From: Longimicrobiales bacterium
GTDB taxonomy: Bacteria > Gemmatimonadota > Gemmatimonadetes > Longimicrobiales > Gaopeijiaceae
Length of the DNA: 64,000 nucleotides
Assembly: GCA_965204735.1 (NCBI GenBank)
Contig: OZ242008.1
Span: forward strand, 3,008,001 to 3,072,000
Direction of reading: 5' to 3'
Under the pieces are notes generated by a model. That model searched no databases. It was not told the origin of the DNA and saw only the letters and a program-made list of their open reading frames with translations. Shown one piece after another: positions 1 to 64,000 of this stretch (position 1 is the stretch's first letter; each line of letters opens with the position of its first letter). A program made the position numbers and the translations under genes.

Positions 1-989
1 GTCCGGAGCACGGGGTGACGACGACGCGGGTGCCGTGGGCGGAGGGGCGGTCGAGGTACACGGCGGCGTTCGAGTCGCTGGTGATCGGCTGGTTGCGCGA
101 GGCGAGCGTGCTTGCGGTGTCGCGGCGGCTGCGCTTGAGCTGGACGGCGGTCGCTGGGATCATGGAGCGTGCGGTGCGCCGGGGTTTGGCGCGTCGCGAG
201 ATGCGGGCGCCGCGGCGGCTGAGCGTGGACGAGACGTCGTTCAAGCGGGGCCACAAGTACGTGACGGTGGTGTCGGACTCGGAGACGAAGGACGTGCTGC
301 ACGTGGCGCCGGGCCGTAGCCGCGAAGCGCTGGAGGCGTTCTACCGCACGATGGGCGAGCGGCGGCTGGCGGCGGTCGAGAGCGTGTCGATGGACATGTG
401 GCGGCCCTACGTGGCGGCGACGGAGGCGTGGGTTGCCGACGCGCGCAGCAAGACGGCGTTCGACCGCTTTCACGTGGCCAAGCATCTGGGCGACGCGGTG
501 GACAAGGTGCGGCGCGCCGAGCACAAGGAGCTGAAGGCGCGGGGCAATGCCGTGCTGGCGGGCACGCGGTACCAGTGGCTCCGGGGCGCCGGCAAGAAGA
601 CGCACGCCGAGAAGCTGGCGTTCGCCGAGTTGCGCAAGAGCGTCGAGCGCACGTCCCAGGCCTGGGCGCTCAAGGAAGCGGCGTCGAAGCTGTGGCGATA
701 TCGCAGCCGGGGCTGGGCGCACTCGGCGTGGTTGCGCTGGCTGCAATGGGCGTCGGCCTCCGGGCTCGAGCCGGTCGAGAAGGCGGCGGCGATGGTCCGG
801 ACGCACCTGTGGGGCATCGTCAACGCCGTCGTGCTCGATGCCACCAACGGCCCGGCCGAGGGCGTCAACAGCCGCATCCAAGCGATCAAGGCCCGGTGCC
901 GCGGCTTCCGCAACCAGGACCGCTTCGCCGCGGCCATTCTCTTCCACCTCGGCGGTCTCGACCTCTGTCCGCGCCCCGCCCAGCACTGA
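1..989 (+). CDS. ISL3-family transposase (5' end outside window)
   Basis: Motifs VPWA, SVDETS..GHKYVTVV, SMDMW, FDRFHV and TNGPAEGVNSRIQAIK..RGFRN. Stop at 987-989. Confidence 0.95.
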   Translation, partial: PEHGVTTTRVPWAEGRSRYTAAFESLVIGWLREASVLAVSRRLRLSWTAVAGIMERAVRRGLARREMRAPRRLSVDETSFKRGHKYVTVVSDSETKDVLHVAPGRSREALEAFYRTMGERRLAAVESVSMDMWRPYVAATEAWVADARSKTAFDRFHVAKHLGDAVDKVRRAEHKELKARGNAVLAGTRYQWLRGAGKKTHAEKLAFAELRKSVERTSQAWALKEAASKLWRYRSRGWAHSAWLRWLQWASASGLEPVEKAAAMVRTHLWGIVNAVVLDATNGPAEGVNSRIQAIKARCRGFRNQDRFAAAILFHLGGLDLCPRPAQH

Positions 990-1047
990 CCCGCCGTGCC
1001 CCGTGCCACCTCCGCTCCGTCCAGGTTCCATGTCCCTCCCCACGACA

Positions 1048-2096
1048 TGTCGTACCAATTTAGAAATGTCCGGTCTTACCAAGATAGAAATGTCCTCTTT
1101 CGGGCGATGTTCGGCGGGAGTCGAACTCGTGCCCGGGAGGAGGAGCGAATGGAGTTGAGCTTGAAGGAGCGGGACCGGATCTCGGTGTTGAGGCAGGTGA
1201 GCGAAGGCGTGCTGGCGGCGACCGAACGTCACTTCCGGCGCGTGCGCCGCCGGTTCGAGGCGGCGGGCGACGAGGTGGTCGTGCACGGGCTCCGGGGTCG
1301 GAGGTCGAACCAGTCGCTGCCGTCGGAGACGCGGGGGCGGGTGCTGGCCATGGCCAGGACCCCGACTACGCCGCCTTCGGCGCCACGCTGCTGGCGGAGC
1401 GCGTCGAGCTGAAGCTCCCCCGTCGTCGTCGAACGGCGTCTCTCGGGCGAGCTGCGCTTCCGGCATCGCGGCTGCTACCTGACGCCCAAGGCCTTGGGAT
1501 CGGTCCGGTCCGCGACGCCCAAGCCGGCGTCCGCGCCCGCGACGGCCAAGCCCAGGCCCAAGCCGCCGAAGCCGGGAAGGAATCACCCGTGGAGCAAGCA
1601 CTTCAGCGCCAGCGTGGCTCAGGCCGTGGCCAAGCGGGAACACCGCGCCGCCCACTCCAACGGGACCGGTCCCGAGCAGTGCAGGGCCTCGTCCTGAGCC
1701 CGCAGGCGGGGACGGCGGGTCGCACTCCCCTTCCCGCAAAGGTCGGGCGTGACCGCGGTGTCGGCATCCGTGCCTCCGAGGCTTGCCGGCGCTGCGCAGG
1801 TCGCTCGGCGCACCACGACCGTCCGAGCTGGCAAGCTCAGTGCGAACTGCAAGCCATCGGGGCAGCAGTGTCCAGGCCCGTCCGCGTTGGCGTCCATCCG
1901 GCCAGAGCTTGGCCACGGCGACGATCTCGACTCGCCAGGCCGCCGCTGGCCTTGAAGCGCCCGGACCAGGGCGCCCGGCGCCGTACAGCCCAGGCTTGCT
2001 GGAGCCGCGCGTCCTGCGCCCAACACCTGGCCCTCGGCCTCAGGAAGAACCCATCGTTCACACCACCAGGGGGGACATTTCTACTTTGGCTTGACA
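1048..2096 (+). mobile_element. IS1202-type (ISNCY/IS481-related) element, internally deleted and non-autonomous
   Basis: Left end TGTCGTACCAATTTAGAAATGTCC (1048); right end reverse complement TGTCAAGCCAAAGTAGAAATGTCC (2096). A second TAGAAATGTCC repeat lies at ~1085. Flanked by 17-bp direct repeats TGTCCCTCCCCACGACA (1031-1047) and TGTCCCTCCCCACCACA (2097-2113). Confidence 0.85.
1149..1697 (+). pseudogene. IS1202/ISNCY transposase remnant: N-terminal HTH and C-terminal tail only, DDE core missing
   Basis: MELSLKERDRISVL..RRFEAAG..VHGLRGRRSN, then frameshifted PDYAAFGATLLAE, then C-terminal VVERRLSGELRFRHRG..PKPGRNHPW. No integrase core in between. Confidence 0.8.
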
Positions 2097-2127
2097 TGTC
2101 CCTCCCCACCACATCAGGCGAAGAGCC

Positions 2128-2490
2128 GTGATCGCAATCAATGATGACGACTTCGAGGCACGCCTGTTGGACCTGACGGCGAATGCGAAGCGTGAGGAGG
2201 AAGAAGCGACCATACCGTTTAGCGCGGTTTCCGAGAAAGATCGGGACGAGATGCGGCTGGGCAGCATCTTCCATTGGTCCATCGGATACAATAAGACGAC
2301 CTGGAACAGGACGCGACGGACGATATCGCAAATCGTCTTCCGCGATACGCCCGTTCTGACGCAGAGAGATATGGACGAGGCCTGGGAATGGGCACTCGAA
2401 ACTCGGCGGCTGCTCGGGCTTGACCCTCCCGATCGGCCTGCTGTTCCACTGCCAAGCCCCGATGCGACACCCGACCGTGCGACCGACTGA
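2128..2490 (+). pseudogene. 3' part of an uncharacterised 'WEG'-motif gene (paralogue of 12304-12816), interrupted by ISL3
   Basis: Aligns with the 12304 protein from just after its WEGY motif (F.A.L.D.T...A.IP...S.KD...LG.IF.W.IGY...S.IVFRD.P.LT..DM.EA..WA). Begins exactly at the ISL3 end. Confidence 0.75.
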
Positions 2491-2611
2491 ATTGGGTGTT
2501 CTCTATTGGAACTGATGTCCGTTCCGACACATTGACAACCCGCCGGCGGCAGACGGGAGAGTTCTGTGTGAACGGATCAAGCTCAGTCCGTAACGGAATC
2601 GACACATCATC

Positions 2612-3889
2612 ATGATCCGTCGAATCCAGGCACTGAACTACCGTTGCCTCCGGTACGTCGATCTGTCGCTGGATCGGTTCCATGTGCTGGTGGGACCCAA
2701 CGCCAGCGGCAAGAGTACGCTGTTCGACGTGATGGCGTTCATGGGCGACGTGATTCGCGAAGGCGTTGGCGCAGCCACGGAGAGGCGAACGGAGAACTTT
2801 CAAGACTTGGTTTGGAAAAGGCCGAAGCGCAACATGAGTTTCGAGCTGGCCTTCGAGATCAACGTGCCCGACGACATCAAGGAGAAGCTGCCCCCGGAGA
2901 AGGACGATCGCGTCTTTCGCTACGAGATCGCGATTCGAGAGTCCGACAACGGATGGAAAATCGATTCCGAGCGCGGGCTGTTGATGCCGGAACCCTACAG
3001 GCCGCGTTCCGTGGCTCCCTCGCAGGTGTCTCGTTTCCCCGATCCGCCTCTACCTCCAGGCACAATCCTAGCTGGGGGCGCCCGCCCCGGTCGTCGTACG
3101 ATTTTGAGCAAGTCCCCCGAGGGGACGGACAGTTTCAGTATCGAGACTTCGGACGACCCAGGCAAAAGTTGGGCTACGAGCATAGCCTTCGGCCCAAAGC
3201 ACTCGGCGCTTCGCAACCTGCCAGAGTCACCCGACAAGTTTCCCATGGCCTCCTACGTAAAGTCTTTGGTGGGTGGTGGCATTGATTTCTTGTTTCTCGA
3301 CAGCAAGAAGATGCGCCTGCCGAGCCCTCCACACTCGAATCGCGAACGGTTGTCTTCTGACGGCCATAACCTGCATCGACTTATTGATGTCATGAGGAAA
3401 ACGGACGCGGAGGTCTATCGGGAATGGCTTGAACATGTCCAGACCGTCCTGGAAGACCTCTACGATATTCGAATCGTGGACCAAGAATACAACCGTAGCG
3501 TGTACCTAACCCTTGCCTACGATACCGGCTTGGAGGTTCCGTCGTGGATGGTGTCCGACGGCACCCTGCGATTTCTTGCGATGACCCTGATTCCATACCT
3601 GTCGCAGGATGGTCAAGTGTATTTGCTGGAAGAACCCGAGAACGGGATACATCCACTGGCGCTGGACGCTGTGTACTCGTCCTTGTCATCGGCGTACGAG
3701 TCGCAGGTACTGGTAGCCACGCATTCTCCTTCCTTCTTGTCCCTGGCGTCTCCAGAGGACATTCTTTGTTTTGCGAGGAGCGACGAAGGCGCAACCGGTA
3801 TCGTCAGGGGCAACGACCATCCGATGCTCAAAGAATGGCCAGAAGGCACCGACACCCGGTTGGTATTTGCCGACGGCGTGATCGGATGA
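2612..3889 (+). CDS. AAA_21/ABC-type ATPase resembling the MADS defence ATPase MAD3
   Basis: Walker A GPNASGKST, signature SDGTLRFLA, Walker B LLEEPENGIHP, ATHSP. N-terminal LNYRCLRYV and C-terminal HPMLKEW..FADGVIG resemble MAD3 (from memory of the family). Confidence 0.8.
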   Translation: MIRRIQALNYRCLRYVDLSLDRFHVLVGPNASGKSTLFDVMAFMGDVIREGVGAATERRTENFQDLVWKRPKRNMSFELAFEINVPDDIKEKLPPEKDDRVFRYEIAIRESDNGWKIDSERGLLMPEPYRPRSVAPSQVSRFPDPPLPPGTILAGGARPGRRTILSKSPEGTDSFSIETSDDPGKSWATSIAFGPKHSALRNLPESPDKFPMASYVKSLVGGGIDFLFLDSKKMRLPSPPHSNRERLSSDGHNLHRLIDVMRKTDAEVYREWLEHVQTVLEDLYDIRIVDQEYNRSVYLTLAYDTGLEVPSWMVSDGTLRFLAMTLIPYLSQDGQVYLLEEPENGIHPLALDAVYSSLSSAYESQVLVATHSPSFLSLASPEDILCFARSDEGATGIVRGNDHPMLKEWPEGTDTRLVFADGVIG

Positions 3890-4128
3890 CCGATCCGTTA
3901 TGTCCGCGTCCCAGCATGTCGGTTGGCCGGGCTAACGGCCAGCTGGCGAGAATCCCGGCCAACGGATTTCGTACCCCTGAAATGTCCAGACGACTGTCCC
4001 ATCTGGCAAGCCGATCATGTCCCGACGTCGCCCTTGCGCGGCACTTGACGGGGGGGCTACGATTCGTTCGTGGTCGTTGGTGTGCTTCTGCGAGGGCAAC
4101 GTCTTGTTCCGAACCGGAGGGAGTAGCA

Positions 4129-4407
4129 GTGGACCAGACGCGGGGTGACCAGCAACCAGCCTTGAATCGCGGCCTGCTTTGCGCCCAGTGCGGAGCGCGA
4201 ACGGTCTTCACCGGTGGGCCCGACGACCGTCGCTCCAGCCGAAGTCCGCAACAGCAGGAGGAACACGGGATGAGCCGAGCCGACTTCGCCCGTGCCACGG
4301 GGCTGGGCGAGGCGACAATCGCGGGCTGGGAAGACGGGCTTCTGGTTCCGAACATCGCCGACGAGTGCGATCTGCGGCTCGTCTGTCTTCCGGTTGCTTC
4401 GGCATGA
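4129..4407 (+). pseudogene. Internally deleted MqsA-like Zn-ribbon/XRE-HTH antitoxin remnant
   Basis: RBS GGAGG at 4116, a single CAQC, then HTH GMSRADFARATGLGEATIAGWEDG. Stop overlaps the lmuA ATG (ATGA). Confidence 0.55.
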
Positions 4408-5150
4408 GCGTCACAGCCGCCATGAAGATCATACTCGCCAAGAGGAGCGGAAACAGGTGCGCACGGCCAGGTTGCCAAGTGGTGCTGGCACAGCCGTCCG
4501 AGGCGGAGTCCGCGCTGAGCATTGGGGAAGCCGCCCACATTTCGGGTGCCCGGGCGGGCTCCGCTCGCTACGACTCAAAGATGACGGAACAAGAGCGGAA
4601 CCACGTTGACAACCTGCTGTACCTGTGCAGGAACTGTCACGCGATCATCGATCGCGACGTCGAGTCCTATTCCATTGAGCGCCTCCGCCGGATCAAGACC
4701 GAACACGAAGCCAACGTCCAAGCGGCGATGGACACTAAATTTGCGACCGTGGGGTTCCCCGAGCTGCGGGAAGTGGCCGAGCACTTTTCTTCGGCATCTC
4801 CGATGCCGACCGATTCATCTCTTGATCTGCTGTCGCCTGACGCCAAGATCAAGAAGAACGATCTCGGCCCCGGCTCCCGAAACATGATCACGATGGGACT
4901 CGCCCTCTCATCTACGATTCGCCGGTTCGTCAGCGAGATGGAGTCGAGCGATCCCGACTGGCCCGCCCGCCTCAAGAACGGCTTCGGGTCCGAATACCTT
5001 CGGCTGAGAAAGGACGGACACAGGGGAGACGAACTGTTCGAGCTCATGAGCGCCTATTCCATGCTTGGCTTCCACCAGCCTTGCCACCTGTGCGCCGCAA
5101 TAGCCGTATTGGTGTACATGTTCGAAGCCTGCGAGGTGTTCGAGCGTTGA
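4404..5150 (+). CDS. lmuA: Lamassu/ABC-3C effector: HNH endonuclease plus ABC-3C C-terminal domain
   Basis: RSGNRCARPGC..GEAAHI..ARYD..NLLYLCRNCHAIID (HNH). C-terminus ..GDELFE..VLVYMFEACEVFER is typical of ABC-3C CTDs. First of three coupled genes. Confidence 0.85.
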   Translation: MSVTAAMKIILAKRSGNRCARPGCQVVLAQPSEAESALSIGEAAHISGARAGSARYDSKMTEQERNHVDNLLYLCRNCHAIIDRDVESYSIERLRRIKTEHEANVQAAMDTKFATVGFPELREVAEHFSSASPMPTDSSLDLLSPDAKIKKNDLGPGSRNMITMGLALSSTIRRFVSEMESSDPDWPARLKNGFGSEYLRLRKDGHRGDELFELMSAYSMLGFHQPCHLCAAIAVLVYMFEACEVFER

Positions 5151-5371
5151 TCTTGCCGACCAAGCACGTCTCGGAGGCTAGGTCCTTGCTGGCGGCCGGT
5201 GCCCTGTTGCTCCATCGACTCGATCAGCCGCGGACCGTAACCGAGCTTTGGGAAGCTGTGAGAGGCGAGGAGATCGCCTCCTTCGACCGCTTCGTCCTAG
5301 CGGCGGAGATGCTGTACGCACTCGGCGCCGTGGATTTTCGCGACGGACTTCTGGAGAAGCACCGGCGATGA
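5147..5371 (+). CDS. lmuC: ABC-3C middle component (MC6-like) / LmuC
   Basis: TTG start overlaps the upstream stop. MILPTKH..SLL..GA.LL..L..PRTVTELWE..FDRFVLA..LYALG, 74 aa. Confidence 0.8.
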   Translation: MILPTKHVSEARSLLAAGALLLHRLDQPRTVTELWEAVRGEEIASFDRFVLAAEMLYALGAVDFRDGLLEKHRR

Positions 5372-7110
5372 TTCATCGGATCGCCGCCAACCGCCCGTCG
5401 TTTCGGGCCGTGGAGTTCGGGGCCGGTCTCAACATCGTCCTCGCGGACCGGACCGAGGCGGCGACCGACAAGGACACGAGGAACGGACTGGGCAAGTCCA
5501 CCTTGATCGACATCATCGATTTCTGCTTGGGCACTCGAGTGCGAAAGGGCGAGGGGCTGGTCATCGACGCGCTTGCCGGGTGGGAGTTTACGCTTGAGTT
5601 CTCATTGGGCCAGGAGCGATTCGCGGCGACGCGGGCGGTGGACAGACCGACCAAGTTCAAGGTCGTCTACCATGGATCGACCGCAACCCCACCATTGGCC
5701 ACCCTGTTCGGCGACGGCCTTTACAGACAAGCCGAATGGCGCGGCCTGCTCAGCAAACGCATGTTCAGCTTGAACGGCGACGAGAGTCGCAAGTACGGCC
5801 CCTCGTATCGCAGCTTGCTTTCTTACTTTGTTCGTCGGGGCGGAGCAGCCTACTTGGACCCGTTTCGCCATCACGACAAACAGCAGCCGTGGAATCGGCA
5901 GGTGAACGTCGCGTACTTGCTGGGCCTGCACTGGAAGACCGCATCGCAGCAGCAGGCGCTCAAGGATAAGGAGAAGTCGGTGAAGCAGCTTGAACAGGCC
6001 GCCGACGCCGCGAACGAACTTGAAGGCAGCACCACAATCGGCGCGATGGAGGCAACAAGGGTGCTTCTGAAGAACCGCCTGGCCGCCGAACGGAAGGCGT
6101 TGGACGACTTCAGGGTGCACCCTCAGTACGCATCGATCCAGCAGGAAGCGGACCGGTTGACGGCCGAGATCCACGAACTGACCGACGCAAACGTCAAGGA
6201 CCAAATGATGCTCCGACGATATCGCGAATCCGTGGACGACAAGGAAAAACCGCCGACTGTGCCAGTCACCCGCTTGTACGAAGAAGTCGGTGTCGTGTTC
6301 TCGGACGCCGTTCGTCGCAAGCTTGCCGATACGAAGCGGTTTCGCGAGCAAATCATAGCAAACAGAAGAGAGTTTCTTGCGACGGAGATCAAGAGACTGG
6401 GGGAGCGAATTGCCGCACGTGAACGCGAGATCAAGGCACTGAGCGACGAGCGGGCAGAACACCTTGATATCTTGAAGACCCACGGCGCGTTGGAAGAGAT
6501 GACCCGGCTTCAAGAACGAGTCGTCGGCATTCGTGAGAAGCTGGAGAGAGTGACGACCGCGATCGGCCAGCGCAGGACGCTGGAGGCCAAGAAGCGCGAG
6601 ATCAAGATGCAAAGAGGCGACCTGGAACAAGTCGCCCAGCGAGCCCACGAGGAGCGCAGGGCCGTATGGAGCCGCGCCATTGCACTGTTCAACGAGAACT
6701 CGCAAAGGCTGTACGAAGCGCCTGGAGAGCTGATCATCGACGTGGGAGACAACGGCTTTTCATACGATGTGGAGATCGACAAGAGCGGAAGCGACGGCGT
6801 GGACAAGATGAAGATATTCTGCTTCGACCTGATGCTGCTTCAGTCCAGACCGGAGCACCAGGGGATCGACTTTCTGATTCACGACAGCACCATCTTCGAC
6901 GGCGTGGACTCGCGGCAGCGGGCACGCGCCCTGGAGCGGGCGAACGCCGTCGGCGACCGTTTGGGCAAGCAGTACATCTGTACCTTCAACTCTGACATGG
7001 TGCCCCGCGACGACTTCAGCCACGACTTCGACTTCGACCACCACGTCAAGCTCCATCTCACGGACGACGACCCATCGGGCAGCCTGCTGGGCTTCTCGTT
7101 CAACCGATGA
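5368..7110 (+). CDS. lmuB: Lamassu SMC-like ABC ATPase (DUF2326)
   Basis: Walker A NGLGKST, long central coiled coil, C-terminal KMKIFCFDL..FLIHDSTIFDGVD..QYICTFNSD..LLGFSF. Confidence 0.88.
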   Translation: MIHRIAANRPSFRAVEFGAGLNIVLADRTEAATDKDTRNGLGKSTLIDIIDFCLGTRVRKGEGLVIDALAGWEFTLEFSLGQERFAATRAVDRPTKFKVVYHGSTATPPLATLFGDGLYRQAEWRGLLSKRMFSLNGDESRKYGPSYRSLLSYFVRRGGAAYLDPFRHHDKQQPWNRQVNVAYLLGLHWKTASQQQALKDKEKSVKQLEQAADAANELEGSTTIGAMEATRVLLKNRLAAERKALDDFRVHPQYASIQQEADRLTAEIHELTDANVKDQMMLRRYRESVDDKEKPPTVPVTRLYEEVGVVFSDAVRRKLADTKRFREQIIANRREFLATEIKRLGERIAAREREIKALSDERAEHLDILKTHGALEEMTRLQERVVGIREKLERVTTAIGQRRTLEAKKREIKMQRGDLEQVAQRAHEERRAVWSRAIALFNENSQRLYEAPGELIIDVGDNGFSYDVEIDKSGSDGVDKMKIFCFDLMLLQSRPEHQGIDFLIHDSTIFDGVDSRQRARALERANAVGDRLGKQYICTFNSDMVPRDDFSHDFDFDHHVKLHLTDDDPSGSLLGFSFNR

Positions 7111-7139
7111 CTCTCCACTTCCTTACCACTCCAGGGCCC

Positions 7140-7329
7140 CGGCAGGCAGAGACTCCGACTCGGCCCGGACCGACCACAAACAAGGACCCGCTCGACGGTC
7201 CGCTACGAGCTCTCCTCCGAGGACGGCTTGACGACAGACGAGGACGGCCCGAAAATGATCATGGAGCGGCTGTCCCGGTTCGTGAGCGGATCGACGGCCG
7301 TATCGGCTACCGGAACGGAAGAGGGCTGA
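7140..7329 (+). pseudogene. C-terminal remnant of a DUF499-type ATPase gene (copy 1)
   Basis: One frame reads ..RYELSSEDGLTTDEDGPKMIMERLSRFVSGSTAVSATGTEEG*, resembling the DUF499 C-terminus. Repeated at 11287-11441, upstream of DUF1156 in both cases. Confidence 0.55.
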
Positions 7330-7330
7330 C

Positions 7331-7480
7331 GTGACAAGACCAAGCCGAACTTCCCCTGCGGCCTTCCCCTTGTCCGCGCCCCAGTACGAGCTTCGGACGC
7401 GCAGCCGCGGACCGGGCGTTCTCCGCCGCTTCGCCCGTGGCGGCGTGCGGTGCCTGCTGGCGGAAGCGGGACGGAAGTAG
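7331..7480 (+). pseudogene. In-frame internally deleted remnant of the small DUF499-associated gene (copy 1)
   Basis: 49-aa ORF VTRPSRTSPAAFPLSAPQYELRTRSRGPG..RCLLAEAGRK*. Shares head and tail with 11443-11619 but keeps a different internal piece. Confidence 0.55.
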
Positions 7481-7484
7481 GGCG

Positions 7485-7752
7485 ATGCGGATCGAGCCGA
7501 GGTACGTAGCGTGGCCGTACGCCTGTCCGGCGAGTTCAATCCCCAGGAACTCACCCTACTTGGTTCGCGCAACGCGACCTGCTGCCACGTGACATGACGG
7601 ACGCCACCGAGGTGGAGGAGCGAGGCGGCAGAATCTGGTTCACGACCGACTGGCTCCGGTTTTGGGCAGATTCGGAAGGATTAGCACGCATGCCACATCA
7701 CCAGTTGTCACCCTATCGAAGCTTACTCAGCCACTTGGTGGAGGGAATATGA
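7485..7752 (+). pseudogene. Collapsed remnants of the 11624 gene (7485-7684) and of the 5' end of the 12304 gene (7690-7752)
   Basis: Matches 11624-11817, then jumps to 12291-12330 (..GATTCGGA|AGGATTAGCACGCATGCCAC..). The stub at 7690-7752 ends overlapping the ATG at 7749. Confidence 0.8.
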
Positions 7753-8237
7753 GCACACGACAGACGCTCGGACGCTGGATCAAGGTGAAGCCCGACAGCT
7801 ACGTGGAACCGACTGAAGATGTAGAACCTGGGGTATTCGTTTCTCCCTATGACATCCCTAACCGGATTCGAGTAGGCTACGACAAGGGCCTCGGCCGATT
7901 CGTGGCGGAGTTTCACTATATGGTAGATGAGAAGTATCGACGCCTATCTGGCGATGGAGTTCGCTATCGTCTGGGCAAGCATTCCGGCCGCATCATAGGC
8001 GTGGAGACCGATCGTCAGGATGGGCAGATGTCCGTACGGATCAAGGAGAACGAAGACGCCTATCAAGCGATACTGGAGGCGATGGGGAACGTCGGTACCG
8101 TAGCGGGCAACATGGCAAGGGGGCGAGAGAATCATGTGGTGGCGAAGAGGGTTCTCGAAGACTACCAAGACGTCATCGTTCAAGACATGCTGGCTGTTGC
8201 CAGTGACACGGTGACCGATAGAGTGCCGGGGAGATGA
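7749..8237 (+). CDS. Hypothetical protein (defence-island cargo, 162 aa)
   Basis: RBS GGAG(G), ATG at 7749, stop overlaps the DUF1156 ATG. Lower-GC coding; motif [25 protein letters not shown]. Confidence 0.7.
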
Positions 8238-11207
8238 ATGACCGTCGGCTGATCGAGGAGTGGTTGCCGATCGCGGAGCTGAGCGAGGAGTCCACCCGCG
8301 AGCGCCGATCCATGACCGCGTTGCCGCCCGTGTACTACCTGCATGTGTGGTGGGCGCGACGGCCCTTGGTGGCGTCGAGAGCCGCCGTGCTGGGGGCATT
8401 GCTGCCCGCGGACGCGGACCGAAAGCGGTTTCTGCACGTGCTGGGCATTCACGGGGACCCAGTGACGGTCCGACGCCGCATCGACGCGGCCAAGCGAAAC
8501 GGAGAAGACCTCGGCCCGAATCCGTATGGCTACAAGCGGGCCTTCTCGTACTCGCCGGCGGGTGTCGATCTTGAGTGGATCGGCGATAGTAGTAGTAGCG
8601 TGTCTGTCAAGGGCGGCCTGGATAAGGTCCGGGTACTTGATCCTACAGCAGGTGGTGGCAGTATTCCCGTGGAGGCTGTCCGTGTCGGCTGCCGCCCGCT
8701 TGCGAATGACCTCAATCCCGTGGCGGCGATGTTGCTGGACGCTACGGTGAACTGGCCGCTCACGCATGGGAGTCGAATACAAGAGGAATTTGCCGGGCTG
8801 GGCGCAGAGTTTGTCGAGCGTACTGAGACAAGGTATGAAGGAGTGTTTCCGCTGGAATCGGATGGGATTCGAGTCGTAGCATATTGTTGGGCCCACACGG
8901 TCCGTTGTCCGTACTGCAACGGTGTGGTACCGCTGTCGCCAAACTGGCGTCTTGCGAAGGGTGGCATGGGCGTGAGGCTGGTCCCGCGGATGGGAGACGG
9001 TCCGGGCTCCAATGATCGGCGTTGCGAGTTCGAGATCGTCAGCACGGTGGCGGAGCAGTCGGCGGGCACGGTGGGTCGCGGGACGGCCAACTGTCCGTAC
9101 CGGGACTGCGGTCGAGTGATCGACGGTGACGAGATCAAGTTGCAGGCGCAGGAAGGGGAGATGGGCCACCAGGCTGTACGCCGTCGTGTACAAGAAGCGC
9201 GTGCCCCGAATCCTGAAGTCGGGAAAACGCGGCAAGGACAGGTGGGTGCGCGGCTACCGCGCTCCGCGCCCGTCGGACGACAACAGCCAGGAGATTGAGC
9301 GTCTACTGGCGGAGAAGCTGCCGGAGTGGGAGGCGCTGGACATCGTGCCGAGCGAGAGGATACCGGACGGCAACAAGACGACGGAGCCGCTGCGGTACGG
9401 CATGCCTTACTGGCGGGACATGTTCTCCCCGCGCCAGCTGTTCTGCCACTGCACCAGCGTCGAGGTCTTCCGCGAGATGCTCAAGGCTGATCGCAATGAC
9501 CGGCGAATGACCGGGGTGCGGAAGGCGGCATACGGATACTTGGCTATCGCTCTGGACACGTTGCTGAATTTCAACAGTCGAGCGACTCGATGGGTGTCAA
9601 CGACAGGCAGAATCACCTCGACCTTCGATCGACACAATTTTGCATTCGTATGGTCGTATGCAGAGATGGCCCCGGTCGTAACCGGCATCGGCTACGACTG
9701 GGCGATCAAGAAAACCGCCAAGTGCATCGGCGAACTCGTCGCGCTGATTCATTCCCCGGCGGACGACAACAACGGCCCGATCTTCAACGACGATTCGGGC
9801 GAATCCCCTCCACCCAAACCCGTCATCACCTGCAAGTCCGCCGACAACCTGGACCACATCGCCGACGGCGAGATCGACGCTGTCGTCATGGACCCGCCGT
9901 ACTACGACAACGTCATGTACGCCGAGCTGTCCGACTTCTTCTACGTCTGGCTCAAGCGGACCGCCGGCTACGTCTTCCCCGAACTCTTCCGCCGCCAGTT
10001 GACCGACAAGGACAACGAGGCCGTCGCAAACCCGGCGCGCTGGAAGGGCGAGAAGGGCGCCAAGGCCCGCGCCGGCAAGGACTACCAGGAGCGCATGGCG
10101 GCGATCTTCCAGGAATGCCGTCGCGTGCTCAAGCCCGACGGAATCATGCCGCTTATGTTCACCCACAAGGCCACCGGGGCGTGGGACGCGCTCACGGTGG
10201 GGCTAATGGAGGCGGGCTTCAGGATCACGGCGTCGTGGCCGATCAACACGGAGGCGCCGGGCAGCCTGCACATCAAGGACAAGGCGGCGGCGAACAGCAC
10301 AGTCTTCCTTGTATGCCGCCCGCGAACCGGCGATGAAGAGAAGGAATCGGACGACGTTTACTGGGAGGATGTGGAGCCCGAGGTCGCACGTGCCGTCCGC
10401 AAGCGCATCCCCCAGTTCAAGGAGGCGAACATCCGGGGCGTGGACCTGTACTTGGCGTCGTTTGGGCCGGCGCTGGAAGAGTTCTCGCGCCACTGGCCGC
10501 TCCGGCGCGGAACGCCCCGACAGCGGACGCGGGCCCAGAAGCGTCGCCGGCAGTCCGAGCTCTTCCAAGAGAAGGAGGACCCCTACGCCGCGACGCCGGA
10601 GGACGCACTGGAGGTCGCACGCCGCGAGGTGAAGCGCTGGCGGCTGGAAGAGCTGACCCGCGTCAGGGCGGGCGACGACATGGACGCTCGGACGGCGTTC
10701 TTCGTGCTGGCGTGGGACGCCTTCCGGGCGCCGCGCTTTCCCTACGACGAGGCGTTGAAACTGGCGCGCGCGGTGGGCGTGGACCTGGACAAGGAAGTCG
10801 TGGGTCGGACGGCGGCGAAGGTCGGGGCGAACTTGGTGCTGTGGGACAGCGCGGAGCGGGCGGCAAAGGGCAGCCTGGGGCCGGCGGACGGATCGACGGG
10901 CATGATCGACGTGCTGTACCGGACGGCTCATCTGGGGCGTATCCGTTCGCTCGACGCGGCTCGGGAGTACTTGGAGAACGTCGGGCTGCACAAGGAGCCG
11001 CGCTTCCTGGCGGCATTGAAGGCGCTGCTGGAGGTGCTGCCGATGCCGAAATCGGTCACCAAGTTCGACTTGCCGAAGGGGCTGGCGGCGGCGGGGAGCG
11101 ACTTCGAGGTGCTGGAGAACCTTCGGCGGCTGGCGTTCGGGGAGCAGGTGGCCGAGCCGGCGCAGCTCAAGCTGTGGCGCGACGAAGAAGGGGACGACGC
11201 GACCTGA
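8234..11207 (+). pseudogene. DUF1156 adenine-specific DNA methyltransferase, copy A; +1 frameshift at ~9172 (real or sequencing error)
   Basis: [18 protein letters not shown], motif [23 protein letters not shown]/CPYxDC Zn ribbon, motif IV DPPYYDN. Sequence CACCAGGCTGTAC here versus CACCAGCTGTAC in copy B. Confidence 0.9.
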
Positions 11208-11209
11208 CG

Positions 11210-11278
11210 ATGCTGTCGGACCGGAAGTGGGAGCTGGCCTACACCACGGACGACGGCCCACTGGCCGAGAGCTTCTAC
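11210..11278 (+). pseudogene. 5' stub (23 codons) of the PLD-SNF2 helicase gene
   Basis: Nearly identical to 16951-17019 (MLSDRKWELAYTTDDGPLAE.FY), then switches abruptly into the DUF499 tail. Confidence 0.85.
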
Positions 11279-11286
11279 TACATCCT

Positions 11287-11619
11287 CGGCAGGCAGAGGC
11301 TCCGACTCGCCCCGGACCGAGTTCGCCTCCGAGGCCGGCTTGACGACGGACGAGGACGGCCCGAAAATGATCATGGAGCGGCTGTCCCGGTTCGTGACCG
11401 GATCGACGGCCGTGTCGGCTACCGGAACGGAGGAGGGCTGACGTGGCAAGACCAACCCGAACTTTCCCTGCCGCCTTCCCTTTGCCGTCGTGGAAAGGCG
11501 CGGACGCCATGGAGCGCGAAGAGGCGAGCTGCTGGCTGGGCACGGCGATGCGCCGTCGGAACCCCGGGCGGGTGCTGATGGCGCTGCGGTGCCTGCTGAC
11601 GGAAGCGGGACGGAAGTAG
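11287..11619 (+). pseudogene. DUF499 C-terminal remnant (11287-11441) plus in-frame deleted small associated gene (11443-11619), copy 2
   Basis: Direct repeat of 7140-7480. The 58-aa ORF reads VARPTRTFPAAFPLPS..MEREEASCWLGTAMRRRNPGRVLMALRCLLTEAGRK*. Confidence 0.6.
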
Positions 11620-11623
11620 GGCG

Positions 11624-12298
11624 ATGCGGATCGAGCCGAGGTACAGCAGCGTGATCGTACGCCTGTTCGGCCAGTTCGATCCCCAGGAACTCACACCTAC
11701 GTGGTTCGCACAACACGACCTGCTGCCACGTGACATGACGGACGCCGCCGAGGTGGTAGAGGGAAGCGGCAGCATCTTGTTCACGACCGACTGGCTCAGG
11801 TTTTGGGCAGATTCGGAGAGCATGAATGCCGAAACCCCGCAGGCACCCTACATCCAAGCGTTCGACCTCGTCAACAGGGCCTTCCGCGAGCACCTGTTTC
11901 GCACAACTCGCCTGACTGCATTTGCGATTAGCCGCAACGCTATCTTCTTCCCGTCGGATGTCGAAGTGTTTGATCGGATAGCAAGAACGCTCGTGACGTT
12001 TGACGAACATCCTGTCATTGACACCGACGGAGCGAACAGCCGTGACGGCGACGCGCCGGGTTCAGTGGTTGTAATGCAGGAAAACCAAGACGATATCGCG
12101 TTGCTGCACTTGCGTCGCACCACTGATCCGTTCATGATCGGCGTCGAATTCACCGAGAAGCACGCAAGCGAGTGCAATGATCCCGGAGAGAGCAAGGACT
12201 TGGTTCAAATGTTGGGAAGACGTTTCGACGACTTCGTCTTACGTGCCGACAAGGCAATCGAGCGAACAATGTCGTCTGGCACTCGCGAGAAGGATTAG
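11624..12298 (+). CDS. Uncharacterised protein (GQFDPQELTPTWF motif), gene 1 of a three-gene cargo module
   Basis: Intact 224-aa ORF with lower GC; a degraded second copy lies at 7485-7684. Confidence 0.75.
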   Translation: MRIEPRYSSVIVRLFGQFDPQELTPTWFAQHDLLPRDMTDAAEVVEGSGSILFTTDWLRFWADSESMNAETPQAPYIQAFDLVNRAFREHLFRTTRLTAFAISRNAIFFPSDVEVFDRIARTLVTFDEHPVIDTDGANSRDGDAPGSVVVMQENQDDIALLHLRRTTDPFMIGVEFTEKHASECNDPGESKDLVQMLGRRFDDFVLRADKAIERTMSSGTREKD

Positions 12299-12303
12299 CA
12301 CGC

Positions 12304-12816
12304 ATGCCACGTCACCAGTTGTCACCCCATCAAGACATGCGCCTGGAAATGTTGCCATCTGTAGCGCTCGCATCGCCTCCACCCGGCACAGATACACTCA
12401 AGCGCTTGGCCGATGGAGTCCACATTACCGACGATGTTCACCCCACGCCGGTAACTGGCAAGTCGCCGCAGATCGCGTTGCCAATAGTAGTGATAGTGCC
12501 ACTTCAAGAATGGGAGGGCTATGTGGCGGAGATCGGTGATGCAGATTTCACGGTGGCCCTCGTGGATATCACTCGCGGCGACAAGCACGTAAGCGAAACG
12601 GCCGTAATTCCACTCAAGGAATTGTCCCAGAAGGATGCGGCCGACTTGTCGCTAGGCCAGATTTTTCGTTGGGTAATCGGATATGAGTACTCGATGTCCG
12701 GCGAGAAGACGACAGTGTCGCACATCGTGTTCCGTGATCTGCCGAGGCTGACCGACGAAGACATGGAAGAGGCTCGAAAGTGGGCCCGGGAGTATAGCGA
12801 TTGGCTCGCATCGTGA
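12304..12816 (+). CDS. Uncharacterised 'QEWEGYV' protein, gene 2 of the module
   Basis: 170-aa ORF with a Pro-rich N-terminus and a beta-rich C-terminal domain. Paralogue at 2128-2490. Confidence 0.75.
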   Translation: MPRHQLSPHQDMRLEMLPSVALASPPPGTDTLKRLADGVHITDDVHPTPVTGKSPQIALPIVVIVPLQEWEGYVAEIGDADFTVALVDITRGDKHVSETAVIPLKELSQKDAADLSLGQIFRWVIGYEYSMSGEKTTVSHIVFRDLPRLTDEDMEEARKWAREYSDWLAS

Positions 12817-13931
12817 GGAAGCTGCATGAGCCACCGAAATCGACCGACATTGAACTCACAGTAATCGGGCCCGGCTACGGTGAGAGCATCCTGGTCCATG
12901 TTGGCGAAGGAAGATGGATTATCGTGGACTCATGTATCGATCGCGAAACGGGCAGGCCCCGAGCGCTGACTTATCTTGAAGGCATCGAAGTCGATCCATC
13001 CACCTCTGTTGCACTGGTCGTAGCAACCCACTGGCATGACGACCACATAGCCGGAATGGAACAGCTCGCGACCGTATGCCGCAAGGCGGCTTTCTGCTGC
13101 CCCGCCGCTTTGCTCGATGAGGAATGTCGAACGATCATCGCTGCACTGAAGGGACAGCCTGTGACACCTGCCAGCTCGAATGTGAGCGCGATATTTGCGA
13201 CGTTGACGGCGCTGCTTGCGAGGAATTCCCATCCCTGTTTTGCCATCGCCGATCGTCGTGTCTTTCTGCACGGGAAGTGCGAAGTATGGACTTTGTCGCC
13301 CAGCGACGGTGCATTTCTGGGCTCCATCAGGTCCCTGAAGGGCGCGTCGCCCGCCGACACGCGACGTGGAGTGCGACTGCCTGCCTTGTCGCCCAACCGG
13401 GCATCGGCAGTGTTGTGGATTGAAGTTGAAGGTGTGGCCCTCCTGCTCGGCGCCGATCTGCCGAAAGCCGGCTGGAAGGACATATTGGAAAGCCGGACTC
13501 GACCCCTAGGCCGTGCGTCCGTAGTCAAAGTGCCGCATCATGGGTCTCAAGACGCCTTTGAGCCACGAGTGTGGAACGAGATGACGACGACACAGCCGGT
13601 GGCGGTCGTGACGCCGTCCGCCAAAGGAATGAGCCCTCCGCCAACGGCAGAAGACCTCACGAGAATACTGCTCAAGACGAAAGACGCCTACATCACCGCC
13701 GAGCCTCGAAGTCAACAGACGCCAACCAAGCTGCACCACGAAGTCGACAGGGTGCTTCGACAGAAGGTGATCAAGAGGGACTCGGTCGGCAAGCCGGGGA
13801 TTGTACGACTGAGAAGGAGCATCGGTTCAGAACAGGACTGGACGGTAGAAAGATTCGGAGGCGCATGTAGCGTCGGCCGCTACGTGACCGTAACAGCAGA
13901 TGGCGACGCCAACGGAGCCGATACATCGTGA
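12813..13931 (+). CDS. MBL-fold (ComEC/Rec2-like) metallo-hydrolase, putative nuclease, gene 3 of the module
   Basis: GPGYGESILV, VDSC, THWHDDHIAG (HxHxDH), LLGADL, KVPHHGS. GTGA overlap with the upstream gene; no transmembrane competence domain. Confidence 0.88.
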   Translation: MRKLHEPPKSTDIELTVIGPGYGESILVHVGEGRWIIVDSCIDRETGRPRALTYLEGIEVDPSTSVALVVATHWHDDHIAGMEQLATVCRKAAFCCPAALLDEECRTIIAALKGQPVTPASSNVSAIFATLTALLARNSHPCFAIADRRVFLHGKCEVWTLSPSDGAFLGSIRSLKGASPADTRRGVRLPALSPNRASAVLWIEVEGVALLLGADLPKAGWKDILESRTRPLGRASVVKVPHHGSQDAFEPRVWNEMTTTQPVAVVTPSAKGMSPPPTAEDLTRILLKTKDAYITAEPRSQQTPTKLHHEVDRVLRQKVIKRDSVGKPGIVRLRRSIGSEQDWTVERFGGACSVGRYVTVTADGDANGADTS

Positions 13932-13996
13932 TCCGCCAAGTGCAGGCCCTGAGGTGCTGGAGACACGAAGGCGATCGCTGCGGCCTTGGACCATGA
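13928..13996 (+). pseudogene. 22-aa stub resembling the start of the MAD3-like ATPase
   Basis: AACGGAGCCGATACATCGTGATCCGCCAAGTGCAGGCCCTG versus AACGGAATCGACACATCATCATGATCCGTCGAATCCAGGCACTG at 2592; VIRQVQAL versus MIRRIQAL. Confidence 0.5.
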
Positions 13997-16948
13997 GTGA
14001 CCGTCGGCTGATCGAGGAGTGGATGCCGATCGCGGAGATCGGGATCGAGGGTACCCGCGAGCGGACCCCGATGACGCCGTTTCCGGCGCCGAATCGGCTT
14101 CACGTGTGGTGGGCGCGTCGGCCTTTGGTGGCGTCAAGAGCTGCCGTGCTGGGGGCGTTGCTGCCAGCGGACGCGGATCGGGAACGGTTTCTGCACGTGC
14201 TTGGGATTCATGGGGACCCGGTGGCTGCCAAGGGGCGTATCGCCGTCGCGACGCGGGCTGGAAAACGGCTTGGTGCGGACGCGTACGGATACATACGTGC
14301 CTTTCGATACACGCCGTCTGTGGAAGAAGCGGATTGGTTGGCCGACTCGATTGGCAGCGACACCACGGTGCTTGATCCGACGGCAGGCGGTGGAGCCGTC
14401 CCTTTTGAAGCAATGCGGCTCGGATTTATTACGACATACGCCAACGATCTCAACCCTGTTGCTGCTCTCATCGGACGGGCGACGGTTGAATGGCCAGCGA
14501 CGTTACTAGGGCCGGAGATTCGTAAGCCATTCTTGGAACTTGGAACAAGGCTAGTCAACGAAATCCGACGGCGTCTCGTTGGCGTGTTTCCCGACGAGCC
14601 GCTCGACGATGTTCGACCGGACGGGTACGTCTGGGCCCACACTGTCCGTTGCCCGTACTGCAATGGCGTGGTGCCTTTGTCTCCGAACTGGCGTCTGACG
14701 CCGGACGGGACGGGCGTGAAGCTGCAGCCACACCTGGGAGACGGGCTGGGCTCCGACGATCGTCGCTGCGAGTTCCAGATCGTGGAGTCGGCCAACGAGC
14801 AGTCGGCGGGCACGGTGAGTCGCGGGAACGCCAACTGTCCCTATCCAGACTGCGGTCGGGTGGTCGACGGCGACGAGATCAAGCTGCAGGCGCGGGAAGG
14901 GGAGATGGGCCACCAGCTGTACGCCGTCGTGTGCAAAAAGCGCGTGCGGAAGATGCTGAAGTCGGGAAAGCGGGGCAAGGACAGGTGGGTGCGCGGCTAC
15001 CGCGCTCCGTGCCCGTCGGACGACAACGGCGATGAGATTGAGCGGCTGCTGGCGGAGAAGCTGCCGGAGTGGGAGGCGCTGGACATCGTGCCGAGCGAGA
15101 GGATACCGGACGGCAACAAGACGACAGAGCCGCTGCGGTACGGCATGCCTTACTGGCGAGACATGTTCTCCTCACGCCAGCTGCTGTGCCACGGTACCAG
15201 CATCGAGGTCTTCCGCGAGATGCTTTTGGCCGACCAGAACGTCGGAAGGCTTACCGAGCTCCGCAAGGCGGCATACGGATACTTGGCGCTAGCGATGGAC
15301 AAGGTAGTGGCCTACAACTCGCGAATGTCCTCGTGGCATGCAGGCCGGGAGGTGATCGCAAGTGTGTTTTCACAGCACGACTTTTCATTCAAGTGGTCTT
15401 ACGCCGAGATGGCACCGCTCGTCACCGGCATTGGCTACGACTGGGCGAATCGGGAGACAGCCAAGTGCATCGGCGAGCTCGCGGCACTGATTCGTCCCCA
15501 GACGGACGAAGACAACGGCCCGATCTTCAACAACGATTCCGACGAGTCCCTCCCGCCCAAGCCCGTCATCACCTGCAAGTCCGCCGACAACCTGGACCAC
15601 ATCGCCGACGGCGAGATCGACGCCGTCGTCATGGACCCGCCGTACTACGACAACGTCATGTACGCCGAGCTGTCCGACTTCTTCTACGTCTGGCTCAAGC
15701 GGACCGCCGGCTACGTCTTCCCCGAACTCTTCCGCCGCCGGCTGACCGACAAGGACAACGAGGCCGTCGCGAACCCGGCCCGCTGGAAGGGCGAGAAGGG
15801 CGCCAAGGCGCGCGCCGGCAAGGACTACCAGGAACCGCATGGCGGCGATCTTCCAGGAGTGTCGTCGCGTGCTCAAGCCCGACGGGATCATGACGCTCAT
15901 GTTCACCCACAAGGCCACCGGGGCGTGGGACGCCCTCACGGTGGGGCTGATGGAGGCGGGCTTCAGGATCACGGCGTCGTGGCCGATCAACACGGAGGCG
16001 CCGGGCAGCCTGCACATCAAGGACAAGGCGGCGGCGAACAGCACGGTCTTCCTTGTATGCCGTCCGCGAACCGGCGAAGAGAAGGAATCGGACACCATCT
16101 ACTGGGAGGACGTGGAGCCCGAAGTGGCGCGTGCCGTCCGCAAGCGCATCCCCCAGTTCAAGGAGGCGAACATCCGGGGCGTGGACCTGTACTTGGCGTC
16201 GTTTGGACCGGCGCTGGAGGAGTTCTCGCGCCACTGGCCGCTCCGGCGCGGAACGCCCCGACAGCGGACGCGGGCCCAGAAGCGTCGCCGCCAGCAGGAG
16301 CTCTTCGACGAGAAGGAGGACCTCTACGCCGCGACGCCGGAGGACGCGCTGGAGGTCGCGCGCCGCGAGGTGAAGCGGTGGCGGCTGGAGCAGCTGACCC
16401 GCGTCAGGGCGGGCGACGACATGGACGCTCGGACGGCGTTCTTCGTGCTGGCGTGGGACGCCTTCCGGGCGCCGCGCTTTCCCTACGACGAGGCGTTGAA
16501 GCTGGCGCGCGCGGTGGGCGTGGACCTGGACAAGGAGGTCGTTGGTCGGACGGCGGCGAAGGTCGGGGCGAACTTGGTGCTGTGGGACAGCGCCGAGCGT
16601 GCGGCGAAGGGCAGCCTGGGGCCGGCGGACGGCTCGACGGGCATGATCGACGTGCTGTACCGGGCGGCCCATCTGGGGCGCCTCCGTTCGCTGGACGCGG
16701 CTCGGGAGTACTTGGAGAACGTCGGGTTGCACAAGGAGCCGCGCTTCCTGGCGGCGTTGAAGGCGCTGCTGGAGGTGCTGCCGATGCCGAAATCGGTCAC
16801 CAAGTTCGACTTGCCGAAGGGGCTGGCGGCGGCGGGGAGCGACTTCGAGGTGCTGGAGAACCTTCGGCGGCTGGCGTTCGGCGAGCAGGTGGCCGAGCCG
16901 GCGCAGCTCAAGCTGTGGCGCGACGAAGAAGGGGACGACGCGACCTGA
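13993..16948 (+). pseudogene. DUF1156 adenine-specific DNA methyltransferase, copy B; +1 frameshift at ~15835 (real or sequencing error)
   Basis: Same motifs as copy A ([25 protein letters not shown]). Sequence CAGGAACCGCATG here versus CAGGAGCGCATG in copy A. Confidence 0.9.
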
Positions 16949-16950
16949 CG

Positions 16951-19900
16951 ATGCTGTCGGACCGGAAGTGGGAGCTGGCCTACACCACGGACGACGGCCC
17001 ACTGGCCGAGTGCTTCTACGTGCCCGCCCTCCGGCACGCCGTTCGCTACGACCGGCTGACCGGATACTTCAACGCTGGCGCGCTGACCCTGGCGGCGCGG
17101 GGCATCGAAGGGCTGGTGCGCAACAATGGCGTCATGCGCATGATCGTCGGGTGCACGCTGGAACAGGAGGAGATCGGGGCGATCCAAAGGGGCGACCAGC
17201 TGCGCAACGCTGTCGAGCAGCGTCTGGCCAGCATCCCCCTTGCGCCCGACCCAAACGAGACCGACGCCCTGGAGCTGCTGGCGTGGATGGTCGCGCGCAA
17301 GCACCTGGAGGTGAAAGTCGCAGTGCCGTGCGACGCCGGCGCCCGCCGTCCCATACCAAACGGCGCCATCTTCCACGAGAAGACCGGCGTGGTCGAGGAC
17401 CGGGCGGGGGACCGAGTCGCCTGGACCGGCAGTCTGAACGAGACCCCCAGCGGCTGGCAGTACAACTGGGAGCGCATCCAAGTCTACACCAGCTGGCGCG
17501 ACGGGGAACGCGTTGCAGGCCTCGAGGCCGACTTCGACAAGCTGTGGAACGACCAAGCCCGACGGGCGACCGTGCTGACCTTGCCCGAAGCGGTTCGCCG
17601 GGACCTGCTGCGCTTCCTTCCCAAGGACGACAAGCCGCCCGCCCGCCTTCAAGAGCGCGAGGAGACGACCCGCCCCGGGCTGGGATCGGATTCCGGCTTG
17701 CCGCCCGGCCTGGAGGGCACGATCAGAGAGCCATCCCCGCCGACCTACGGCGACGCCGACGCCGACAAGCGCGTCTTCCGCGACCGCGTGTGGTCGTTCA
17801 TCAAGCAGGCGCCGGCGATGGCGGGAGGCGGAGGGCGCGTGGGCGAAGCGACGGCGGCGGTCGAGCCGTGGCCACATCAGGCCCGGGCCTTCCGCCGCAT
17901 GTACGACGGCTGGCCGCCCAGGCTCCTCGTCGCGGACGAGGTGGGGCTGGGCAAGACGATTCAGGCGGGGATGCTGCTGCGGCAGGCTTGGCTGTCGGGG
18001 CGCGCCAAGCGGATCCTCGTGCTGGCGCCGAAGGCCGTGCTGCGCCAGTGGCAGGTCGAGCTCTACGAGAAGTTCAACCTCAACTGGCCCATCTACGACA
18101 AGGGCGAGATGACTTGGCACCCGTCGCCCGCCTTGCGGGGCCGCCACGTCCGGCCCGCGGCCAGCGACCGTTGGCACCAGGAGCCCGTGGTGATCGCGTC
18201 CAGCTACCTGATGCGCCGAAGCGACCGTCGGCAAGCGCTTCTGGAGGACGCCGAGCCGTGGGACTTGATCGTCCTCGACGAGGCCCATCACGCCCGACGC
18301 CGGGGCGCGGCGGGCGCGTCCGACGGCGCTCCCAACACCCTTCTGCGGCTCATGGAGGGGCTGAAGGACCGCACGAAGGGCCTCGTCCTGCTGACGGCCA
18401 CGCCGATGCAGGTCCGTCCCGGCGAGCTCTGGGACCTTCTGCAACTGCTGGGGCTGCCGCCCGAGTGGACACCGGCCGAGTTCGTCGAGTTCTTCGAGCA
18501 CGCCCAGCGGGCGGACCCCACGCCCGCCGCCTTCGAGAGGATGGCGCGGCTCTTCCAAGCGACGGAGCGGCGCTACGGGGCCATGGCGCCAGCCCAGCTT
18601 GCCCGGGCGCTCGAGGGGCTCTCCCGCCTTCAGGCCCGGAAGGTGGTGCGCGCACTGCGGGACCGGGCCGAGACGCCTCGTCGCCAGCTGTCGGGAGCGC
18701 AGCGCGAAGCGGCCCTCCGGCTGATGCGGGTGAACACGCCCGTGCGGCGCCTCGTGTCCCGGCACACGCGGGAGCTTCTTCGCGAGTACCACCGGCGCGG
18801 CCTGCTGGCGACGCGCATCGCCGACCGCGATGTGGACGACCGCTTCGTCCAGATGAGCGCCGACGAGCGCGAACTGTACGAGGCGGTGGAGGAGTACATC
18901 GCCACGACGTACAACCAAGCGTCGGAAGAGGAGCGGCGGGCCGTCGGATTCGTCATGACGATCTACCGGCGGCGGCTGGCCAGCAGCTTCCGGGCGTTGC
19001 GCCGCACGTTGGAGCGGCGCGTCGGGGGCGAGGGCGGGCCGAGCGGGGACACAGCGGGCGGAACCGGCGGCACTGCAGGCGGCGTGGACGCCGATCCCTC
19101 GCTCGCCGAAGCCACCCTGGCCGAGGACGTGTCCGACGACGAGGTGGCCGACGACCCCGCCTTGGACGAGGACGCGGTGGCCAAGGCGCTGCGGGAATCC
19201 CTTCGCGCCGAAGAAGCGGAGGACGTGCGACGGCTCCTCGACCAGATCGCCCGGCTTCCGCCCGACAGCAAGCTTGCGGCCCTGAAGGACGCACTGGACG
19301 ACCTGCGCGAGCGCGGACACCGCCAAGTCATGGTCTTCACGCAGTACACCGACACCATGGACTTCCTGCGGGAAGAGCTGGCCGGGGACGCGGGAGCCCT
19401 GGAGGCCGGAACTGCGCGGGACGCCGGCTCCGCCCCAGCAAGCGCCGGCTCCGCCCCCACAAGCGCTGGCTCCGCCCCAACAAGTGCCGGCTCCGCCCCC
19501 AAGCTCATGTGCTACTCGGGCCGGGGCGGCGAAGTGCCCGGCACGGACGGCTGGCGGCCCGTGGACCGCGACACCGTCAAGCGACGCTTTCGAGACGGCC
19601 AGGCCGACGTGCTGCTGTGCACCGAGGCGGCGGCAGAAGGGCTCAACTTCCAGTTCTGCGGCGCCCTGGTGAACTACGACATGCCATGGAACCCGATGCG
19701 GGTCGAGCAGCGCATCGGCCGGATCGACCGCGTGGGCCAGCAGCACCCGACGATACGCATCGTGAACCTTCACTACGCGGACACCGTCGAGACCGACATC
19801 TACCGGGTGCTGCGGGAGCGCATCGGGCTCTTCGCCAAGATGGTGGGCCGGCTGCAGCCGATCTTGGCGCGGTTGCCGGGGACGATCACGCGGGCCGTGC

Positions 19901-20337
19901 TCTCGGGCGAAGGCGGGAGCGCGGCGGGCCGCCGGGAGACCGCCAAGGCCGTGGAGGCGCAGGCCAGCGAAGCCGAAGGCGGGTTCGACATCGACGCGGC
20001 GCTGGACGAGGTGTTGGACGACGACGCCCGCCCCGAGCCCCTCGTCACCATGACCGACCTGGACCGGGTGATCGGCTCGCCCGACCTGCTCGCGCCCGAC
20101 ACGCGGGTCCAGCCCCTGGGCAACCGCGAGTACGGCTTCACCCCGCCCGGGTCCACCGAGCCGGTGCGCGTCACCACCGACCCCGACCATCACCGCGACC
20201 ACCCCGACAGCGTGGAGCTGTGGTCGCCCGGCAACCGCCTCTTTCGGGCGCCGGAGGGCGTGAACGACCAGCGCCGCGACTGGCCCCCGGACGCCGCTCT
20301 GAAGGACATCCTGGACGGCCGACCCGGGTCGTCGTGA
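16951..20337 (+). CDS. PLD-like nuclease fused to SNF2 helicase (DUF499/DUF1156 restriction-like system)
   Basis: YDRLTGYF, FHEKTG..TGSLNET (PLD-like), DEVGLGKT, DEAHH, LLTATP, VFTQYTDT, EGLNFQ..NYDMPWNP..QRIGRIDR. Confidence 0.93.
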   Translation: MLSDRKWELAYTTDDGPLAECFYVPALRHAVRYDRLTGYFNAGALTLAARGIEGLVRNNGVMRMIVGCTLEQEEIGAIQRGDQLRNAVEQRLASIPLAPDPNETDALELLAWMVARKHLEVKVAVPCDAGARRPIPNGAIFHEKTGVVEDRAGDRVAWTGSLNETPSGWQYNWERIQVYTSWRDGERVAGLEADFDKLWNDQARRATVLTLPEAVRRDLLRFLPKDDKPPARLQEREETTRPGLGSDSGLPPGLEGTIREPSPPTYGDADADKRVFRDRVWSFIKQAPAMAGGGGRVGEATAAVEPWPHQARAFRRMYDGWPPRLLVADEVGLGKTIQAGMLLRQAWLSGRAKRILVLAPKAVLRQWQVELYEKFNLNWPIYDKGEMTWHPSPALRGRHVRPAASDRWHQEPVVIASSYLMRRSDRRQALLEDAEPWDLIVLDEAHHARRRGAAGASDGAPNTLLRLMEGLKDRTKGLVLLTATPMQVRPGELWDLLQLLGLPPEWTPAEFVEFFEHAQRADPTPAAFERMARLFQATERRYGAMAPAQLARALEGLSRLQARKVVRALRDRAETPRRQLSGAQREAALRLMRVNTPVRRLVSRHTRELLREYHRRGLLATRIADRDVDDRFVQMSADERELYEAVEEYIATTYNQASEEERRAVGFVMTIYRRRLASSFRALRRTLERRVGGEGGPSGDTAGGTGGTAGGVDADPSLAEATLAEDVSDDEVADDPALDEDAVAKALRESLRAEEAEDVRRLLDQIARLPPDSKLAALKDALDDLRERGHRQVMVFTQYTDTMDFLREELAGDAGALEAGTARDAGSAPASAGSAPTSAGSAPTSAGSAPKLMCYSGRGGEVPGTDGWRPVDRDTVKRRFRDGQADVLLCTEAAAEGLNFQFCGALVNYDMPWNPMRVEQRIGRIDRVGQQHPTIRIVNLHYADTVETDIYRVLRERIGLFAKMVGRLQPILARLPGTITRAVLSGEGGSAAGRRETAKAVEAQASEAEGGFDIDAALDEVLDDDARPEPLVTMTDLDRVIGSPDLLAPDTRVQPLGNREYGFTPPGSTEPVRVTTDPDHHRDHPDSVELWSPGNRLFRAPEGVNDQRRDWPPDAALKDILDGRPGSS
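19423..19500 (+). repeat. In-frame 21-bp tandem repeat, about 3.7 copies, inside the helicase gene
   Basis: GCCGGCTCCGCCCC(A/C)..AAG(C/T) units encoding AGSAP(A/T)S. Confidence 0.9.
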
Positions 20338-20463
20338 AGCAAGCATCCGCACGTCGCCCTTTCGCGCTTGAATCCGCTCCCCCGCTCTCGTAGCTTGCAC
20401 TTCCCAGAGGCGGAGAGACCGTCTTCCGCCCGATCAGCGGCTTCGCCTGTCCCTGGGGGAACG

Positions 20464-22302
20464 ATGAGGTCGATCTTCAAGATGTCCGGGCCGGCCTGGC
20501 CGCCCATCGCGGCGCTGGTCCTCCTGGGAATGCTGCAAGGTTCGCCGTCGGCGTCGGAACCGGCGGCGCCCGCTTCCTTCGAATGGGCCGAACGCACGCT
20601 GGCCTCGCTCACCGTTCGCGAGAAGGCGGGACAGCTCGTCATGCCCTGGCTGATGGGCGACTTCGTGGGCGCGGGCGACGAGGGCGACCTGAAGACGCTG
20701 GAGTGGGTCGAGGAGCTGGGCGTCGGGGGCGTGATCATGTCGATCGGCTCGCCCACGGAAGTCGCGGCCAAGCTGAACCACTTGCAGAGCCGCTCCAAGG
20801 TGCCCCTCCTGGTCGCGGCCGACCTGGAGACCGGGGCCGGCTACAGGCTTCGGGGCGCCATGTACATGCCCGGCTCCACCGAGCTCGGGGGCGCAACCGA
20901 CTTTCCTTCGCTCATGGCCGTGGGCGCAGCCGGCGACGCGGAGCTGGCCTACGAGATGGGACGGATCACGGCCGTCGAGGCCCGGGCAGTGGGGATTCAC
21001 GTTCCCTTCGCCCCGGTGCTGGACGTGAACGTCAACCCCGAGAACCCGATCATCAACGTGCGCTCCTTCGGCGAGGACCCGGAGCGCGTGGCCGAGCTGG
21101 GCGCCGCCTTCGTGCGCGGCGTGCAGGAACACGGGACCGTTGCCGTGGGCAAGCACTTTCCAGGCCACGGAGACACCGACGTGGACTCCCACCTGGACCT
21201 TCCCGTGATCCGCCACGACCGGGCGCGGCTGGACTCGGTGGAGCTCCGCCCCTTCCAAGCGGCCTTCGACGCGGGGCTGGGGGGCGTGATGACCGCGCAC
21301 ATATCGATGCCGTCCCTCACGGGAGGACGGGAGCCGTCCACCCTTTCGCGCCCCGTGCTCACCGACCTGCTGCGCAACGAGATGGGCTTCGGCGGGCTCG
21401 TCTTCACCGACGCCATGGACATGCGGGCGATCACCCGAGGCTGGGGCGGAGCGGAAGCGGCGCTTCGGGCGCTCCAGGCAGGGGCCGACGTGATCCTCAT
21501 GCCCCCTTCGCCGGCAGATGCGATCGACGCCGTGGTCCGGGCGGTCGGGTCGGGCCGGCTGACGGAGGAGCGGCTGGACGCGTCGGTGCGGCGCATCCTC
21601 CAGGCCAAGGAGGCGCTGGGGCTGGACGCAAAGCGCCTTGTGCCGATCGAGGACGTGCGCAGGCTGGTCGGCGTGCCCGCTCACGCGGAGGCCGCTGCCG
21701 AGGTGGCCCGGCGCTCGATCACCGTCCTCAAGAACGGGCGCAACCTGTTGCCGTTGGCCGGAACCCGCCGGGCTCGCGTAATGTCCGTCACCTACCGGCG
21801 CCGGTCGGACGTGCTGTCGGGCCGCTACTTCAACCGTCGGCTCCGAGAGACCTATCCAAGGCTGGCCACCGCATACCTGCACGCCGACACCCCCGCCGAC
21901 GTGTACGAGTCCCTTGCCGGCCGAGGAAGACGCCAGGCGCTGGTGATCGTGAGCCTGTACGTGAACGCGGTCGCCTCCCCGGACGAAGCAGCCCTGCCCG
22001 AGGAGACGACGGAGTTCATCGAGCAGCTGGCACGCAGCGGCGTGCCCCACGTCGTCGTCTCCTTCGGCAATCCATACCTGATCTCCGAGTTCCCGGACGC
22101 GCGCGCCTACGTGCTGGCGTGGAGCGGCTCCGAGGCCAGCCAGACGGCCGCCGCCGGAGCACTTCTCGGGGACTTTGCCGTGTCGGGCAAGACGCCGACG
22201 GCGCTTCCGCCCCTGTACAAGATCGGCGACGGAATCGAACTGCACGCCAAGTCGGGCGGCCGATTCCCCGCGGCCGCGCGCCCGGCCCAGGAGATGCAGT
22301 AG
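20464..22302 (+). CDS. nagZ: GH3 beta-N-acetylhexosaminidase with signal peptide
   Basis: KHFPGHGDTDVDSH motif, FAPVLDVN.NPENPIINVRSFGEDP, FTDAMDM, GH3 C-terminal domain. Confidence 0.9.
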   Translation: MRSIFKMSGPAWPPIAALVLLGMLQGSPSASEPAAPASFEWAERTLASLTVREKAGQLVMPWLMGDFVGAGDEGDLKTLEWVEELGVGGVIMSIGSPTEVAAKLNHLQSRSKVPLLVAADLETGAGYRLRGAMYMPGSTELGGATDFPSLMAVGAAGDAELAYEMGRITAVEARAVGIHVPFAPVLDVNVNPENPIINVRSFGEDPERVAELGAAFVRGVQEHGTVAVGKHFPGHGDTDVDSHLDLPVIRHDRARLDSVELRPFQAAFDAGLGGVMTAHISMPSLTGGREPSTLSRPVLTDLLRNEMGFGGLVFTDAMDMRAITRGWGGAEAALRALQAGADVILMPPSPADAIDAVVRAVGSGRLTEERLDASVRRILQAKEALGLDAKRLVPIEDVRRLVGVPAHAEAAAEVARRSITVLKNGRNLLPLAGTRRARVMSVTYRRRSDVLSGRYFNRRLRETYPRLATAYLHADTPADVYESLAGRGRRQALVIVSLYVNAVASPDEAALPEETTEFIEQLARSGVPHVVVSFGNPYLISEFPDARAYVLAWSGSEASQTAAAGALLGDFAVSGKTPTALPPLYKIGDGIELHAKSGGRFPAAARPAQEMQ

Positions 22303-22356
22303 GCGTGCGCCGCTTCGGCGCCGAGATCCCGGTCCGGGGAATGTGACCTCGTCCGG

Positions 22357-23028
22357 ATGTGTCGCCTGCTTTGCGTCGAGGCTTCCGGCGGCTTCGACAT
22401 GGAGGAGCACTTCGCAGCCTTTGCGGCGATTGCGCAGCACAGCGTCGAATACCAGGGACACGGCTGGGGATGCGCTTGGCGCGAGGACGGCCGGTGGCGC
22501 ACGCATCACAGCATCAAGCCCGTCTGGGAAGACGCCTTCCGTCCCCCGGGCCGAACGACCTTGCTGCTGGCCCACGCCCGGAGCGCGTTTCGCAACGAAG
22601 GGATCCGTGTCGACAACAACATGCCCTTCCACCAAGGGGAACGCTTCTTCGCCTTCAACGGCGAGATGCACGGGGTTCGCATCCGAGAGAGCGGCCGGAT
22701 CGGCGCAGAGAAGGTGTTCAACTTTGTGCAGCGCTTCGACCGGGGGGACTTGCGCCTTGCGCTGGAACGCGGGTTGGGCGCGATCGAACGACGCACCCGC
22801 TACTTGCGCGCGATGAACGTCGTGCTGGCCGAGCCGTCGCAAGTATGCTTCGCCAGCCGCTTCAACGAGTCGCCCGAGTACTTCCAGATGCAGCGCTGCA
22901 CGGTGGGCGGCGCGCGGATCGTGTCTTCGGAACGCTATCCGCCGCCCTTCCTGCCGGGGGCCGGATGGACGCCGGTGCCGAACGGCGAGGTCGGCGGCTG
23001 GGCGGTCGCACCGCCCGGGGAACGGTAG
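22357..23028 (+). CDS. Class II glutamine amidotransferase-like (YafJ/EgtC-type) protein
   Basis: N-terminal MCRLL, HGWG, AHARSA, NNMPF, FAFNG. Confidence 0.8.
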   Translation: MCRLLCVEASGGFDMEEHFAAFAAIAQHSVEYQGHGWGCAWREDGRWRTHHSIKPVWEDAFRPPGRTTLLLAHARSAFRNEGIRVDNNMPFHQGERFFAFNGEMHGVRIRESGRIGAEKVFNFVQRFDRGDLRLALERGLGAIERRTRYLRAMNVVLAEPSQVCFASRFNESPEYFQMQRCTVGGARIVSSERYPPPFLPGAGWTPVPNGEVGGWAVAPPGER

Positions 23029-23038
23029 GCGCGCAGCC

Positions 23039-24184
23039 ATGGATATCCGCGTCGACCCGGACATCCGCAAGGCGGCAACGCTGCCCGGCGCGCTGTACCA
23101 CTCCGCCGAAGCGTACGAGCTGCAGCGAGAACGCGTGTTCGCGCGGGCCTGGCATTTCGTCGCCGACCTGAACCGGTTGAAGGCGCCCGGCCACGTCCTG
23201 CCGCTCGAGCTGCTCCCGGGCTGCCTGGACGAGCCGGTCGTCGTCGTTCGGGGTGCCCAGGGCACGGTGCGCTGCCTGTCGAACGTGTGCACCCACCGCG
23301 GCGCGATCGTCGTGGAGGGCGAAGGCCACGTCAACACCTTGAAGTGCCGCTACCACGGCCGCCGCTTCAACCTGGACGGCTCGTTCCGCTCCATGCCCGA
23401 GTTCGACGGCGTGGAAGGCTTCCCGTGCCCCGCCGACGACCTGCCGCGCCTGGCGACCGGCACGTGGGGACCGTTCCTCTTCGCCAGCCTCGACCCCTTG
23501 CCCGCTTGTCCCTTCGACGAATGGATCGCGCCGGTCGCCGAGCGGTGCGGCTGGATGCCCCTGGACCAGATGCGCTTCGACGCCGACGGCGCGCGGGAGT
23601 ACCTGATCGACGCCAACTGGGCGCTGTACTGCGACAACTACCTGGAGGAGTTCCACATCCCCCACGTCCACGGCGCCAGCTTGGCCGGCCTGGACTACGG
23701 CGCCTACCGAACCGAGCGCTTCGCGTGGTCGAACCTCCAGTTCGGCGTGGGCCGGTCCGGGGAGCCGGCGTTCGAGCTCCCGGACCAGCACCCGGACGCG
23801 GGCGAGTCGATGGCGGCGTACTACTTCTGGCTCTTCCCGAACCTGATGCTGAACTTCTATCCGTGGGGCGTCTCCGTGAACGTCGTGGCCCCCTTGGGCA
23901 AAGACCGGACCCGAGTGTCGTTCCTGCCCTTCGTGTGGGACGAGTCGCTCCGCGGTCGAGGCGTGGGCGGCGACCTGCACCGAGTCGAGATGGAGGACGA
24001 AGAGGTCGTCGAGTCCCAGCACAGGGGGCTCGCCTCCCGACTCTACCGCCGAGGCCGCTTCTCTCCCCGCCGCGAAGTCGGCACGCACCACTTCCACAGC
24101 CTGCTGGCGAAGGCGATGGGCGCGGACAACGCGGACAACCGATCCCGTCGCCCGAGTCGCGGAACGTCTACGGCGACTCCTTGA
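23039..24184 (+). CDS. Rieske aromatic-ring-hydroxylating / choline monooxygenase-like alpha subunit
   Basis: CTHRG..CRYHG Rieske motif, NW..YCDNYLEEFHIPHVH iron site, EDEEVVES. Confidence 0.9.
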   Translation: MDIRVDPDIRKAATLPGALYHSAEAYELQRERVFARAWHFVADLNRLKAPGHVLPLELLPGCLDEPVVVVRGAQGTVRCLSNVCTHRGAIVVEGEGHVNTLKCRYHGRRFNLDGSFRSMPEFDGVEGFPCPADDLPRLATGTWGPFLFASLDPLPACPFDEWIAPVAERCGWMPLDQMRFDADGAREYLIDANWALYCDNYLEEFHIPHVHGASLAGLDYGAYRTERFAWSNLQFGVGRSGEPAFELPDQHPDAGESMAAYYFWLFPNLMLNFYPWGVSVNVVAPLGKDRTRVSFLPFVWDESLRGRGVGGDLHRVEMEDEEVVESQHRGLASRLYRRGRFSPRREVGTHHFHSLLAKAMGADNADNRSRRPSRGTSTATP

Positions 24185-26309
24185 AGCGCATCGCCCAGAG
24201 GCCCGAGTTGATGTCGGCGAACCAGACGAGGTTCTTGTGGGGCATCACGCTCCAGGCGCCGGGCGAGTTGGGGATGAAGCCCACCGGGTCGAAGGCCTTG
24301 TAGACGGCGATCTCGCGGCCCTGCGTGTACAAGTTGCCCATGAGCTCGCCGGAGACGTCGACGAGCCTCATTCCGCCCTCGTAGTACGCTTGGTAGAGGA
24401 TGTCGTCCTCGACCCAGATGTTGTGCGTGCCGAACTCGGACACTTCGTAGCGCGCCACCATCCTGGGGTTCTCGGGGTCGTCGAAGTCGACGACCTGGAT
24501 GTAGCCCCAGCTCGCCCTGGGATATCCGCCCCTCCCGGTGGCCGGATCGTACTTCTGACGGTAGTCGGGACCGATGCCCTCCCACGCCATTCCTTCTCGG
24601 GTGAGTATCTCGTCGCCGATGAAGAGGTAGAACTTCCCGGCGGACTCGGACACGTAGGGGAAGACGGCGTGAGTGGCGCCCGTGGGAACCGGAAGGGTGC
24701 TGATCAGGACCGGGGCGTCTATTGCGCCGCCCCAGCGTCCGTTGCCCACGTCCACGGCCACCACGCCCGCGCCCCACTCGGCGGAGTAGGCGATGCCGTC
24801 GTGGACCCACACGTCGTGGACCCCGGCGTCGGGGTGGTCGTACTCGGAGACGTACTTGGGGTCGTAGATGTCGCGCACGTCCAGGATCACGTACTTGTCG
24901 CCGTTGGAGAGGGCGAAGAGGTGGTCGTTCGTGGGGAACGCGTTGTGCACGCCGCCCGTCAGCCCCTCCGTGTACTCCGCGGCGATCTTGGGGTGGGCCG
25001 GGTCCGCCAAGTCCAGGATCACCACGCCGTTGCGGCGGTTGGAAGCGCCTTCGCGGGTCAGCGACGCGTAGCGGCCGTCGGGGGACACCTTCACGTCGTT
25101 GACGGAGCGCGCATCGACCTGGATGGAGTCGGTCTTGATCACGTTTTCGGGGTCGGTCACGTCGAAGACGAAGCCGTGTCCGTCCGACTGCTTGGCGCCC
25201 ACCAGGGCGTAGTCGCGGCCGTCCACGCCCTCGAAGACCCAGAAGTCGGTGCTGTACACCCGCTCCTGGCGCCCCCGCCCCACCACGTCCATGGAGCGGA
25301 CCACCTTGCGGGGCACGACCTCGAAGGTGCGGACGGCGCGCAAGGGGCCGGAGCGGGCCACGACCGTGAACTCGCCCGGCACGTCGGCGACGAACTTGCC
25401 GCCGTCGATCTGGCCCGGCGCGGGCGGCGCAACGATCCCCTGGGACGGCTCGTAGCGGTGGCTCCACAGGACCGGCGCCTCCGTCCACTCGGCGCCCGCC
25501 GCATCGCGCACCACGGCGCGGAACGTCTGGACGTCGCCCGTGCGGACCTCCTGGTCGCCCTCGGCGCCGCCCTCGATCGAGATCGCGGCGCCGGGGAACG
25601 CCGCCACCACCTGCTCCAACCCGCCGGTCGCGCCCTCGAAGGCGGCCTGGACGCGCACCGGACCTGGCTCCCGCCCCGTCACGCGACCGAAAGCGTCCAC
25701 CTCGGCCCTGGCCGGGTCGCTGACGCTCCACGCGAACTCGGCGCCGGGGCGGCGCGTGCCGTCGGCGTGCAGGGCCACGGCCGCGTGAGAAGTGACGGCG
25801 CCCGCGTACACCGCTCCGGCGCCGGTCACCGCCACCCGCGCCACGGGCGGCCAATCCACCACCACCGGGATCGCCAGCCGGAGCAGCCGCCCGCCGGGCC
25901 CGGGCCGGACGGTCGCGACCACGATCTCGTACTCGCCCACCGCCAGCGCCGTGACCTCGGTCCCGTCGAGCGACAGCCCCTGCCTGGGCGCCGCCACCCG
26001 CAGCGGCTCGTCCACGACCCTGCCCTGCCCGTCCAGCAGGCGAACCGCGAACTCGGCGCGGGCGCCCCGCTCGACGACCAAGCTGGTCGGCTCGGCCTCG
26101 ATCCGTACGGCGGTCTGGGGCGCAGAGGAGGCTCCGGCAAGGGGCGCGGAAGCCGCAGACGCGCCCAGCCCCGCAAGAGCGGCGACCGCCGCAACGAAGA
26201 CCCCGACGCGCGCCGACACGGCCGGCAGCGCTCGGCGCGACGTGCCGGGGCAAGACGACGACATTGGCGACGCCGAGGCGCTGGCTACCCGTCCGACCAA
26301 CCTCTTCAC
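24168..26309 (-). CDS. Secreted Ig-like plus LVIVD-repeat beta-propeller protein
   Basis: Signal-like N-terminus, Big_2-like repeats, repeated (V/I)xD(V/L)xDPxxP units with H-N/H-D motifs. GTGA-coupled to the upstream gene. Confidence 0.75.
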   Translation of the reverse strand: MKRLVGRVASASASPMSSSCPGTSRRALPAVSARVGVFVAAVAALAGLGASAASAPLAGASSAPQTAVRIEAEPTSLVVERGARAEFAVRLLDGQGRVVDEPLRVAAPRQGLSLDGTEVTALAVGEYEIVVATVRPGPGGRLLRLAIPVVVDWPPVARVAVTGAGAVYAGAVTSHAAVALHADGTRRPGAEFAWSVSDPARAEVDAFGRVTGREPGPVRVQAAFEGATGGLEQVVAAFPGAAISIEGGAEGDQEVRTGDVQTFRAVVRDAAGAEWTEAPVLWSHRYEPSQGIVAPPAPGQIDGGKFVADVPGEFTVVARSGPLRAVRTFEVVPRKVVRSMDVVGRGRQERVYSTDFWVFEGVDGRDYALVGAKQSDGHGFVFDVTDPENVIKTDSIQVDARSVNDVKVSPDGRYASLTREGASNRRNGVVILDLADPAHPKIAAEYTEGLTGGVHNAFPTNDHLFALSNGDKYVILDVRDIYDPKYVSEYDHPDAGVHDVWVHDGIAYSAEWGAGVVAVDVGNGRWGGAIDAPVLISTLPVPTGATHAVFPYVSESAGKFYLFIGDEILTREGMAWEGIGPDYRQKYDPATGRGGYPRASWGYIQVVDFDDPENPRMVARYEVSEFGTHNIWVEDDILYQAYYEGGMRLVDVSGELMGNLYTQGREIAVYKAFDPVGFIPNSPGAWSVMPHKNLVWFADINSGLWAMRFKESP

Positions 26310-29300
26310 CGCCTGATCACGCGACTCACGCGCCCTCCCTTGTCGATCACCACCACGGGACCTCGGATCACATCCTCCCCCAGCTCCACGACGGAACGCG
26401 GCGGCCCCCGCAGCGTTGCCGATGCGCTGGGCAATGAGTACGCATCGGCGGCGCCCACGTCAACTTGGTAGCCCATGTCCGCCAGGGACTGGATCGTCAC
26501 CGCGCTGAGGGGACTCGACCGGCCCGGGCTCAGGAACGGGTTCATCAGCTCCGATCCGAAGACGCCGTGGCGCCAGTGCGAATCGTTCGATCCCGCCCCG
26601 GCCCCGTTCTCGACGGGCACCTTGGCTCCCGAGTAGCTCGACCCTCCCGCGGCGTCGAAGGCGGCTATGGCCAACGGCCCGTCGAAGTGGGTGTCGGCGC
26701 CCGGCGTTTCGTTCGCGGAGTTCCGGAGGAAGCCGAAGAGCTCCCACAGCAGACCGATGCCCAGCGTGTGGCCCATTTCGTGGAGCACCACGGAGTGCAG
26801 GCTCGCGTTGTGCAGGTCGCTCGGGTCGTAGTCCATCATCGCCAGCGCCGCCAAGTGCGAGCCTTCGCGCACCGCGCAAACTCCGGCACGGGCCAAGACG
26901 CCGCCCTCGCCGTCGATGTCGTCGGCAACCGCCAAGACCAGCAGATCGTCGAGGAGGAGGGCGTAGTGTCGTGTGTGGCCGAAGCAAGTGAGCTCGCCTT
27001 CCAGCAGGACCTCCGGCAGGTCGCCCGTGACGACGCCCTCCCAGCGACGGGCCGCGCGCCAAAACACCTCTTGGTGCGACGACAGCCCCGCGGCGAAGAG
27101 GATGTCGAAGTCGAACGCTCCCGCCCGGGGGGCTCCGATGACGTCCGCCTCGAAGTGGTGGGAGGCCGCCTCGCCCGACGGGTCCGTGGCCGTGACCGTC
27201 ACCACGGTCCCGCCTCCGCCCGTCGCCGTCAGCACGATCTGCCCGCCGTCCGCTTCGGCGCTCACCACGCCTTCGTCGACCGCCGAGGCCGAGTAGACCA
27301 GGGTCGGATCGTCGTCCGCGAAGTACTGCGCCGCGTCCCAGCGAACGATTGGCCCGCCCAGCTGCATCACGTGATCCAGAATGGCCCCGCGAAGCGTGGG
27401 CGCCTCGTTGCCGAGCTTGGCGAAGAGGCTCAGGGAAGGCCCGACGCGCAGCTCCAGCCCCGAGAAGCCCTCGGGCGGGTCGGGCGCCTCCTCCACTCCG
27501 ACCAGAGTCGGCTCTCGACTGCCTGCGGCCCGGGTCACAAGCACTTCGGCGCTCCGGCTGCGGCCCGCTGGAACCGCCAGCGGCGCGGGCGAGGGCGACC
27601 CGTTCTCGACCGACGCGTCCACGGCGACCTCGAAGGGCGCGCCCCCCTCCACCTTCAACACGATGCTGGCCGGCCCGGGCGCCAGCAGGTTCGTCGCGTC
27701 GGTCCGCTCCAGCTCCAGCTCCAGAGGGAACGGCGCCCCCGGGTTGTCGTCGAGGCGAACCTCCGTCAGCCGGGTCAAGCCCTCGAAGAACCCCGACGGC
27801 AGCTCGGCCAGCCGGTTCCCCTCCAAGCGCAACGTCGAAAGCCCCTCCAGCTCCTGGAAGACCCCTGGGAGCAGCGAAGCGATCCGGTTTCGCTCCAGGC
27901 CGACGTGGGCGACGTTGGGCGCTCCGGCGAAGAAGCTGTCGGGCAAGGCTTCGATCTCGTTGCCTCCGAAGCGAGCGTCCTCGACCTGGTGGGCGTCCGC
28001 CAAGAGGCGCGCCGGCAGCCGGACCAACGCGTTGCCGCCCACGTCGATCCGTCGGAGCCTGCCCAGTCCGGCAAGGGCGCCCTCGGCCAGCTCGGCGATC
28101 GCGTTCTGCGACAGGTCCAGCTCCTCCAGGGCGTCCAGCCCTCCGAAGACGCCTTCCGGCAGCGACTCGAGCCGGTTCTCGCCCAGGTCGAGGACCCGAA
28201 GGACCGCAAGCCCTCCGAAGACGCCTTCGGGCAACGAATCGAGCCGGTTCCCGCCCAGGTCGAGAACCCGAAGGGCCGCAAGTCCGTCGAAGTCCCCGAC
28301 CTTCAAGGTCGTCGGCCGGCGGGCGTCGCCGGGATCTGGCCCGCGCACGCGCAGCTCGCCGATCTCCCGCAGGTCGTCGTCGGCCACCGAAGCGCAGCCG
28401 TCGCTCGCTTCCACCGACAGGACGATCTCGTCCCTTACCCGAGGCGTGCGGTCGCATACGCCTTCCAGAATCGTCGCCGTCGCCGAGAGAGCGTCGCCGA
28501 GCCGATAGTCGTCGGCTTCGTCGGTGGCGTCCAGCGTCACGACGACGACCTCCCGCGTCGGCTCGATCCGATCGTCGTCCACGACGGCGATGCGAACGAC
28601 GCTCGTCGCTTGGCCCGCAGGGATCTCCGTCGTGCCTTGGAAACCGCCGGCGTAGTCCGCCGTGTCCGCGTCGGCGGTCGAGTCGTCGTCGTCGGGAGCC
28701 AGGGAGTAGGCCACCGAGATCGGCGACTGGGGCGCAGGCGAAACCGCGATCGCCAGATCGATCTCCGCTCCCTCGGGCGCGGCAGCTTCGGAAACGCTCA
28801 GCGACACCACGGGAAACGGCTCCGCCGTCGCTGCGACCTGGGCCGACGGCCCCTCCGCCACGGCCGCGGTCAGCGCCTGGACGCCGTCGACCTCCGCCAG
28901 CGTCCACGTGGCTGCGACCACGCCGGCGCTGTCGCTGACGGCGGCGGCCGGGTCAACCGTCCCGTCGCCCGCAAAGGACACCTCGACGCCCTCCACCGGC
29001 GATCCCCCGGCATCGGCGACCCGGACGACCACGGGTTCGGGCAGCGCCCGGCCGGGCCGCCCCTTCTGTCCGTCGCCCGACACCGCCTCCACCGACGCGG
29101 GACGCTGGCGCACCGTCGCCGTCGCCGAGTCGCTCAGCCCCTCGAGAGACGCGACCACCGTCGCCGTGCCGTTCGACACCGCCACGACCACGCCGTCGGC
29201 GCCCGCCTCGACCACTTGCCGGTCGCTGCTGGACCAGGCGACGGTCCCCGGGTACGCCGCGCCGTACTGGTCGGTGATCGTCGCAGCGAGAGCGGCGGTC

Positions 29301-29524
29301 GCGCCCAGGTGCCCCAGAACCACGGAATCCGGCGCCACCGTCAAGGCAACGGGGCGGGCCGGCTCGGGCTCGGGCGGAGGCGGAGGCGCAGTGGAATCCC
29401 CCCCGCAGGCGGCCATGGCCAGCGCCGCCAGCAAGCCGGCGGCCGTCGTCGGCGCCGGAGTCCGGGCGAGCGGCCAAGCCGCCCTGCGCCCCGAAGTCAA
29501 CATGGGCAGAGCGTCAGACGTCAT
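26306..29524 (-). CDS. Lipoprotein with Ig-like, Calx-beta, LRR and leishmanolysin-like (M8) metallopeptidase domains (start uncertain)
   Basis: Lipobox AMAAC, LRR units LxxLDLxxNxLxSLPEGVF, HEMGHTLG..SHWR..ELM. Confidence 0.85.
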   Translation of the reverse strand: MTSDALPMLTSGRRAAWPLARTPAPTTAAGLLAALAMAACGGDSTAPPPPPEPEPARPVALTVAPDSVVLGHLGATAALAATITDQYGAAYPGTVAWSSSDRQVVEAGADGVVVAVSNGTATVVASLEGLSDSATATVRQRPASVEAVSGDGQKGRPGRALPEPVVVRVADAGGSPVEGVEVSFAGDGTVDPAAAVSDSAGVVAATWTLAEVDGVQALTAAVAEGPSAQVAATAEPFPVVSLSVSEAAAPEGAEIDLAIAVSPAPQSPISVAYSLAPDDDDSTADADTADYAGGFQGTTEIPAGQATSVVRIAVVDDDRIEPTREVVVVTLDATDEADDYRLGDALSATATILEGVCDRTPRVRDEIVLSVEASDGCASVADDDLREIGELRVRGPDPGDARRPTTLKVGDFDGLAALRVLDLGGNRLDSLPEGVFGGLAVLRVLDLGENRLESLPEGVFGGLDALEELDLSQNAIAELAEGALAGLGRLRRIDVGGNALVRLPARLLADAHQVEDARFGGNEIEALPDSFFAGAPNVAHVGLERNRIASLLPGVFQELEGLSTLRLEGNRLAELPSGFFEGLTRLTEVRLDDNPGAPFPLELELERTDATNLLAPGPASIVLKVEGGAPFEVAVDASVENGSPSPAPLAVPAGRSRSAEVLVTRAAGSREPTLVGVEEAPDPPEGFSGLELRVGPSLSLFAKLGNEAPTLRGAILDHVMQLGGPIVRWDAAQYFADDDPTLVYSASAVDEGVVSAEADGGQIVLTATGGGGTVVTVTATDPSGEAASHHFEADVIGAPRAGAFDFDILFAAGLSSHQEVFWRAARRWEGVVTGDLPEVLLEGELTCFGHTRHYALLLDDLLVLAVADDIDGEGGVLARAGVCAVREGSHLAALAMMDYDPSDLHNASLHSVVLHEMGHTLGIGLLWELFGFLRNSANETPGADTHFDGPLAIAAFDAAGGSSYSGAKVPVENGAGAGSNDSHWRHGVFGSELMNPFLSPGRSSPLSAVTIQSLADMGYQVDVGAADAYSLPSASATLRGPPRSVVELGEDVIRGPVVVIDKGGRVSRVIRR

Positions 29525-29618
29525 CAGTGGTCGGCGGTTGAGATCGGTCGGTCGTCGATCCGTGGCCCCCAACATACCGGCCCGCGAAGGCGCCAAGCAA
29601 GCCCGGCGCTAGTCGAAG

Positions 29619-29652
29619 CGATATGTCGAAACTATATTACGATAGTATCGTA
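29619..29652. promoter_or_regulatory. Putative PadR operator (two palindromic boxes)
   Basis: CGATATGTCG (29619-29628) and the perfect palindrome TACGATA-G-TATCGTA (29638-29652), in an AT-rich patch upstream of padR. Confidence 0.55.
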
Positions 29653-29743
29653 TTGATGAACATGCATCGCGGTCCACGCGCGCCTGAGCGCCCCGCAAAC
29701 GCACGCTGCGCGCCCCGCAACCCACGCAAAGGAGACTCGGAGA

Positions 29744-30403
29744 ATGCGAATCGACGACTACCTGGACTTGGACGCGGTCTTCGCGCCCTTCGGCTACCCG
29801 CGCCGCCGGCAGCGACGGCGGCAGGCCCGTCGCAGATTCGGCCGCGGCGGCCTCAAGCTCGCCATCCTCGCCCTGGTGGAGGAGCGGCCCATGCACGGCT
29901 ACGAAGTCATGCAGGTCCTCTCGAAGCGGTCCGGCGGCCTCTACCGGCCCAGTCCCGGCTCCGTCTACCCGACGCTCCAGCTGCTGGACGACCAGGGGTT
30001 CGTGACCGTCGAGGCCCAAGACGGCAAGAAGGTCTACACGATCACCGACGCCGGCCGCGAGCACCTGGACCGCAACCGCGACGCCGTGGAGCGCATCTTC
30101 GGGCGCGCGTCGGAGTCCACCGGAGCCGACCGGGCCGACGACGCCTGCGGGAGCGCCCACTCGTCGGTCGCCGGCGCCGCCGACCTTGCCCGCTACGTGG
30201 CGCGCTTGGGTCAGACGACGCTCCAGGGCTGCTTCCGATGGGCCGGGGACGAGCGCTTCGTCTCGGATGCCAAGAACGTCCTGGACCGGGCGCTGGAGGA
30301 GCTGGACGCGGCGTGGGACCAAGCCCGCGAGCGGAGCCGCGCCCACCGTGCCGGCGACGGCGACGACGCTCGCAAGGACGGGGCCCAGGCCGGCGGCGAG
30401 TAG
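29744..30403 (+). CDS. PadR-family transcriptional regulator
   Basis: ILALVEERPMHGYEVM..YRPSPGSVYPTLQLL..KVYTITDAG; RBS AAGGAG. Confidence 0.92.
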   Translation: MRIDDYLDLDAVFAPFGYPRRRQRRRQARRRFGRGGLKLAILALVEERPMHGYEVMQVLSKRSGGLYRPSPGSVYPTLQLLDDQGFVTVEAQDGKKVYTITDAGREHLDRNRDAVERIFGRASESTGADRADDACGSAHSSVAGAADLARYVARLGQTTLQGCFRWAGDERFVSDAKNVLDRALEELDAAWDQARERSRAHRAGDGDDARKDGAQAGGE

Positions 30404-30428
30404 GACCCGGCAGGCGGCCCGGCCGCCG

Positions 30429-31265
30429 CTACCGCCCCGGTCGCCATATCCGGCGCAGGTAGCGGTCCGGCGCCTGCAGGAAGTCCCGTAGCAGCTGCAC
30501 CGTCTCCAGCGCCTCGTACTCCACTCGAGCCAGCGGCGCCGAGTCGAAGGAGTAGATCGTCGCGCCGGGCAAGGCCATGAGCACGGGAGAGTGAGTGGCG
30601 ATCACGAACTGGCCGCCCTGCTCCACCATCTCGCTCATCATGGCGACGAAGCCGAGCTGGCTCTGGGGCGAGAGAGCGGCTTCGGGCTCGTCCAGCAGGT
30701 ACACGCCTCCGGGCACGAAGCGCGAGCGGAAGAGGCGAAGGAAGCTCTCGCCGTGGGAGGCGGCGTCCAGGTCGTCTCCGTAGCGGGAGCGCATGGCGGA
30801 GAGCGATCCGGCGGCGGGTCCCTTGGCGAGCTGCTTCGCCAGCTGGGAGCGTCCTTCGTACTCCCGGTCCACCTGGGCGATCCGCTCCTCCATCTCCCTG
30901 CGAAGCGTCCGCAGTCGGCGGGCGAAGCCGAAGAAGTCCTCGGCCCGCAGGAAGAAGCCGCGGTGAGTGCGCCGGCGCCAGACCAGCGTCAGCGTGCGGG
31001 CCAGGCGCTGCTGCAGAACCAGGGACCCGTCGTCGCCCGCCTCGGCGCTTCCGACCGTGGGCAGCTTGGCCGCCAGCGCCGTCGCCTCCAGCAACGTGGA
31101 CTTGCCGGACCCGTTCTCGCCGGCGAAGATGGTCACTTCGCTCGGAAAAACGACTTCGGCAGCGCCCGCCAGCGCAGGAACGTCGAAGGGAAACCCCGAG
31201 CTCCACTCGACTGGAGGCTCGCCGAACCGCACGGCGGAAAGACTCGGAAAGGTTCGTTCACGCAT
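30429..31265 (-). CDS. Stand-alone ABC/AAA-type ATPase (COG3910-like)
   Basis: GENGSGKST, GFFLRAEDF, SHGESF, YLLDEPEAALSP..Q, IATHSP. Confidence 0.88.
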   Translation of the reverse strand: MRERTFPSLSAVRFGEPPVEWSSGFPFDVPALAGAAEVVFPSEVTIFAGENGSGKSTLLEATALAAKLPTVGSAEAGDDGSLVLQQRLARTLTLVWRRRTHRGFFLRAEDFFGFARRLRTLRREMEERIAQVDREYEGRSQLAKQLAKGPAAGSLSAMRSRYGDDLDAASHGESFLRLFRSRFVPGGVYLLDEPEAALSPQSQLGFVAMMSEMVEQGGQFVIATHSPVLMALPGATIYSFDSAPLARVEYEALETVQLLRDFLQAPDRYLRRIWRPGR

Positions 31266-33393
31266 GGGATCTCGACAGGCAGGCTCTCTCGACCGACGGG
31301 CGCTGGAAGTCGCGCCCCGCCGACCGGCGAAAGCGTTTCCGAAGCCCCGCGTCCACCGGCGTCGGCCGGCGGTCCGGGCCGTCGTCCTCGCCGCCCTCCT
31401 TGCCGGGCCGCCCTTGGGCGCTTCCGCTCGGCAGCCCGAAGTCGACGCGCCCTCGGAGGACCGCTGGACGCCCGCGCTCAGCATGAAGTACTCGCAGATC
31501 TCGGGCGTGGCGATCTCCCGGGACGGCGCCCACGTCGCCTACGTGGTCCGCGACCCCCTCATGGAGGGCGAGAAGTCCGAGTACGTGAGCCACGTCTGGG
31601 TGGCGGCCGGCGACGGCAACTGGAACCGGCAGTTCACCAGGGGCGCCAAGTCGGCGTCCAGCCCGGCGTTCTCTCCCGACGGCGAGTGGCTGGCCTTCAC
31701 GACTTCGCGTTCGGGCAAGAACCAGATATGGGCGATCGCGCTGGCCGGCGGCGAGGCCCGTCGGCTCACCGACGCCAAGGCCGGCGTGGGCGCCTACCGC
31801 TGGTCGCCGGACGGCCGCTCCCTGGCCTTCGTCATGCGCGACCCGCCGACCGACGAGGAGGAGAAGGCGGAGAAGGAGAAGCGCGACGTGGTTCTGGTGG
31901 ACCGGAACTTCAAGTACGGCCACCTCTACGTCGTCGCCTTCGACCCCGTGGCCACCGAGCCTGCCGAGGCGGCGCGCGTCACGGAGGGCGACTTTCACGT
32001 GACCAGCTTCGACTGGAGCCCCGACGGGACCCGCCTCGTCTTCGCGCATCAGGCCGATCCCCGCATCAACACGGGACGACTCTCGGGCGACATCTCCGTC
32101 GTGGACGCCGCCGGAGGCGAAGCGCGGCCTCTGGTGGACGGAGCCGGCGTCGAGTCCTCGCCCCGCTGGTCGCCCGACGGGTCGCTGGTCGCCTACGTCT
32201 CCACCGGCAACCAGCCCGAGCCGATCGGCTTGGGGGACGTGTACGTGGTGGAGACGGAGACGGGCGACTCCCGCCGGCTGGCCGACACGCCGAACCGGAG
32301 CGCCTCGATCTTGGGCTGGTCGGCCGACTCGCGGGAGGTGTTCCTGAACGAGCTCCTGGGGACGACCCGTCACGTGGTCGGGCTGCCCGTCGACGGGGGC
32401 GGTCCCCGGCAGGCGACCCGCGGCGACGGCGTGGCGGGGGCCACGGCGCTGGCGGCCGAAGCGGGAGCGCTGGCGTTGACGTGGGAGACCACCGACGAAC
32501 CCGCCGAAGTCCACGTGACGTCGCTGGCGGAGTTCGATCCTGCGCCGATCAGCCGGGTGAACCGGGACGCGCCCGCTCCTCCGATGGGCCGCACCGAGCT
32601 CCTCTCGTGGACCGCCCCCGACGGCACGCCCGTGGAAGGTCTGCTCACCTACCCCGTCGGCTACGAAGCCGGGACCCGGACGCCGCTGATCCTCAACGTC
32701 CACGGCGGTCCTGCCGGCGTCTTCAGCCAGTCCTTCACCGGGCGGCCCGGCATCTACATGATCCAGTACTTCGCCCAGGAGGGCTTTGCGGTCCTGCGGC
32801 CCAACCCTCGCGGCAGCACCGGGTACGGCAAGGAGTTCCGCTACGCCAACTTCATGGACTGGGGCTACGGCGACCTCTCGGACCTGCTGGCCGGCGTGGA
32901 CCACGTGATCGAGATGGGCGTCGCGCACCCGGACAGCCTCCTGCTGATGGGGTGGAGCTACGGCGGCTACATGACGTCGTTCGCGGTGACCCAGACCGAC
33001 CGGTTCAAGGCCGCGTCGATGGGCGCCGGGCTGCCGAACCTGATCAGCATGGTGAGCACCACCGACATCGGCGACTACTTGGCGGGCCACATGGGCGGCG
33101 AGTACTTCGACGACTACGAAACGTACGAGAGGCACTCCGCCGTCTACCACATCAAGAACGTGACGACGCCCACCCAGGTGATCCACGGGGCCGAGGACCT
33201 GCGGGTCCCCTTCACCCAGGGCCAGGAGTTCTACAACTCCCTCGTCCGCATGGGCGCCGACACGGAGATGATCGTCTACCCGCGCACGCCCCACGGTCCC
33301 CGGGAGCCCAAGTTCCTGATGGACGTGTCCGAACGGATCATGACCTGGTTCGAGACGCACCTGCGCAAGGAGCGGCCCAAGGCGGACCGGTGA
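31264..33393 (+). CDS. S9-family acylaminoacyl/dipeptidyl peptidase (start uncertain)
   Basis: WSPDG propeller repeats, HGGP, NPRGSTGYG, GWSYGG, HG.EDLRVP, PHG. Confidence 0.92.
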   Translation: MGSRQAGSLDRRALEVAPRRPAKAFPKPRVHRRRPAVRAVVLAALLAGPPLGASARQPEVDAPSEDRWTPALSMKYSQISGVAISRDGAHVAYVVRDPLMEGEKSEYVSHVWVAAGDGNWNRQFTRGAKSASSPAFSPDGEWLAFTTSRSGKNQIWAIALAGGEARRLTDAKAGVGAYRWSPDGRSLAFVMRDPPTDEEEKAEKEKRDVVLVDRNFKYGHLYVVAFDPVATEPAEAARVTEGDFHVTSFDWSPDGTRLVFAHQADPRINTGRLSGDISVVDAAGGEARPLVDGAGVESSPRWSPDGSLVAYVSTGNQPEPIGLGDVYVVETETGDSRRLADTPNRSASILGWSADSREVFLNELLGTTRHVVGLPVDGGGPRQATRGDGVAGATALAAEAGALALTWETTDEPAEVHVTSLAEFDPAPISRVNRDAPAPPMGRTELLSWTAPDGTPVEGLLTYPVGYEAGTRTPLILNVHGGPAGVFSQSFTGRPGIYMIQYFAQEGFAVLRPNPRGSTGYGKEFRYANFMDWGYGDLSDLLAGVDHVIEMGVAHPDSLLLMGWSYGGYMTSFAVTQTDRFKAASMGAGLPNLISMVSTTDIGDYLAGHMGGEYFDDYETYERHSAVYHIKNVTTPTQVIHGAEDLRVPFTQGQEFYNSLVRMGADTEMIVYPRTPHGPREPKFLMDVSERIMTWFETHLRKERPKADR

Positions 33394-33435
33394 GCGCTGG
33401 CGCCGAGCCCGGCGCGACGAACTCGAGATCGGACG

Positions 33436-33852
33436 TCAGCAAGGGGCGGAGGTCGCTGGCGGAATGCCCTTCCGTCGTTGCCGGTCGCGGAAGGTGAGGG
33501 AGGCCGAGAGCGCCAGCGCGGTCGTCGTGGACACGATCACCAGGGCGTCCACGACGGCCGGGTCCCACGCGAAGCCGGCAAGCCGGTCCAGGTAGTATTT
33601 GACCCACGACGCGGGCAGCTCCGTCGCGCCCAGCGCGCGCTTCACTCGCCAGTGCCACTCGGTGAGGGGACAGTACCCCCACCCGTAGACGAAGCCGAGG
33701 CCGAACCACGAGCCCAACGTCGCGAGGATCGTCCATAGGTGAAGGCGTCTCGTCCTTCGCCAGGCCCAGCCGAGTACGTTGAAGACGACCAGCGAGCCGT
33801 GGAGGACGAGCATCAGCACGTCGGCAAGCCGGTAAAGAACGGTGTCGGTCAC
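33436..33852 (-). CDS. DUF2784-like membrane protein
   Basis: LAD..LH..FNVLGW..HL..WFGLG..YGWGYCPLTEWHW. Confidence 0.8.
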   Translation of the reverse strand: MTDTVLYRLADVLMLVLHGSLVVFNVLGWAWRRTRRLHLWTILATLGSWFGLGFVYGWGYCPLTEWHWRVKRALGATELPASWVKYYLDRLAGFAWDPAVVDALVIVSTTTALALSASLTFRDRQRRKGIPPATSAPC

Positions 33853-34006
33853 CCCTCGTTCCCTTTTTCGGTGCGGACCGGTAGCCGCCCACCGGCCTCC
33901 CGCCGATATTGTCGCCGGATTCCCGCGCCCGCCAAGGGGGTCGCGTCCGGCCGTCCGACCGTCCGGCTGCCGGCCGCCCGACCGCCCCCAAAGGAGACGC
34001 CGCCAG

Positions 34007-35941
34007 GTGCCCGTCCGTCCGTTGCGAGAGCCGCTCCACTCCCTCGCCCGCCACGCGTCGGTTGTCGCCCGCCGCGCGTCGGTTGCGTCGGCCAGGACGG
34101 CTTGGGCCGGCCTTCTCGCCCTCGGCGGCGGCGCGGGCTGCGATTCGGCGGCCGAGCCCGACGCATCGGGAGGGCCTGTTGCGATCTCGCTACACGCCGG
34201 CGACGGGCAGGTCGCCCGTGCCGGGTCGGCGGTCGAAGTGGCGCCCCAAGTGCGGGTGGTGGACGAGACGGGGAGCGGGGCGGCGGGCGTGGCAGTGACC
34301 TTTCGGGTCGTGGAGGGCGGAGGCAGCGTGGAAGTTCCGTCGGCCGTCAGCGACGCCGCCGGGGTGGCCTCCGCCGGCGGGTGGACCTTGGGGCCCCCGG
34401 GCCGTCAGCGGATGGAGGCGGCGGCCGGCCCGGGCGTCGTGGTCTTCAGCGCCGGCGCGTCGGGAGTTCCGGCCGCCGTCCGGATCGCGGCGGGGAACGG
34501 GGGCAGCGTCGAAGTCGCCTCGGAAGCGCCCGTGGCGCCGGCGGTGCTGGTGCTGAACGAAGCCGGCGCTCCGGCGCCGTACGTGCCCGTGACCTTCGCG
34601 GCCCAGCACGGGAGCGTCGCAGTGCCGCGCGCCTTCACCGACGAAGGCGGGCGGGCCTCTGCTGGCAGCTGGACGCTGGGACCCAAGGCCGGACCCCAGC
34701 GGGTGGTGGCGGCGGTGGCCGGAAGCGGCGTCGAGGGCAACCCGGCCGTCTTCGAGGTGACCGCCACGCCGGCCCAGCCCGGCGAGATCCGTCTCCTGCG
34801 CGGCGCCGAGCCGCCGGAGCTCGGCCGCCCCTACCTGCCGCCGCCCACCGCGAGGGTGACCGACGTCCACGGCAACGGCGTGCCCCACGTGGCCGTCGGG
34901 TTCCAGGTGCTGGCAGGCGGCGGCAGCGCGCCCGCCGGCGTCGCCTACACAGACCGCAACGGGGTCGCGCCGGCGTCGCTGTGGACGATGGGACGCGAGG
35001 CCGGCGCTCCCAACACCCTGGCTGCCACGGTGCTGTCGGTCGGGTACGACCTGACGGGCGCCGCGGCGACCCTCACCGTCGTCCCCGAGGCGGCCGACTT
35101 CGACATTTGGGTGGTGCCCCAGTCGTCTCCGCCGATCGACCCGGCCGTGCTGGCGGCGCTGGAGTCCGCCAAGAACCGCTGGGAGCGGGCCGTCGTCGGG
35201 GATCTGCCGCCCTTCGCCACCAGCTTGAACAACGTGGAGTTCTGCAACCCGGACCGGGAAGCGGTGCGCTTCGACTTCCCGAACACGATCCCCTACGACG
35301 ACCTCCTGGTCCTGGCCGTCGTGGCCGCGATCGACGGGCCCGGCGGCGCCGCCGTCCAGTCGGGCTGGTGCTGGGGCGCCGTCAGGGGCGGCGCCGCGCT
35401 CCCCACCGTGTCGGTCATTCACCTCGACGCCCACGACGTGGCCGCCCTCTCGCGCAGCGGCCTCCTGGAGAGCCTCGCCGCGCGAGAGATGGGCCACGCC
35501 CTGGGCTTCGGCGCTTCACGGCTGTGGGACGGCGCCGGCTTGCTGGGCGCGGACGGGTCCGGTCCCTACTTCCGAGGCGCCGCCGCGCGGGCCGCCTTCG
35601 CCGCCGCGGGCGGCGCAGCCCACCCCGGTCCGGCAGTGCCCCTGGACTCCGCCGCCGGCCCCGCCGCGTGGCGCTGGCGCGAGGGAGCGCTCGGCCCCGA
35701 GCTCATGACGGCGGCGCTCCTCCCCGACGCCCTCAACCCCCTCAGCGCCGTCACCTTGGGCGCGCTGGCGGACATGGGCTACCCGGGCGTGAACGTCGCG
35801 GCCGCCGACCGCTACGTCGTGCCCCGTCCCGGCGCCGCGCAGGGGGTCCGCATTCCGGGGCGCCGCCCCGGCTGGACGCGCCGGATCGTGGACGCCCACG
35901 GCGCGGTGGTGGCCGTCTTCGAGCCGGAGGCGCCGCCGTGA
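34007..35941 (+). CDS. Ig-like repeat lipoprotein with a degenerate (likely inactive) M8 peptidase domain
   Basis: RBS AAGGAG at 33991, lipobox GAGC, three WT(L/M)G Ig-like repeats. AREMGHALG and AWRWRE replace HEMGH and xHWR. Confidence 0.8.
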   Translation: MPVRPLREPLHSLARHASVVARRASVASARTAWAGLLALGGGAGCDSAAEPDASGGPVAISLHAGDGQVARAGSAVEVAPQVRVVDETGSGAAGVAVTFRVVEGGGSVEVPSAVSDAAGVASAGGWTLGPPGRQRMEAAAGPGVVVFSAGASGVPAAVRIAAGNGGSVEVASEAPVAPAVLVLNEAGAPAPYVPVTFAAQHGSVAVPRAFTDEGGRASAGSWTLGPKAGPQRVVAAVAGSGVEGNPAVFEVTATPAQPGEIRLLRGAEPPELGRPYLPPPTARVTDVHGNGVPHVAVGFQVLAGGGSAPAGVAYTDRNGVAPASLWTMGREAGAPNTLAATVLSVGYDLTGAAATLTVVPEAADFDIWVVPQSSPPIDPAVLAALESAKNRWERAVVGDLPPFATSLNNVEFCNPDREAVRFDFPNTIPYDDLLVLAVVAAIDGPGGAAVQSGWCWGAVRGGAALPTVSVIHLDAHDVAALSRSGLLESLAAREMGHALGFGASRLWDGAGLLGADGSGPYFRGAAARAAFAAAGGAAHPGPAVPLDSAAGPAAWRWREGALGPELMTAALLPDALNPLSAVTLGALADMGYPGVNVAAADRYVVPRPGAAQGVRIPGRRPGWTRRIVDAHGAVVAVFEPEAPP

Positions 35942-37947
35942 GCCGCGCCGACGCGCCGGCGCCGAATCCGGCCGTCCCGGCGCTCCTTGCCGACCGATCG
36001 CGCCTTGCCGAGCCGGCTCTGCGCCGAACCGCGCGCCGGGTCGCGGCTTCGGCCCTCCCCGCCCTCCTGGCCCTTTCGGGCTGCGAACGCGACCCCGCCG
36101 GACCCGACCCCACCGCCCCCGCCGTCGTCGTGATCGAGTCCGGCCACCACCAGCAGGGCTGGGTCGGCGCGCAGCTGCCCGTCGAGCTCCAGGTGCGGGT
36201 AGTGGGCCGGACCGGCCTCCCGGTGGCCGACGCGACGGTCGAGTTCCGCGCGGGCGCCGGCCACGGCTCGGTCGCCGTCCCAAGCGCCGCCACCGACGCT
36301 CGGGGGGTTGCGTCGGCAGGCGTCTGGACCCTGGGCGCCCGGGTGGGGGAGCAACGGGTGGAGGCCGTCGTGCCGGCGGCGCCGACCGCGGGCTCCGCCG
36401 TCTTCGCGGCCACCGCTACCGACGTGCCGGCCGAGGTGCGGATCGTGGCCGGCCAGGGCCAGCGCGCCCAGGTGGGCGCTCGGCTCCCCGCGGCGCCGGA
36501 GGTGCAGGTGCTCAACGCCCGGGGCGCGCCCGTCGCCGGCGTGCACGTGGCCTTCGCCGCGGCAATGGGAACGGTCGCGGGCGCCGAAGCCGTCACGGGT
36601 CCCCAGGGCCGAGCGGCCGCCGCCGCGTGGACGCTGGGAACGGTTGCGGGAGTCCAGGAACTGGCAGCGGCGGTGGCCGGGCCGAGCGTTCGGGGCAACC
36701 CGGCCGTGTTCCGAGCCGTCGCCGAACCGGGCCCCCCGCTCCGGATGCGGGCCGTCCAGGGCGGCGACCAGCGGATCGAAGCCGGCTTCCCCGCTCTCGT
36801 CCCTCCGCAGGTGCGGGTCGAAGACCGGCACGGAAACGGCGTCCCCGGCGTCGACCTCGTCTTCCGGGCCGCAGGCGGCGGCTCGCTGGCGGGCGGCGGC
36901 GGCGCGGAGACGACCGGTCCCGACGGCACGGCCGCGGCCCCGGCATGGATCGGCGCGTCCGCCGCCGGCGCCGCTCAGACGCTGACCGCCACGGCAGAGA
37001 GTCCCCCCGAGTTCGCCGGCGCGACCGTGTCGTTCTCCGCCGTCACCTTCGCCCCCTTCTTCGACATCCGCATCCTCCACGTGCAGGCGGCCCGGATCGC
37101 CCCGGCCGCCGAGAAGTTCCTGGCCCGGGCCGAAGCGCGCTGGGAGGCGGCGGTCGGCGCCAACCTTGCGCCCGTGCCCGTCACCGGCAAGGCGATGAGG
37201 GCGTGCGCCCCCGAAGCCGACCACCCACCCGTCCGCCTGGTGGACGATCTGGACATCTACGTCTCGGCCGAGGAGATCGACGGGCCCGGCAGCGTCCTGG
37301 CCTTCGCCGGGCCGTGCCACGTGCGCAGCAGCGACGGGCTTCCGCTCACCGGGGTCATGGTCTTCGACGTCGCCGACGTCGCCGAGCTGGTGGCGGCGGA
37401 AGGCTTCGAGGCCACGGTCCTCCACGAGATGGGACACGTCCTGGGCTTCGGGACCGTGTGGGAGCCCAAGCAGCTCCTGCGGAACCCGGCGAACGTCTCG
37501 TCGGCACGGATCGACACCCACTTCGTCGGCGAACGGGCGGTCGCCAGCTTCGACCGGGCGGGCGGCGCGGAGTACGCGGCAGGGAAGGTTCCCGTCGAGC
37601 ACCTGGGCGGCGTCGGCGCCCGAAACGCGCACTGGCGCGAGTCGGTGTTCGGACCGGAGCTTCTGACGGGCGTCTTCGACGCCGGCGTGCCCAATCCGCT
37701 GAGCGAAGTTACCATCGCTTCGCTGGAGGACATCGGCTACCGTGGAGTCGACTACGGCGCCGCGGACCGCTTCCGCCTCCGCCTCCGCTCGCAGCCGACC
37801 GCTCCACGCCGGCCGAACGCCCCGGGCGGGACGGGCGGCCGCCGCTTCGAGCTGGTGGACGACCTTCGCCCAGGGCCGATCGGCGTGGTGGACTCGCAAG
37901 GACGAATCGTACGCTACATCCAACCCACAGGAGCCGGATCGAGATGA
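35938..37947 (+). CDS. Ig-like repeat lipoprotein with an M8 leishmanolysin-like peptidase domain
   Basis: GTGA overlap, lipobox LSGC, LHEMGHVLG..AHWRE..ELL. Confidence 0.85.
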   Translation: MSRADAPAPNPAVPALLADRSRLAEPALRRTARRVAASALPALLALSGCERDPAGPDPTAPAVVVIESGHHQQGWVGAQLPVELQVRVVGRTGLPVADATVEFRAGAGHGSVAVPSAATDARGVASAGVWTLGARVGEQRVEAVVPAAPTAGSAVFAATATDVPAEVRIVAGQGQRAQVGARLPAAPEVQVLNARGAPVAGVHVAFAAAMGTVAGAEAVTGPQGRAAAAAWTLGTVAGVQELAAAVAGPSVRGNPAVFRAVAEPGPPLRMRAVQGGDQRIEAGFPALVPPQVRVEDRHGNGVPGVDLVFRAAGGGSLAGGGGAETTGPDGTAAAPAWIGASAAGAAQTLTATAESPPEFAGATVSFSAVTFAPFFDIRILHVQAARIAPAAEKFLARAEARWEAAVGANLAPVPVTGKAMRACAPEADHPPVRLVDDLDIYVSAEEIDGPGSVLAFAGPCHVRSSDGLPLTGVMVFDVADVAELVAAEGFEATVLHEMGHVLGFGTVWEPKQLLRNPANVSSARIDTHFVGERAVASFDRAGGAEYAAGKVPVEHLGGVGARNAHWRESVFGPELLTGVFDAGVPNPLSEVTIASLEDIGYRGVDYGAADRFRLRLRSQPTAPRRPNAPGGTGGRRFELVDDLRPGPIGVVDSQGRIVRYIQPTGAGSR

Positions 37948-39143
37948 ACGCCCCCGGAACCGCCGCGACTGCCCTCTTGGCGTCGCTCGCCCTCGCCTCG
38001 GCGAGCTGCGTGCCGGTCGACAACCAGGACGTTCCCGCCCCCGAGACCGAAGAGGAGCTCGTGGAGCGGGCCATGGGCATCCACGAACGGGTGCTCACCC
38101 TGGACACTCACGACGACATCAGCACGGACAACTTCACGGCGGAGCGCAACTACGCGTCCGACCTGCCGACCCAGCTCACCCTGCCCAAGATGGAGGCGGG
38201 GGGGCTGGACGTGGCGTGGCTCGTCGTCTACACCAGGCAGGGCCCCCTCGACGCCGAGGGCTACGCCGCCGCCTACGCCAACGCCCTGGACAAGTTCGAC
38301 GCGATCCACCGACTGGTGAACGAGTACGCGCCGGATCGGGCCGAACTCGCCCTGACTTCGGACGACGCGCGCCGAATCGTCGCATCGGGCAAGAAGGCGA
38401 TCATGATCGGGGTCGAGAACGCCTACTCCATCGGCGAGGACCTTTCGCGGATCGAGGAGTTCCACTCCCGCGGCGCCCGCTACATGTCGCTGGCCCACAC
38501 CGGTCCCAGCCAGCTCTCCGACGCCCACAGCGGGGAGCAGGACGGGAACTGGCTCCACGACGGCCTGAGCGAGATGGGCCGCCAAGCGATCGCCGAGATG
38601 AACCGGCTGGGAATCATGGTGGACATCTCCCATCCGTCGAAGGCGTCGATCATGCAGACGCTGGAGATCGCCCAGGCGCCCGTGATCGCGTCCCACTCCG
38701 CGGCGAGGGGCATCAGCGACGTGAGCCGAAACTTGGACGACGAGCAGCTTCGGGCCGTGGCCGAGAACGGGGGCGTGGTGCAGACCGTGGCGCTGCGGCG
38801 GTTCGTGAACGCCGAGAAGGCGGCGGCGCGCCAGCAGGCCGCCGAGGCCGCGGCCGAGGGGGAAGAGGTCGAAGCGCCCGACGTGGACGTGGCGGACTTC
38901 GTGGACCAGATCGACTACATGGTGAACCTGATCGGGCTGAACCACGTGGGGATCAGCTCCGACTTCGACGGCGGGGGCGGCGTGGCCGGATGGGACGACG
39001 CCTCCGAGACCTTCAACGTGACCCTCGAGCTGGTGCGGCGAGGCTACACCGAGGAGGAGATCGAGAAGTTGTGGAGCGGCAACTTGCTGCGGGTGCTGGA
39101 CGAAGTGCAGGCCGTCGCGGCCCGCATCCAGGCGGAGGGCTGA
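37944..39143 (+). CDS. Membrane dipeptidase (M19) lipoprotein
   Basis: LDTHDD, GVEN, EMNRLGIMVDISH, IASHS, HVGISSDFDGG; ATGA overlap. Confidence 0.92.
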   Translation: MNAPGTAATALLASLALASASCVPVDNQDVPAPETEEELVERAMGIHERVLTLDTHDDISTDNFTAERNYASDLPTQLTLPKMEAGGLDVAWLVVYTRQGPLDAEGYAAAYANALDKFDAIHRLVNEYAPDRAELALTSDDARRIVASGKKAIMIGVENAYSIGEDLSRIEEFHSRGARYMSLAHTGPSQLSDAHSGEQDGNWLHDGLSEMGRQAIAEMNRLGIMVDISHPSKASIMQTLEIAQAPVIASHSAARGISDVSRNLDDEQLRAVAENGGVVQTVALRRFVNAEKAAARQQAAEAAAEGEEVEAPDVDVADFVDQIDYMVNLIGLNHVGISSDFDGGGGVAGWDDASETFNVTLELVRRGYTEEEIEKLWSGNLLRVLDEVQAVAARIQAEG

Positions 39144-39145
39144 CC

Positions 39146-40234
39146 TTGAGCATCAAGGCAGGCGCGACCGCGGGCGTCGCGGGCGCGTGCGTCTTCGCGG
39201 CGGGAACCCTTCTCCTGGCCTGGAGCGCCGCGCCCGAGAGCGCTTCCGGCGACCCGCGACCCGACGCCGACGCTGTGGGCGCCGTCGCCAACGACCCCGC
39301 CGCCACCGCCGCCGACTTCCTTGCCCTCCTCGACGGCCCGGCTCGCGAGCAAGCCGTCTACCCCCTGGACGACGGCGAGCGCTTCGACTGGAAGTTCGTG
39401 CCCCGGAGCCGCAACGGCCTGCCCCTCAAGGAGATGACCTTGGAGCAGCGAACCGCCGCCCACCGGCTCCTGCAGGCGACGACGAGCAGCCAGGGCTACC
39501 TGAAGGCCAACGCCGTCATCGAGCTGGAGAGGATCCTGGGGCTGCTCGAAGGCCGACCCGATCGCCGCGACCCGGAGGACTACTACGTCACCGTCTTCGG
39601 CACGCCCTCGTCGAGCGGTCCGTGGGCGTGGCGGTTCGAGGGCCATCACCTTTCCCTCAACTTCTCGTTTCCGGTCGAGCGCCTCGTGGTGACCGGACCG
39701 GCGTTCATCGGCGCCAACCCGGCACGGGTGCCGTCGGGTCCCAAGGCGGGCTGGCGACCGATGGGTCCGGAGGAGGACTTGGCCCGATCCCTGGTGGCAA
39801 GCCTCTCGCCCGAGCAGCGGGCGGTCGCGGTGATCTCGTCGGAAGCGCCCAGGGACATCCTTACCGGCGACGACCGGGAGGCGCGCCTGGAGTCGTTCGA
39901 GGGACTGGCGGCGGGCGAGATGACGGAGGAGCAGCAGGAGATGCTCTTCGGCCTCCTCGCCGAGTACGTCGGCAACATGGCGGCCGACGCCGCGCGCGCC
40001 TGGACCGCCCGCATCCGCCAAGCCGCCGCCCTGGACGAGACGTACTTCGCATGGGCCGGCCCGACCGAGCCCGGCGCAGGCCACTACTACCGGATTCACT
40101 CGCCGGCGTTCCTGGTCGAGTACGACAACACGCAGGACGACGCCAACCACGTGCACTCGGTGTGGCGCGACCTGGAAAACGACTTCGGCGGCGACGCCCT
40201 GGCCCGCCACTACCGGGAGGGCCACCCGCACTGA
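39146..40234 (+). CDS. DUF3500-family protein
   Basis: WKFVPR.RNGL, FGTP..PWAWRFEGHHLSLN, HYYRIH.P.FLVEYDNTQ..NHVHSVWRD..NDFG. Confidence 0.85.
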   Translation: MSIKAGATAGVAGACVFAAGTLLLAWSAAPESASGDPRPDADAVGAVANDPAATAADFLALLDGPAREQAVYPLDDGERFDWKFVPRSRNGLPLKEMTLEQRTAAHRLLQATTSSQGYLKANAVIELERILGLLEGRPDRRDPEDYYVTVFGTPSSSGPWAWRFEGHHLSLNFSFPVERLVVTGPAFIGANPARVPSGPKAGWRPMGPEEDLARSLVASLSPEQRAVAVISSEAPRDILTGDDREARLESFEGLAAGEMTEEQQEMLFGLLAEYVGNMAADAARAWTARIRQAAALDETYFAWAGPTEPGAGHYYRIHSPAFLVEYDNTQDDANHVHSVWRDLENDFGGDALARHYREGHPH

Positions 40235-40271
40235 GCCGGCTCGGTCGGCGGGCCGACGGGGACGCCCGCGG

Positions 40272-41306
40272 TCAGCTGTCCGGCGACCACTCCCTCGCGC
40301 GCCTCAGGAACACCATGGGGTCCGCTTGCCACTCGGGGAAGCCGATCTGCCGCCCGTCGGTCAGCCAGTCGAGGAAGTCGTCGAGGCAGCCCAGCAGCTC
40401 GGTGTCGTCTGCGTCCACGGTGAAGCCGCCGTACTCGACCAGCGAGTCGAGGACCGAGATCGCGAACGCTTCGGCGGAAGTGTAGGCGGCCTGGCTGTTT
40501 CCGATCTCGCCCCGCGCAACCGCGTCCACCGCGCCGTTTCGCAGGGCGTCGAGCAGCTCCGCCTCGCCCCGCTCGTAGCCCAGGTAGACGACCCGCGGCC
40601 GCGCGTCGTCGGGCGGCAGCAGGAGCGTCCGACCCTCCAGTGCCGGCGAGGCGTCGGAGGCGGTGACGACGTAGGCGTCCGTCCCGTCCGCCGTGACCGT
40701 CCCGCCGGGAGTTTCGACGCGGACCCCTCGGGCCAGCACGCCGTTCTCGTCCGTCAGCTCCACGAGCTGCAGGAGCCGCGCCTCGCCGGTCGTGCCCGCC
40801 AGGGCGCCGACCCTCGCGTCGCTGGTCAGCTTGTCGTAGCTGTCGAAGCGCGCCACTTCGCCTTTCCGCACCAGGAGGGACTGGCGGAACGCCACGTGGC
40901 CCCGAGTGAAGGCGACGGCCGGCTGGCCCTGGGCGTCCTTCGTCCGCTCGTCGAGGATCGTGATTCCGCCGCTCACCACGTCGTAGCCGGGTTGCGAGGA
41001 GAGCAGCCAGATCCCGGGCCAGTCGCGGATCCCCCTGCGGTTGAAGGAGAGCTTGGCGCCTTCGACGGCCTCGAGCGCCGTGATCAGGTCGGCCTCGTAG
41101 CCCCCTTGGTCGTTGAACGCCATCGACTCCGGGTCTTCTTGCAAGCTGTAGCTGATGGGCTCGAAGTACGCGTAGAAGCCCAGCGTCAGCGGTGCGCCGT
41201 TGGTGCAGGCGTAGGACGTCTTGACCACGTCCGAGCACGCCGACAGGCCAAGCGCCGCGACGCCGGCGGACGCCGTTCGGATCGCGAGCGAACGACTCGC
41301 AAGCAT
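40272..41306 (-). CDS. Family-3 solute-binding lipoprotein
   Basis: Lipobox LSAC, GFYAYFEPISY, GYEADL, GITIL.ER, VGALAGTTGE, VDAVARGE. Confidence 0.75.
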   Translation of the reverse strand: MLASRSLAIRTASAGVAALGLSACSDVVKTSYACTNGAPLTLGFYAYFEPISYSLQEDPESMAFNDQGGYEADLITALEAVEGAKLSFNRRGIRDWPGIWLLSSQPGYDVVSGGITILDERTKDAQGQPAVAFTRGHVAFRQSLLVRKGEVARFDSYDKLTSDARVGALAGTTGEARLLQLVELTDENGVLARGVRVETPGGTVTADGTDAYVVTASDASPALEGRTLLLPPDDARPRVVYLGYERGEAELLDALRNGAVDAVARGEIGNSQAAYTSAEAFAISVLDSLVEYGGFTVDADDTELLGCLDDFLDWLTDGRQIGFPEWQADPMVFLRRAREWSPDS

Positions 41307-41540
41307 TCGATCTGCCCCTCCTGCGGGCGACAGCGGAAAGCCGCGCGGCACCACGCCGCACACACCTGGGAATATAGCCCGCGCCCGCCGCGCGTGAACA
41401 ATCGCGCGCTCGGCGACGTACATTCCAATCTGAGCCCACGCGCCCCGCGAACCCGCTCCGGCGGGGGCGACGGAGCGCGGCCGGCCGGCACGGGTTCACA
41501 CGCCCACGAACCGTTCCCCTTCGCGGAGAAGACGCTTCCG

Positions 41541-42539
41541 TTGTACACCGCATGCATGTTCTGCAACAAGCCTCTGGGCGCCAACGAGGTCGTCGAGACG
41601 TTCCCCGTCGGACGGCGCCTGGCCTTCGACGCCGCGCGAGGGCGGCTGTGGGTCGTGTGCCGCAAGTGCGAGCGGTGGAACCTCTCGCCTCTGGAAGAGC
41701 GCTGGGAGGCCGTGGAGACCTGCGAGAAGCTCTTCCGGGACACGCGGGTGAGGGTCTCCAGCGAGAACATCGGCCTGGCGCGCCACCCCGAGGGACTGGA
41801 GCTGGTGAGGATCGGCAAGCCCCTGCGTCCCGAGTTCGCTGCGTGGCGCTACGGCGACCAGTTCGGTCGGCGCCGGCGGCGCTACATCGCCTTCGCGGTG
41901 GGCGGCGGCCTGGTGATCGGCGCCGTCGCCGTGGGAGGCGCGGTGACGGGCGTGGTCAGCGGGGCCGTGCTGGGCCAAGTGGGCAACTTGTGGAACGTGG
42001 TGGTGAACGGCCGCACGCTGGTGAAGCTGCGCACCGACGAGGGCGACCGGATCAAGCTCAAGCGTCCCGACCTTCTGGGCACCCGCATCCGGCCCGCCGA
42101 GGGCGAGCCCGGATTCAAGCTCCAGGTGCGCAAGAGGAAGCGGAAGCGATGGTTCGAAGGCGAGGAGGCCCAGCGATTCGCGGGAGCGATCCTCCCCCGC
42201 ATGAACGCGGGCGGCGGCAAGCAGCAGACGGTGCGGCAGGCAGTCTCCCAGATCGAGGACCAGGGCCACCCGGAGCGCTTCTTGCTGGACGTGGCCCAGG
42301 GAGACCGGTGGCAGGACAAGCGGGGCGTCCCGGGCTACGTGAACAAGATGCCCGTGCCCACGAAGCTGGCCTTGGAAATGGCGCTTCACGAAGAGCAGGA
42401 GCGCCGGGCGCTGGAGGGCGAGCTCTGGCTGCTGGAGCAGGCCTGGAAGGACGCCGAAGAGATCGCCGCCATCTCCGACGACCTCCTCCTTCCCGAGGGC
42501 GCGAGGGAGTTCGTCCGCGAGCGGCGGCCGGCCGACTAG
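41541..42539 (+). CDS. Conserved hypothetical protein with an N-terminal Zn finger and one TM segment
   Basis: TTG start; CMFC..CRKCERWNLSPLEERWE; C-terminal ALEMALHEEQERRALEGEL..AEEIAAISDDLL. Confidence 0.75.
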   Translation: MYTACMFCNKPLGANEVVETFPVGRRLAFDAARGRLWVVCRKCERWNLSPLEERWEAVETCEKLFRDTRVRVSSENIGLARHPEGLELVRIGKPLRPEFAAWRYGDQFGRRRRRYIAFAVGGGLVIGAVAVGGAVTGVVSGAVLGQVGNLWNVVVNGRTLVKLRTDEGDRIKLKRPDLLGTRIRPAEGEPGFKLQVRKRKRKRWFEGEEAQRFAGAILPRMNAGGGKQQTVRQAVSQIEDQGHPERFLLDVAQGDRWQDKRGVPGYVNKMPVPTKLALEMALHEEQERRALEGELWLLEQAWKDAEEIAAISDDLLLPEGAREFVRERRPAD

Positions 42540-43225
42540 GCGCGCTTCTCGCCGGGACGGACGCTTTCCGCCGCCGAGCGGATCGCGCGGACGCCGGCGG
42601 CGGCCCCGTCCGGGTGGCCGAAGACCGCCGAGCCCGCCACGAGCACCGTCGCCCCCGCCTTCACCAGGTCCGGCGCCGTCCTGGCGCTGACGCCTCCGTC
42701 CACCTGCACTTCGACCCGGCCCGGTCTGCGGGCGTCCACCAGAGCCCGGGCGCGAGCCACCTTGTCGCAGGAGGCCGGGATGAACGCTTGGCCGCCGAAG
42801 CCCGGGTTCACCGACATGATCACCAGCAGGTCCACCAGGTCCAGCACTTCCTCGACGGCGGAGAGGGGCGTGGAGGGGTTGAGGGCCACGCCGGCGCCCA
42901 CGCCCAGTCCGCGGACCAGGGAAAGGGTGCGGTGGAGGTGGGGCGACGCCTCGGCGTGGACCGACACGAAGTCCGCCCCGGCCTTGGCGAAGTCGGGCAC
43001 GTACCGGTCCGGGTCCTCGATCATCAGGTGCACGTCCACCGTCCGGGTCGCGACCCCCCGCACCGCCTCGGTCACCGCTGGCCCGACCGTGATGTTGGGC
43101 ACGAAGCGGCCGTCCATCACGTCCACGTGAATCCACTCGGCCCCGGCCTCCTCCACCGCCCTCACCTCCCGGCCCAGCTCGGCGAAGCGGCAGCTCAGGA
43201 TCGACGGGGCGATCTTCGCCCTCAC
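42536..43225 (-). CDS. rpe: Ribulose-phosphate 3-epimerase
   Basis: IAPSILS, IHVDVMDGRFVPNIT, DVHLMI, MSVNPGFGGQ, VDGG, VAGSAVF. Confidence 0.97.
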   Translation of the reverse strand: MRAKIAPSILSCRFAELGREVRAVEEAGAEWIHVDVMDGRFVPNITVGPAVTEAVRGVATRTVDVHLMIEDPDRYVPDFAKAGADFVSVHAEASPHLHRTLSLVRGLGVGAGVALNPSTPLSAVEEVLDLVDLLVIMSVNPGFGGQAFIPASCDKVARARALVDARRPGRVEVQVDGGVSARTAPDLVKAGATVLVAGSAVFGHPDGAAAGVRAIRSAAESVRPGEKRA

Positions 43226-43935
43226 GACGCCCCTCCGCCCCTGCGGATTCGGCGGACCCCGCCCGCCCCCGCGATCACGGCCTCGTCGGCCAGCCCCAGG
43301 AAGAGCCCGGACTCGACCACGCCGGCCCGGCGCGCCAGCCGCTCCTCCAGCCCGGCCGCGTCGTCGATCCCCCCGGGAAAGCGGCAGTCGATCACCACGT
43401 TCCCGTTGTCGGTGCGGCGGGGCCGGCCGTCGTCGCCCGTCCGCACCACCGGTTCGGCGCCGATCCGCCGGAGCCACGCCAGGTGCCACCCGAAGCCGAA
43501 CGGCGCCACCTCGACAGGCAGCGGCGCCCGCTCGCCCAGCCGCGCCACCAGCTTCTCCTCGCCGCCGATCACGATCATCCGGCGCGACGCCTGGGCCACC
43601 ATCTTCTCCCGCAGCAGCGCGCCCCCCAGTCCCTTCGTCAACTCCAGGCGCGGATCGATCTCGTCGGCGCCGTCCACCGTCAGGTCCAGCGTTCCCGCCT
43701 CTTCCAGCCCCGTCAGCGGAATGCCCAGGCCGCGGGCCGCTTCCTCCGTGGCCACCGACGTGGGCACGCCCGCCACGCCCGTCACCTCGCCGGCGGCGAT
43801 CCGCCGGGCCAGCGCGTCCAGGAAGCGGGCAGCCGTCGAGCCCGTCCCCAGTCCCAGGCGCATTCCCGATCGAACGCTTCGGGCCGCCTCCTCGCCCGCC
43901 GTTCGCTTGATTTCGTCGGCAGAGGGCTCGGGCAA
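43222..43935 (-). CDS. rpiA: Ribose-5-phosphate isomerase A
   Basis: GLGTGST, DGADE, KGLGGALLREK, PVEV, TDNGN, GVVESGLF. Confidence 0.96.
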   Translation of the reverse strand: MPEPSADEIKRTAGEEAARSVRSGMRLGLGTGSTAARFLDALARRIAAGEVTGVAGVPTSVATEEAARGLGIPLTGLEEAGTLDLTVDGADEIDPRLELTKGLGGALLREKMVAQASRRMIVIGGEEKLVARLGERAPLPVEVAPFGFGWHLAWLRRIGAEPVVRTGDDGRPRRTDNGNVVIDCRFPGGIDDAAGLEERLARRAGVVESGLFLGLADEAVIAGAGGVRRIRRGGGAS

Positions 43936-44235
43936 TGTCGCCTCTCGGCGGCGGGGGCAGTCGTCGGACTCGGGCGCGGACCTTCGGGGGCCGATCGTCG
44001 GGAATTCTACCTCCGCGCCGACGCGTCCGCCAACCCGGGGGACCCGCGCCGGCCAGAGACCCGGCGCCTTTACCTTCGCGGCGAAATCGCCATCTTCCGT
44101 TCCCTCGCTGGACCGCTCCTGCACGCCGGGCCGCGCCTGCCCGCTGGACTGCGCTCGCCCGCCATGCCCCGCCCTTCCCGCCCACAGGCTTCGCCGCCCG
44201 CGCCGCGCTCCTCGGACGCGACCAGGACCCTCGCC

Positions 44236-45294
44236 GTGATCATCGTCGCCAAGAAGGACGTCACCGCCGACCAGCTCGACCACATACGCGAGCGCGTGGA
44301 GGCGACCGGCCTTCGCACCCACGTCTCCAAGGGCGAAAGCCGCACGATCATCGGCTGCATCGGCGACGAGGCCCGGCTTTCGCACGTCCCGCTGCTCTCG
44401 ATCCCCGGCGTGCGCTCCGTGCATCCGGTGATGCGCCCCTACAAGCTGGCGGCCCGGGCGTTCTCCGCCGACCGAACGACCAAGGTGCGGGTGGGCGAGT
44501 GCGCTTTCGGCGGCAGCGCGTGTCTCGTGGCGGCGGGCCCCTGCTCGGTGGAAGACGAGGAGATGATGCGCCGGACTGGGCGCGCCGTGGCCGGCTCCGG
44601 AGCCGCGCTGCTCCGTGGCGGCGCCTTCAAGCCCCGGACGTCGCCCTACTCCTTCCACGGCCTCAAGGAAGAGGGGCTGCGCATCCTGGCCCGCGCCAGA
44701 GACGAGACGGGTCTGCCGGTGGTCACCGAGGTGCTGGACCCGCGCCACGCCGAAGTGGTGGCCGGCTACGTGGACATGCTTCAGATCGGAACCCGCAACA
44801 TGCAGAACTTCGCCCTCCTGCAAGAGGTGGGGCAGCTCCAGCGACCGGTTCTCCTGAAGCGCGGCATGGCCGCATCGCTGAAGGACCTTCTGCTGGCCGC
44901 GGAGTACGTCATGAGCCGGGGCAACATGCAGGTCGTCCTCTGCGAACGCGGCATCCGCACCTTCGGCGCCGAGACCCGCAACACCTTCGACTTGGCCGCC
45001 ATCCCCTGGCTCAAGCTGGAGACGCACTTGCCGGTCGTCGCGGACCCCTCCCACGCCGGCGGGCGGCGGGACCTGGTGGCGCCCCTGAGCTTCGCGGCCG
45101 TGGCGGCAGGGGCGGACGGGCTGGTCGTCGAGGTCCACCCGGACCCGGAAACGGCCCTCTCCGACGGAGAGCAGTCGCTGACGTTCGCCGAGTTCGACGG
45201 GATGATGGGCGACCTGGAGGCGTTCGCCCACGCGGCCGGGCGAACCCTGTCGCGACGGGACGGCGCCAGGCAGGACGAGGCTTCCCGGCAGTGA
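44236..45294 (+). CDS. aroF: DAHP synthase (type I-beta)
   Basis: AGPCSVE, RGGAFKPRTSPYSF.G, QIGTRNMQNF, LKRG, CERGIRTF, DPSH. Confidence 0.95.
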   Translation: MIIVAKKDVTADQLDHIRERVEATGLRTHVSKGESRTIIGCIGDEARLSHVPLLSIPGVRSVHPVMRPYKLAARAFSADRTTKVRVGECAFGGSACLVAAGPCSVEDEEMMRRTGRAVAGSGAALLRGGAFKPRTSPYSFHGLKEEGLRILARARDETGLPVVTEVLDPRHAEVVAGYVDMLQIGTRNMQNFALLQEVGQLQRPVLLKRGMAASLKDLLLAAEYVMSRGNMQVVLCERGIRTFGAETRNTFDLAAIPWLKLETHLPVVADPSHAGGRRDLVAPLSFAAVAAGADGLVVEVHPDPETALSDGEQSLTFAEFDGMMGDLEAFAHAAGRTLSRRDGARQDEASRQ

Positions 45295-46412
45295 ACGTGC
45301 CCCTGCTGGACCTGAAGCCCCAATACGCGGCCGTCAAGGACGAGATCGACGCCGCAATCGCCGGCGTGGTCGACTCCCAGCGCTTCGTCCTGGGTCCCGT
45401 CGTGGAAGCTTGCGAGGAAGCCGTCGCCGCGTACTGCGGCTGCGACCACGGCGTCGGCGTCTCCTCGGGCACCGACGCCCTTCTCCTGGCCCTCATGGCG
45501 GAAGGGATCGGACCCGGCGACGAGGTGGTCGTCACGCCGTTCACCTTCTTCGCCACCGCGGGCGCCGTCGCCCGCGTGGGGGCCAGGCCCGTCTTCGCGG
45601 ACATCGACCCGTCCACCTTCAACATCGACCCCTCGCAGATCGAGGCGAAGGTCACGCGCCGGACCCGGGCGGTGATCCCCGTCCACCTCTTCGGCCAGAT
45701 GGCGGAGATGGGCCCGATCATGGAGGTCGCCGAGCGTCGCGGTCTCGTCGTCGTCGAAGACGCGACCCAGGCGATCGGCGCGGAGCGGAACGGACGGCGC
45801 GCGGGATCGGTCGGCCACTACGGCTGCTTCTCGTTCTTCCCGACCAAGAACCTGGGCGCCTTCGGCGACGGAGGCATGATCACGACCAGCGACCCGGCCC
45901 GGCGCTCGGCGCTCAAGGCTCTCCGAGTCCACGGCGAGCACCGCAGGTACCACCACAGGACCGTCGGCGGGAACTTTCGGCTGGACGCCCTGCAGGCGGC
46001 GGTCGTCTTGGCCAAGCTGCCGCACCTGGACGGCTGGACCGAGGCCCGAAGGCGCAACGCCGCCCTCTATCGCCGCTTGGTGGGCGAGGCTCCCGAAGAG
46101 GCCCGCGCCCGCATTGCGCTGCCCCGCGAGGCGCCCGGCCGGCACGTCTACAACCAGTTCGTGGTGCAGGTGCCCCGCCGCGACCTGGTGAAGGAGCGGC
46201 TCGCCGTCGCGGGCGTGGGCTCGGGCGTGTACTACCCCGTTCCCCTTCACCTGCAGGAGTGCTTCGCCGACCTGGGCCACGAGCCGGGAGACCTGCCCGC
46301 CAGCGAGAGGGCGGCCGCGGAAGTTCTCGCGCTGCCCGTCTTCCCCGAGCTGTCGGACGCCGCGGTCGCCCACGTCGCCGACGCCCTGGCCGACGCCGTG
46401 TTGACTTCCTGA
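45291..46412 (+). CDS. DegT/DnrJ/EryC1/StrS-family aminotransferase
   Basis: VPLLDL, SGTDAL, PFTFFAT, PVHLFGQ, SFFPTKNLGAFGDGG, NFRLDALQAA. Confidence 0.95.
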   Translation: MNVPLLDLKPQYAAVKDEIDAAIAGVVDSQRFVLGPVVEACEEAVAAYCGCDHGVGVSSGTDALLLALMAEGIGPGDEVVVTPFTFFATAGAVARVGARPVFADIDPSTFNIDPSQIEAKVTRRTRAVIPVHLFGQMAEMGPIMEVAERRGLVVVEDATQAIGAERNGRRAGSVGHYGCFSFFPTKNLGAFGDGGMITTSDPARRSALKALRVHGEHRRYHHRTVGGNFRLDALQAAVVLAKLPHLDGWTEARRRNAALYRRLVGEAPEEARARIALPREAPGRHVYNQFVVQVPRRDLVKERLAVAGVGSGVYYPVPLHLQECFADLGHEPGDLPASERAAAEVLALPVFPELSDAAVAHVADALADAVLTS

Positions 46413-46497
46413 CCGGGCCCGGCTCAACTTCGGGGACTGCGGTCCAGCGCATGGTCCAGCCCGGCGCGCGTGCAGACAAAGGCAAGGGAAGAGCCAA

Positions 46498-46884
46498 GTG
46501 AAGGGACAGAGCAGAAAGCAGCTGATCGTGGTGGGCGACCGGGTGCTGATCGAACCCGAGGAGGGCGAGGAACGGACCAAGGTCGGCCTCTACCTTCCGG
46601 CGTCGGCAGTGGACAAGCAGTCGGTTCAAGGGGGACGGGTCCTGGCCACGGGTCCGGGAACGCCGATCGGGGCGCCCGCCGACCTGGACGACGAGCCGTG
46701 GAAGATCGGCTCCGGCGAAGCCCGGTACCTGCCGGTGCAGGCCCAGGCCGGCGACTTTGCGATCTTCTTCCGGAAGGCCGCGGTCGAGATCAGCTTCGAG
46801 GGAACGCGGTACTTGGTGGTTCCCCAGGCCGCGATCCTGACCCTGGTGCGGGAGACGGAGACCGGCCCCGAGCCGCTCTTCTAG
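46498..46884 (+). CDS. groES: GroES-family co-chaperonin (orphan paralogue)
   Basis: VVGDRVLI.P...ERTKVGLYLP..GRVLATGPG. Confidence 0.8.
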   Translation: MKGQSRKQLIVVGDRVLIEPEEGEERTKVGLYLPASAVDKQSVQGGRVLATGPGTPIGAPADLDDEPWKIGSGEARYLPVQAQAGDFAIFFRKAAVEISFEGTRYLVVPQAAILTLVRETETGPEPLF

Positions 46885-46919
46885 CCGACGGACACTCCGC
46901 AACCGGGGGGCGCCGCATC

Positions 46920-46966
46920 TGGCGGAGAGCGATCCGGCGGCGGGTCCCTTGGCGAGCTGCTTCGCC
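46920..46966 (+). repeat. Perfect 47-bp dispersed copy of 30794-30840 (internal to the ATPase gene 30429-31265)
   Basis: TGGCGGAGAGCGATCCGGCGGCGGGTCCCTTGGCGAGCTGCTTCGCC is identical at both sites. Confidence 0.95.
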
Positions 46967-47077
46967 GGAAACGCCCCTTTGCGAGGTTGTGCGGCCGCCG
47001 CCGAATTCGTAGTATTCTTGGTCCAAAATGTCACTTGCCCTTACTGACACTGACCAGCCAGCTAGGAGAGCGACTCC

Positions 47078-48172
47078 ATGCGGCCCATGTTGAAGCGGCT
47101 GACGATCAACGGCTTCCGCTCCATTCGCCAGACTGCCTTGGACCTGCGCGACCTCAACGTCCTGGTCGGTCCCAACGGCGTCGGCAAGAGCAGCCTCGTC
47201 GCTTGCTTCCGGCTCCTGAACGAGATGATGGGTCGGCGTCTTCAGCAATACCTGCACGCGACCGGTCGCGCCGGGACCAACCTCCACTACGGCCCGGAGC
47301 AAGTCCCCCAGATGGAGCTGGAGCTGCACTTCGAGGTGGAGAACGGCACCGACACCTACGTCTTGAAGCTGGCGCGCGTCGCCGGAGACACGATGATGTT
47401 CTCCGAGGAGACGCTGATCTTCCATCAGACGGGCTACCCCAGCCCGAAGGTGGTGGAGCTGGGCGGAGGCCACCCCGAGACGCGGGTCGGACAAAAGGCC
47501 GAAGAAGGCGACATCACCGCCAAGACGATCCGCTACCTGCTCAACCGATGCCGGGTCTTCAACTTTCACGACATGTCCCCAGGGGCCCGCGTTCGCCAGC
47601 GATGCTTCGCGGGCGACAACCGCTGGATCATGCCGGACGCCGCGAATCTGCCGGCCGTCCTCTACCGGCTGAAGCAGGAGCGGTTGCCCGTCTACGAGCG
47701 GATCGTGGCGCAGACGCGCCGGCTCGCGCCCTTCTTCGACGACTTCGAGCTGGCGCCCAGCGAGTCCCGGGACATCCACCTCAACTGGCGGCACCGCGAC
47801 TCGGGAACGCTCTTCGGCCCGCAGCAGTTCTCCGACGGCACGCTGCGGGCGATCTGCCTGGTGAGCCTGCTCCTCCAGCCGCGCGATTCGATGCCGCTCC
47901 TCATGGTGCTGGACGAGCCCGAGATGGGACTGCACCCCCAGGCGCTGGACGTGGTGGCGTCCCTCTTCCGGCAAGCTCGGCAGCACGCCCAGATCATCGC
48001 GACCACGCACTCCTCGACGTTTCTGGACTCGTTCGAACCGGAGGACGTGCTGATCGTGGAGCGACGAAACGGCGCGACCAGCTTCCACCGCCACGGCGGC
48101 CCCGCCCTCGACGCCTGGGTGGACGAGTACTCCATGGGCGAAGACGCGGACGCGGACGACGACGGGCCGTAG
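47078..48172 (+). CDS. AAA_21/COG4637-type ATPase, C-terminus apparently altered
   Basis: GFRSI, VGPNGVGKS, FSDGTLR, LDEPEMGLHP, TTHS. Confidence 0.85.
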   Translation: MRPMLKRLTINGFRSIRQTALDLRDLNVLVGPNGVGKSSLVACFRLLNEMMGRRLQQYLHATGRAGTNLHYGPEQVPQMELELHFEVENGTDTYVLKLARVAGDTMMFSEETLIFHQTGYPSPKVVELGGGHPETRVGQKAEEGDITAKTIRYLLNRCRVFNFHDMSPGARVRQRCFAGDNRWIMPDAANLPAVLYRLKQERLPVYERIVAQTRRLAPFFDDFELAPSESRDIHLNWRHRDSGTLFGPQQFSDGTLRAICLVSLLLQPRDSMPLLMVLDEPEMGLHPQALDVVASLFRQARQHAQIIATTHSSTFLDSFEPEDVLIVERRNGATSFHRHGGPALDAWVDEYSMGEDADADDDGP

Positions 48173-48296
48173 CCGCTCCCGCCGGGCAGATCCTCCGGGC
48201 CGCCCGCCTGCGAACCGAGGCGCCCGCGCGCTTCGAGAACGCCGCCCAGACGTCGCGCGCTCCCCCTTCGGACCGTTCCTGGCGGCCCAGGGCTTC

Positions 48297-49358
48297 GTGG
48301 CGCTGGACGGAGGGCTTGCGAGCGAGCTGGAGCGCGCCGGCCACGACCTGAACGATCCTCTCTGGTCCGCCAAGGTCCTGCTGGAGGCGCCGGAGGCGGT
48401 GCTGGCCGTGCACCGGGCGTTCTTGGAGGCGGGGGCCGACTGCATCGTGACGGCCACCTACCAAGCCACCTTCCAGGGCTTCGCCGAACGGGGCCTTGGA
48501 GAGGCCGATGCGGAAGCCGCGTTCGGGCGCGGGGTGGAGTTGGCCGTTCGCGCGCGGGACCACTTCTGGGCGCGGGCCCGCCGTCGGTCGCGGCTGCGGC
48601 GGTTGCGGCCCTTGGTCGCAGCGGGAGTGGGACCCTACGGCGCCTCCTTGGCCGACGGCAGCGAGTATCGGGGCGACTACGGGATCGGCGCGGAGGCGCT
48701 GGAGTCCTTTCATCGGCGGCGTTGGCGAACGCTGGCTCGCAGCGCGGCGGACCTGATCGCGTGCGAGACGATCCCCACCTTGGCCGAGGTGCGGGCGCTG
48801 GCCCGCTTGGCCGACGAGTTCCGGAAGCCGGCGTGGATCAGCTTCAGCTGCCCGGACCGCGGCCGGCTGGCGGACGGCACGGAGCTGGAGGAAGCGGTCG
48901 CGGTCGCGGCCGCGGCGCCGGGTGTGTTCGCGATGGGGGTCAACTGCACCGCGCCGGGCAATGCGACCGAGCTGGTGGCCGCGATCGCGGCGGGGACGGA
49001 GAAGGCCGTGGTCGCATACCCCAACGCCGGGGGCAAGTGGGACCCGAAGGCGAAGCGGTGGGGCGCCGCCGAAGTGGGCGCGGGCGAGCCGGAGACGGGC
49101 GCGGAGGGCGGGGAGGCGGGCACAGGCGAACCGGCGGGCGCCGGCGCGTCGGGGGGTACGGGCGAGTCGGCAGGCGCCGGCGCGTCGGCAGGCACGGACG
49201 AGTCGGCGGATCAAGCTCGCGGCCGCTTGGACTGGGCGACGGCGTGCCTGGAGTGGCGTGCCGCCGGCGCCGACGCCGTGGGGGGCTGCTGTCGGGTGGG
49301 CCCGGCCGCGATCCGTCGGATGCGAAGGGCGTTGGAGGCCCGGCGCCGCGCCGAGTGA
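48297..49358 (+). CDS. mmuM: Homocysteine S-methyltransferase (5' end uncertain)
   Basis: LDGGLASELE..LNDPLWSA, TATYQA, GPYGA.LADGSEYRG, ACETIP, GVNC, YPNAG, GGCCR. Confidence 0.92.
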   Translation: MALDGGLASELERAGHDLNDPLWSAKVLLEAPEAVLAVHRAFLEAGADCIVTATYQATFQGFAERGLGEADAEAAFGRGVELAVRARDHFWARARRRSRLRRLRPLVAAGVGPYGASLADGSEYRGDYGIGAEALESFHRRRWRTLARSAADLIACETIPTLAEVRALARLADEFRKPAWISFSCPDRGRLADGTELEEAVAVAAAAPGVFAMGVNCTAPGNATELVAAIAAGTEKAVVAYPNAGGKWDPKAKRWGAAEVGAGEPETGAEGGEAGTGEPAGAGASGGTGESAGAGASAGTDESADQARGRLDWATACLEWRAAGADAVGGCCRVGPAAIRRMRRALEARRRAE

Positions 49359-49375
49359 CGGGTCTTGGGCCGAGT

Positions 49376-49523
49376 GACGGGCCCTGGCGCGCGCGCAAGC
49401 GGCCAAGACCTGAGCCAGCGGGCGGCTGCTGGTCCTGACGGGCCCTGGCGCGCGCAAGCGGCCAGCGAGTTGTGGCCCGGCGGCTCCGCGAACCGGACGG
49501 GCCCTGGCGCGCGCGCAAGCGGC
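49376..49523. repeat. Three 26-28-bp direct repeats separated by two 33-bp spacers (CRISPR-like mini-array, no cas genes)
   Basis: GACGGGCCCTGGCGCGCG(CG)CAAGCGGC at 49376-49403, 49437-49462 and 49496-49523. Confidence 0.8.
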
Positions 49524-49607
49524 GGTTGCGGCGGTGGCCTTCGTCGGCCGGCCGGCGGCTCCTCCACTTCCCGTTTCGGCGCCCGGGGGATACCTTCCAA
49601 CGCCACT

Positions 49608-49681
49608 CGGGACGTGGCGCAGTCCGGTAGCGCACCTGAATGGGGTTCAGGGGGTCGCCGGTTCGAATCCGGCCGTCCCGA
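49608..49681 (+). tRNA. tRNA-Pro(GGG), CCA not encoded
   Basis: Acceptor CGGGACG/CGTCCCG, D arm GCGC/GCGC, anticodon arm CCTGA-ATGGGGT-TCAGG, T arm GCCGG-TTCGAAT-CCGGC. Confidence 0.96.
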
Positions 49682-49716
49682 CTATGGCGTCCCCGACGCC
49701 TCCGGTCCTTCCGTTC

Positions 49717-51021
49717 CTACCGCAGCTCCTCCGGAATCCGCTTCACCACGACGGTAGGCACGTCGAACGCGTCGATCTCGACGAACGCGGCCAGACCGTC
49801 CGGTCCCAGGGCAAGGGGCATGTCCATGGCGTCCTGGGCGAACGTTCCCAGGTACTCGCCGGCGGTCGTCAGCACGTCTATGGGTCCCGGGGCGTCGTCT
49901 TCCCACGGCTCGTCGCCCGAGCGCGCGACCCAGATCGAGCGCTCCCACCCGGCCTTGAGCTCGGTCACGACCGGCGCTTCGTGATAGAAGCGCATCTGCG
50001 CAAGCTGCTGCTCCATGAACGGTCCCAGCATCGCCTGCATCTCGGCCAGGTCCTCGTTTTCCTCGATCTGACGGCGGAACGCTTCCTTCGCGGAAGCGCG
50101 CATCTCGCTGGTGACTTGGCGGGGCGCGAAAGGGCGACGCAGCACCCGCGCGATCCGGCCGGCGCCGTCGGCAACCTTGATCGCGTAGGCCGACGAATCC
50201 GAGACGGCGAAGATGCCGCCGGGCAGCGCGTCGTAGTGGACCTCGGGCTCGAACGCCCGCACTCCGCCGCCGAAGGCCATGGTGAACCCCCCGACGTTCA
50301 TCTCGGCGTCCTCGTCCGGCTCGGGCGCCCAGGCGACGAGCAAGGTGTCGATCTCCACCTCGTCGCCTTCGAGGCCGATGCGCTCGATCGCTCGTCCGCG
50401 CAGCTCGGCGGTCGCTTGCCCCGATTCGATTTCGGACACGTCCAAGCTCATCACGTTCAGCGAGATCAAGACGGGCTCGGTTCGGTCTCCTCGGGCGCTC
50501 CGCCCCATGTTCGCCATGGCGGCCATGACGCCGCTCCCGCCGCCCAGCCTCACCATCCCTTCGAACGCTCCTTCGGCGCTGAAGAGTTGGTAGGCGTTGT
50601 GCTGGCCGTCGAAGGCTGCGACTCGCCCGTCCGCAAGGACTGCAAAGTGGGTGAGCATCGTGAACTCGCCAGGTCCTTCGCCCTGTCCCCCGACCTCGCG
50701 CACGGACCCGCCGCCGGCCTCGACGGCCAGGAGCCTTGTCGTCTCGGCGATGTCCAGCAAGTACAGCACGCCGTCGCGATCGAACTCGCCTCTCACGATC
50801 CTGCTGAACAGGGTGCCCGAGTCCACGCGGTACGCCTCCTCGAAGGAGTCGGGCGACAGCAGGCGGTCCTCCGCCGGAAGGTCGACGATCTCCTGGGCCT
50901 CGAGGACGCCGGTCCAGGCCCAGGGGAGCGACGGCGGGGCAACGGGGCTCGCCAGGACGCAGGCGCAGGCGCAGGCGAGAACGAAGGCGACGGAAGGCGG
51001 CTTGGGAGAGGGGAAAGTCAT
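49717..51021 (-). CDS. Secreted 6-bladed beta-propeller (NHL/TolB-like) protein
   Basis: Signal peptide, VGGQGEGPGEF motif, C-terminal PIDVL..GEYLGT..FDVPTVVVKR. Confidence 0.75.
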   Translation of the reverse strand: MTFPSPKPPSVAFVLACACACVLASPVAPPSLPWAWTGVLEAQEIVDLPAEDRLLSPDSFEEAYRVDSGTLFSRIVRGEFDRDGVLYLLDIAETTRLLAVEAGGGSVREVGGQGEGPGEFTMLTHFAVLADGRVAAFDGQHNAYQLFSAEGAFEGMVRLGGGSGVMAAMANMGRSARGDRTEPVLISLNVMSLDVSEIESGQATAELRGRAIERIGLEGDEVEIDTLLVAWAPEPDEDAEMNVGGFTMAFGGGVRAFEPEVHYDALPGGIFAVSDSSAYAIKVADGAGRIARVLRRPFAPRQVTSEMRASAKEAFRRQIEENEDLAEMQAMLGPFMEQQLAQMRFYHEAPVVTELKAGWERSIWVARSGDEPWEDDAPGPIDVLTTAGEYLGTFAQDAMDMPLALGPDGLAAFVEIDAFDVPTVVVKRIPEELR

Positions 51022-51263
51022 CGGCGTGTTCCTTGGTGGGGCGTGGTCGGGGGAAGAAGCCGGCTGGAGCGGAAGCGAGGGCAGGCGCCCTAGTCGGCTT
51101 CGCGAACGGCGGCATCCTAACACCAAGGGCATCAAGGTGCGATCATCGCGGTGGGCGGCAAACGCAACCTCCCCGACCCCGACCGGCAGCGCCGGCGACA
51201 AGCACTTGTACAGGCGATCGGACGCACTGGCGCGACCGCGGTGCGCGATCCATAATGCGCTTG

Positions 51264-51374
51264 GCCAGGGGGTCCGGTCCGGCGAGGTCAGGGCCGTCCG
51301 GTTCCGCCAAGCCCGGGGCCGTCCGGTTCCGGCGAGGCCAGGGCCGTCCGGTCCCGCCAAGGGGTCGGTTCAGG
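51264..51374. repeat. About 24-bp imperfect tandem repeat (4-5 units) upstream of the amidohydrolase
   Basis: GGGCCGTCCGGT(T/C)CCG core alternately followed by GCGAG or CCAAG; CATAAT -10-like box at 51251. Confidence 0.7.
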
Positions 51375-51429
51375 GAACTTGCGCCCTTTGGGCCGCTTGG
51401 CCGCGGATTCGTCAACGAGAGAAGGAGCC

Positions 51430-52920
51430 ATGGCAACGCACACGACCAAGAAAACCCGCGGAGCAGCTTCGGCTGCGGTCCTCTCCGTCCTGCCGACCGT
51501 CCTGGCGGCCGGGCTCGCCGGCATCGGCGCGTCCGCCTCGGCCTCCGTCCCCACGTCCGCTTCTGCTCAGCGGCCCGTCCCCGGCTCCCAGGCCGCGTCC
51601 TACGTGGCCGTGAACGCCGAGACCGTGGCGCTGCGGGGCGTCACCGTGCTGGACGGCACGGGCGGGCCGGCGCTGCGCAACCGGACGGTCGTGATCACGG
51701 GGAACCGGATCGCCGCCGTCGGAGACGCCGAGCAGATCGACGTCCCGGAGGGCGCGGAGGTGCTGGAGCTGCCCGGCCACACGCTCGTTCCGGGGATGGT
51801 GGGGCTGCACAACCACCTGTACTACACGGCCGCCGGGGGCCGGGCCGCCCAGCTCACCTACAGCGCGCCGAGGCTCTACCTGGGAAGCGGGGTGACGACG
51901 GTGCGCACGACGGGCAGCCGCCAGCCCTTCGCCGAGATCAACCTGCGGGAGGAGATCGAGAAGGGGAACGTGCCGGGTCCGCGCATCCACATCACCGCGC
52001 CCTACATCACGGCCGGGGGCGGCGTGTCCACCATGACGATGCTGGAGTCGCCCGAGCAGGCCCGGCGCTTCGTCCGCTACTGGGCCGCCGAAGGCGCCAC
52101 GTGGCTGAAGGCGTACACCAACATCCGCTCCGACGAGCTGGGCGCCGCAATAGACGAAGCGCACCAGCAGGGGATCAAGGTGACGGGCCACTTGTGCTCG
52201 ATCAGCTTCACCGAGGCCGTAGCTCTGGGAATCGACAACATCGAGCACGGCCTGCCCACCAACAGCGACTACTCGCCGGACCGCGCGAAGGACGAGTGCC
52301 CGTCGGGACTGCTGGCGTCCGCAACCCAGGTGGACATTGCGAGTCCCGAAGTCGCCGAGACGTTCGGAGCGATGATCGAGGCCGGCGTGCCGATGACATC
52401 CACGCTGGCCGTGTACGAGCTCTTCTTCCAGGGTCGGCCCGTGCAGGACCAGCGCACCTTGGACGCCATGGCGCCCGCCGTCCGCGAGGACTACCTGGCC
52501 AGCAAGGCCCAGATCGACGAGACCGGCTACCCGGTCGAGTGGCTGAAGAACGCCATGGCCTACGAGAAAGCCTTCCACGACGCCGGCGGCGTCCTGGCGG
52601 CCGGCGTGGACCCCACAGGCAACGGCGGCGCGCTGCCCGGCTACGGCGACCAGCGCAACTACGAGCTGCTGATCGAGGCCGGCTTCTCGCCTGCCGACGC
52701 CGTGAAGGTCCTCAGCGCGAACGGCGCCCGCGTGCTGGACGTCTTCGACGACTTGGGCACGGTCGAGGTCGGCAAGATCGCCGACCTGGTCGTCCTGAGC
52801 GGCGACCTGACCGCCGCCCCGTCGGTCGTCCGCAACGTCGTGCTGGTCTTCAAGGACGGCGTGGGCTACGACTCGCCCAAGATGCTGGAGGACGTGCGGG
52901 GAAGGGTGGGGATCAGCTGA
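51430..52920 (+). CDS. Amidohydrolase-family protein with signal peptide
   Basis: RBS AAGGAG, PGMVGLHNH, GVTTVRT, TGH, IEHG, AGVD, GTVEVGKIADLVV. Confidence 0.9.
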   Translation: MATHTTKKTRGAASAAVLSVLPTVLAAGLAGIGASASASVPTSASAQRPVPGSQAASYVAVNAETVALRGVTVLDGTGGPALRNRTVVITGNRIAAVGDAEQIDVPEGAEVLELPGHTLVPGMVGLHNHLYYTAAGGRAAQLTYSAPRLYLGSGVTTVRTTGSRQPFAEINLREEIEKGNVPGPRIHITAPYITAGGGVSTMTMLESPEQARRFVRYWAAEGATWLKAYTNIRSDELGAAIDEAHQQGIKVTGHLCSISFTEAVALGIDNIEHGLPTNSDYSPDRAKDECPSGLLASATQVDIASPEVAETFGAMIEAGVPMTSTLAVYELFFQGRPVQDQRTLDAMAPAVREDYLASKAQIDETGYPVEWLKNAMAYEKAFHDAGGVLAAGVDPTGNGGALPGYGDQRNYELLIEAGFSPADAVKVLSANGARVLDVFDDLGTVEVGKIADLVVLSGDLTAAPSVVRNVVLVFKDGVGYDSPKMLEDVRGRVGIS

Positions 52921-52996
52921 CTGCCGCGGAGCGCGGCAACTGCTTCGGACCGATCGGCCGCCGCCGTGTGGGAGCGCGAGCCCTCAGCCCGAGCCC

Positions 52997-54337
52997 TCAG
53001 CCGCTGATGTTCTCGTTGCCCTTGACCTCGATCTCGGGGAGCTGGAAGCAGGTGAGGTTGCCGTACTCGGCGCCCGTCTGGTCGCGGCCGTCGGGGTGGA
53101 TCGAGCCGGGGTCGCCCAGGAAGGGGATGTCGAAGCGCAGCATGTCGTGCAGGCGGTGGCCGCCCAGCACGAAGAGCTGGCGACGCCGCTCCTCCTTCAC
53201 CAACTCCATGATCCCGTCGGCGGGGACCGCCGCGGCGTCCACCTCCGGCAACATGGCGTCCGTCCGGAGCACGTTGATCTTGGCCACCGCACCCGCCACG
53301 TCACCCTTCATCGCCAGCGCCTCCGCCTCGTAGATGCGGGCTTCGTGCCAGTGGACCAGCGGCAGCGGGTCGGCGCGAGAGTTGTACTTGTCGTGGTACC
53401 AGAGGATCGTGGCGAAGTCGGCCGCCTGGGTGTTGTCGGTCTTGACGTTGACCCGGACGTCCTTCGTCTCGCCGCCCTCGGTCGGCATCCCGCCGTCGCC
53501 GATCGACAGGTCCTGGTAGTCGTCGGCCACCGAGCCGTGGGCGCGGAAGCCGTCGGGGGCGTTCAGGCGCTCGTAGTAGTAGTTGTAGCGTCGAGCCTCG
53601 GCCGCGTCGCGGGTCACCATCACCACGAAGTCGTCGGGAATCGCGCTGGCGTCGGCCAGGACGCCGTCCCAGTTGCCCATCGCCAAGCGCACCCGGGCCC
53701 GGCCCAGCTTGGCCTGCATCGCCAGGTTCATGTCCCCGGCCGCCTCGGCCAGGGAGATCGCCTGGGTGAAGCGGCTCTCGGCCTCGGTCCGGACCTGGGC
53801 CGGCGTCAGCTCGGAACCGCCGTCGATGGCCATGGAGCAGAACCCTTCGCCCATCGCCACGAGCGGGAAGGCGCCCCACACTGCGACGGTCGCCTGCAAC
53901 TGCCCCAAGGCGGCCACGTCTTCCGCCGAGAACTCCGAGAGTCTCGCCATCACGTCCTGCGACTGGAAGCGGGCGGTGTGGAGGGGCGTGAACATGGGGT
54001 ATCCCCATCCGCCGCAGGTCCCCTTCGAGTAGCCCGCGTCGCTGGCGTATATCTTGCGCTGCCCCCAGTTCCTCATAGTGAGGTTCCCGGAGGTGGGCAC
54101 GTACTCGTCGGAGTGGTGCGCGGCGCCGGCCACGTACTGGTTCCAGCTGCACTCCACCTCGGCCACGACGCCCGTGGCGAGCACCTCCGCCAAGGCCGGG
54201 CGCGACAGGTCCTCTTCCAGCACCTTGCCGGGCACGTGGACCGACAGGATCTCGTCCAGGCTGCACGCGGAGACGAGAGGCGCCGCCGCCAAGCAAGCGA
54301 CCGCCGCCGACCTTTTGATTCTCGATTGCGTAGTCAT
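52997..54337 (-). CDS. RagB/SusD-family outer-membrane lipoprotein
   Basis: Lipobox VSAC, C-terminal EAEA..INVLR..EERRRQLF..GHRLHD; lies downstream of SusC. Confidence 0.88.
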   Translation of the reverse strand: MTTQSRIKRSAAVACLAAAPLVSACSLDEILSVHVPGKVLEEDLSRPALAEVLATGVVAEVECSWNQYVAGAAHHSDEYVPTSGNLTMRNWGQRKIYASDAGYSKGTCGGWGYPMFTPLHTARFQSQDVMARLSEFSAEDVAALGQLQATVAVWGAFPLVAMGEGFCSMAIDGGSELTPAQVRTEAESRFTQAISLAEAAGDMNLAMQAKLGRARVRLAMGNWDGVLADASAIPDDFVVMVTRDAAEARRYNYYYERLNAPDGFRAHGSVADDYQDLSIGDGGMPTEGGETKDVRVNVKTDNTQAADFATILWYHDKYNSRADPLPLVHWHEARIYEAEALAMKGDVAGAVAKINVLRTDAMLPEVDAAAVPADGIMELVKEERRRQLFVLGGHRLHDMLRFDIPFLGDPGSIHPDGRDQTGAEYGNLTCFQLPEIEVKGNENISG

Positions 54338-54357
54338 CCTTGCGTCTCCTCGTCTCG

Positions 54358-57300
54358 CTAGAAGGTGAACCGGAACGTGGTCAGGAACCGGGTGAGCTGG
54401 GGCCAGCCCTCCTGCAGGTAGCCGTTGAGCCCGAACTGTCCCGTGCCCTGGTGGTTGCGCTCGATGTCCATGATCGGGTGTCCGAAGGAGTGCTTGGCCT
54501 TCTGCCAGATCGTCCACACGTTCTCCACCGAGGACGTCACCATGATCCGGCTCGCCCGCATCCGGGCCGCCAGCGAAGAAGGCAGCGTGTACGACGCCGA
54601 CACGGTGCGCAGCTTCAGGAAGTCCCCCGGCACGACGCCGGACTGGGCCAGGCCGTTGGAGCCCAGCGCCTCGTACCCCAGCAGGATCGGGTCCGTCCGC
54701 TCCAGGATGGCCCTCGAGTTGAGGAAGAAGCGGTGCTGGGCGCTCACGTCCCCCAGGCTCATGTGGTGGCCGCCCATGTAGTCCACCAAGGCGTAGAGGG
54801 AGAGGTCTCCGATCCTCATGTCGGCGTAGAAGCCGGCCTCGCGGGTCGGGATCGGCTGTCCCCAGTACACTTCCGGCGCGTCCGCGCAGGGCACCGGAGC
54901 GCCGCCGCCCCACGAGAAGTTGGAGTTGGGTTCCGTGACGCCGCCTTCGCACATCAAGTTGACGGCCACGTTGCGGCCGCTGCTGCCGTCCAGATCGGCG
55001 CTCAGGACGCGCCGGTAGAACATCGACCCCAGGGGGAAGCCCTCCACGTGATACTGGCGGTTGAGGCTCGACGAGCTCTGGGTGATGCTCGCTTCGCCGC
55101 CCAGGGACGTGACCTCGTTCGAGAGGGTGGAGAAGGTGGCGCCCAGGCCGACGCTCATCCTGTCGGACTGGTAGACGGTCCCGTTGATCCCCAGCTCGAT
55201 CCCCCGGTTGACGACTTGCCCGATGTTGCGGAGCTGGACGCCGGGGAAGCCGATCGAAGGGATCACGGGCACTCGCACCAGCGCGTCGTTGGTGGTCTGG
55301 TCGAACCAAGTGAACTCCAAGGCGACCTGATCGTCGAGCAGGCCCATGTCGAAGCCGATCTCGGTCTCGCTGCCGACCTCGGGCTTGAGCTGGGGGTTGC
55401 CGATGTTCTCCGGCGTCAGCACCGAAGCCGCCTCGGGACCCACCGTGGGCTCGTAGGTCCGAATGGCGTCGAAGACGTCCGGCTGCTTGCCCGCCTTCCC
55501 CCAGGCGAAGCGCAGCTTCAGCGTGTTGACGAAGTCCATCGAGTTCCGGAAGAAGTCTTCGTCGCTGATCACGTAGGACGCCGAGAACTTGGGGTAGACG
55601 ACGAAGTCGAAGTCCTTCCCGAAGGCGCTGTTGTCGTCGCCCCGGACGGCGCCCGTGAGGAAGAGCTTGTCGTCCCAGCCGACCTGCTGCTGCACGAAGG
55701 CGCCGAAGGTCTTGTTCTCCAGGAAGTCCTCGTCCGCCTGCTTCTCCGAGCCGGAGGTGACCGTCTCCAACGCCTCGACGGGGAAGCGCTCGCCGTGGGC
55801 CCGGGTCGACTCCTCGCGACGCGAGTAGTACTGAACGCCGCCGGAGGTGGTCAGGTCCATTCCGGCGAAGGGGTTCCACGTCGCGTTGGCCTGGTAGTCC
55901 AGCGAGTAGTAGGCGGTGCCCAGGCTGATGATCGTCTTGCGGCCCCAGGGGGTGAACTGGCCGATGTTGCCCGTCGCCCGGTACAGCTCGGAGTTGCTGA
56001 CTTCGGAGAAGTCGCCGCCGGTGATGACCCGGTGGTTGAGCCAATCGAAGGGCGCATGGTTGAACTCCAGGGAGAACGTGGTGCGGTCCACGTTCTGGAA
56101 GCCTTCGATCTCGTTCTCGTAGGCCTCGGGCAAGTAGGCGATGTAGCCCCGGTACGGCCCGTCCAGGCGGCTGGGCGCGTTGGTGTCGCCAGCCTCGCAA
56201 CCGGGGGACGGACACGCCCAGATGATCGCCGTCGGCAACGGCTGCTGGGCCGACGCGGACTGGGCTCGGCTGCGAATCGCCCCTAGCCCGAACTTGGCCT
56301 GGATCGTCTCGTTCGGCGTGTAGGTGACGTTGGCGCGTCCGCTCATCCGGTTCCGCCAGTTGTACACGACAGGGCCCTCGTCCCTGTCCCAGTCCGCGGA
56401 GACGAAGTAGGCGATCTGCTGGCTGCCGCCGTTCACGTCGGCCCCGTAGGACTGGGAGTGGCCTCTTCTGAACCATTCGTTGCCGTAGATGTCCCGGTCG
56501 ATCTCGAGGATGTTGACCGGGGTGACCTCGCCCGGCGTGCACTTCAGCCGGGGGTCCACGTCCACGTCGGCGGAGACGCCGTTGCACATGTACCAGGCCT
56601 CGGGGAAGAGGTTGTACACGTCCGGGTAGAAGTTGGCGCCCTGCTTGATGGTGACGTTGATCCTCGGCGACCCGATGCGCCCCTTCTTGGTGATGATGTT
56701 GATCACGCCGTTGGACGCTTCCGTGCCGTAGAGGGTCGCCGCGGCCGGTCCCTTGATGATCTGGATGTCCTCGATCTCGTCGGGGTTGAAGTCCGAAATG
56801 CGGCTCGGTTGGCTGCTGCCTCGGAAGCCGGTGGAGCCGAAGGCCGAGTTGGCTTCTTGGCCGTTGACCCGCACGCCGTCCACGTACAGGAGCGGCTCCG
56901 CGCCCAGGGAGAGGCTTGCGACGCCCCGGATGCGGGTGGTGCCGCCCGTGCCGATCTCGCCGCTGCTGAGGGAGACGCGCACGCCGGGGACCGTGGCGCT
57001 GATCATCCGCTGCACGTCCATGGCGGGCGCCAGCTCCTCCAGCTTGGCCACGTCCACTTGGCCAAGGGAGTTGCCGATCGCCCGGGCCTGCTGCTCGCCG
57101 GCGACGCCCGTCACCACGATCTCGTCCAGGGAGATCGCCGTCTCCGTGAGCTCGACGGTGACGGCCTCGCCCGCCGTGGCAGCGGCCGTGGCTTCGCGGT
57201 AGCCGATCATCACCACCCGAAGCGTGACCGTCGCCGACGGCGCGTTCAGGATGAGGAAGCGGCCCCGGTTGTCGGTGAGGGCGCCCTGCTCCGTGCCCTC

Positions 57301-57522
57301 GATCACGACCTGGGCGCCGGAGAGGGGCTGCTGGGTGGCGCCGTCCACCACGGTTCCCGTGACCGGGTTCTGGGCCGAGATCGACGCAGGGAGCGTTGCC
57401 GCCGCTCCTGCCGCCACCGCCGCGAGAAGCGCCCGTCGGGCTCGGAAGCGGGCGACCCGCCTCGGTGCAGCGACATCGCCCCTTGGGTGCTGGGCGACTT
57501 CGGAAGCTGGCGTGCGTCTCAT
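54358..57522 (-). CDS. SusC/RagA-family TonB-dependent receptor
   Basis: CarboxypepD_reg N-terminus, PLLYVDGV, IIKGPAAATLYGTEASNGVINIITKKG, GNPQLKPE, C-terminal Phe. Confidence 0.93.
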   Translation of the reverse strand: MRRTPASEVAQHPRGDVAAPRRVARFRARRALLAAVAAGAAATLPASISAQNPVTGTVVDGATQQPLSGAQVVIEGTEQGALTDNRGRFLILNAPSATVTLRVVMIGYREATAAATAGEAVTVELTETAISLDEIVVTGVAGEQQARAIGNSLGQVDVAKLEELAPAMDVQRMISATVPGVRVSLSSGEIGTGGTTRIRGVASLSLGAEPLLYVDGVRVNGQEANSAFGSTGFRGSSQPSRISDFNPDEIEDIQIIKGPAAATLYGTEASNGVINIITKKGRIGSPRINVTIKQGANFYPDVYNLFPEAWYMCNGVSADVDVDPRLKCTPGEVTPVNILEIDRDIYGNEWFRRGHSQSYGADVNGGSQQIAYFVSADWDRDEGPVVYNWRNRMSGRANVTYTPNETIQAKFGLGAIRSRAQSASAQQPLPTAIIWACPSPGCEAGDTNAPSRLDGPYRGYIAYLPEAYENEIEGFQNVDRTTFSLEFNHAPFDWLNHRVITGGDFSEVSNSELYRATGNIGQFTPWGRKTIISLGTAYYSLDYQANATWNPFAGMDLTTSGGVQYYSRREESTRAHGERFPVEALETVTSGSEKQADEDFLENKTFGAFVQQQVGWDDKLFLTGAVRGDDNSAFGKDFDFVVYPKFSASYVISDEDFFRNSMDFVNTLKLRFAWGKAGKQPDVFDAIRTYEPTVGPEAASVLTPENIGNPQLKPEVGSETEIGFDMGLLDDQVALEFTWFDQTTNDALVRVPVIPSIGFPGVQLRNIGQVVNRGIELGINGTVYQSDRMSVGLGATFSTLSNEVTSLGGEASITQSSSSLNRQYHVEGFPLGSMFYRRVLSADLDGSSGRNVAVNLMCEGGVTEPNSNFSWGGGAPVPCADAPEVYWGQPIPTREAGFYADMRIGDLSLYALVDYMGGHHMSLGDVSAQHRFFLNSRAILERTDPILLGYEALGSNGLAQSGVVPGDFLKLRTVSASYTLPSSLAARMRASRIMVTSSVENVWTIWQKAKHSFGHPIMDIERNHQGTGQFGLNGYLQEGWPQLTRFLTTFRFTF

Positions 57523-57755
57523 TGCGATCGATCTCCTGTCTGGGAAGTGGCGGGAACGATCCGTCCTGCCAGGACGGCCGCAACATTAGTAGGCGACACG
57601 AGCGGGGTGCGCAAGCAGGACGGTCTGCGACAAAGCAAGTCGGCATGCCGACGGCCGAAGCGCACTGCGACTGGACGGCCTTTGGGCGACGGCGTGAAGC
57701 GAGTAGGGGAAACGTCGTTTTTGGAGGCGGTCGTTTGGGAGGCGGAGTCCGTCGC

Positions 57756-58124
57756 CTACCCGCCCTTGGCAGCCATGAATCGACGGTTCATCTCGGCCTT
57801 GATCTCCTGACGCTCCGCCTTCGCCTCCGCCCTGATCTCGTTGCGGTCCTCCCTCGCCGCCCTCTCGATCCGCCAGCGATCCTCTCTCGCCGCCCTCTCG
57901 ATCCGCTGGCGCTCCTCCCGCGCCTCTCTCGCGATCCGCCAGCGGTCTTCCCTCGCCGCCCTCTCGATCCGCCGGCGGTCCTCCTTCGCCTCTTCGAACC
58001 CACGGCTCACGATCTTGGCGAGAGCGGCCAACCCCTTCTCAATGAAAGCCCTCAGCCTCCAGGCTGCCCCTGCGACGGCAACCACGCCCATCAAGACGAA
58101 AGTGAACTCGCGCGTCCATTCCAT
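57756..58124 (-). CDS. Small membrane-anchored coiled-coil protein with 11-aa (33-bp) repeats
   Basis: RBS AAGGAGG, N-terminal TM helix, (EDR.RIERAAR)n. Confidence 0.7.
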   Translation of the reverse strand: MEWTREFTFVLMGVVAVAGAAWRLRAFIEKGLAALAKIVSRGFEEAKEDRRRIERAAREDRWRIAREAREERQRIERAAREDRWRIERAAREDRNEIRAEAKAERQEIKAEMNRRFMAAKGG

Positions 58125-58310
58125 CGGTCGATCCTCCTTGTCGGCGACTTGGGCTGGACGCTAACCACCCGTGGACCCAGAGAGAAGGGTCGCGGGCTCC
58201 CGGCGGAGGGACCTCGGCGGGAGGCTCCCGGCCGCCTTTCGCCCAGCCGGAACGGCCGTAGGTTCGGAGTGAGCCCACGAAGATCGAGACCCGCATCCCG
58301 GAGGTCCCAC

Positions 58311-60986
58311 GTGAACCGTCGCGCCTTCCGCACCCCCGTCGCCCGCGCGGCGATCGACCAGGCGGCCGGCCGCGCCGTCTGGTCGATCGCAGCCGTCGCT
58401 CTCGCCGCTGCACTCGTCCACGCGCCGCGAGCGGCATCGCAGGAGGTCCAGGCCCAGTCCCGGGCGCAGCCCCAGGCCGCCGCCCAGCCGGCCAACTACG
58501 AACTCGCCGCCCGCTTCGCCCCCTACAAGATCCGGGAGATGGTGGGCTCCACCCGCGTCCAGCCCCGCTGGATCGAGGACACCGACCGGTTCTGGTACGA
58601 ATGGGAGACTTCCGAAGGGAAGCGCTTCTTCCTCGTCGACCCGGCCCGAGGCGCCAAGACGGAGATCTTCGACAACGACCGGATCGCGGCCGAGCTGACG
58701 CGAATCACCAGAGACCCGTGGGACGGCAAGCACCTGCCCATCCGAGCCATTCGCTTCGTCGACGACAACGTTCTCCACTTCGACGTGACCTCTTCGCAGG
58801 ACGAAGAAGTCGACGAGGACGACGAGATGAACGAAGAGGACCAGGAAGAGGACCAGGACGAAGAGCGCGGGAACCGAAGCCGGCCCCGCACCCGCAAGAA
58901 GGTGCACCACTTCGAGTACGACGTGACCGCGCGCGCGCTCCGGGAGCTGGAGGACTACGAAGCGCCCGACAACCACCCCGGCTGGGCCGGCGTCTCGCCC
59001 GACACGGCGTGGGTCGTCTTCAGCCGCGAGTTCAACTTGTGGATGATGAGCTACGAGGAGTACGAGAATATCCTCGAAGCCCGCCGAGGCAAGTCCGGCG
59101 ACGAGGCCGACGAGGCGGAAGAGGAAGTCGAGGTGGAGGAAGTGCAGCTGACGACCGACGGCATCAAGGACTTCGCCTACGGCTTCCAGGGTCGGGGCGA
59201 CAACGACGAGGAGACCGAGAAGGAGTTCGAGAAGCGGCAGAGGGCAGGCGCGACGTGGTCCCACGATTCCCGCTACTTCGCCCTGACTCGTCAGGACCGG
59301 CGGGAGGTCGCCGAGCTCTGGGTCGTGCACGCGGTGGGCGCCAAGCGTCCCCAGCTCGAGTCGTACAAGTACGACATGCCGGGCGAAGAGGACGTGACTC
59401 AGACCACTCTCTGGGTCTACGACGTGGAGTCGAGGGAGATCGCGCAGATCGACGACGAGCCGTGGAAGGACCAGCGCATGGGGATCTTCAACGACCCCGC
59501 AAGCGGCGGTCGGTTCTTCTTCTTCGGTCGGAGCGGCGGCGGCGGTTCCGACGAGCCTCGGATCACGAAGTGGCTGTCGGACCGATCCGACGAGCTGTAC
59601 TTCTGGCGGCGCAGCCGAGATCAGCACCGGGTGGACGTGCTGCGAGCCGACCCGGCGACCGGCGACGTGGAGGTCGTCGTCGAGGAGCGGCTGAACACGT
59701 ACGTCGAGCACCAGTCCCCCCGTCGGCTGGCGGGAGGCGACCTGATCTGGTGGTCGGAGCGCGACGGCTGGGCGCACCTCTACCGCTACGCGCCCGACGG
59801 AAGCGTGCGCGCCAGGCTCACCGAAGGACCGTGGCACGTGGACGCGGTCTTGGGGGTCGACGAGGAACGGGGGCACGTCCTCTTCCGGGCCAACGGCCGG
59901 GAGGCGGGAGAAGACCCCTACTACATGCACGCCTACAGGGTGGGGCTGGACGGCAGCGGGCTCGCCCTGCTGAACCCGGGCGACTTCGACCATCAAGTCG
60001 TCGCGTCCGAGTCGGCGCGCTACTTCGTGGACAACTACTCGCGGGTGAACACGACGCCGGCGTCGGCGCTCTTCGACGCGACCGGACGCAGGATCATGGA
60101 CCTGGAGGTGGCCGACCTGTCGCGGCTCGAGGCGGCCGGGTACGTCTTTCCCGAGCCCTACGCGGTCAAGGCCGACGACGGCGTGACCGACCTGTACGGA
60201 GTGGTCTACAAGCCTTACGACTTCGATCCCTCGCGGAAGTACCCCATCGTCGCGTACGTCTACCCCGGGCCCCAGACCGAGTCGGTCTCCAAGTCGTTTT
60301 CGCTAAACCCCTACGAGCAGGGCTTGGCCCAGTTCGGATTCGTCGTGGTGACGGTGGGCAACCGGGGCGGCCACCCGGACCGCTCCAAGTGGTACCACAA
60401 CTACGGCTACGGCAACCTTCGGGACTACGGTCTGGCGGACAAGAAGGCGGCGATCGAGCAGCTGGCGGACCGCCACGACTTCGTCGACATCGGTCGGGTG
60501 GGGATCTACGGCCACTCGGGAGGCGGCTTCATGTCCACGGCGGCGATGCTCGTCTACCCCGACTTCTTCAAGGTCGCCGTCTCGTCGTCGGGGAACCACG
60601 ACAACGACGTGTACAACCTCAACTGGTCCGAGAAGCACGACGGGGTCAAGGAAGTGAAGGACTCGACGGGCGCGGTGACCGGCTTCGAGTACGACATCGA
60701 CAAGAACTCGGAGCTGGCCGCGAACCTCAAGGGCCGGCTGCTGCTGACGACGGGCGACGTGGACAGCAACGTTCACCACGCCGGCACCTTTCGCATGGCC
60801 GAGGCGCTGATCCGAGCCAACAAGCGCTTCGACTTCTTCGTCTTTCCAGGCCAGCGCCACGGGTACGGCGCCATGAGCGACTACTGGTTCTGGCTGCGCG
60901 CCGAGTACTTCGTGAAGCACCTGCTGGGCGACGACACGTGGAGCGCCGACGTTCTGGAGCTGCAGGTGGAACGGCCGAAGGGCTGA
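58311..60986 (+). CDS. Dipeptidyl peptidase IV-like (S9B) peptidase
   Basis: RBS GGAGG, SERDGWAHLY, YVYPGPQ, GIYGHSGGG, GDVDSNVH, QRHGYG. Confidence 0.93.
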   Translation: MNRRAFRTPVARAAIDQAAGRAVWSIAAVALAAALVHAPRAASQEVQAQSRAQPQAAAQPANYELAARFAPYKIREMVGSTRVQPRWIEDTDRFWYEWETSEGKRFFLVDPARGAKTEIFDNDRIAAELTRITRDPWDGKHLPIRAIRFVDDNVLHFDVTSSQDEEVDEDDEMNEEDQEEDQDEERGNRSRPRTRKKVHHFEYDVTARALRELEDYEAPDNHPGWAGVSPDTAWVVFSREFNLWMMSYEEYENILEARRGKSGDEADEAEEEVEVEEVQLTTDGIKDFAYGFQGRGDNDEETEKEFEKRQRAGATWSHDSRYFALTRQDRREVAELWVVHAVGAKRPQLESYKYDMPGEEDVTQTTLWVYDVESREIAQIDDEPWKDQRMGIFNDPASGGRFFFFGRSGGGGSDEPRITKWLSDRSDELYFWRRSRDQHRVDVLRADPATGDVEVVVEERLNTYVEHQSPRRLAGGDLIWWSERDGWAHLYRYAPDGSVRARLTEGPWHVDAVLGVDEERGHVLFRANGREAGEDPYYMHAYRVGLDGSGLALLNPGDFDHQVVASESARYFVDNYSRVNTTPASALFDATGRRIMDLEVADLSRLEAAGYVFPEPYAVKADDGVTDLYGVVYKPYDFDPSRKYPIVAYVYPGPQTESVSKSFSLNPYEQGLAQFGFVVVTVGNRGGHPDRSKWYHNYGYGNLRDYGLADKKAAIEQLADRHDFVDIGRVGIYGHSGGGFMSTAAMLVYPDFFKVAVSSSGNHDNDVYNLNWSEKHDGVKEVKDSTGAVTGFEYDIDKNSELAANLKGRLLLTTGDVDSNVHHAGTFRMAEALIRANKRFDFFVFPGQRHGYGAMSDYWFWLRAEYFVKHLLGDDTWSADVLELQVERPKG

Positions 60987-61005
60987 GGATCAGGAGGAAG
61001 CCGGC

Positions 61006-62736
61006 CTACTGCCACGGCGCCAGCTCGAGCCTCGCGTCCAGCCGCGCCTTGCGGCCTTGGCCGTCTTCCTCCTTCACCGGTCGCCCTCGCCTGTCGTAGA
61101 CCCGCACCCGAAGCTCCGCCGACTCCCGGTCCACGGTCAGGTGCGAGAAGTTGTCCTCCTGGGAGAAGTTCCAGGCCCGGTAGTCCATCGACACGGCGCG
61201 GCCCTGGGAGTCCTCGAAGCCGAAGGTGTCTTCCTGGCCCTCGGCCCGTGAGTCGTGCACGAAGTCCGAGGGCTCGCCGTCGGCGAAGGGGAACGGCCAG
61301 TAGAACGCCGACGAGGTCACGGAGAACGCCTTGATCCGCTCCGCCTCGGGCGTGCCCGTCAGGAAGAGCTCGGCCACGTTGCAGCAGTGGATGTCGCCCG
61401 AGAGGAAGACGACGTTCTGGATGCCGGCGTCCACCACCCGACGCAGGATCGCAGCCCGGGTGGCGGGAAACGCGGGCCAGCCGTCGCTCTCCTCCAGCGC
61501 CTCCGGCCAACTCTCGGCCATGGCCGTGCGGGCCGACATGGGGTTGGGCGCGAAGACGCCGGAGGTCACGACGAACTTGGGCACGTTCCCCCTTTCGCCC
61601 TGCTGCTCGTCCAGCCAGTCGAGGAGCCGCTTGAGCTGGCCGGGAGGCGCGCCGGGCAAGGTCGGGCGGCCCAGCAGGTTGTTCCGAGCCAGGTCGCCCT
61701 TGGGACCCTCGACGAAGCGCTGGGTGCGGGTGTCGAGAACGAAGAACGGGAAGCCGCCGCAGTCGAAGCGGTAGTAGAGCCGGCGTCCCCACGTCCGCGG
61801 CCCGTGGCTCCACTGATAGCTGAGGTAGGCGTCCACGGCGATGGTGAAGAGCTGGTACTTGGCCGAGCGGCGGAGCCTGTCCTGGGACCAGTTGTCCTCG
61901 ATCTCGTGGTCGTCGAGGATCATGTAGGTGGGGAGCCGCTGCATGAGGCGGCGGACGTTGGGCGACGCGAAGGCGGTCAGGTAGCGGTCCCGAAACTCCC
62001 GGTAGGTGTCGGCCCGGCCGAAGGGAATGACCTTGTTGAAGAGGTCGGCGTAGATCTGGTCGCCCACCATGAGGACGAAGCGCGGCCGGTCCTCGGGGGC
62101 GTCGGCGGGAGCGAGGGCGTCGGCGTCGGAGGCAACGGCGTCGGAGGCGGCGCGGTCGACGCGGCAGGGCAGCCCTTCGGCCAGGCGGGCCATGGGGGCG
62201 AAGATGCGGTCCGAGTGGCGCACCTTCCACAGCAGGCCCGGGTAGCGGCACGAGCCCAGAAGGAAGCTGACGCGGCCGCACTCTCGGCCCTCGGCGGGGA
62301 ACGTCCGCACGACGGCGCCGGCCTTGGCCGGGTCGAGTCGGGCCAGGTCTTCGCGCCACGCGCTGGAGTGCGGGAGCCTTCGCAGGAGCTCGTCGCTCTC
62401 GAACTCGTCGTCGTCGTCCAAGGCGTCGTCGAGGACCAGGCAGCCGACTCGGACCTCGTACTCGGCGTCGGGCTCCAGGGCGAGGTCCGTGTCCGCGCCC
62501 AAGTTGATGCTGCCGCTGCGGTCGAACTCCCGGCGGAGGCGGAAGTAGGCGGTGAAGACTGGGTCGAGGGGCTCGCCGTCCTTGGACAGCACGCCGACGA
62601 CGCCCATGGTGCGACGGGCGGCGCCGGGATGGTCTCCGCCGTCGGTCTCCGGGTCCGCCCGCACCCAGACGCGGCTGGTGGTGTCGGTCGTGTGCCCGAC
62701 GATGGGGCCGAGCCCGGGCAGGCGAAGTGCGGCCAT
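61006..62736 (-). CDS. Alkaline phosphatase D (PhoD)-family metallophosphatase
   Basis: GPIVGH, GSC, GDQIYAD, DDHEIEDNW, LDTR, LSGDIH. Confidence 0.88.
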   Translation of the reverse strand: MAALRLPGLGPIVGHTTDTTSRVWVRADPETDGGDHPGAARRTMGVVGVLSKDGEPLDPVFTAYFRLRREFDRSGSINLGADTDLALEPDAEYEVRVGCLVLDDALDDDDEFESDELLRRLPHSSAWREDLARLDPAKAGAVVRTFPAEGRECGRVSFLLGSCRYPGLLWKVRHSDRIFAPMARLAEGLPCRVDRAASDAVASDADALAPADAPEDRPRFVLMVGDQIYADLFNKVIPFGRADTYREFRDRYLTAFASPNVRRLMQRLPTYMILDDHEIEDNWSQDRLRRSAKYQLFTIAVDAYLSYQWSHGPRTWGRRLYYRFDCGGFPFFVLDTRTQRFVEGPKGDLARNNLLGRPTLPGAPPGQLKRLLDWLDEQQGERGNVPKFVVTSGVFAPNPMSARTAMAESWPEALEESDGWPAFPATRAAILRRVVDAGIQNVVFLSGDIHCCNVAELFLTGTPEAERIKAFSVTSSAFYWPFPFADGEPSDFVHDSRAEGQEDTFGFEDSQGRAVSMDYRAWNFSQEDNFSHLTVDRESAELRVRVYDRRGRPVKEEDGQGRKARLDARLELAPWQ

Positions 62737-62861
62737 GGGTTCTCCGTTCGGTGCTGGCCAAGTGCGCAGTCTGCGGTTCTGGAACGATAAGCGATCCAGT
62801 GCGGGCCGGCCGATTCTCGACCACTGCAAGCCGACCGATTTCTTGAAGCGGCGATCCACCT

Positions 62862-62910
62862 GTACTGCTGGGGCACGGCTCCCGAGTACCGCCGGGGCAC
62901 GGCTCCCGAG
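62862..62910. repeat. 24-bp tandem duplication (2 copies), intergenic
   Basis: TAC(T/C)GC(T/C)GGGGCACGGCTCCCGAG twice. Confidence 0.8.
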
Positions 62911-63114
62911 ACGGACCGTGTCCCTTGTCGAGACTGACCGCGCCCCTCGTCCGGGTCCGTCGAGGCGGCGAAGTCCATTGCGCCCCCGCCGATACGAACC
63001 GATTGTGTTTCGTTTCGCCACTCCGAAGCCGCCATGGGCCGACTCCCCGGCGCCGCCCAATCGCCTTGACGCTGGCGGACCCGCCTCTCCCCGTGCCTGC
63101 CGACCTCCACATCG

Positions 63115-63294
63115 ATGAGTCGCTACGTCCTCGCCGCCCTCCTCTGCGCCCTGTCGGCGAACGCTCCCCTGGCCGCCGGCTCCGCCCAGACCGGCACCGA
63201 CGTCGCCCGCGCATGTCGAGAGAGCCACGAAGCCGAGATCGTCGCCATCGACCTCTGCGCGGAGATGCTGACGATGGCGCCGCCGATCTCGTGA
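63115..63294 (+). pseudogene. 59-aa head-plus-tail remnant of a secreted hydrolase (possibly an M20 peptidase)
   Basis: Signal peptide followed by ARACRESHEAEIV joined to AIDLCAEMLTM. Stop overlaps the next GTG. Confidence 0.4.
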
Positions 63295-64000
63295 GTTCGT
63301 CGGAAGCCGGCAGTTCGTCGGAAGCCGGAGGCGGCTCCCGCAGCCCCTGCTGGCGCTTCCGGGTCATGTCGCCGTCCGAAATCAACGAAAACCCCGTCCA
63401 GGGAGAGTTCTTCAGCGCCAACTTGCCCAAGCGCTTCGTCAGGGAGTCGATCCAGAACTCCTTGGACGCCGGGACCGGCGGGTCCGCTCCGGTGCGGGTC
63501 CGCTTTGCGATCAGCGGCGCCGACGGCTCGCTGGCGCCAACGCGGGCGGCGCGCTACCTGATCGGCCTTCGGCCGCACTTCGGCGCAGTGGTGGACGCCG
63601 CCGGCGCCCCGCGCAAGAACAAGCGGGAGCTGGAAGACCGAAAGGCCCTCTTCGACTGCCCCATGCCCTTCCTCGTCGTGGAGGACTTCGGCACGACGGG
63701 CCTTCGAGGCGACGTGCGCGCCAACGAACCGCAGGCCAAGGGCAACGACTTCTGGGGCTTGTTCCGAAGCGTCGGCATCTCGCCGAAGGAGCAGCACGCG
63801 GGCGGCTCGTGGGGTCTGGGCAAGTGGGTGTTTCCGGACGCCTCCAAGCTCAACGCGTTCATCGGCATCACTCGCCGGCAGGACGAGGACCAGCTGCTCC
63901 TCATGGGCCAGGCGATGCTGAAGCTGCACAAGCTGAACGGCAGGAAGTACTCGCACTACGGCTACTTCGCCGCGGCCTCGGACCAGCCCGACGAGGCGTG
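63291..64000 (+). CDS. GHKL/MORC-like ATPase-domain protein (runs off the window; absent from the ORF track)
   Basis: Open frame from GTG 63291 (alternative ATG 63366) with RESIQNSLDA, VEDFGTTGL and GGSWGLGK, matching GHKL motifs I-III. Confidence 0.8.
   Translation, partial: MSSSEAGSSSEAGGGSRSPCWRFRVMSPSEINENPVQGEFFSANLPKRFVRESIQNSLDAGTGGSAPVRVRFAISGADGSLAPTRAARYLIGLRPHFGAVVDAAGAPRKNKRELEDRKALFDCPMPFLVVEDFGTTGLRGDVRANEPQAKGNDFWGLFRSVGISPKEQHAGGSWGLGKWVFPDASKLNAFIGITRRQDEDQLLLMGQAMLKLHKLNGRKYSHYGYFAAASDQPDEA

What the first reader, a model, noticed from the sequence alone, without database searches (positions are those of the whole stretch)
7140..20337. Accordion array of DUF499/DUF1156/SNF2 operon units: two methyltransferase variants share one helicase-nuclease
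Seen: two tandem units (~7140-11278 and ~11287-17019), each built as DUF499 tail, small-gene remnant, cargo, DUF1156, start of SNF2. Only the last unit continues into a full PLD-SNF2 gene. The junction at 11278/11287 fuses the SNF2 head to the DUF499 tail. A third related unit is hinted at 2128-3889 (WEG paralogue then ATPase). Known: DUF499 + DUF1156 + SNF2 loci are restriction-like, BREX-related anti-phage systems, normally with one methylase. Inference: the locus grew by repeatedly acquiring related operons, kept only their methylases and cargo and eroded the redundant core genes, giving a multi-specificity or recombination-switchable system.
Basis: partly seen in the sequence, partly recalled or inferred. 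Interest (0 to 1): 0.85.

Follow-up and report, generated by a model that had tools for sequence, protein, structure and literature searches.

The report
Anti-phage operon with spare methylase copy
A restriction-like anti-phage operon carries an internal duplication, also seen in related strains, that leaves two different DNA-methylase genes, both broken in this genome, so the extra copy is likely a store of swappable DNA-recognition parts rather than a second working enzyme.

Summary
The tandem array is real. An intact DUF499 ATPase and DUF7680 gene lie just upstream of the window, making three units; the locus is a DUF499-centred BREX-related operon that likely works like MANTIS (Gao_RL). 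A contig from a second study bridges the SNF2-head/DUF499-tail join exactly, and a protein from another assembly reads through the same join. Both joins share a 37-bp element and a derived base change, so one join was likely copied rather than operons repeatedly acquired.

Read contigs confirm both; the downstream one is missing from one other run. No assembly showed two different intact copies, and no recombinase or inverted repeat is near.

Close alleles are block mosaics (9 types of one variable loop in 19 sequences). The upstream copy shows purifying selection (29 synonymous, 8 replacement changes), and two of three other two-copy contigs hold identical C-terminal parts. Best reading: one working specificity subunit plus a broken spare that recombination overwrites and may draw on; defence is likely off in this genome. 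New variant of a known kind.

The parts
1..2127 (+). ISL3 transposase plus a decayed second IS, one composite that starts 320 bases before the window and splits the unit-0 WEG gene. Just upstream, outside the window, lie the intact DUF499 ATPase (G000:C1:3004033-3007053, 1006 aa) and intact DUF7680 gene (3007055-3007537, 160 aa) that open the operon
   Evidence: PF01610; 97% to two identical copies elsewhere, with deletions; 8-bp target duplication; upstream genes PF04465 135 bits and PF24728 142 bits, Walker A and B present
2128..2490 (+). 3' part of the unit-0 WEG cargo gene; 2419-2477 is a DUF7680 scrap and 2491-2530 a WEG scrap
   Evidence: 45% to the WEG gene at 12304; scraps
2612..3889 (+). 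MAD3-like AAA_21 ATPase, cargo
   Evidence: PF13304; NF047739 419.8 of 420 bits
4404..7110 (+). ABC-three-component cassette: HNH-CTD10 (4404-5150), MC6 (5147-5371), DUF2326 (5368-7110), cargo
   Evidence: Pfam and PADLOC PDC-M68A/B
7137..7173 (+). 37-bp join element, copy A
   Evidence: 92% to 11284-11320; no other significant match in G000-G003, G008 or 80 related loci
7191..7480 (+). DUF499 tail (to 7330) and DUF7680 remnant with internal deletions, unit 1
   Evidence: 96% over 225 bases to the intact genes; alignment
7486..7717 (+). Remnant of unit-2-type cargo: head of the 224-aa gene fused to the first 43 bases of the WEG gene
   Evidence: 17 substitutions in 191 bases plus single-base deletions
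7749..8237 (+). 162-aa cargo gene of no known family; homologues lie in the same operon in G003 and L028
   Evidence: no significant Pfam hit
8234..11207 (+). DUF1156 adenine methylase copy 1 (990 codons), frameshifted at 9172-9173
   Evidence: PF06634; break seen in runs X8 and X11
11210..11278 (+). Truncated SNF2 head, 23 codons
   Evidence: 1 difference from 16951-17019
11284..11320 (+). 37-bp join element, copy B
   Evidence: bridged exactly by X11 contig 11221-11397; same join peptide ends P0180
11318..11620 (+). DUF499 tail (to 11442) and DUF7680 remnant with one large deletion, unit 2
   Evidence: 95% over 167 bases and 92% over 156 bases
11624..13931 (+). Three intact cargo genes: 224 aa, WEG 170 aa, metallo-beta-lactamase-fold 372-376 aa; a common insert of this operon family
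   Evidence: same trio in G002 and many of 80 loci; PF00753
13993..16948 (+). DUF1156 adenine methylase copy 2 (984 codons), frameshifted at 15835-15836; the shifted frame stays open into SNF2 (2114 codons)
   Evidence: break present in X8, missing from both X10 contigs
16951..20337 (+). Intact PLD(HKD)-SNF2 helicase-nuclease, 1128 aa
   Evidence: PF13091, PF00176, PF00271; PADLOC PLD_Helicase 1e-72; motifs kept

Best explanation
This is a DUF499-DUF7680-DUF1156-PLD/SNF2 operon whose middle segment stands in three direct units behind one shared join, with both remaining methylase genes frameshifted here, and it likely works like MANTIS with one working methylase at a time and a broken upstream spare that homologous recombination likely overwrites and may draw on. 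Shown: the array, the shared join, both frameshifts, block-mosaic alleles, an intact ATPase, small gene and helicase-nuclease. Inferred: (1) one illegitimate join fused the SNF2 head to the DUF499 tail and unequal crossing-over copied it; (2) redundant DUF7680 and cargo copies eroded by short deletions and unit 0 lost its methylase to other defence cargo; (3) methylase blocks are exchanged with alleles of other strains and between the two copies across their near-identical flanks; (4) as in MANTIS the methylase sets the target for both marking and cutting, so losing it silences the system without self-killing, which is the likely state of this genome.
For: Join bridged exactly by a contig of run X11, a different sample and study code from the best holder X8. 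P0180, from another assembly, ends in the same join peptide, and a full-length methylase with a different loop (P0276) is listed on a contig of the same length. Both tails share the 37-mer and one change absent from the intact gene and G002. Dead parts of units 1 and 2 differ by 8-9% (14 of 168, 17 of 191, 3 of 37), near the 12% synonymous distance of the methylases. Copy-1-specific changes in codons 515-984: 29 synonymous, 8 replacement. P0005 equals copy 1 over aligned residues 26-50 and 226-300 and copy 2 over 501-525 but matches neither over 76-225; 9 types of one loop among 19 close alleles. Same-contig pairs P0005/P0278 and P0121/P0279 have 0 differences over the C-terminal core, against 6 between the contigs. 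MANTIS preprint 10.64898/2026.09.23.753747: a TRD swap alone changes specificity; mtsC knockout is not toxic and ends restriction.
Against: Same-contig assignment rests only on equal contig lengths; no DNA of those contigs was seen. The test for conversion tracts between the two copies here was not significant (p = 0.086), and 2 of 4 two-copy pairs are not homogenised (9 and 10 differences). The stretch that switched specificity in MANTIS (residues 444-527) maps, by motif offsets through one homologue, to a part where the two copies are mostly 88-100% alike, so different targets are not shown. The tails are no closer to each other (14 of 168) than to the intact gene (10 and 9), which also fits separate donors. 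The in-frame downstream allele in X10 rests on one contig at depth 4.7. The small gene is not DUF3780 by sequence.
Confidence: 0.58

Rival explanations
1. The units were gained one after another from different donors by homology-facilitated illegitimate recombination, each time leaving the older unit's remains, as in Vibrio T6SS orphan-immunity arrays.
For: The unit-2 tail shares three letters with G002 against the intact gene; the first 100 bases of copy 1 are 89% like G003 but 74% like copy 2; the 162-aa cargo gene travels with this operon in G003 and L028; 5 of 80 related loci hold small duplicated scraps of core genes. The first join could have arisen this way.
Against: Independent events would not be expected to share a 37-bp element and a derived change, nor to give the same join in another assembly.
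Confidence: 0.2
2. The array is, or until lately was, a dual-specificity system: two active methylases load the same ATPase and PLD-SNF2 on two different sites.
For: Copy 1 has one frameshift in 3 kb and pN/pS 0.09 while its neighbours carry many deletions; C-terminal halves are 97% identical, fit for shared partners; a sigma-70-like match lies in both retained tails.
Against: Both copies are broken here; the copy-1 break is in two studies; the upstream copy is also broken in the one other assembly where order is known (P0180); 0 of 80 related loci have two near-full methylases; the promoter-like match is in 1 of 55 related tails. Overwriting from working alleles also explains low pN/pS.
Confidence: 0.14
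3. The tandem is a chimeric assembly of two strains, or the frameshifts are sequencing errors.
For: The genome looks metagenome-derived (named runs are sponge and marine metagenomes); both breaks are one-base insertions; no listed contig spans the whole array or the first join.
Against: Exact contigs across the second join (X11) and across both breaks (X8; X11 for copy 1); same join in P0180; copy-1 and copy-2 contigs have like depth in X8 (172 and 189-219).
Confidence: 0.03

Closest known systems
MANTIS (Gao_RL, BR type 2); preprint 10.64898/2026.09.23.753747 and PMC12839542
   Same: Gene order ATPase - small gene - group-alpha DUF1156 methylase - PLD/SF2 helicase; methylase aligns with an annotated member (probability 99.9%).
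   Different: Small gene is DUF7680, not DUF3780; all three core proteins score far below the NCBIfam cut-offs (211/1200, 254/1000 for the intact G002 methylase, 349/1100); described with one methylase, and the preprint's main text has no 'duplicat', 'recombin' or 'phase vari'.
Hma system (BR type 1); PMC11232893
   Same: ATPase and methylase match HmaC and HmaB best in PADLOC; the operon is a known insertion hotspot (about 66.5% carry inserts, AAA_21 pairs among them).
   Different: The nuclease is an N-terminal PLD, not a C-terminal PD-(D/E)XK; the section read describes no duplicated core genes.
BREX type 1 pglX programmed inversions (Lacticaseibacillus rhamnosus); PMC9881135
   Same: Spare methylase sequence with a variable middle and constant ends beside a BREX-related core.
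   Different: Those loci use inverted repeats and a recombinase; here the repeats are direct and no recombinase is near.
TRD movement among Type III mod alleles of Helicobacter pylori; PMC3575425
   Same: Recognition blocks move by recombination at conserved flanks.
   Different: There between separate loci; here within a tandem array of one operon.
Vibrio cholerae T6SS orphan-immunity arrays; PMC8189183
   Same: Stacks of truncated and orphan modules left at one locus by recombination.
   Different: Unrelated proteins; orphans there stay intact and protective, the spare here is broken.

Membership tests
[quoted passage not shown] | DUF499 AAA+ ATPase, DUF1156 N6-methylase and Swi2/Snf2 helicase in one locus | tested here: met
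   definition from PMC12839542 section 28; the methylases are frameshifted in this genome
MANTIS / Gao_RL / BR type 2 | N-terminal HKD/PLD nuclease fused to the SF2 helicase | tested here: met
   PF13091 at residues 136-201, HEK and GSLNET motifs, PADLOC PLD_Helicase best hit
MANTIS / Gao_RL / BR type 2 | Stand-alone DUF3780 gene, by sequence | tested here: not met
   small gene hits DUF7680 only; 56-sequence profile against one DUF3780 protein: probability 0.6%
MANTIS / Gao_RL / BR type 2 | DUF3780-like fold (four strands, five helices) | tested here: inconclusive
   model has 4 strands and 5 helices, pLDDT 88.5, as PMC12839542 describes for DUF3780; no solved DUF3780 structure came up for comparison, no match at Z 5 or more
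MANTIS / Gao_RL / BR type 2 | Group-alpha methylase: motif I, central TRD, then DPPY | tested here: met
   DPTAGGG at about residue 130, DPPY at about 548 in both copies
MANTIS / Gao_RL / BR type 2 | Curated family scores for the three large proteins | tested here: not met
   NF042962 211 of 1200, NF042963 254 of 1000 (intact G002 allele), NF042964 349 of 1100
MANTIS / Gao_RL / BR type 2 | Hemimethylation of an asymmetric 6-bp site and restriction at inverted sites | not testable with these tools
   needs methylome and phage assays
Hma / BR type 1 | C-terminal PD-(D/E)XK nuclease on the helicase | tested here: not met
   no such Pfam hit on 16945-20337 at E 0.01; PLD at the N-terminus instead
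Programmed (invertase-driven) methylase shufflon | Inverted repeats around the variable part | tested here: not met
   self-comparison shows only direct repeats in 1-20,400
Programmed (invertase-driven) methylase shufflon | Adjacent site-specific recombinase | tested here: not met
   2 tyrosine recombinases in the genome, the nearer about 590 kb away; 0 resolvases

The most novel reading that the evidence does not exclude
A recombinase-free cassette switch in a MANTIS-like system: the species keeps a silent upstream methylase as a store of recognition loops, converts them into the working copy to change phage specificity, and passes through two-methylase, dual-specificity states on one shared ATPase and helicase-nuclease.
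Probability: 0.3. Interest if true: 0.72.

Novelty: new variant of a known kind. Interest (0 to 1): 0.5.

Why it matters
In MANTIS the methylase alone sets what is marked and what is cut, so how it changes target is how the defence keeps up with phage. This locus gives a natural allele series (9 types of one loop on a nearly constant scaffold) for mapping which loops read which bases, a candidate route for specificity change without an invertase, and a DUF7680 branch of the family that seven full-text searches did not find described with duplicated methylases; DUF7680 itself had 0 hits. It does not show a working two-methylase system.

Tried and rejected
Origin of the 37-bp element: no significant match in five genomes, 80 loci or JGI metagenomes (0 exact matches); a weak likeness to the next SNF2 codons (57-235 of 2000 controls score as high) and a 9-of-12 match between the SNF2 break and DUF499 (2 of 3010 positions) are both left unproven and exclude each other. 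Conversion-tract test not significant. Internal promoter in the DUF499 tail: 4 matches against 2.2 expected, 1 of 55 related tails; kept as a weak lead. DUF3780 search in 301 genomes of the phylum found none, but its controls were silent too. Methylase model (pLDDT 77; variable loops 24-42 and 448-461 under 50) had no match at E 0.001 or better and no solved relative by sequence; DUF7680 model had none at Z 5 or more. Earlier findings: nothing shown. Goldfarb 2015 (PMC4337064) was not held and is not used. No supplements were read; the BR paper's neighbourhood tables may list DUF7680 loci or duplicated methylases.
Full report
Setting. The window is G000:C1:3008001-3072000 of a one-contig, 4.14-Mb, 98% complete genome. 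The closest related loci are labelled Longimicrobiales and the named runs that hold the stretch are sponge and marine metagenomes, so a sponge-associated Gemmatimonadota is likely. The genome has 4 DUF499 genes and 6-7 DUF1156 matches.

Observation. Self-comparison confirms the repeats. An intact DUF499 gene (1006 aa) and DUF7680 gene (160 aa) lie just upstream of the window, so there are three units. Unit 0: DUF499, DUF7680, a WEG gene split by an IS composite, a MAD3-like ATPase and an ABC-three-component cassette. Unit 1: 37-bp element, DUF499 tail, DUF7680 remnant, cargo remnants, a 162-aa gene, methylase copy 1, 23 codons of SNF2. Unit 2: 37-bp element, tail, DUF7680 remnant, three intact cargo genes, methylase copy 2, full PLD-SNF2. 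G002, G003 and G008 each have one unit; G002 has the plain form of unit 2.

Not an artefact. Four of 13 listed runs were laid, as contigs. X11, with a different sample and study code from X8, has a 177-base contig identical to 11221-11397 across the second join (depth 3.5). No listed piece bridges the first join, but one search printed only 32 of about 1,290 pieces. P0180, from another assembly, runs off frame through the SNF2 head into the same join peptide.

Both methylases are broken. Copy 1 has an extra base at 9172-9173, copy 2 at 15835-15836. The first is inside exact contigs of X8 and X11. The second is inside an exact X8 contig (depth 189); X8 may be the source sample. In X10 both contigs lack it: one carries copy-1 letters, the other (depth 4.7, so possibly in error) has copy-2 letters in frame; the X11 contig there is the copy-1 allele and says nothing. 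So copy 1 is dead in at least two studies and the copy-2 break looks recent. The copy-2 shift leaves an open frame of 2114 codons that runs into SNF2; its meaning is unknown. ATPase, small gene and helicase-nuclease keep their motifs.

One join, copied. Both tails follow the same 37-bp element (34 of 37 identical), found nowhere else searched, and share a change absent from the intact gene and G002. Dead parts of units 1 and 2 differ by 8-9%; the methylases differ by about 12% at synonymous sites. Against a simple local copy: the tails are no closer to each other than to the intact gene, and the element's origin is unresolved.

Alleles are mosaics. Copies 1 and 2 are 87-100% identical at the DNA level from about 9800 on but 41-66% over 8434-8926 and 54-74% over 9424-9723. 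The N-terminal motif is an old two-state polymorphism (48 and 30 of 78 loci scored). Among 19 alleles whose C-terminal halves are 93-99% identical to the window's there are 9 types of the loop at about residues 433-461, in varied combinations with the other blocks. The loop of the broken upstream copy P0180 is also found in a full-length gene, P0287. Copy-1-specific changes in codons 515-984 are 29 synonymous and 8 replacement (pN/pS 0.09; copy 2: 13 and 8), so its sequence came from, or was until lately, a working gene.

How common. Of 13 other contigs with a DUF499 protein at least 90% identical, 3 carry two methylase products, 5 one, and 5 none in the clusters I looked up; the grouping rests on equal contig lengths only and the look-ups were not exhaustive. 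In all 3, one product is partial. Two of these pairs are identical over the C-terminal core while differing by 6 between contigs; the third pair and the window's pair differ by 10 and 9. Farther out, 0 of 80 loci (the best 80 of 681, so biased to intact genes; two are the query's own; flanks up to 10 kb) have two near-full methylases and 5 have small duplicated core scraps. In 151 genomes of the family 22 have DUF1156; the only other pair within 10 kb is a duplicated head in G002.

Mechanism. The MANTIS preprint (10.64898/2026.09.23.753747; abstract, Introduction, first part of Results, section 12, Discussion and word searches read) shows for the DUF3780 branch that the ATPase and small protein load the methylase, that the methylase sets the target for marking and cutting, that a TRD swap alone switches specificity, and that deleting the methylase is harmless and ends restriction. 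By analogy the system here is likely off and harmless, and methylase blocks are the part under pressure to change. Caution: by motif offsets through one annotated homologue the swapped MANTIS stretch falls on about residues 320-410, where copies 1 and 2 are mostly 88-100% alike; they differ in the loop matching MANTIS's minor-groove loop and in the 433-461 loop just beyond. Different targets are inferred, not shown. No inverted repeat or nearby recombinase was found, so any switch would be ordinary homologous recombination.

Known systems. PMC12839542 (passages; sections 28, 29, 30, 32, 33) defines the BR types. The locus meets the three-gene definition and the type-2 helicase, but not DUF3780 by sequence; the fold is similar by description only. 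It works like MANTIS but is not filed as a member. PMC11232893 (abstract, section 18) documents cargo insertion in such operons. PMC9881135, PMC3575425 and PMC8189183 (passages) give the analogues for spare methylase sequence, TRD movement and stacked remnants. 10.1101/2024.04.12.589231 (abstract only) reports PglX as the sole specificity factor of BREX.

Verdict. A real array, apparently inherited across strains, in a little-described DUF7680 branch of BR systems, with rich allele shuffling, but no working two-methylase system was seen. New variant of a known kind; interest 0.5; cassette-switch reading 0.3.

Noticed in passing
G000:C1:658478-665092 (L109:8478-15092): Tandem pair of open 982- and 979-aa N6-methylase (Eco57I/MmeI-like) genes, 82% identical over 1.9 kb, inside another SNF2-DUF1156-DUF499 locus of the same genome; a better candidate for two intact specificity variants side by side.
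   Followed up: partly
window 13993-20337: The frameshift in methylase copy 2 leaves one open frame of 2114 codons joining its N-terminal 613 codons, an off-frame linker and the whole PLD-SNF2.
   Followed up: partly
window 7138, 7015, 8421, 15621 (run X12): A related strain in X12 (depth 41-47) shows joints 7138 to 15621 and 8421 back to 7015, and a contig at depth 4 joins 11638 to 2131 without the IS: other rearranged forms of this locus, single contigs, unresolved.
   Followed up: no
G002:C1:149123-153714: A second DUF1156 locus in G002 has a duplicated methylase head (about 300 bases, 75%) 4.4 kb upstream of the full gene.
   Followed up: partly
window 7228-7256 and 11340-11368: Sigma-70-like match (9 of 12) in both retained DUF499 tails and in G002, weaker in the intact gene here; not conserved in related loci.
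   Followed up: yes
window 19394-19486: In-frame short tandem repeat insertion (about 30 residues) in the SNF2 gene, absent from G002 and G008.
   Followed up: no
L020 (G003:C1 about 1269600): The G003 methylase is interrupted at a long run of C in its linker: assembly error or a slippage tract.
   Followed up: no
L001:5777-8795: A separate small defence-like pair (AAA_21 ATPase; Schlafen/AlbA-RecG-C protein) 7-10 kb upstream of DUF499; G003 has a WEG gene at this spot.
   Followed up: no
L027-L106: This methylase subfamily is 59-73% identical across many phyla of mostly metagenome-assembled genomes, which suggests wide horizontal spread; the 224-aa/WEG/MBL cargo trio recurs in many of them and its first two genes have no Pfam or NCBIfam family.
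   Followed up: partly
window 28137-28292, 30794-30840/46920-46966, 57798-57990: Short direct repeats elsewhere in the window.
   Followed up: no
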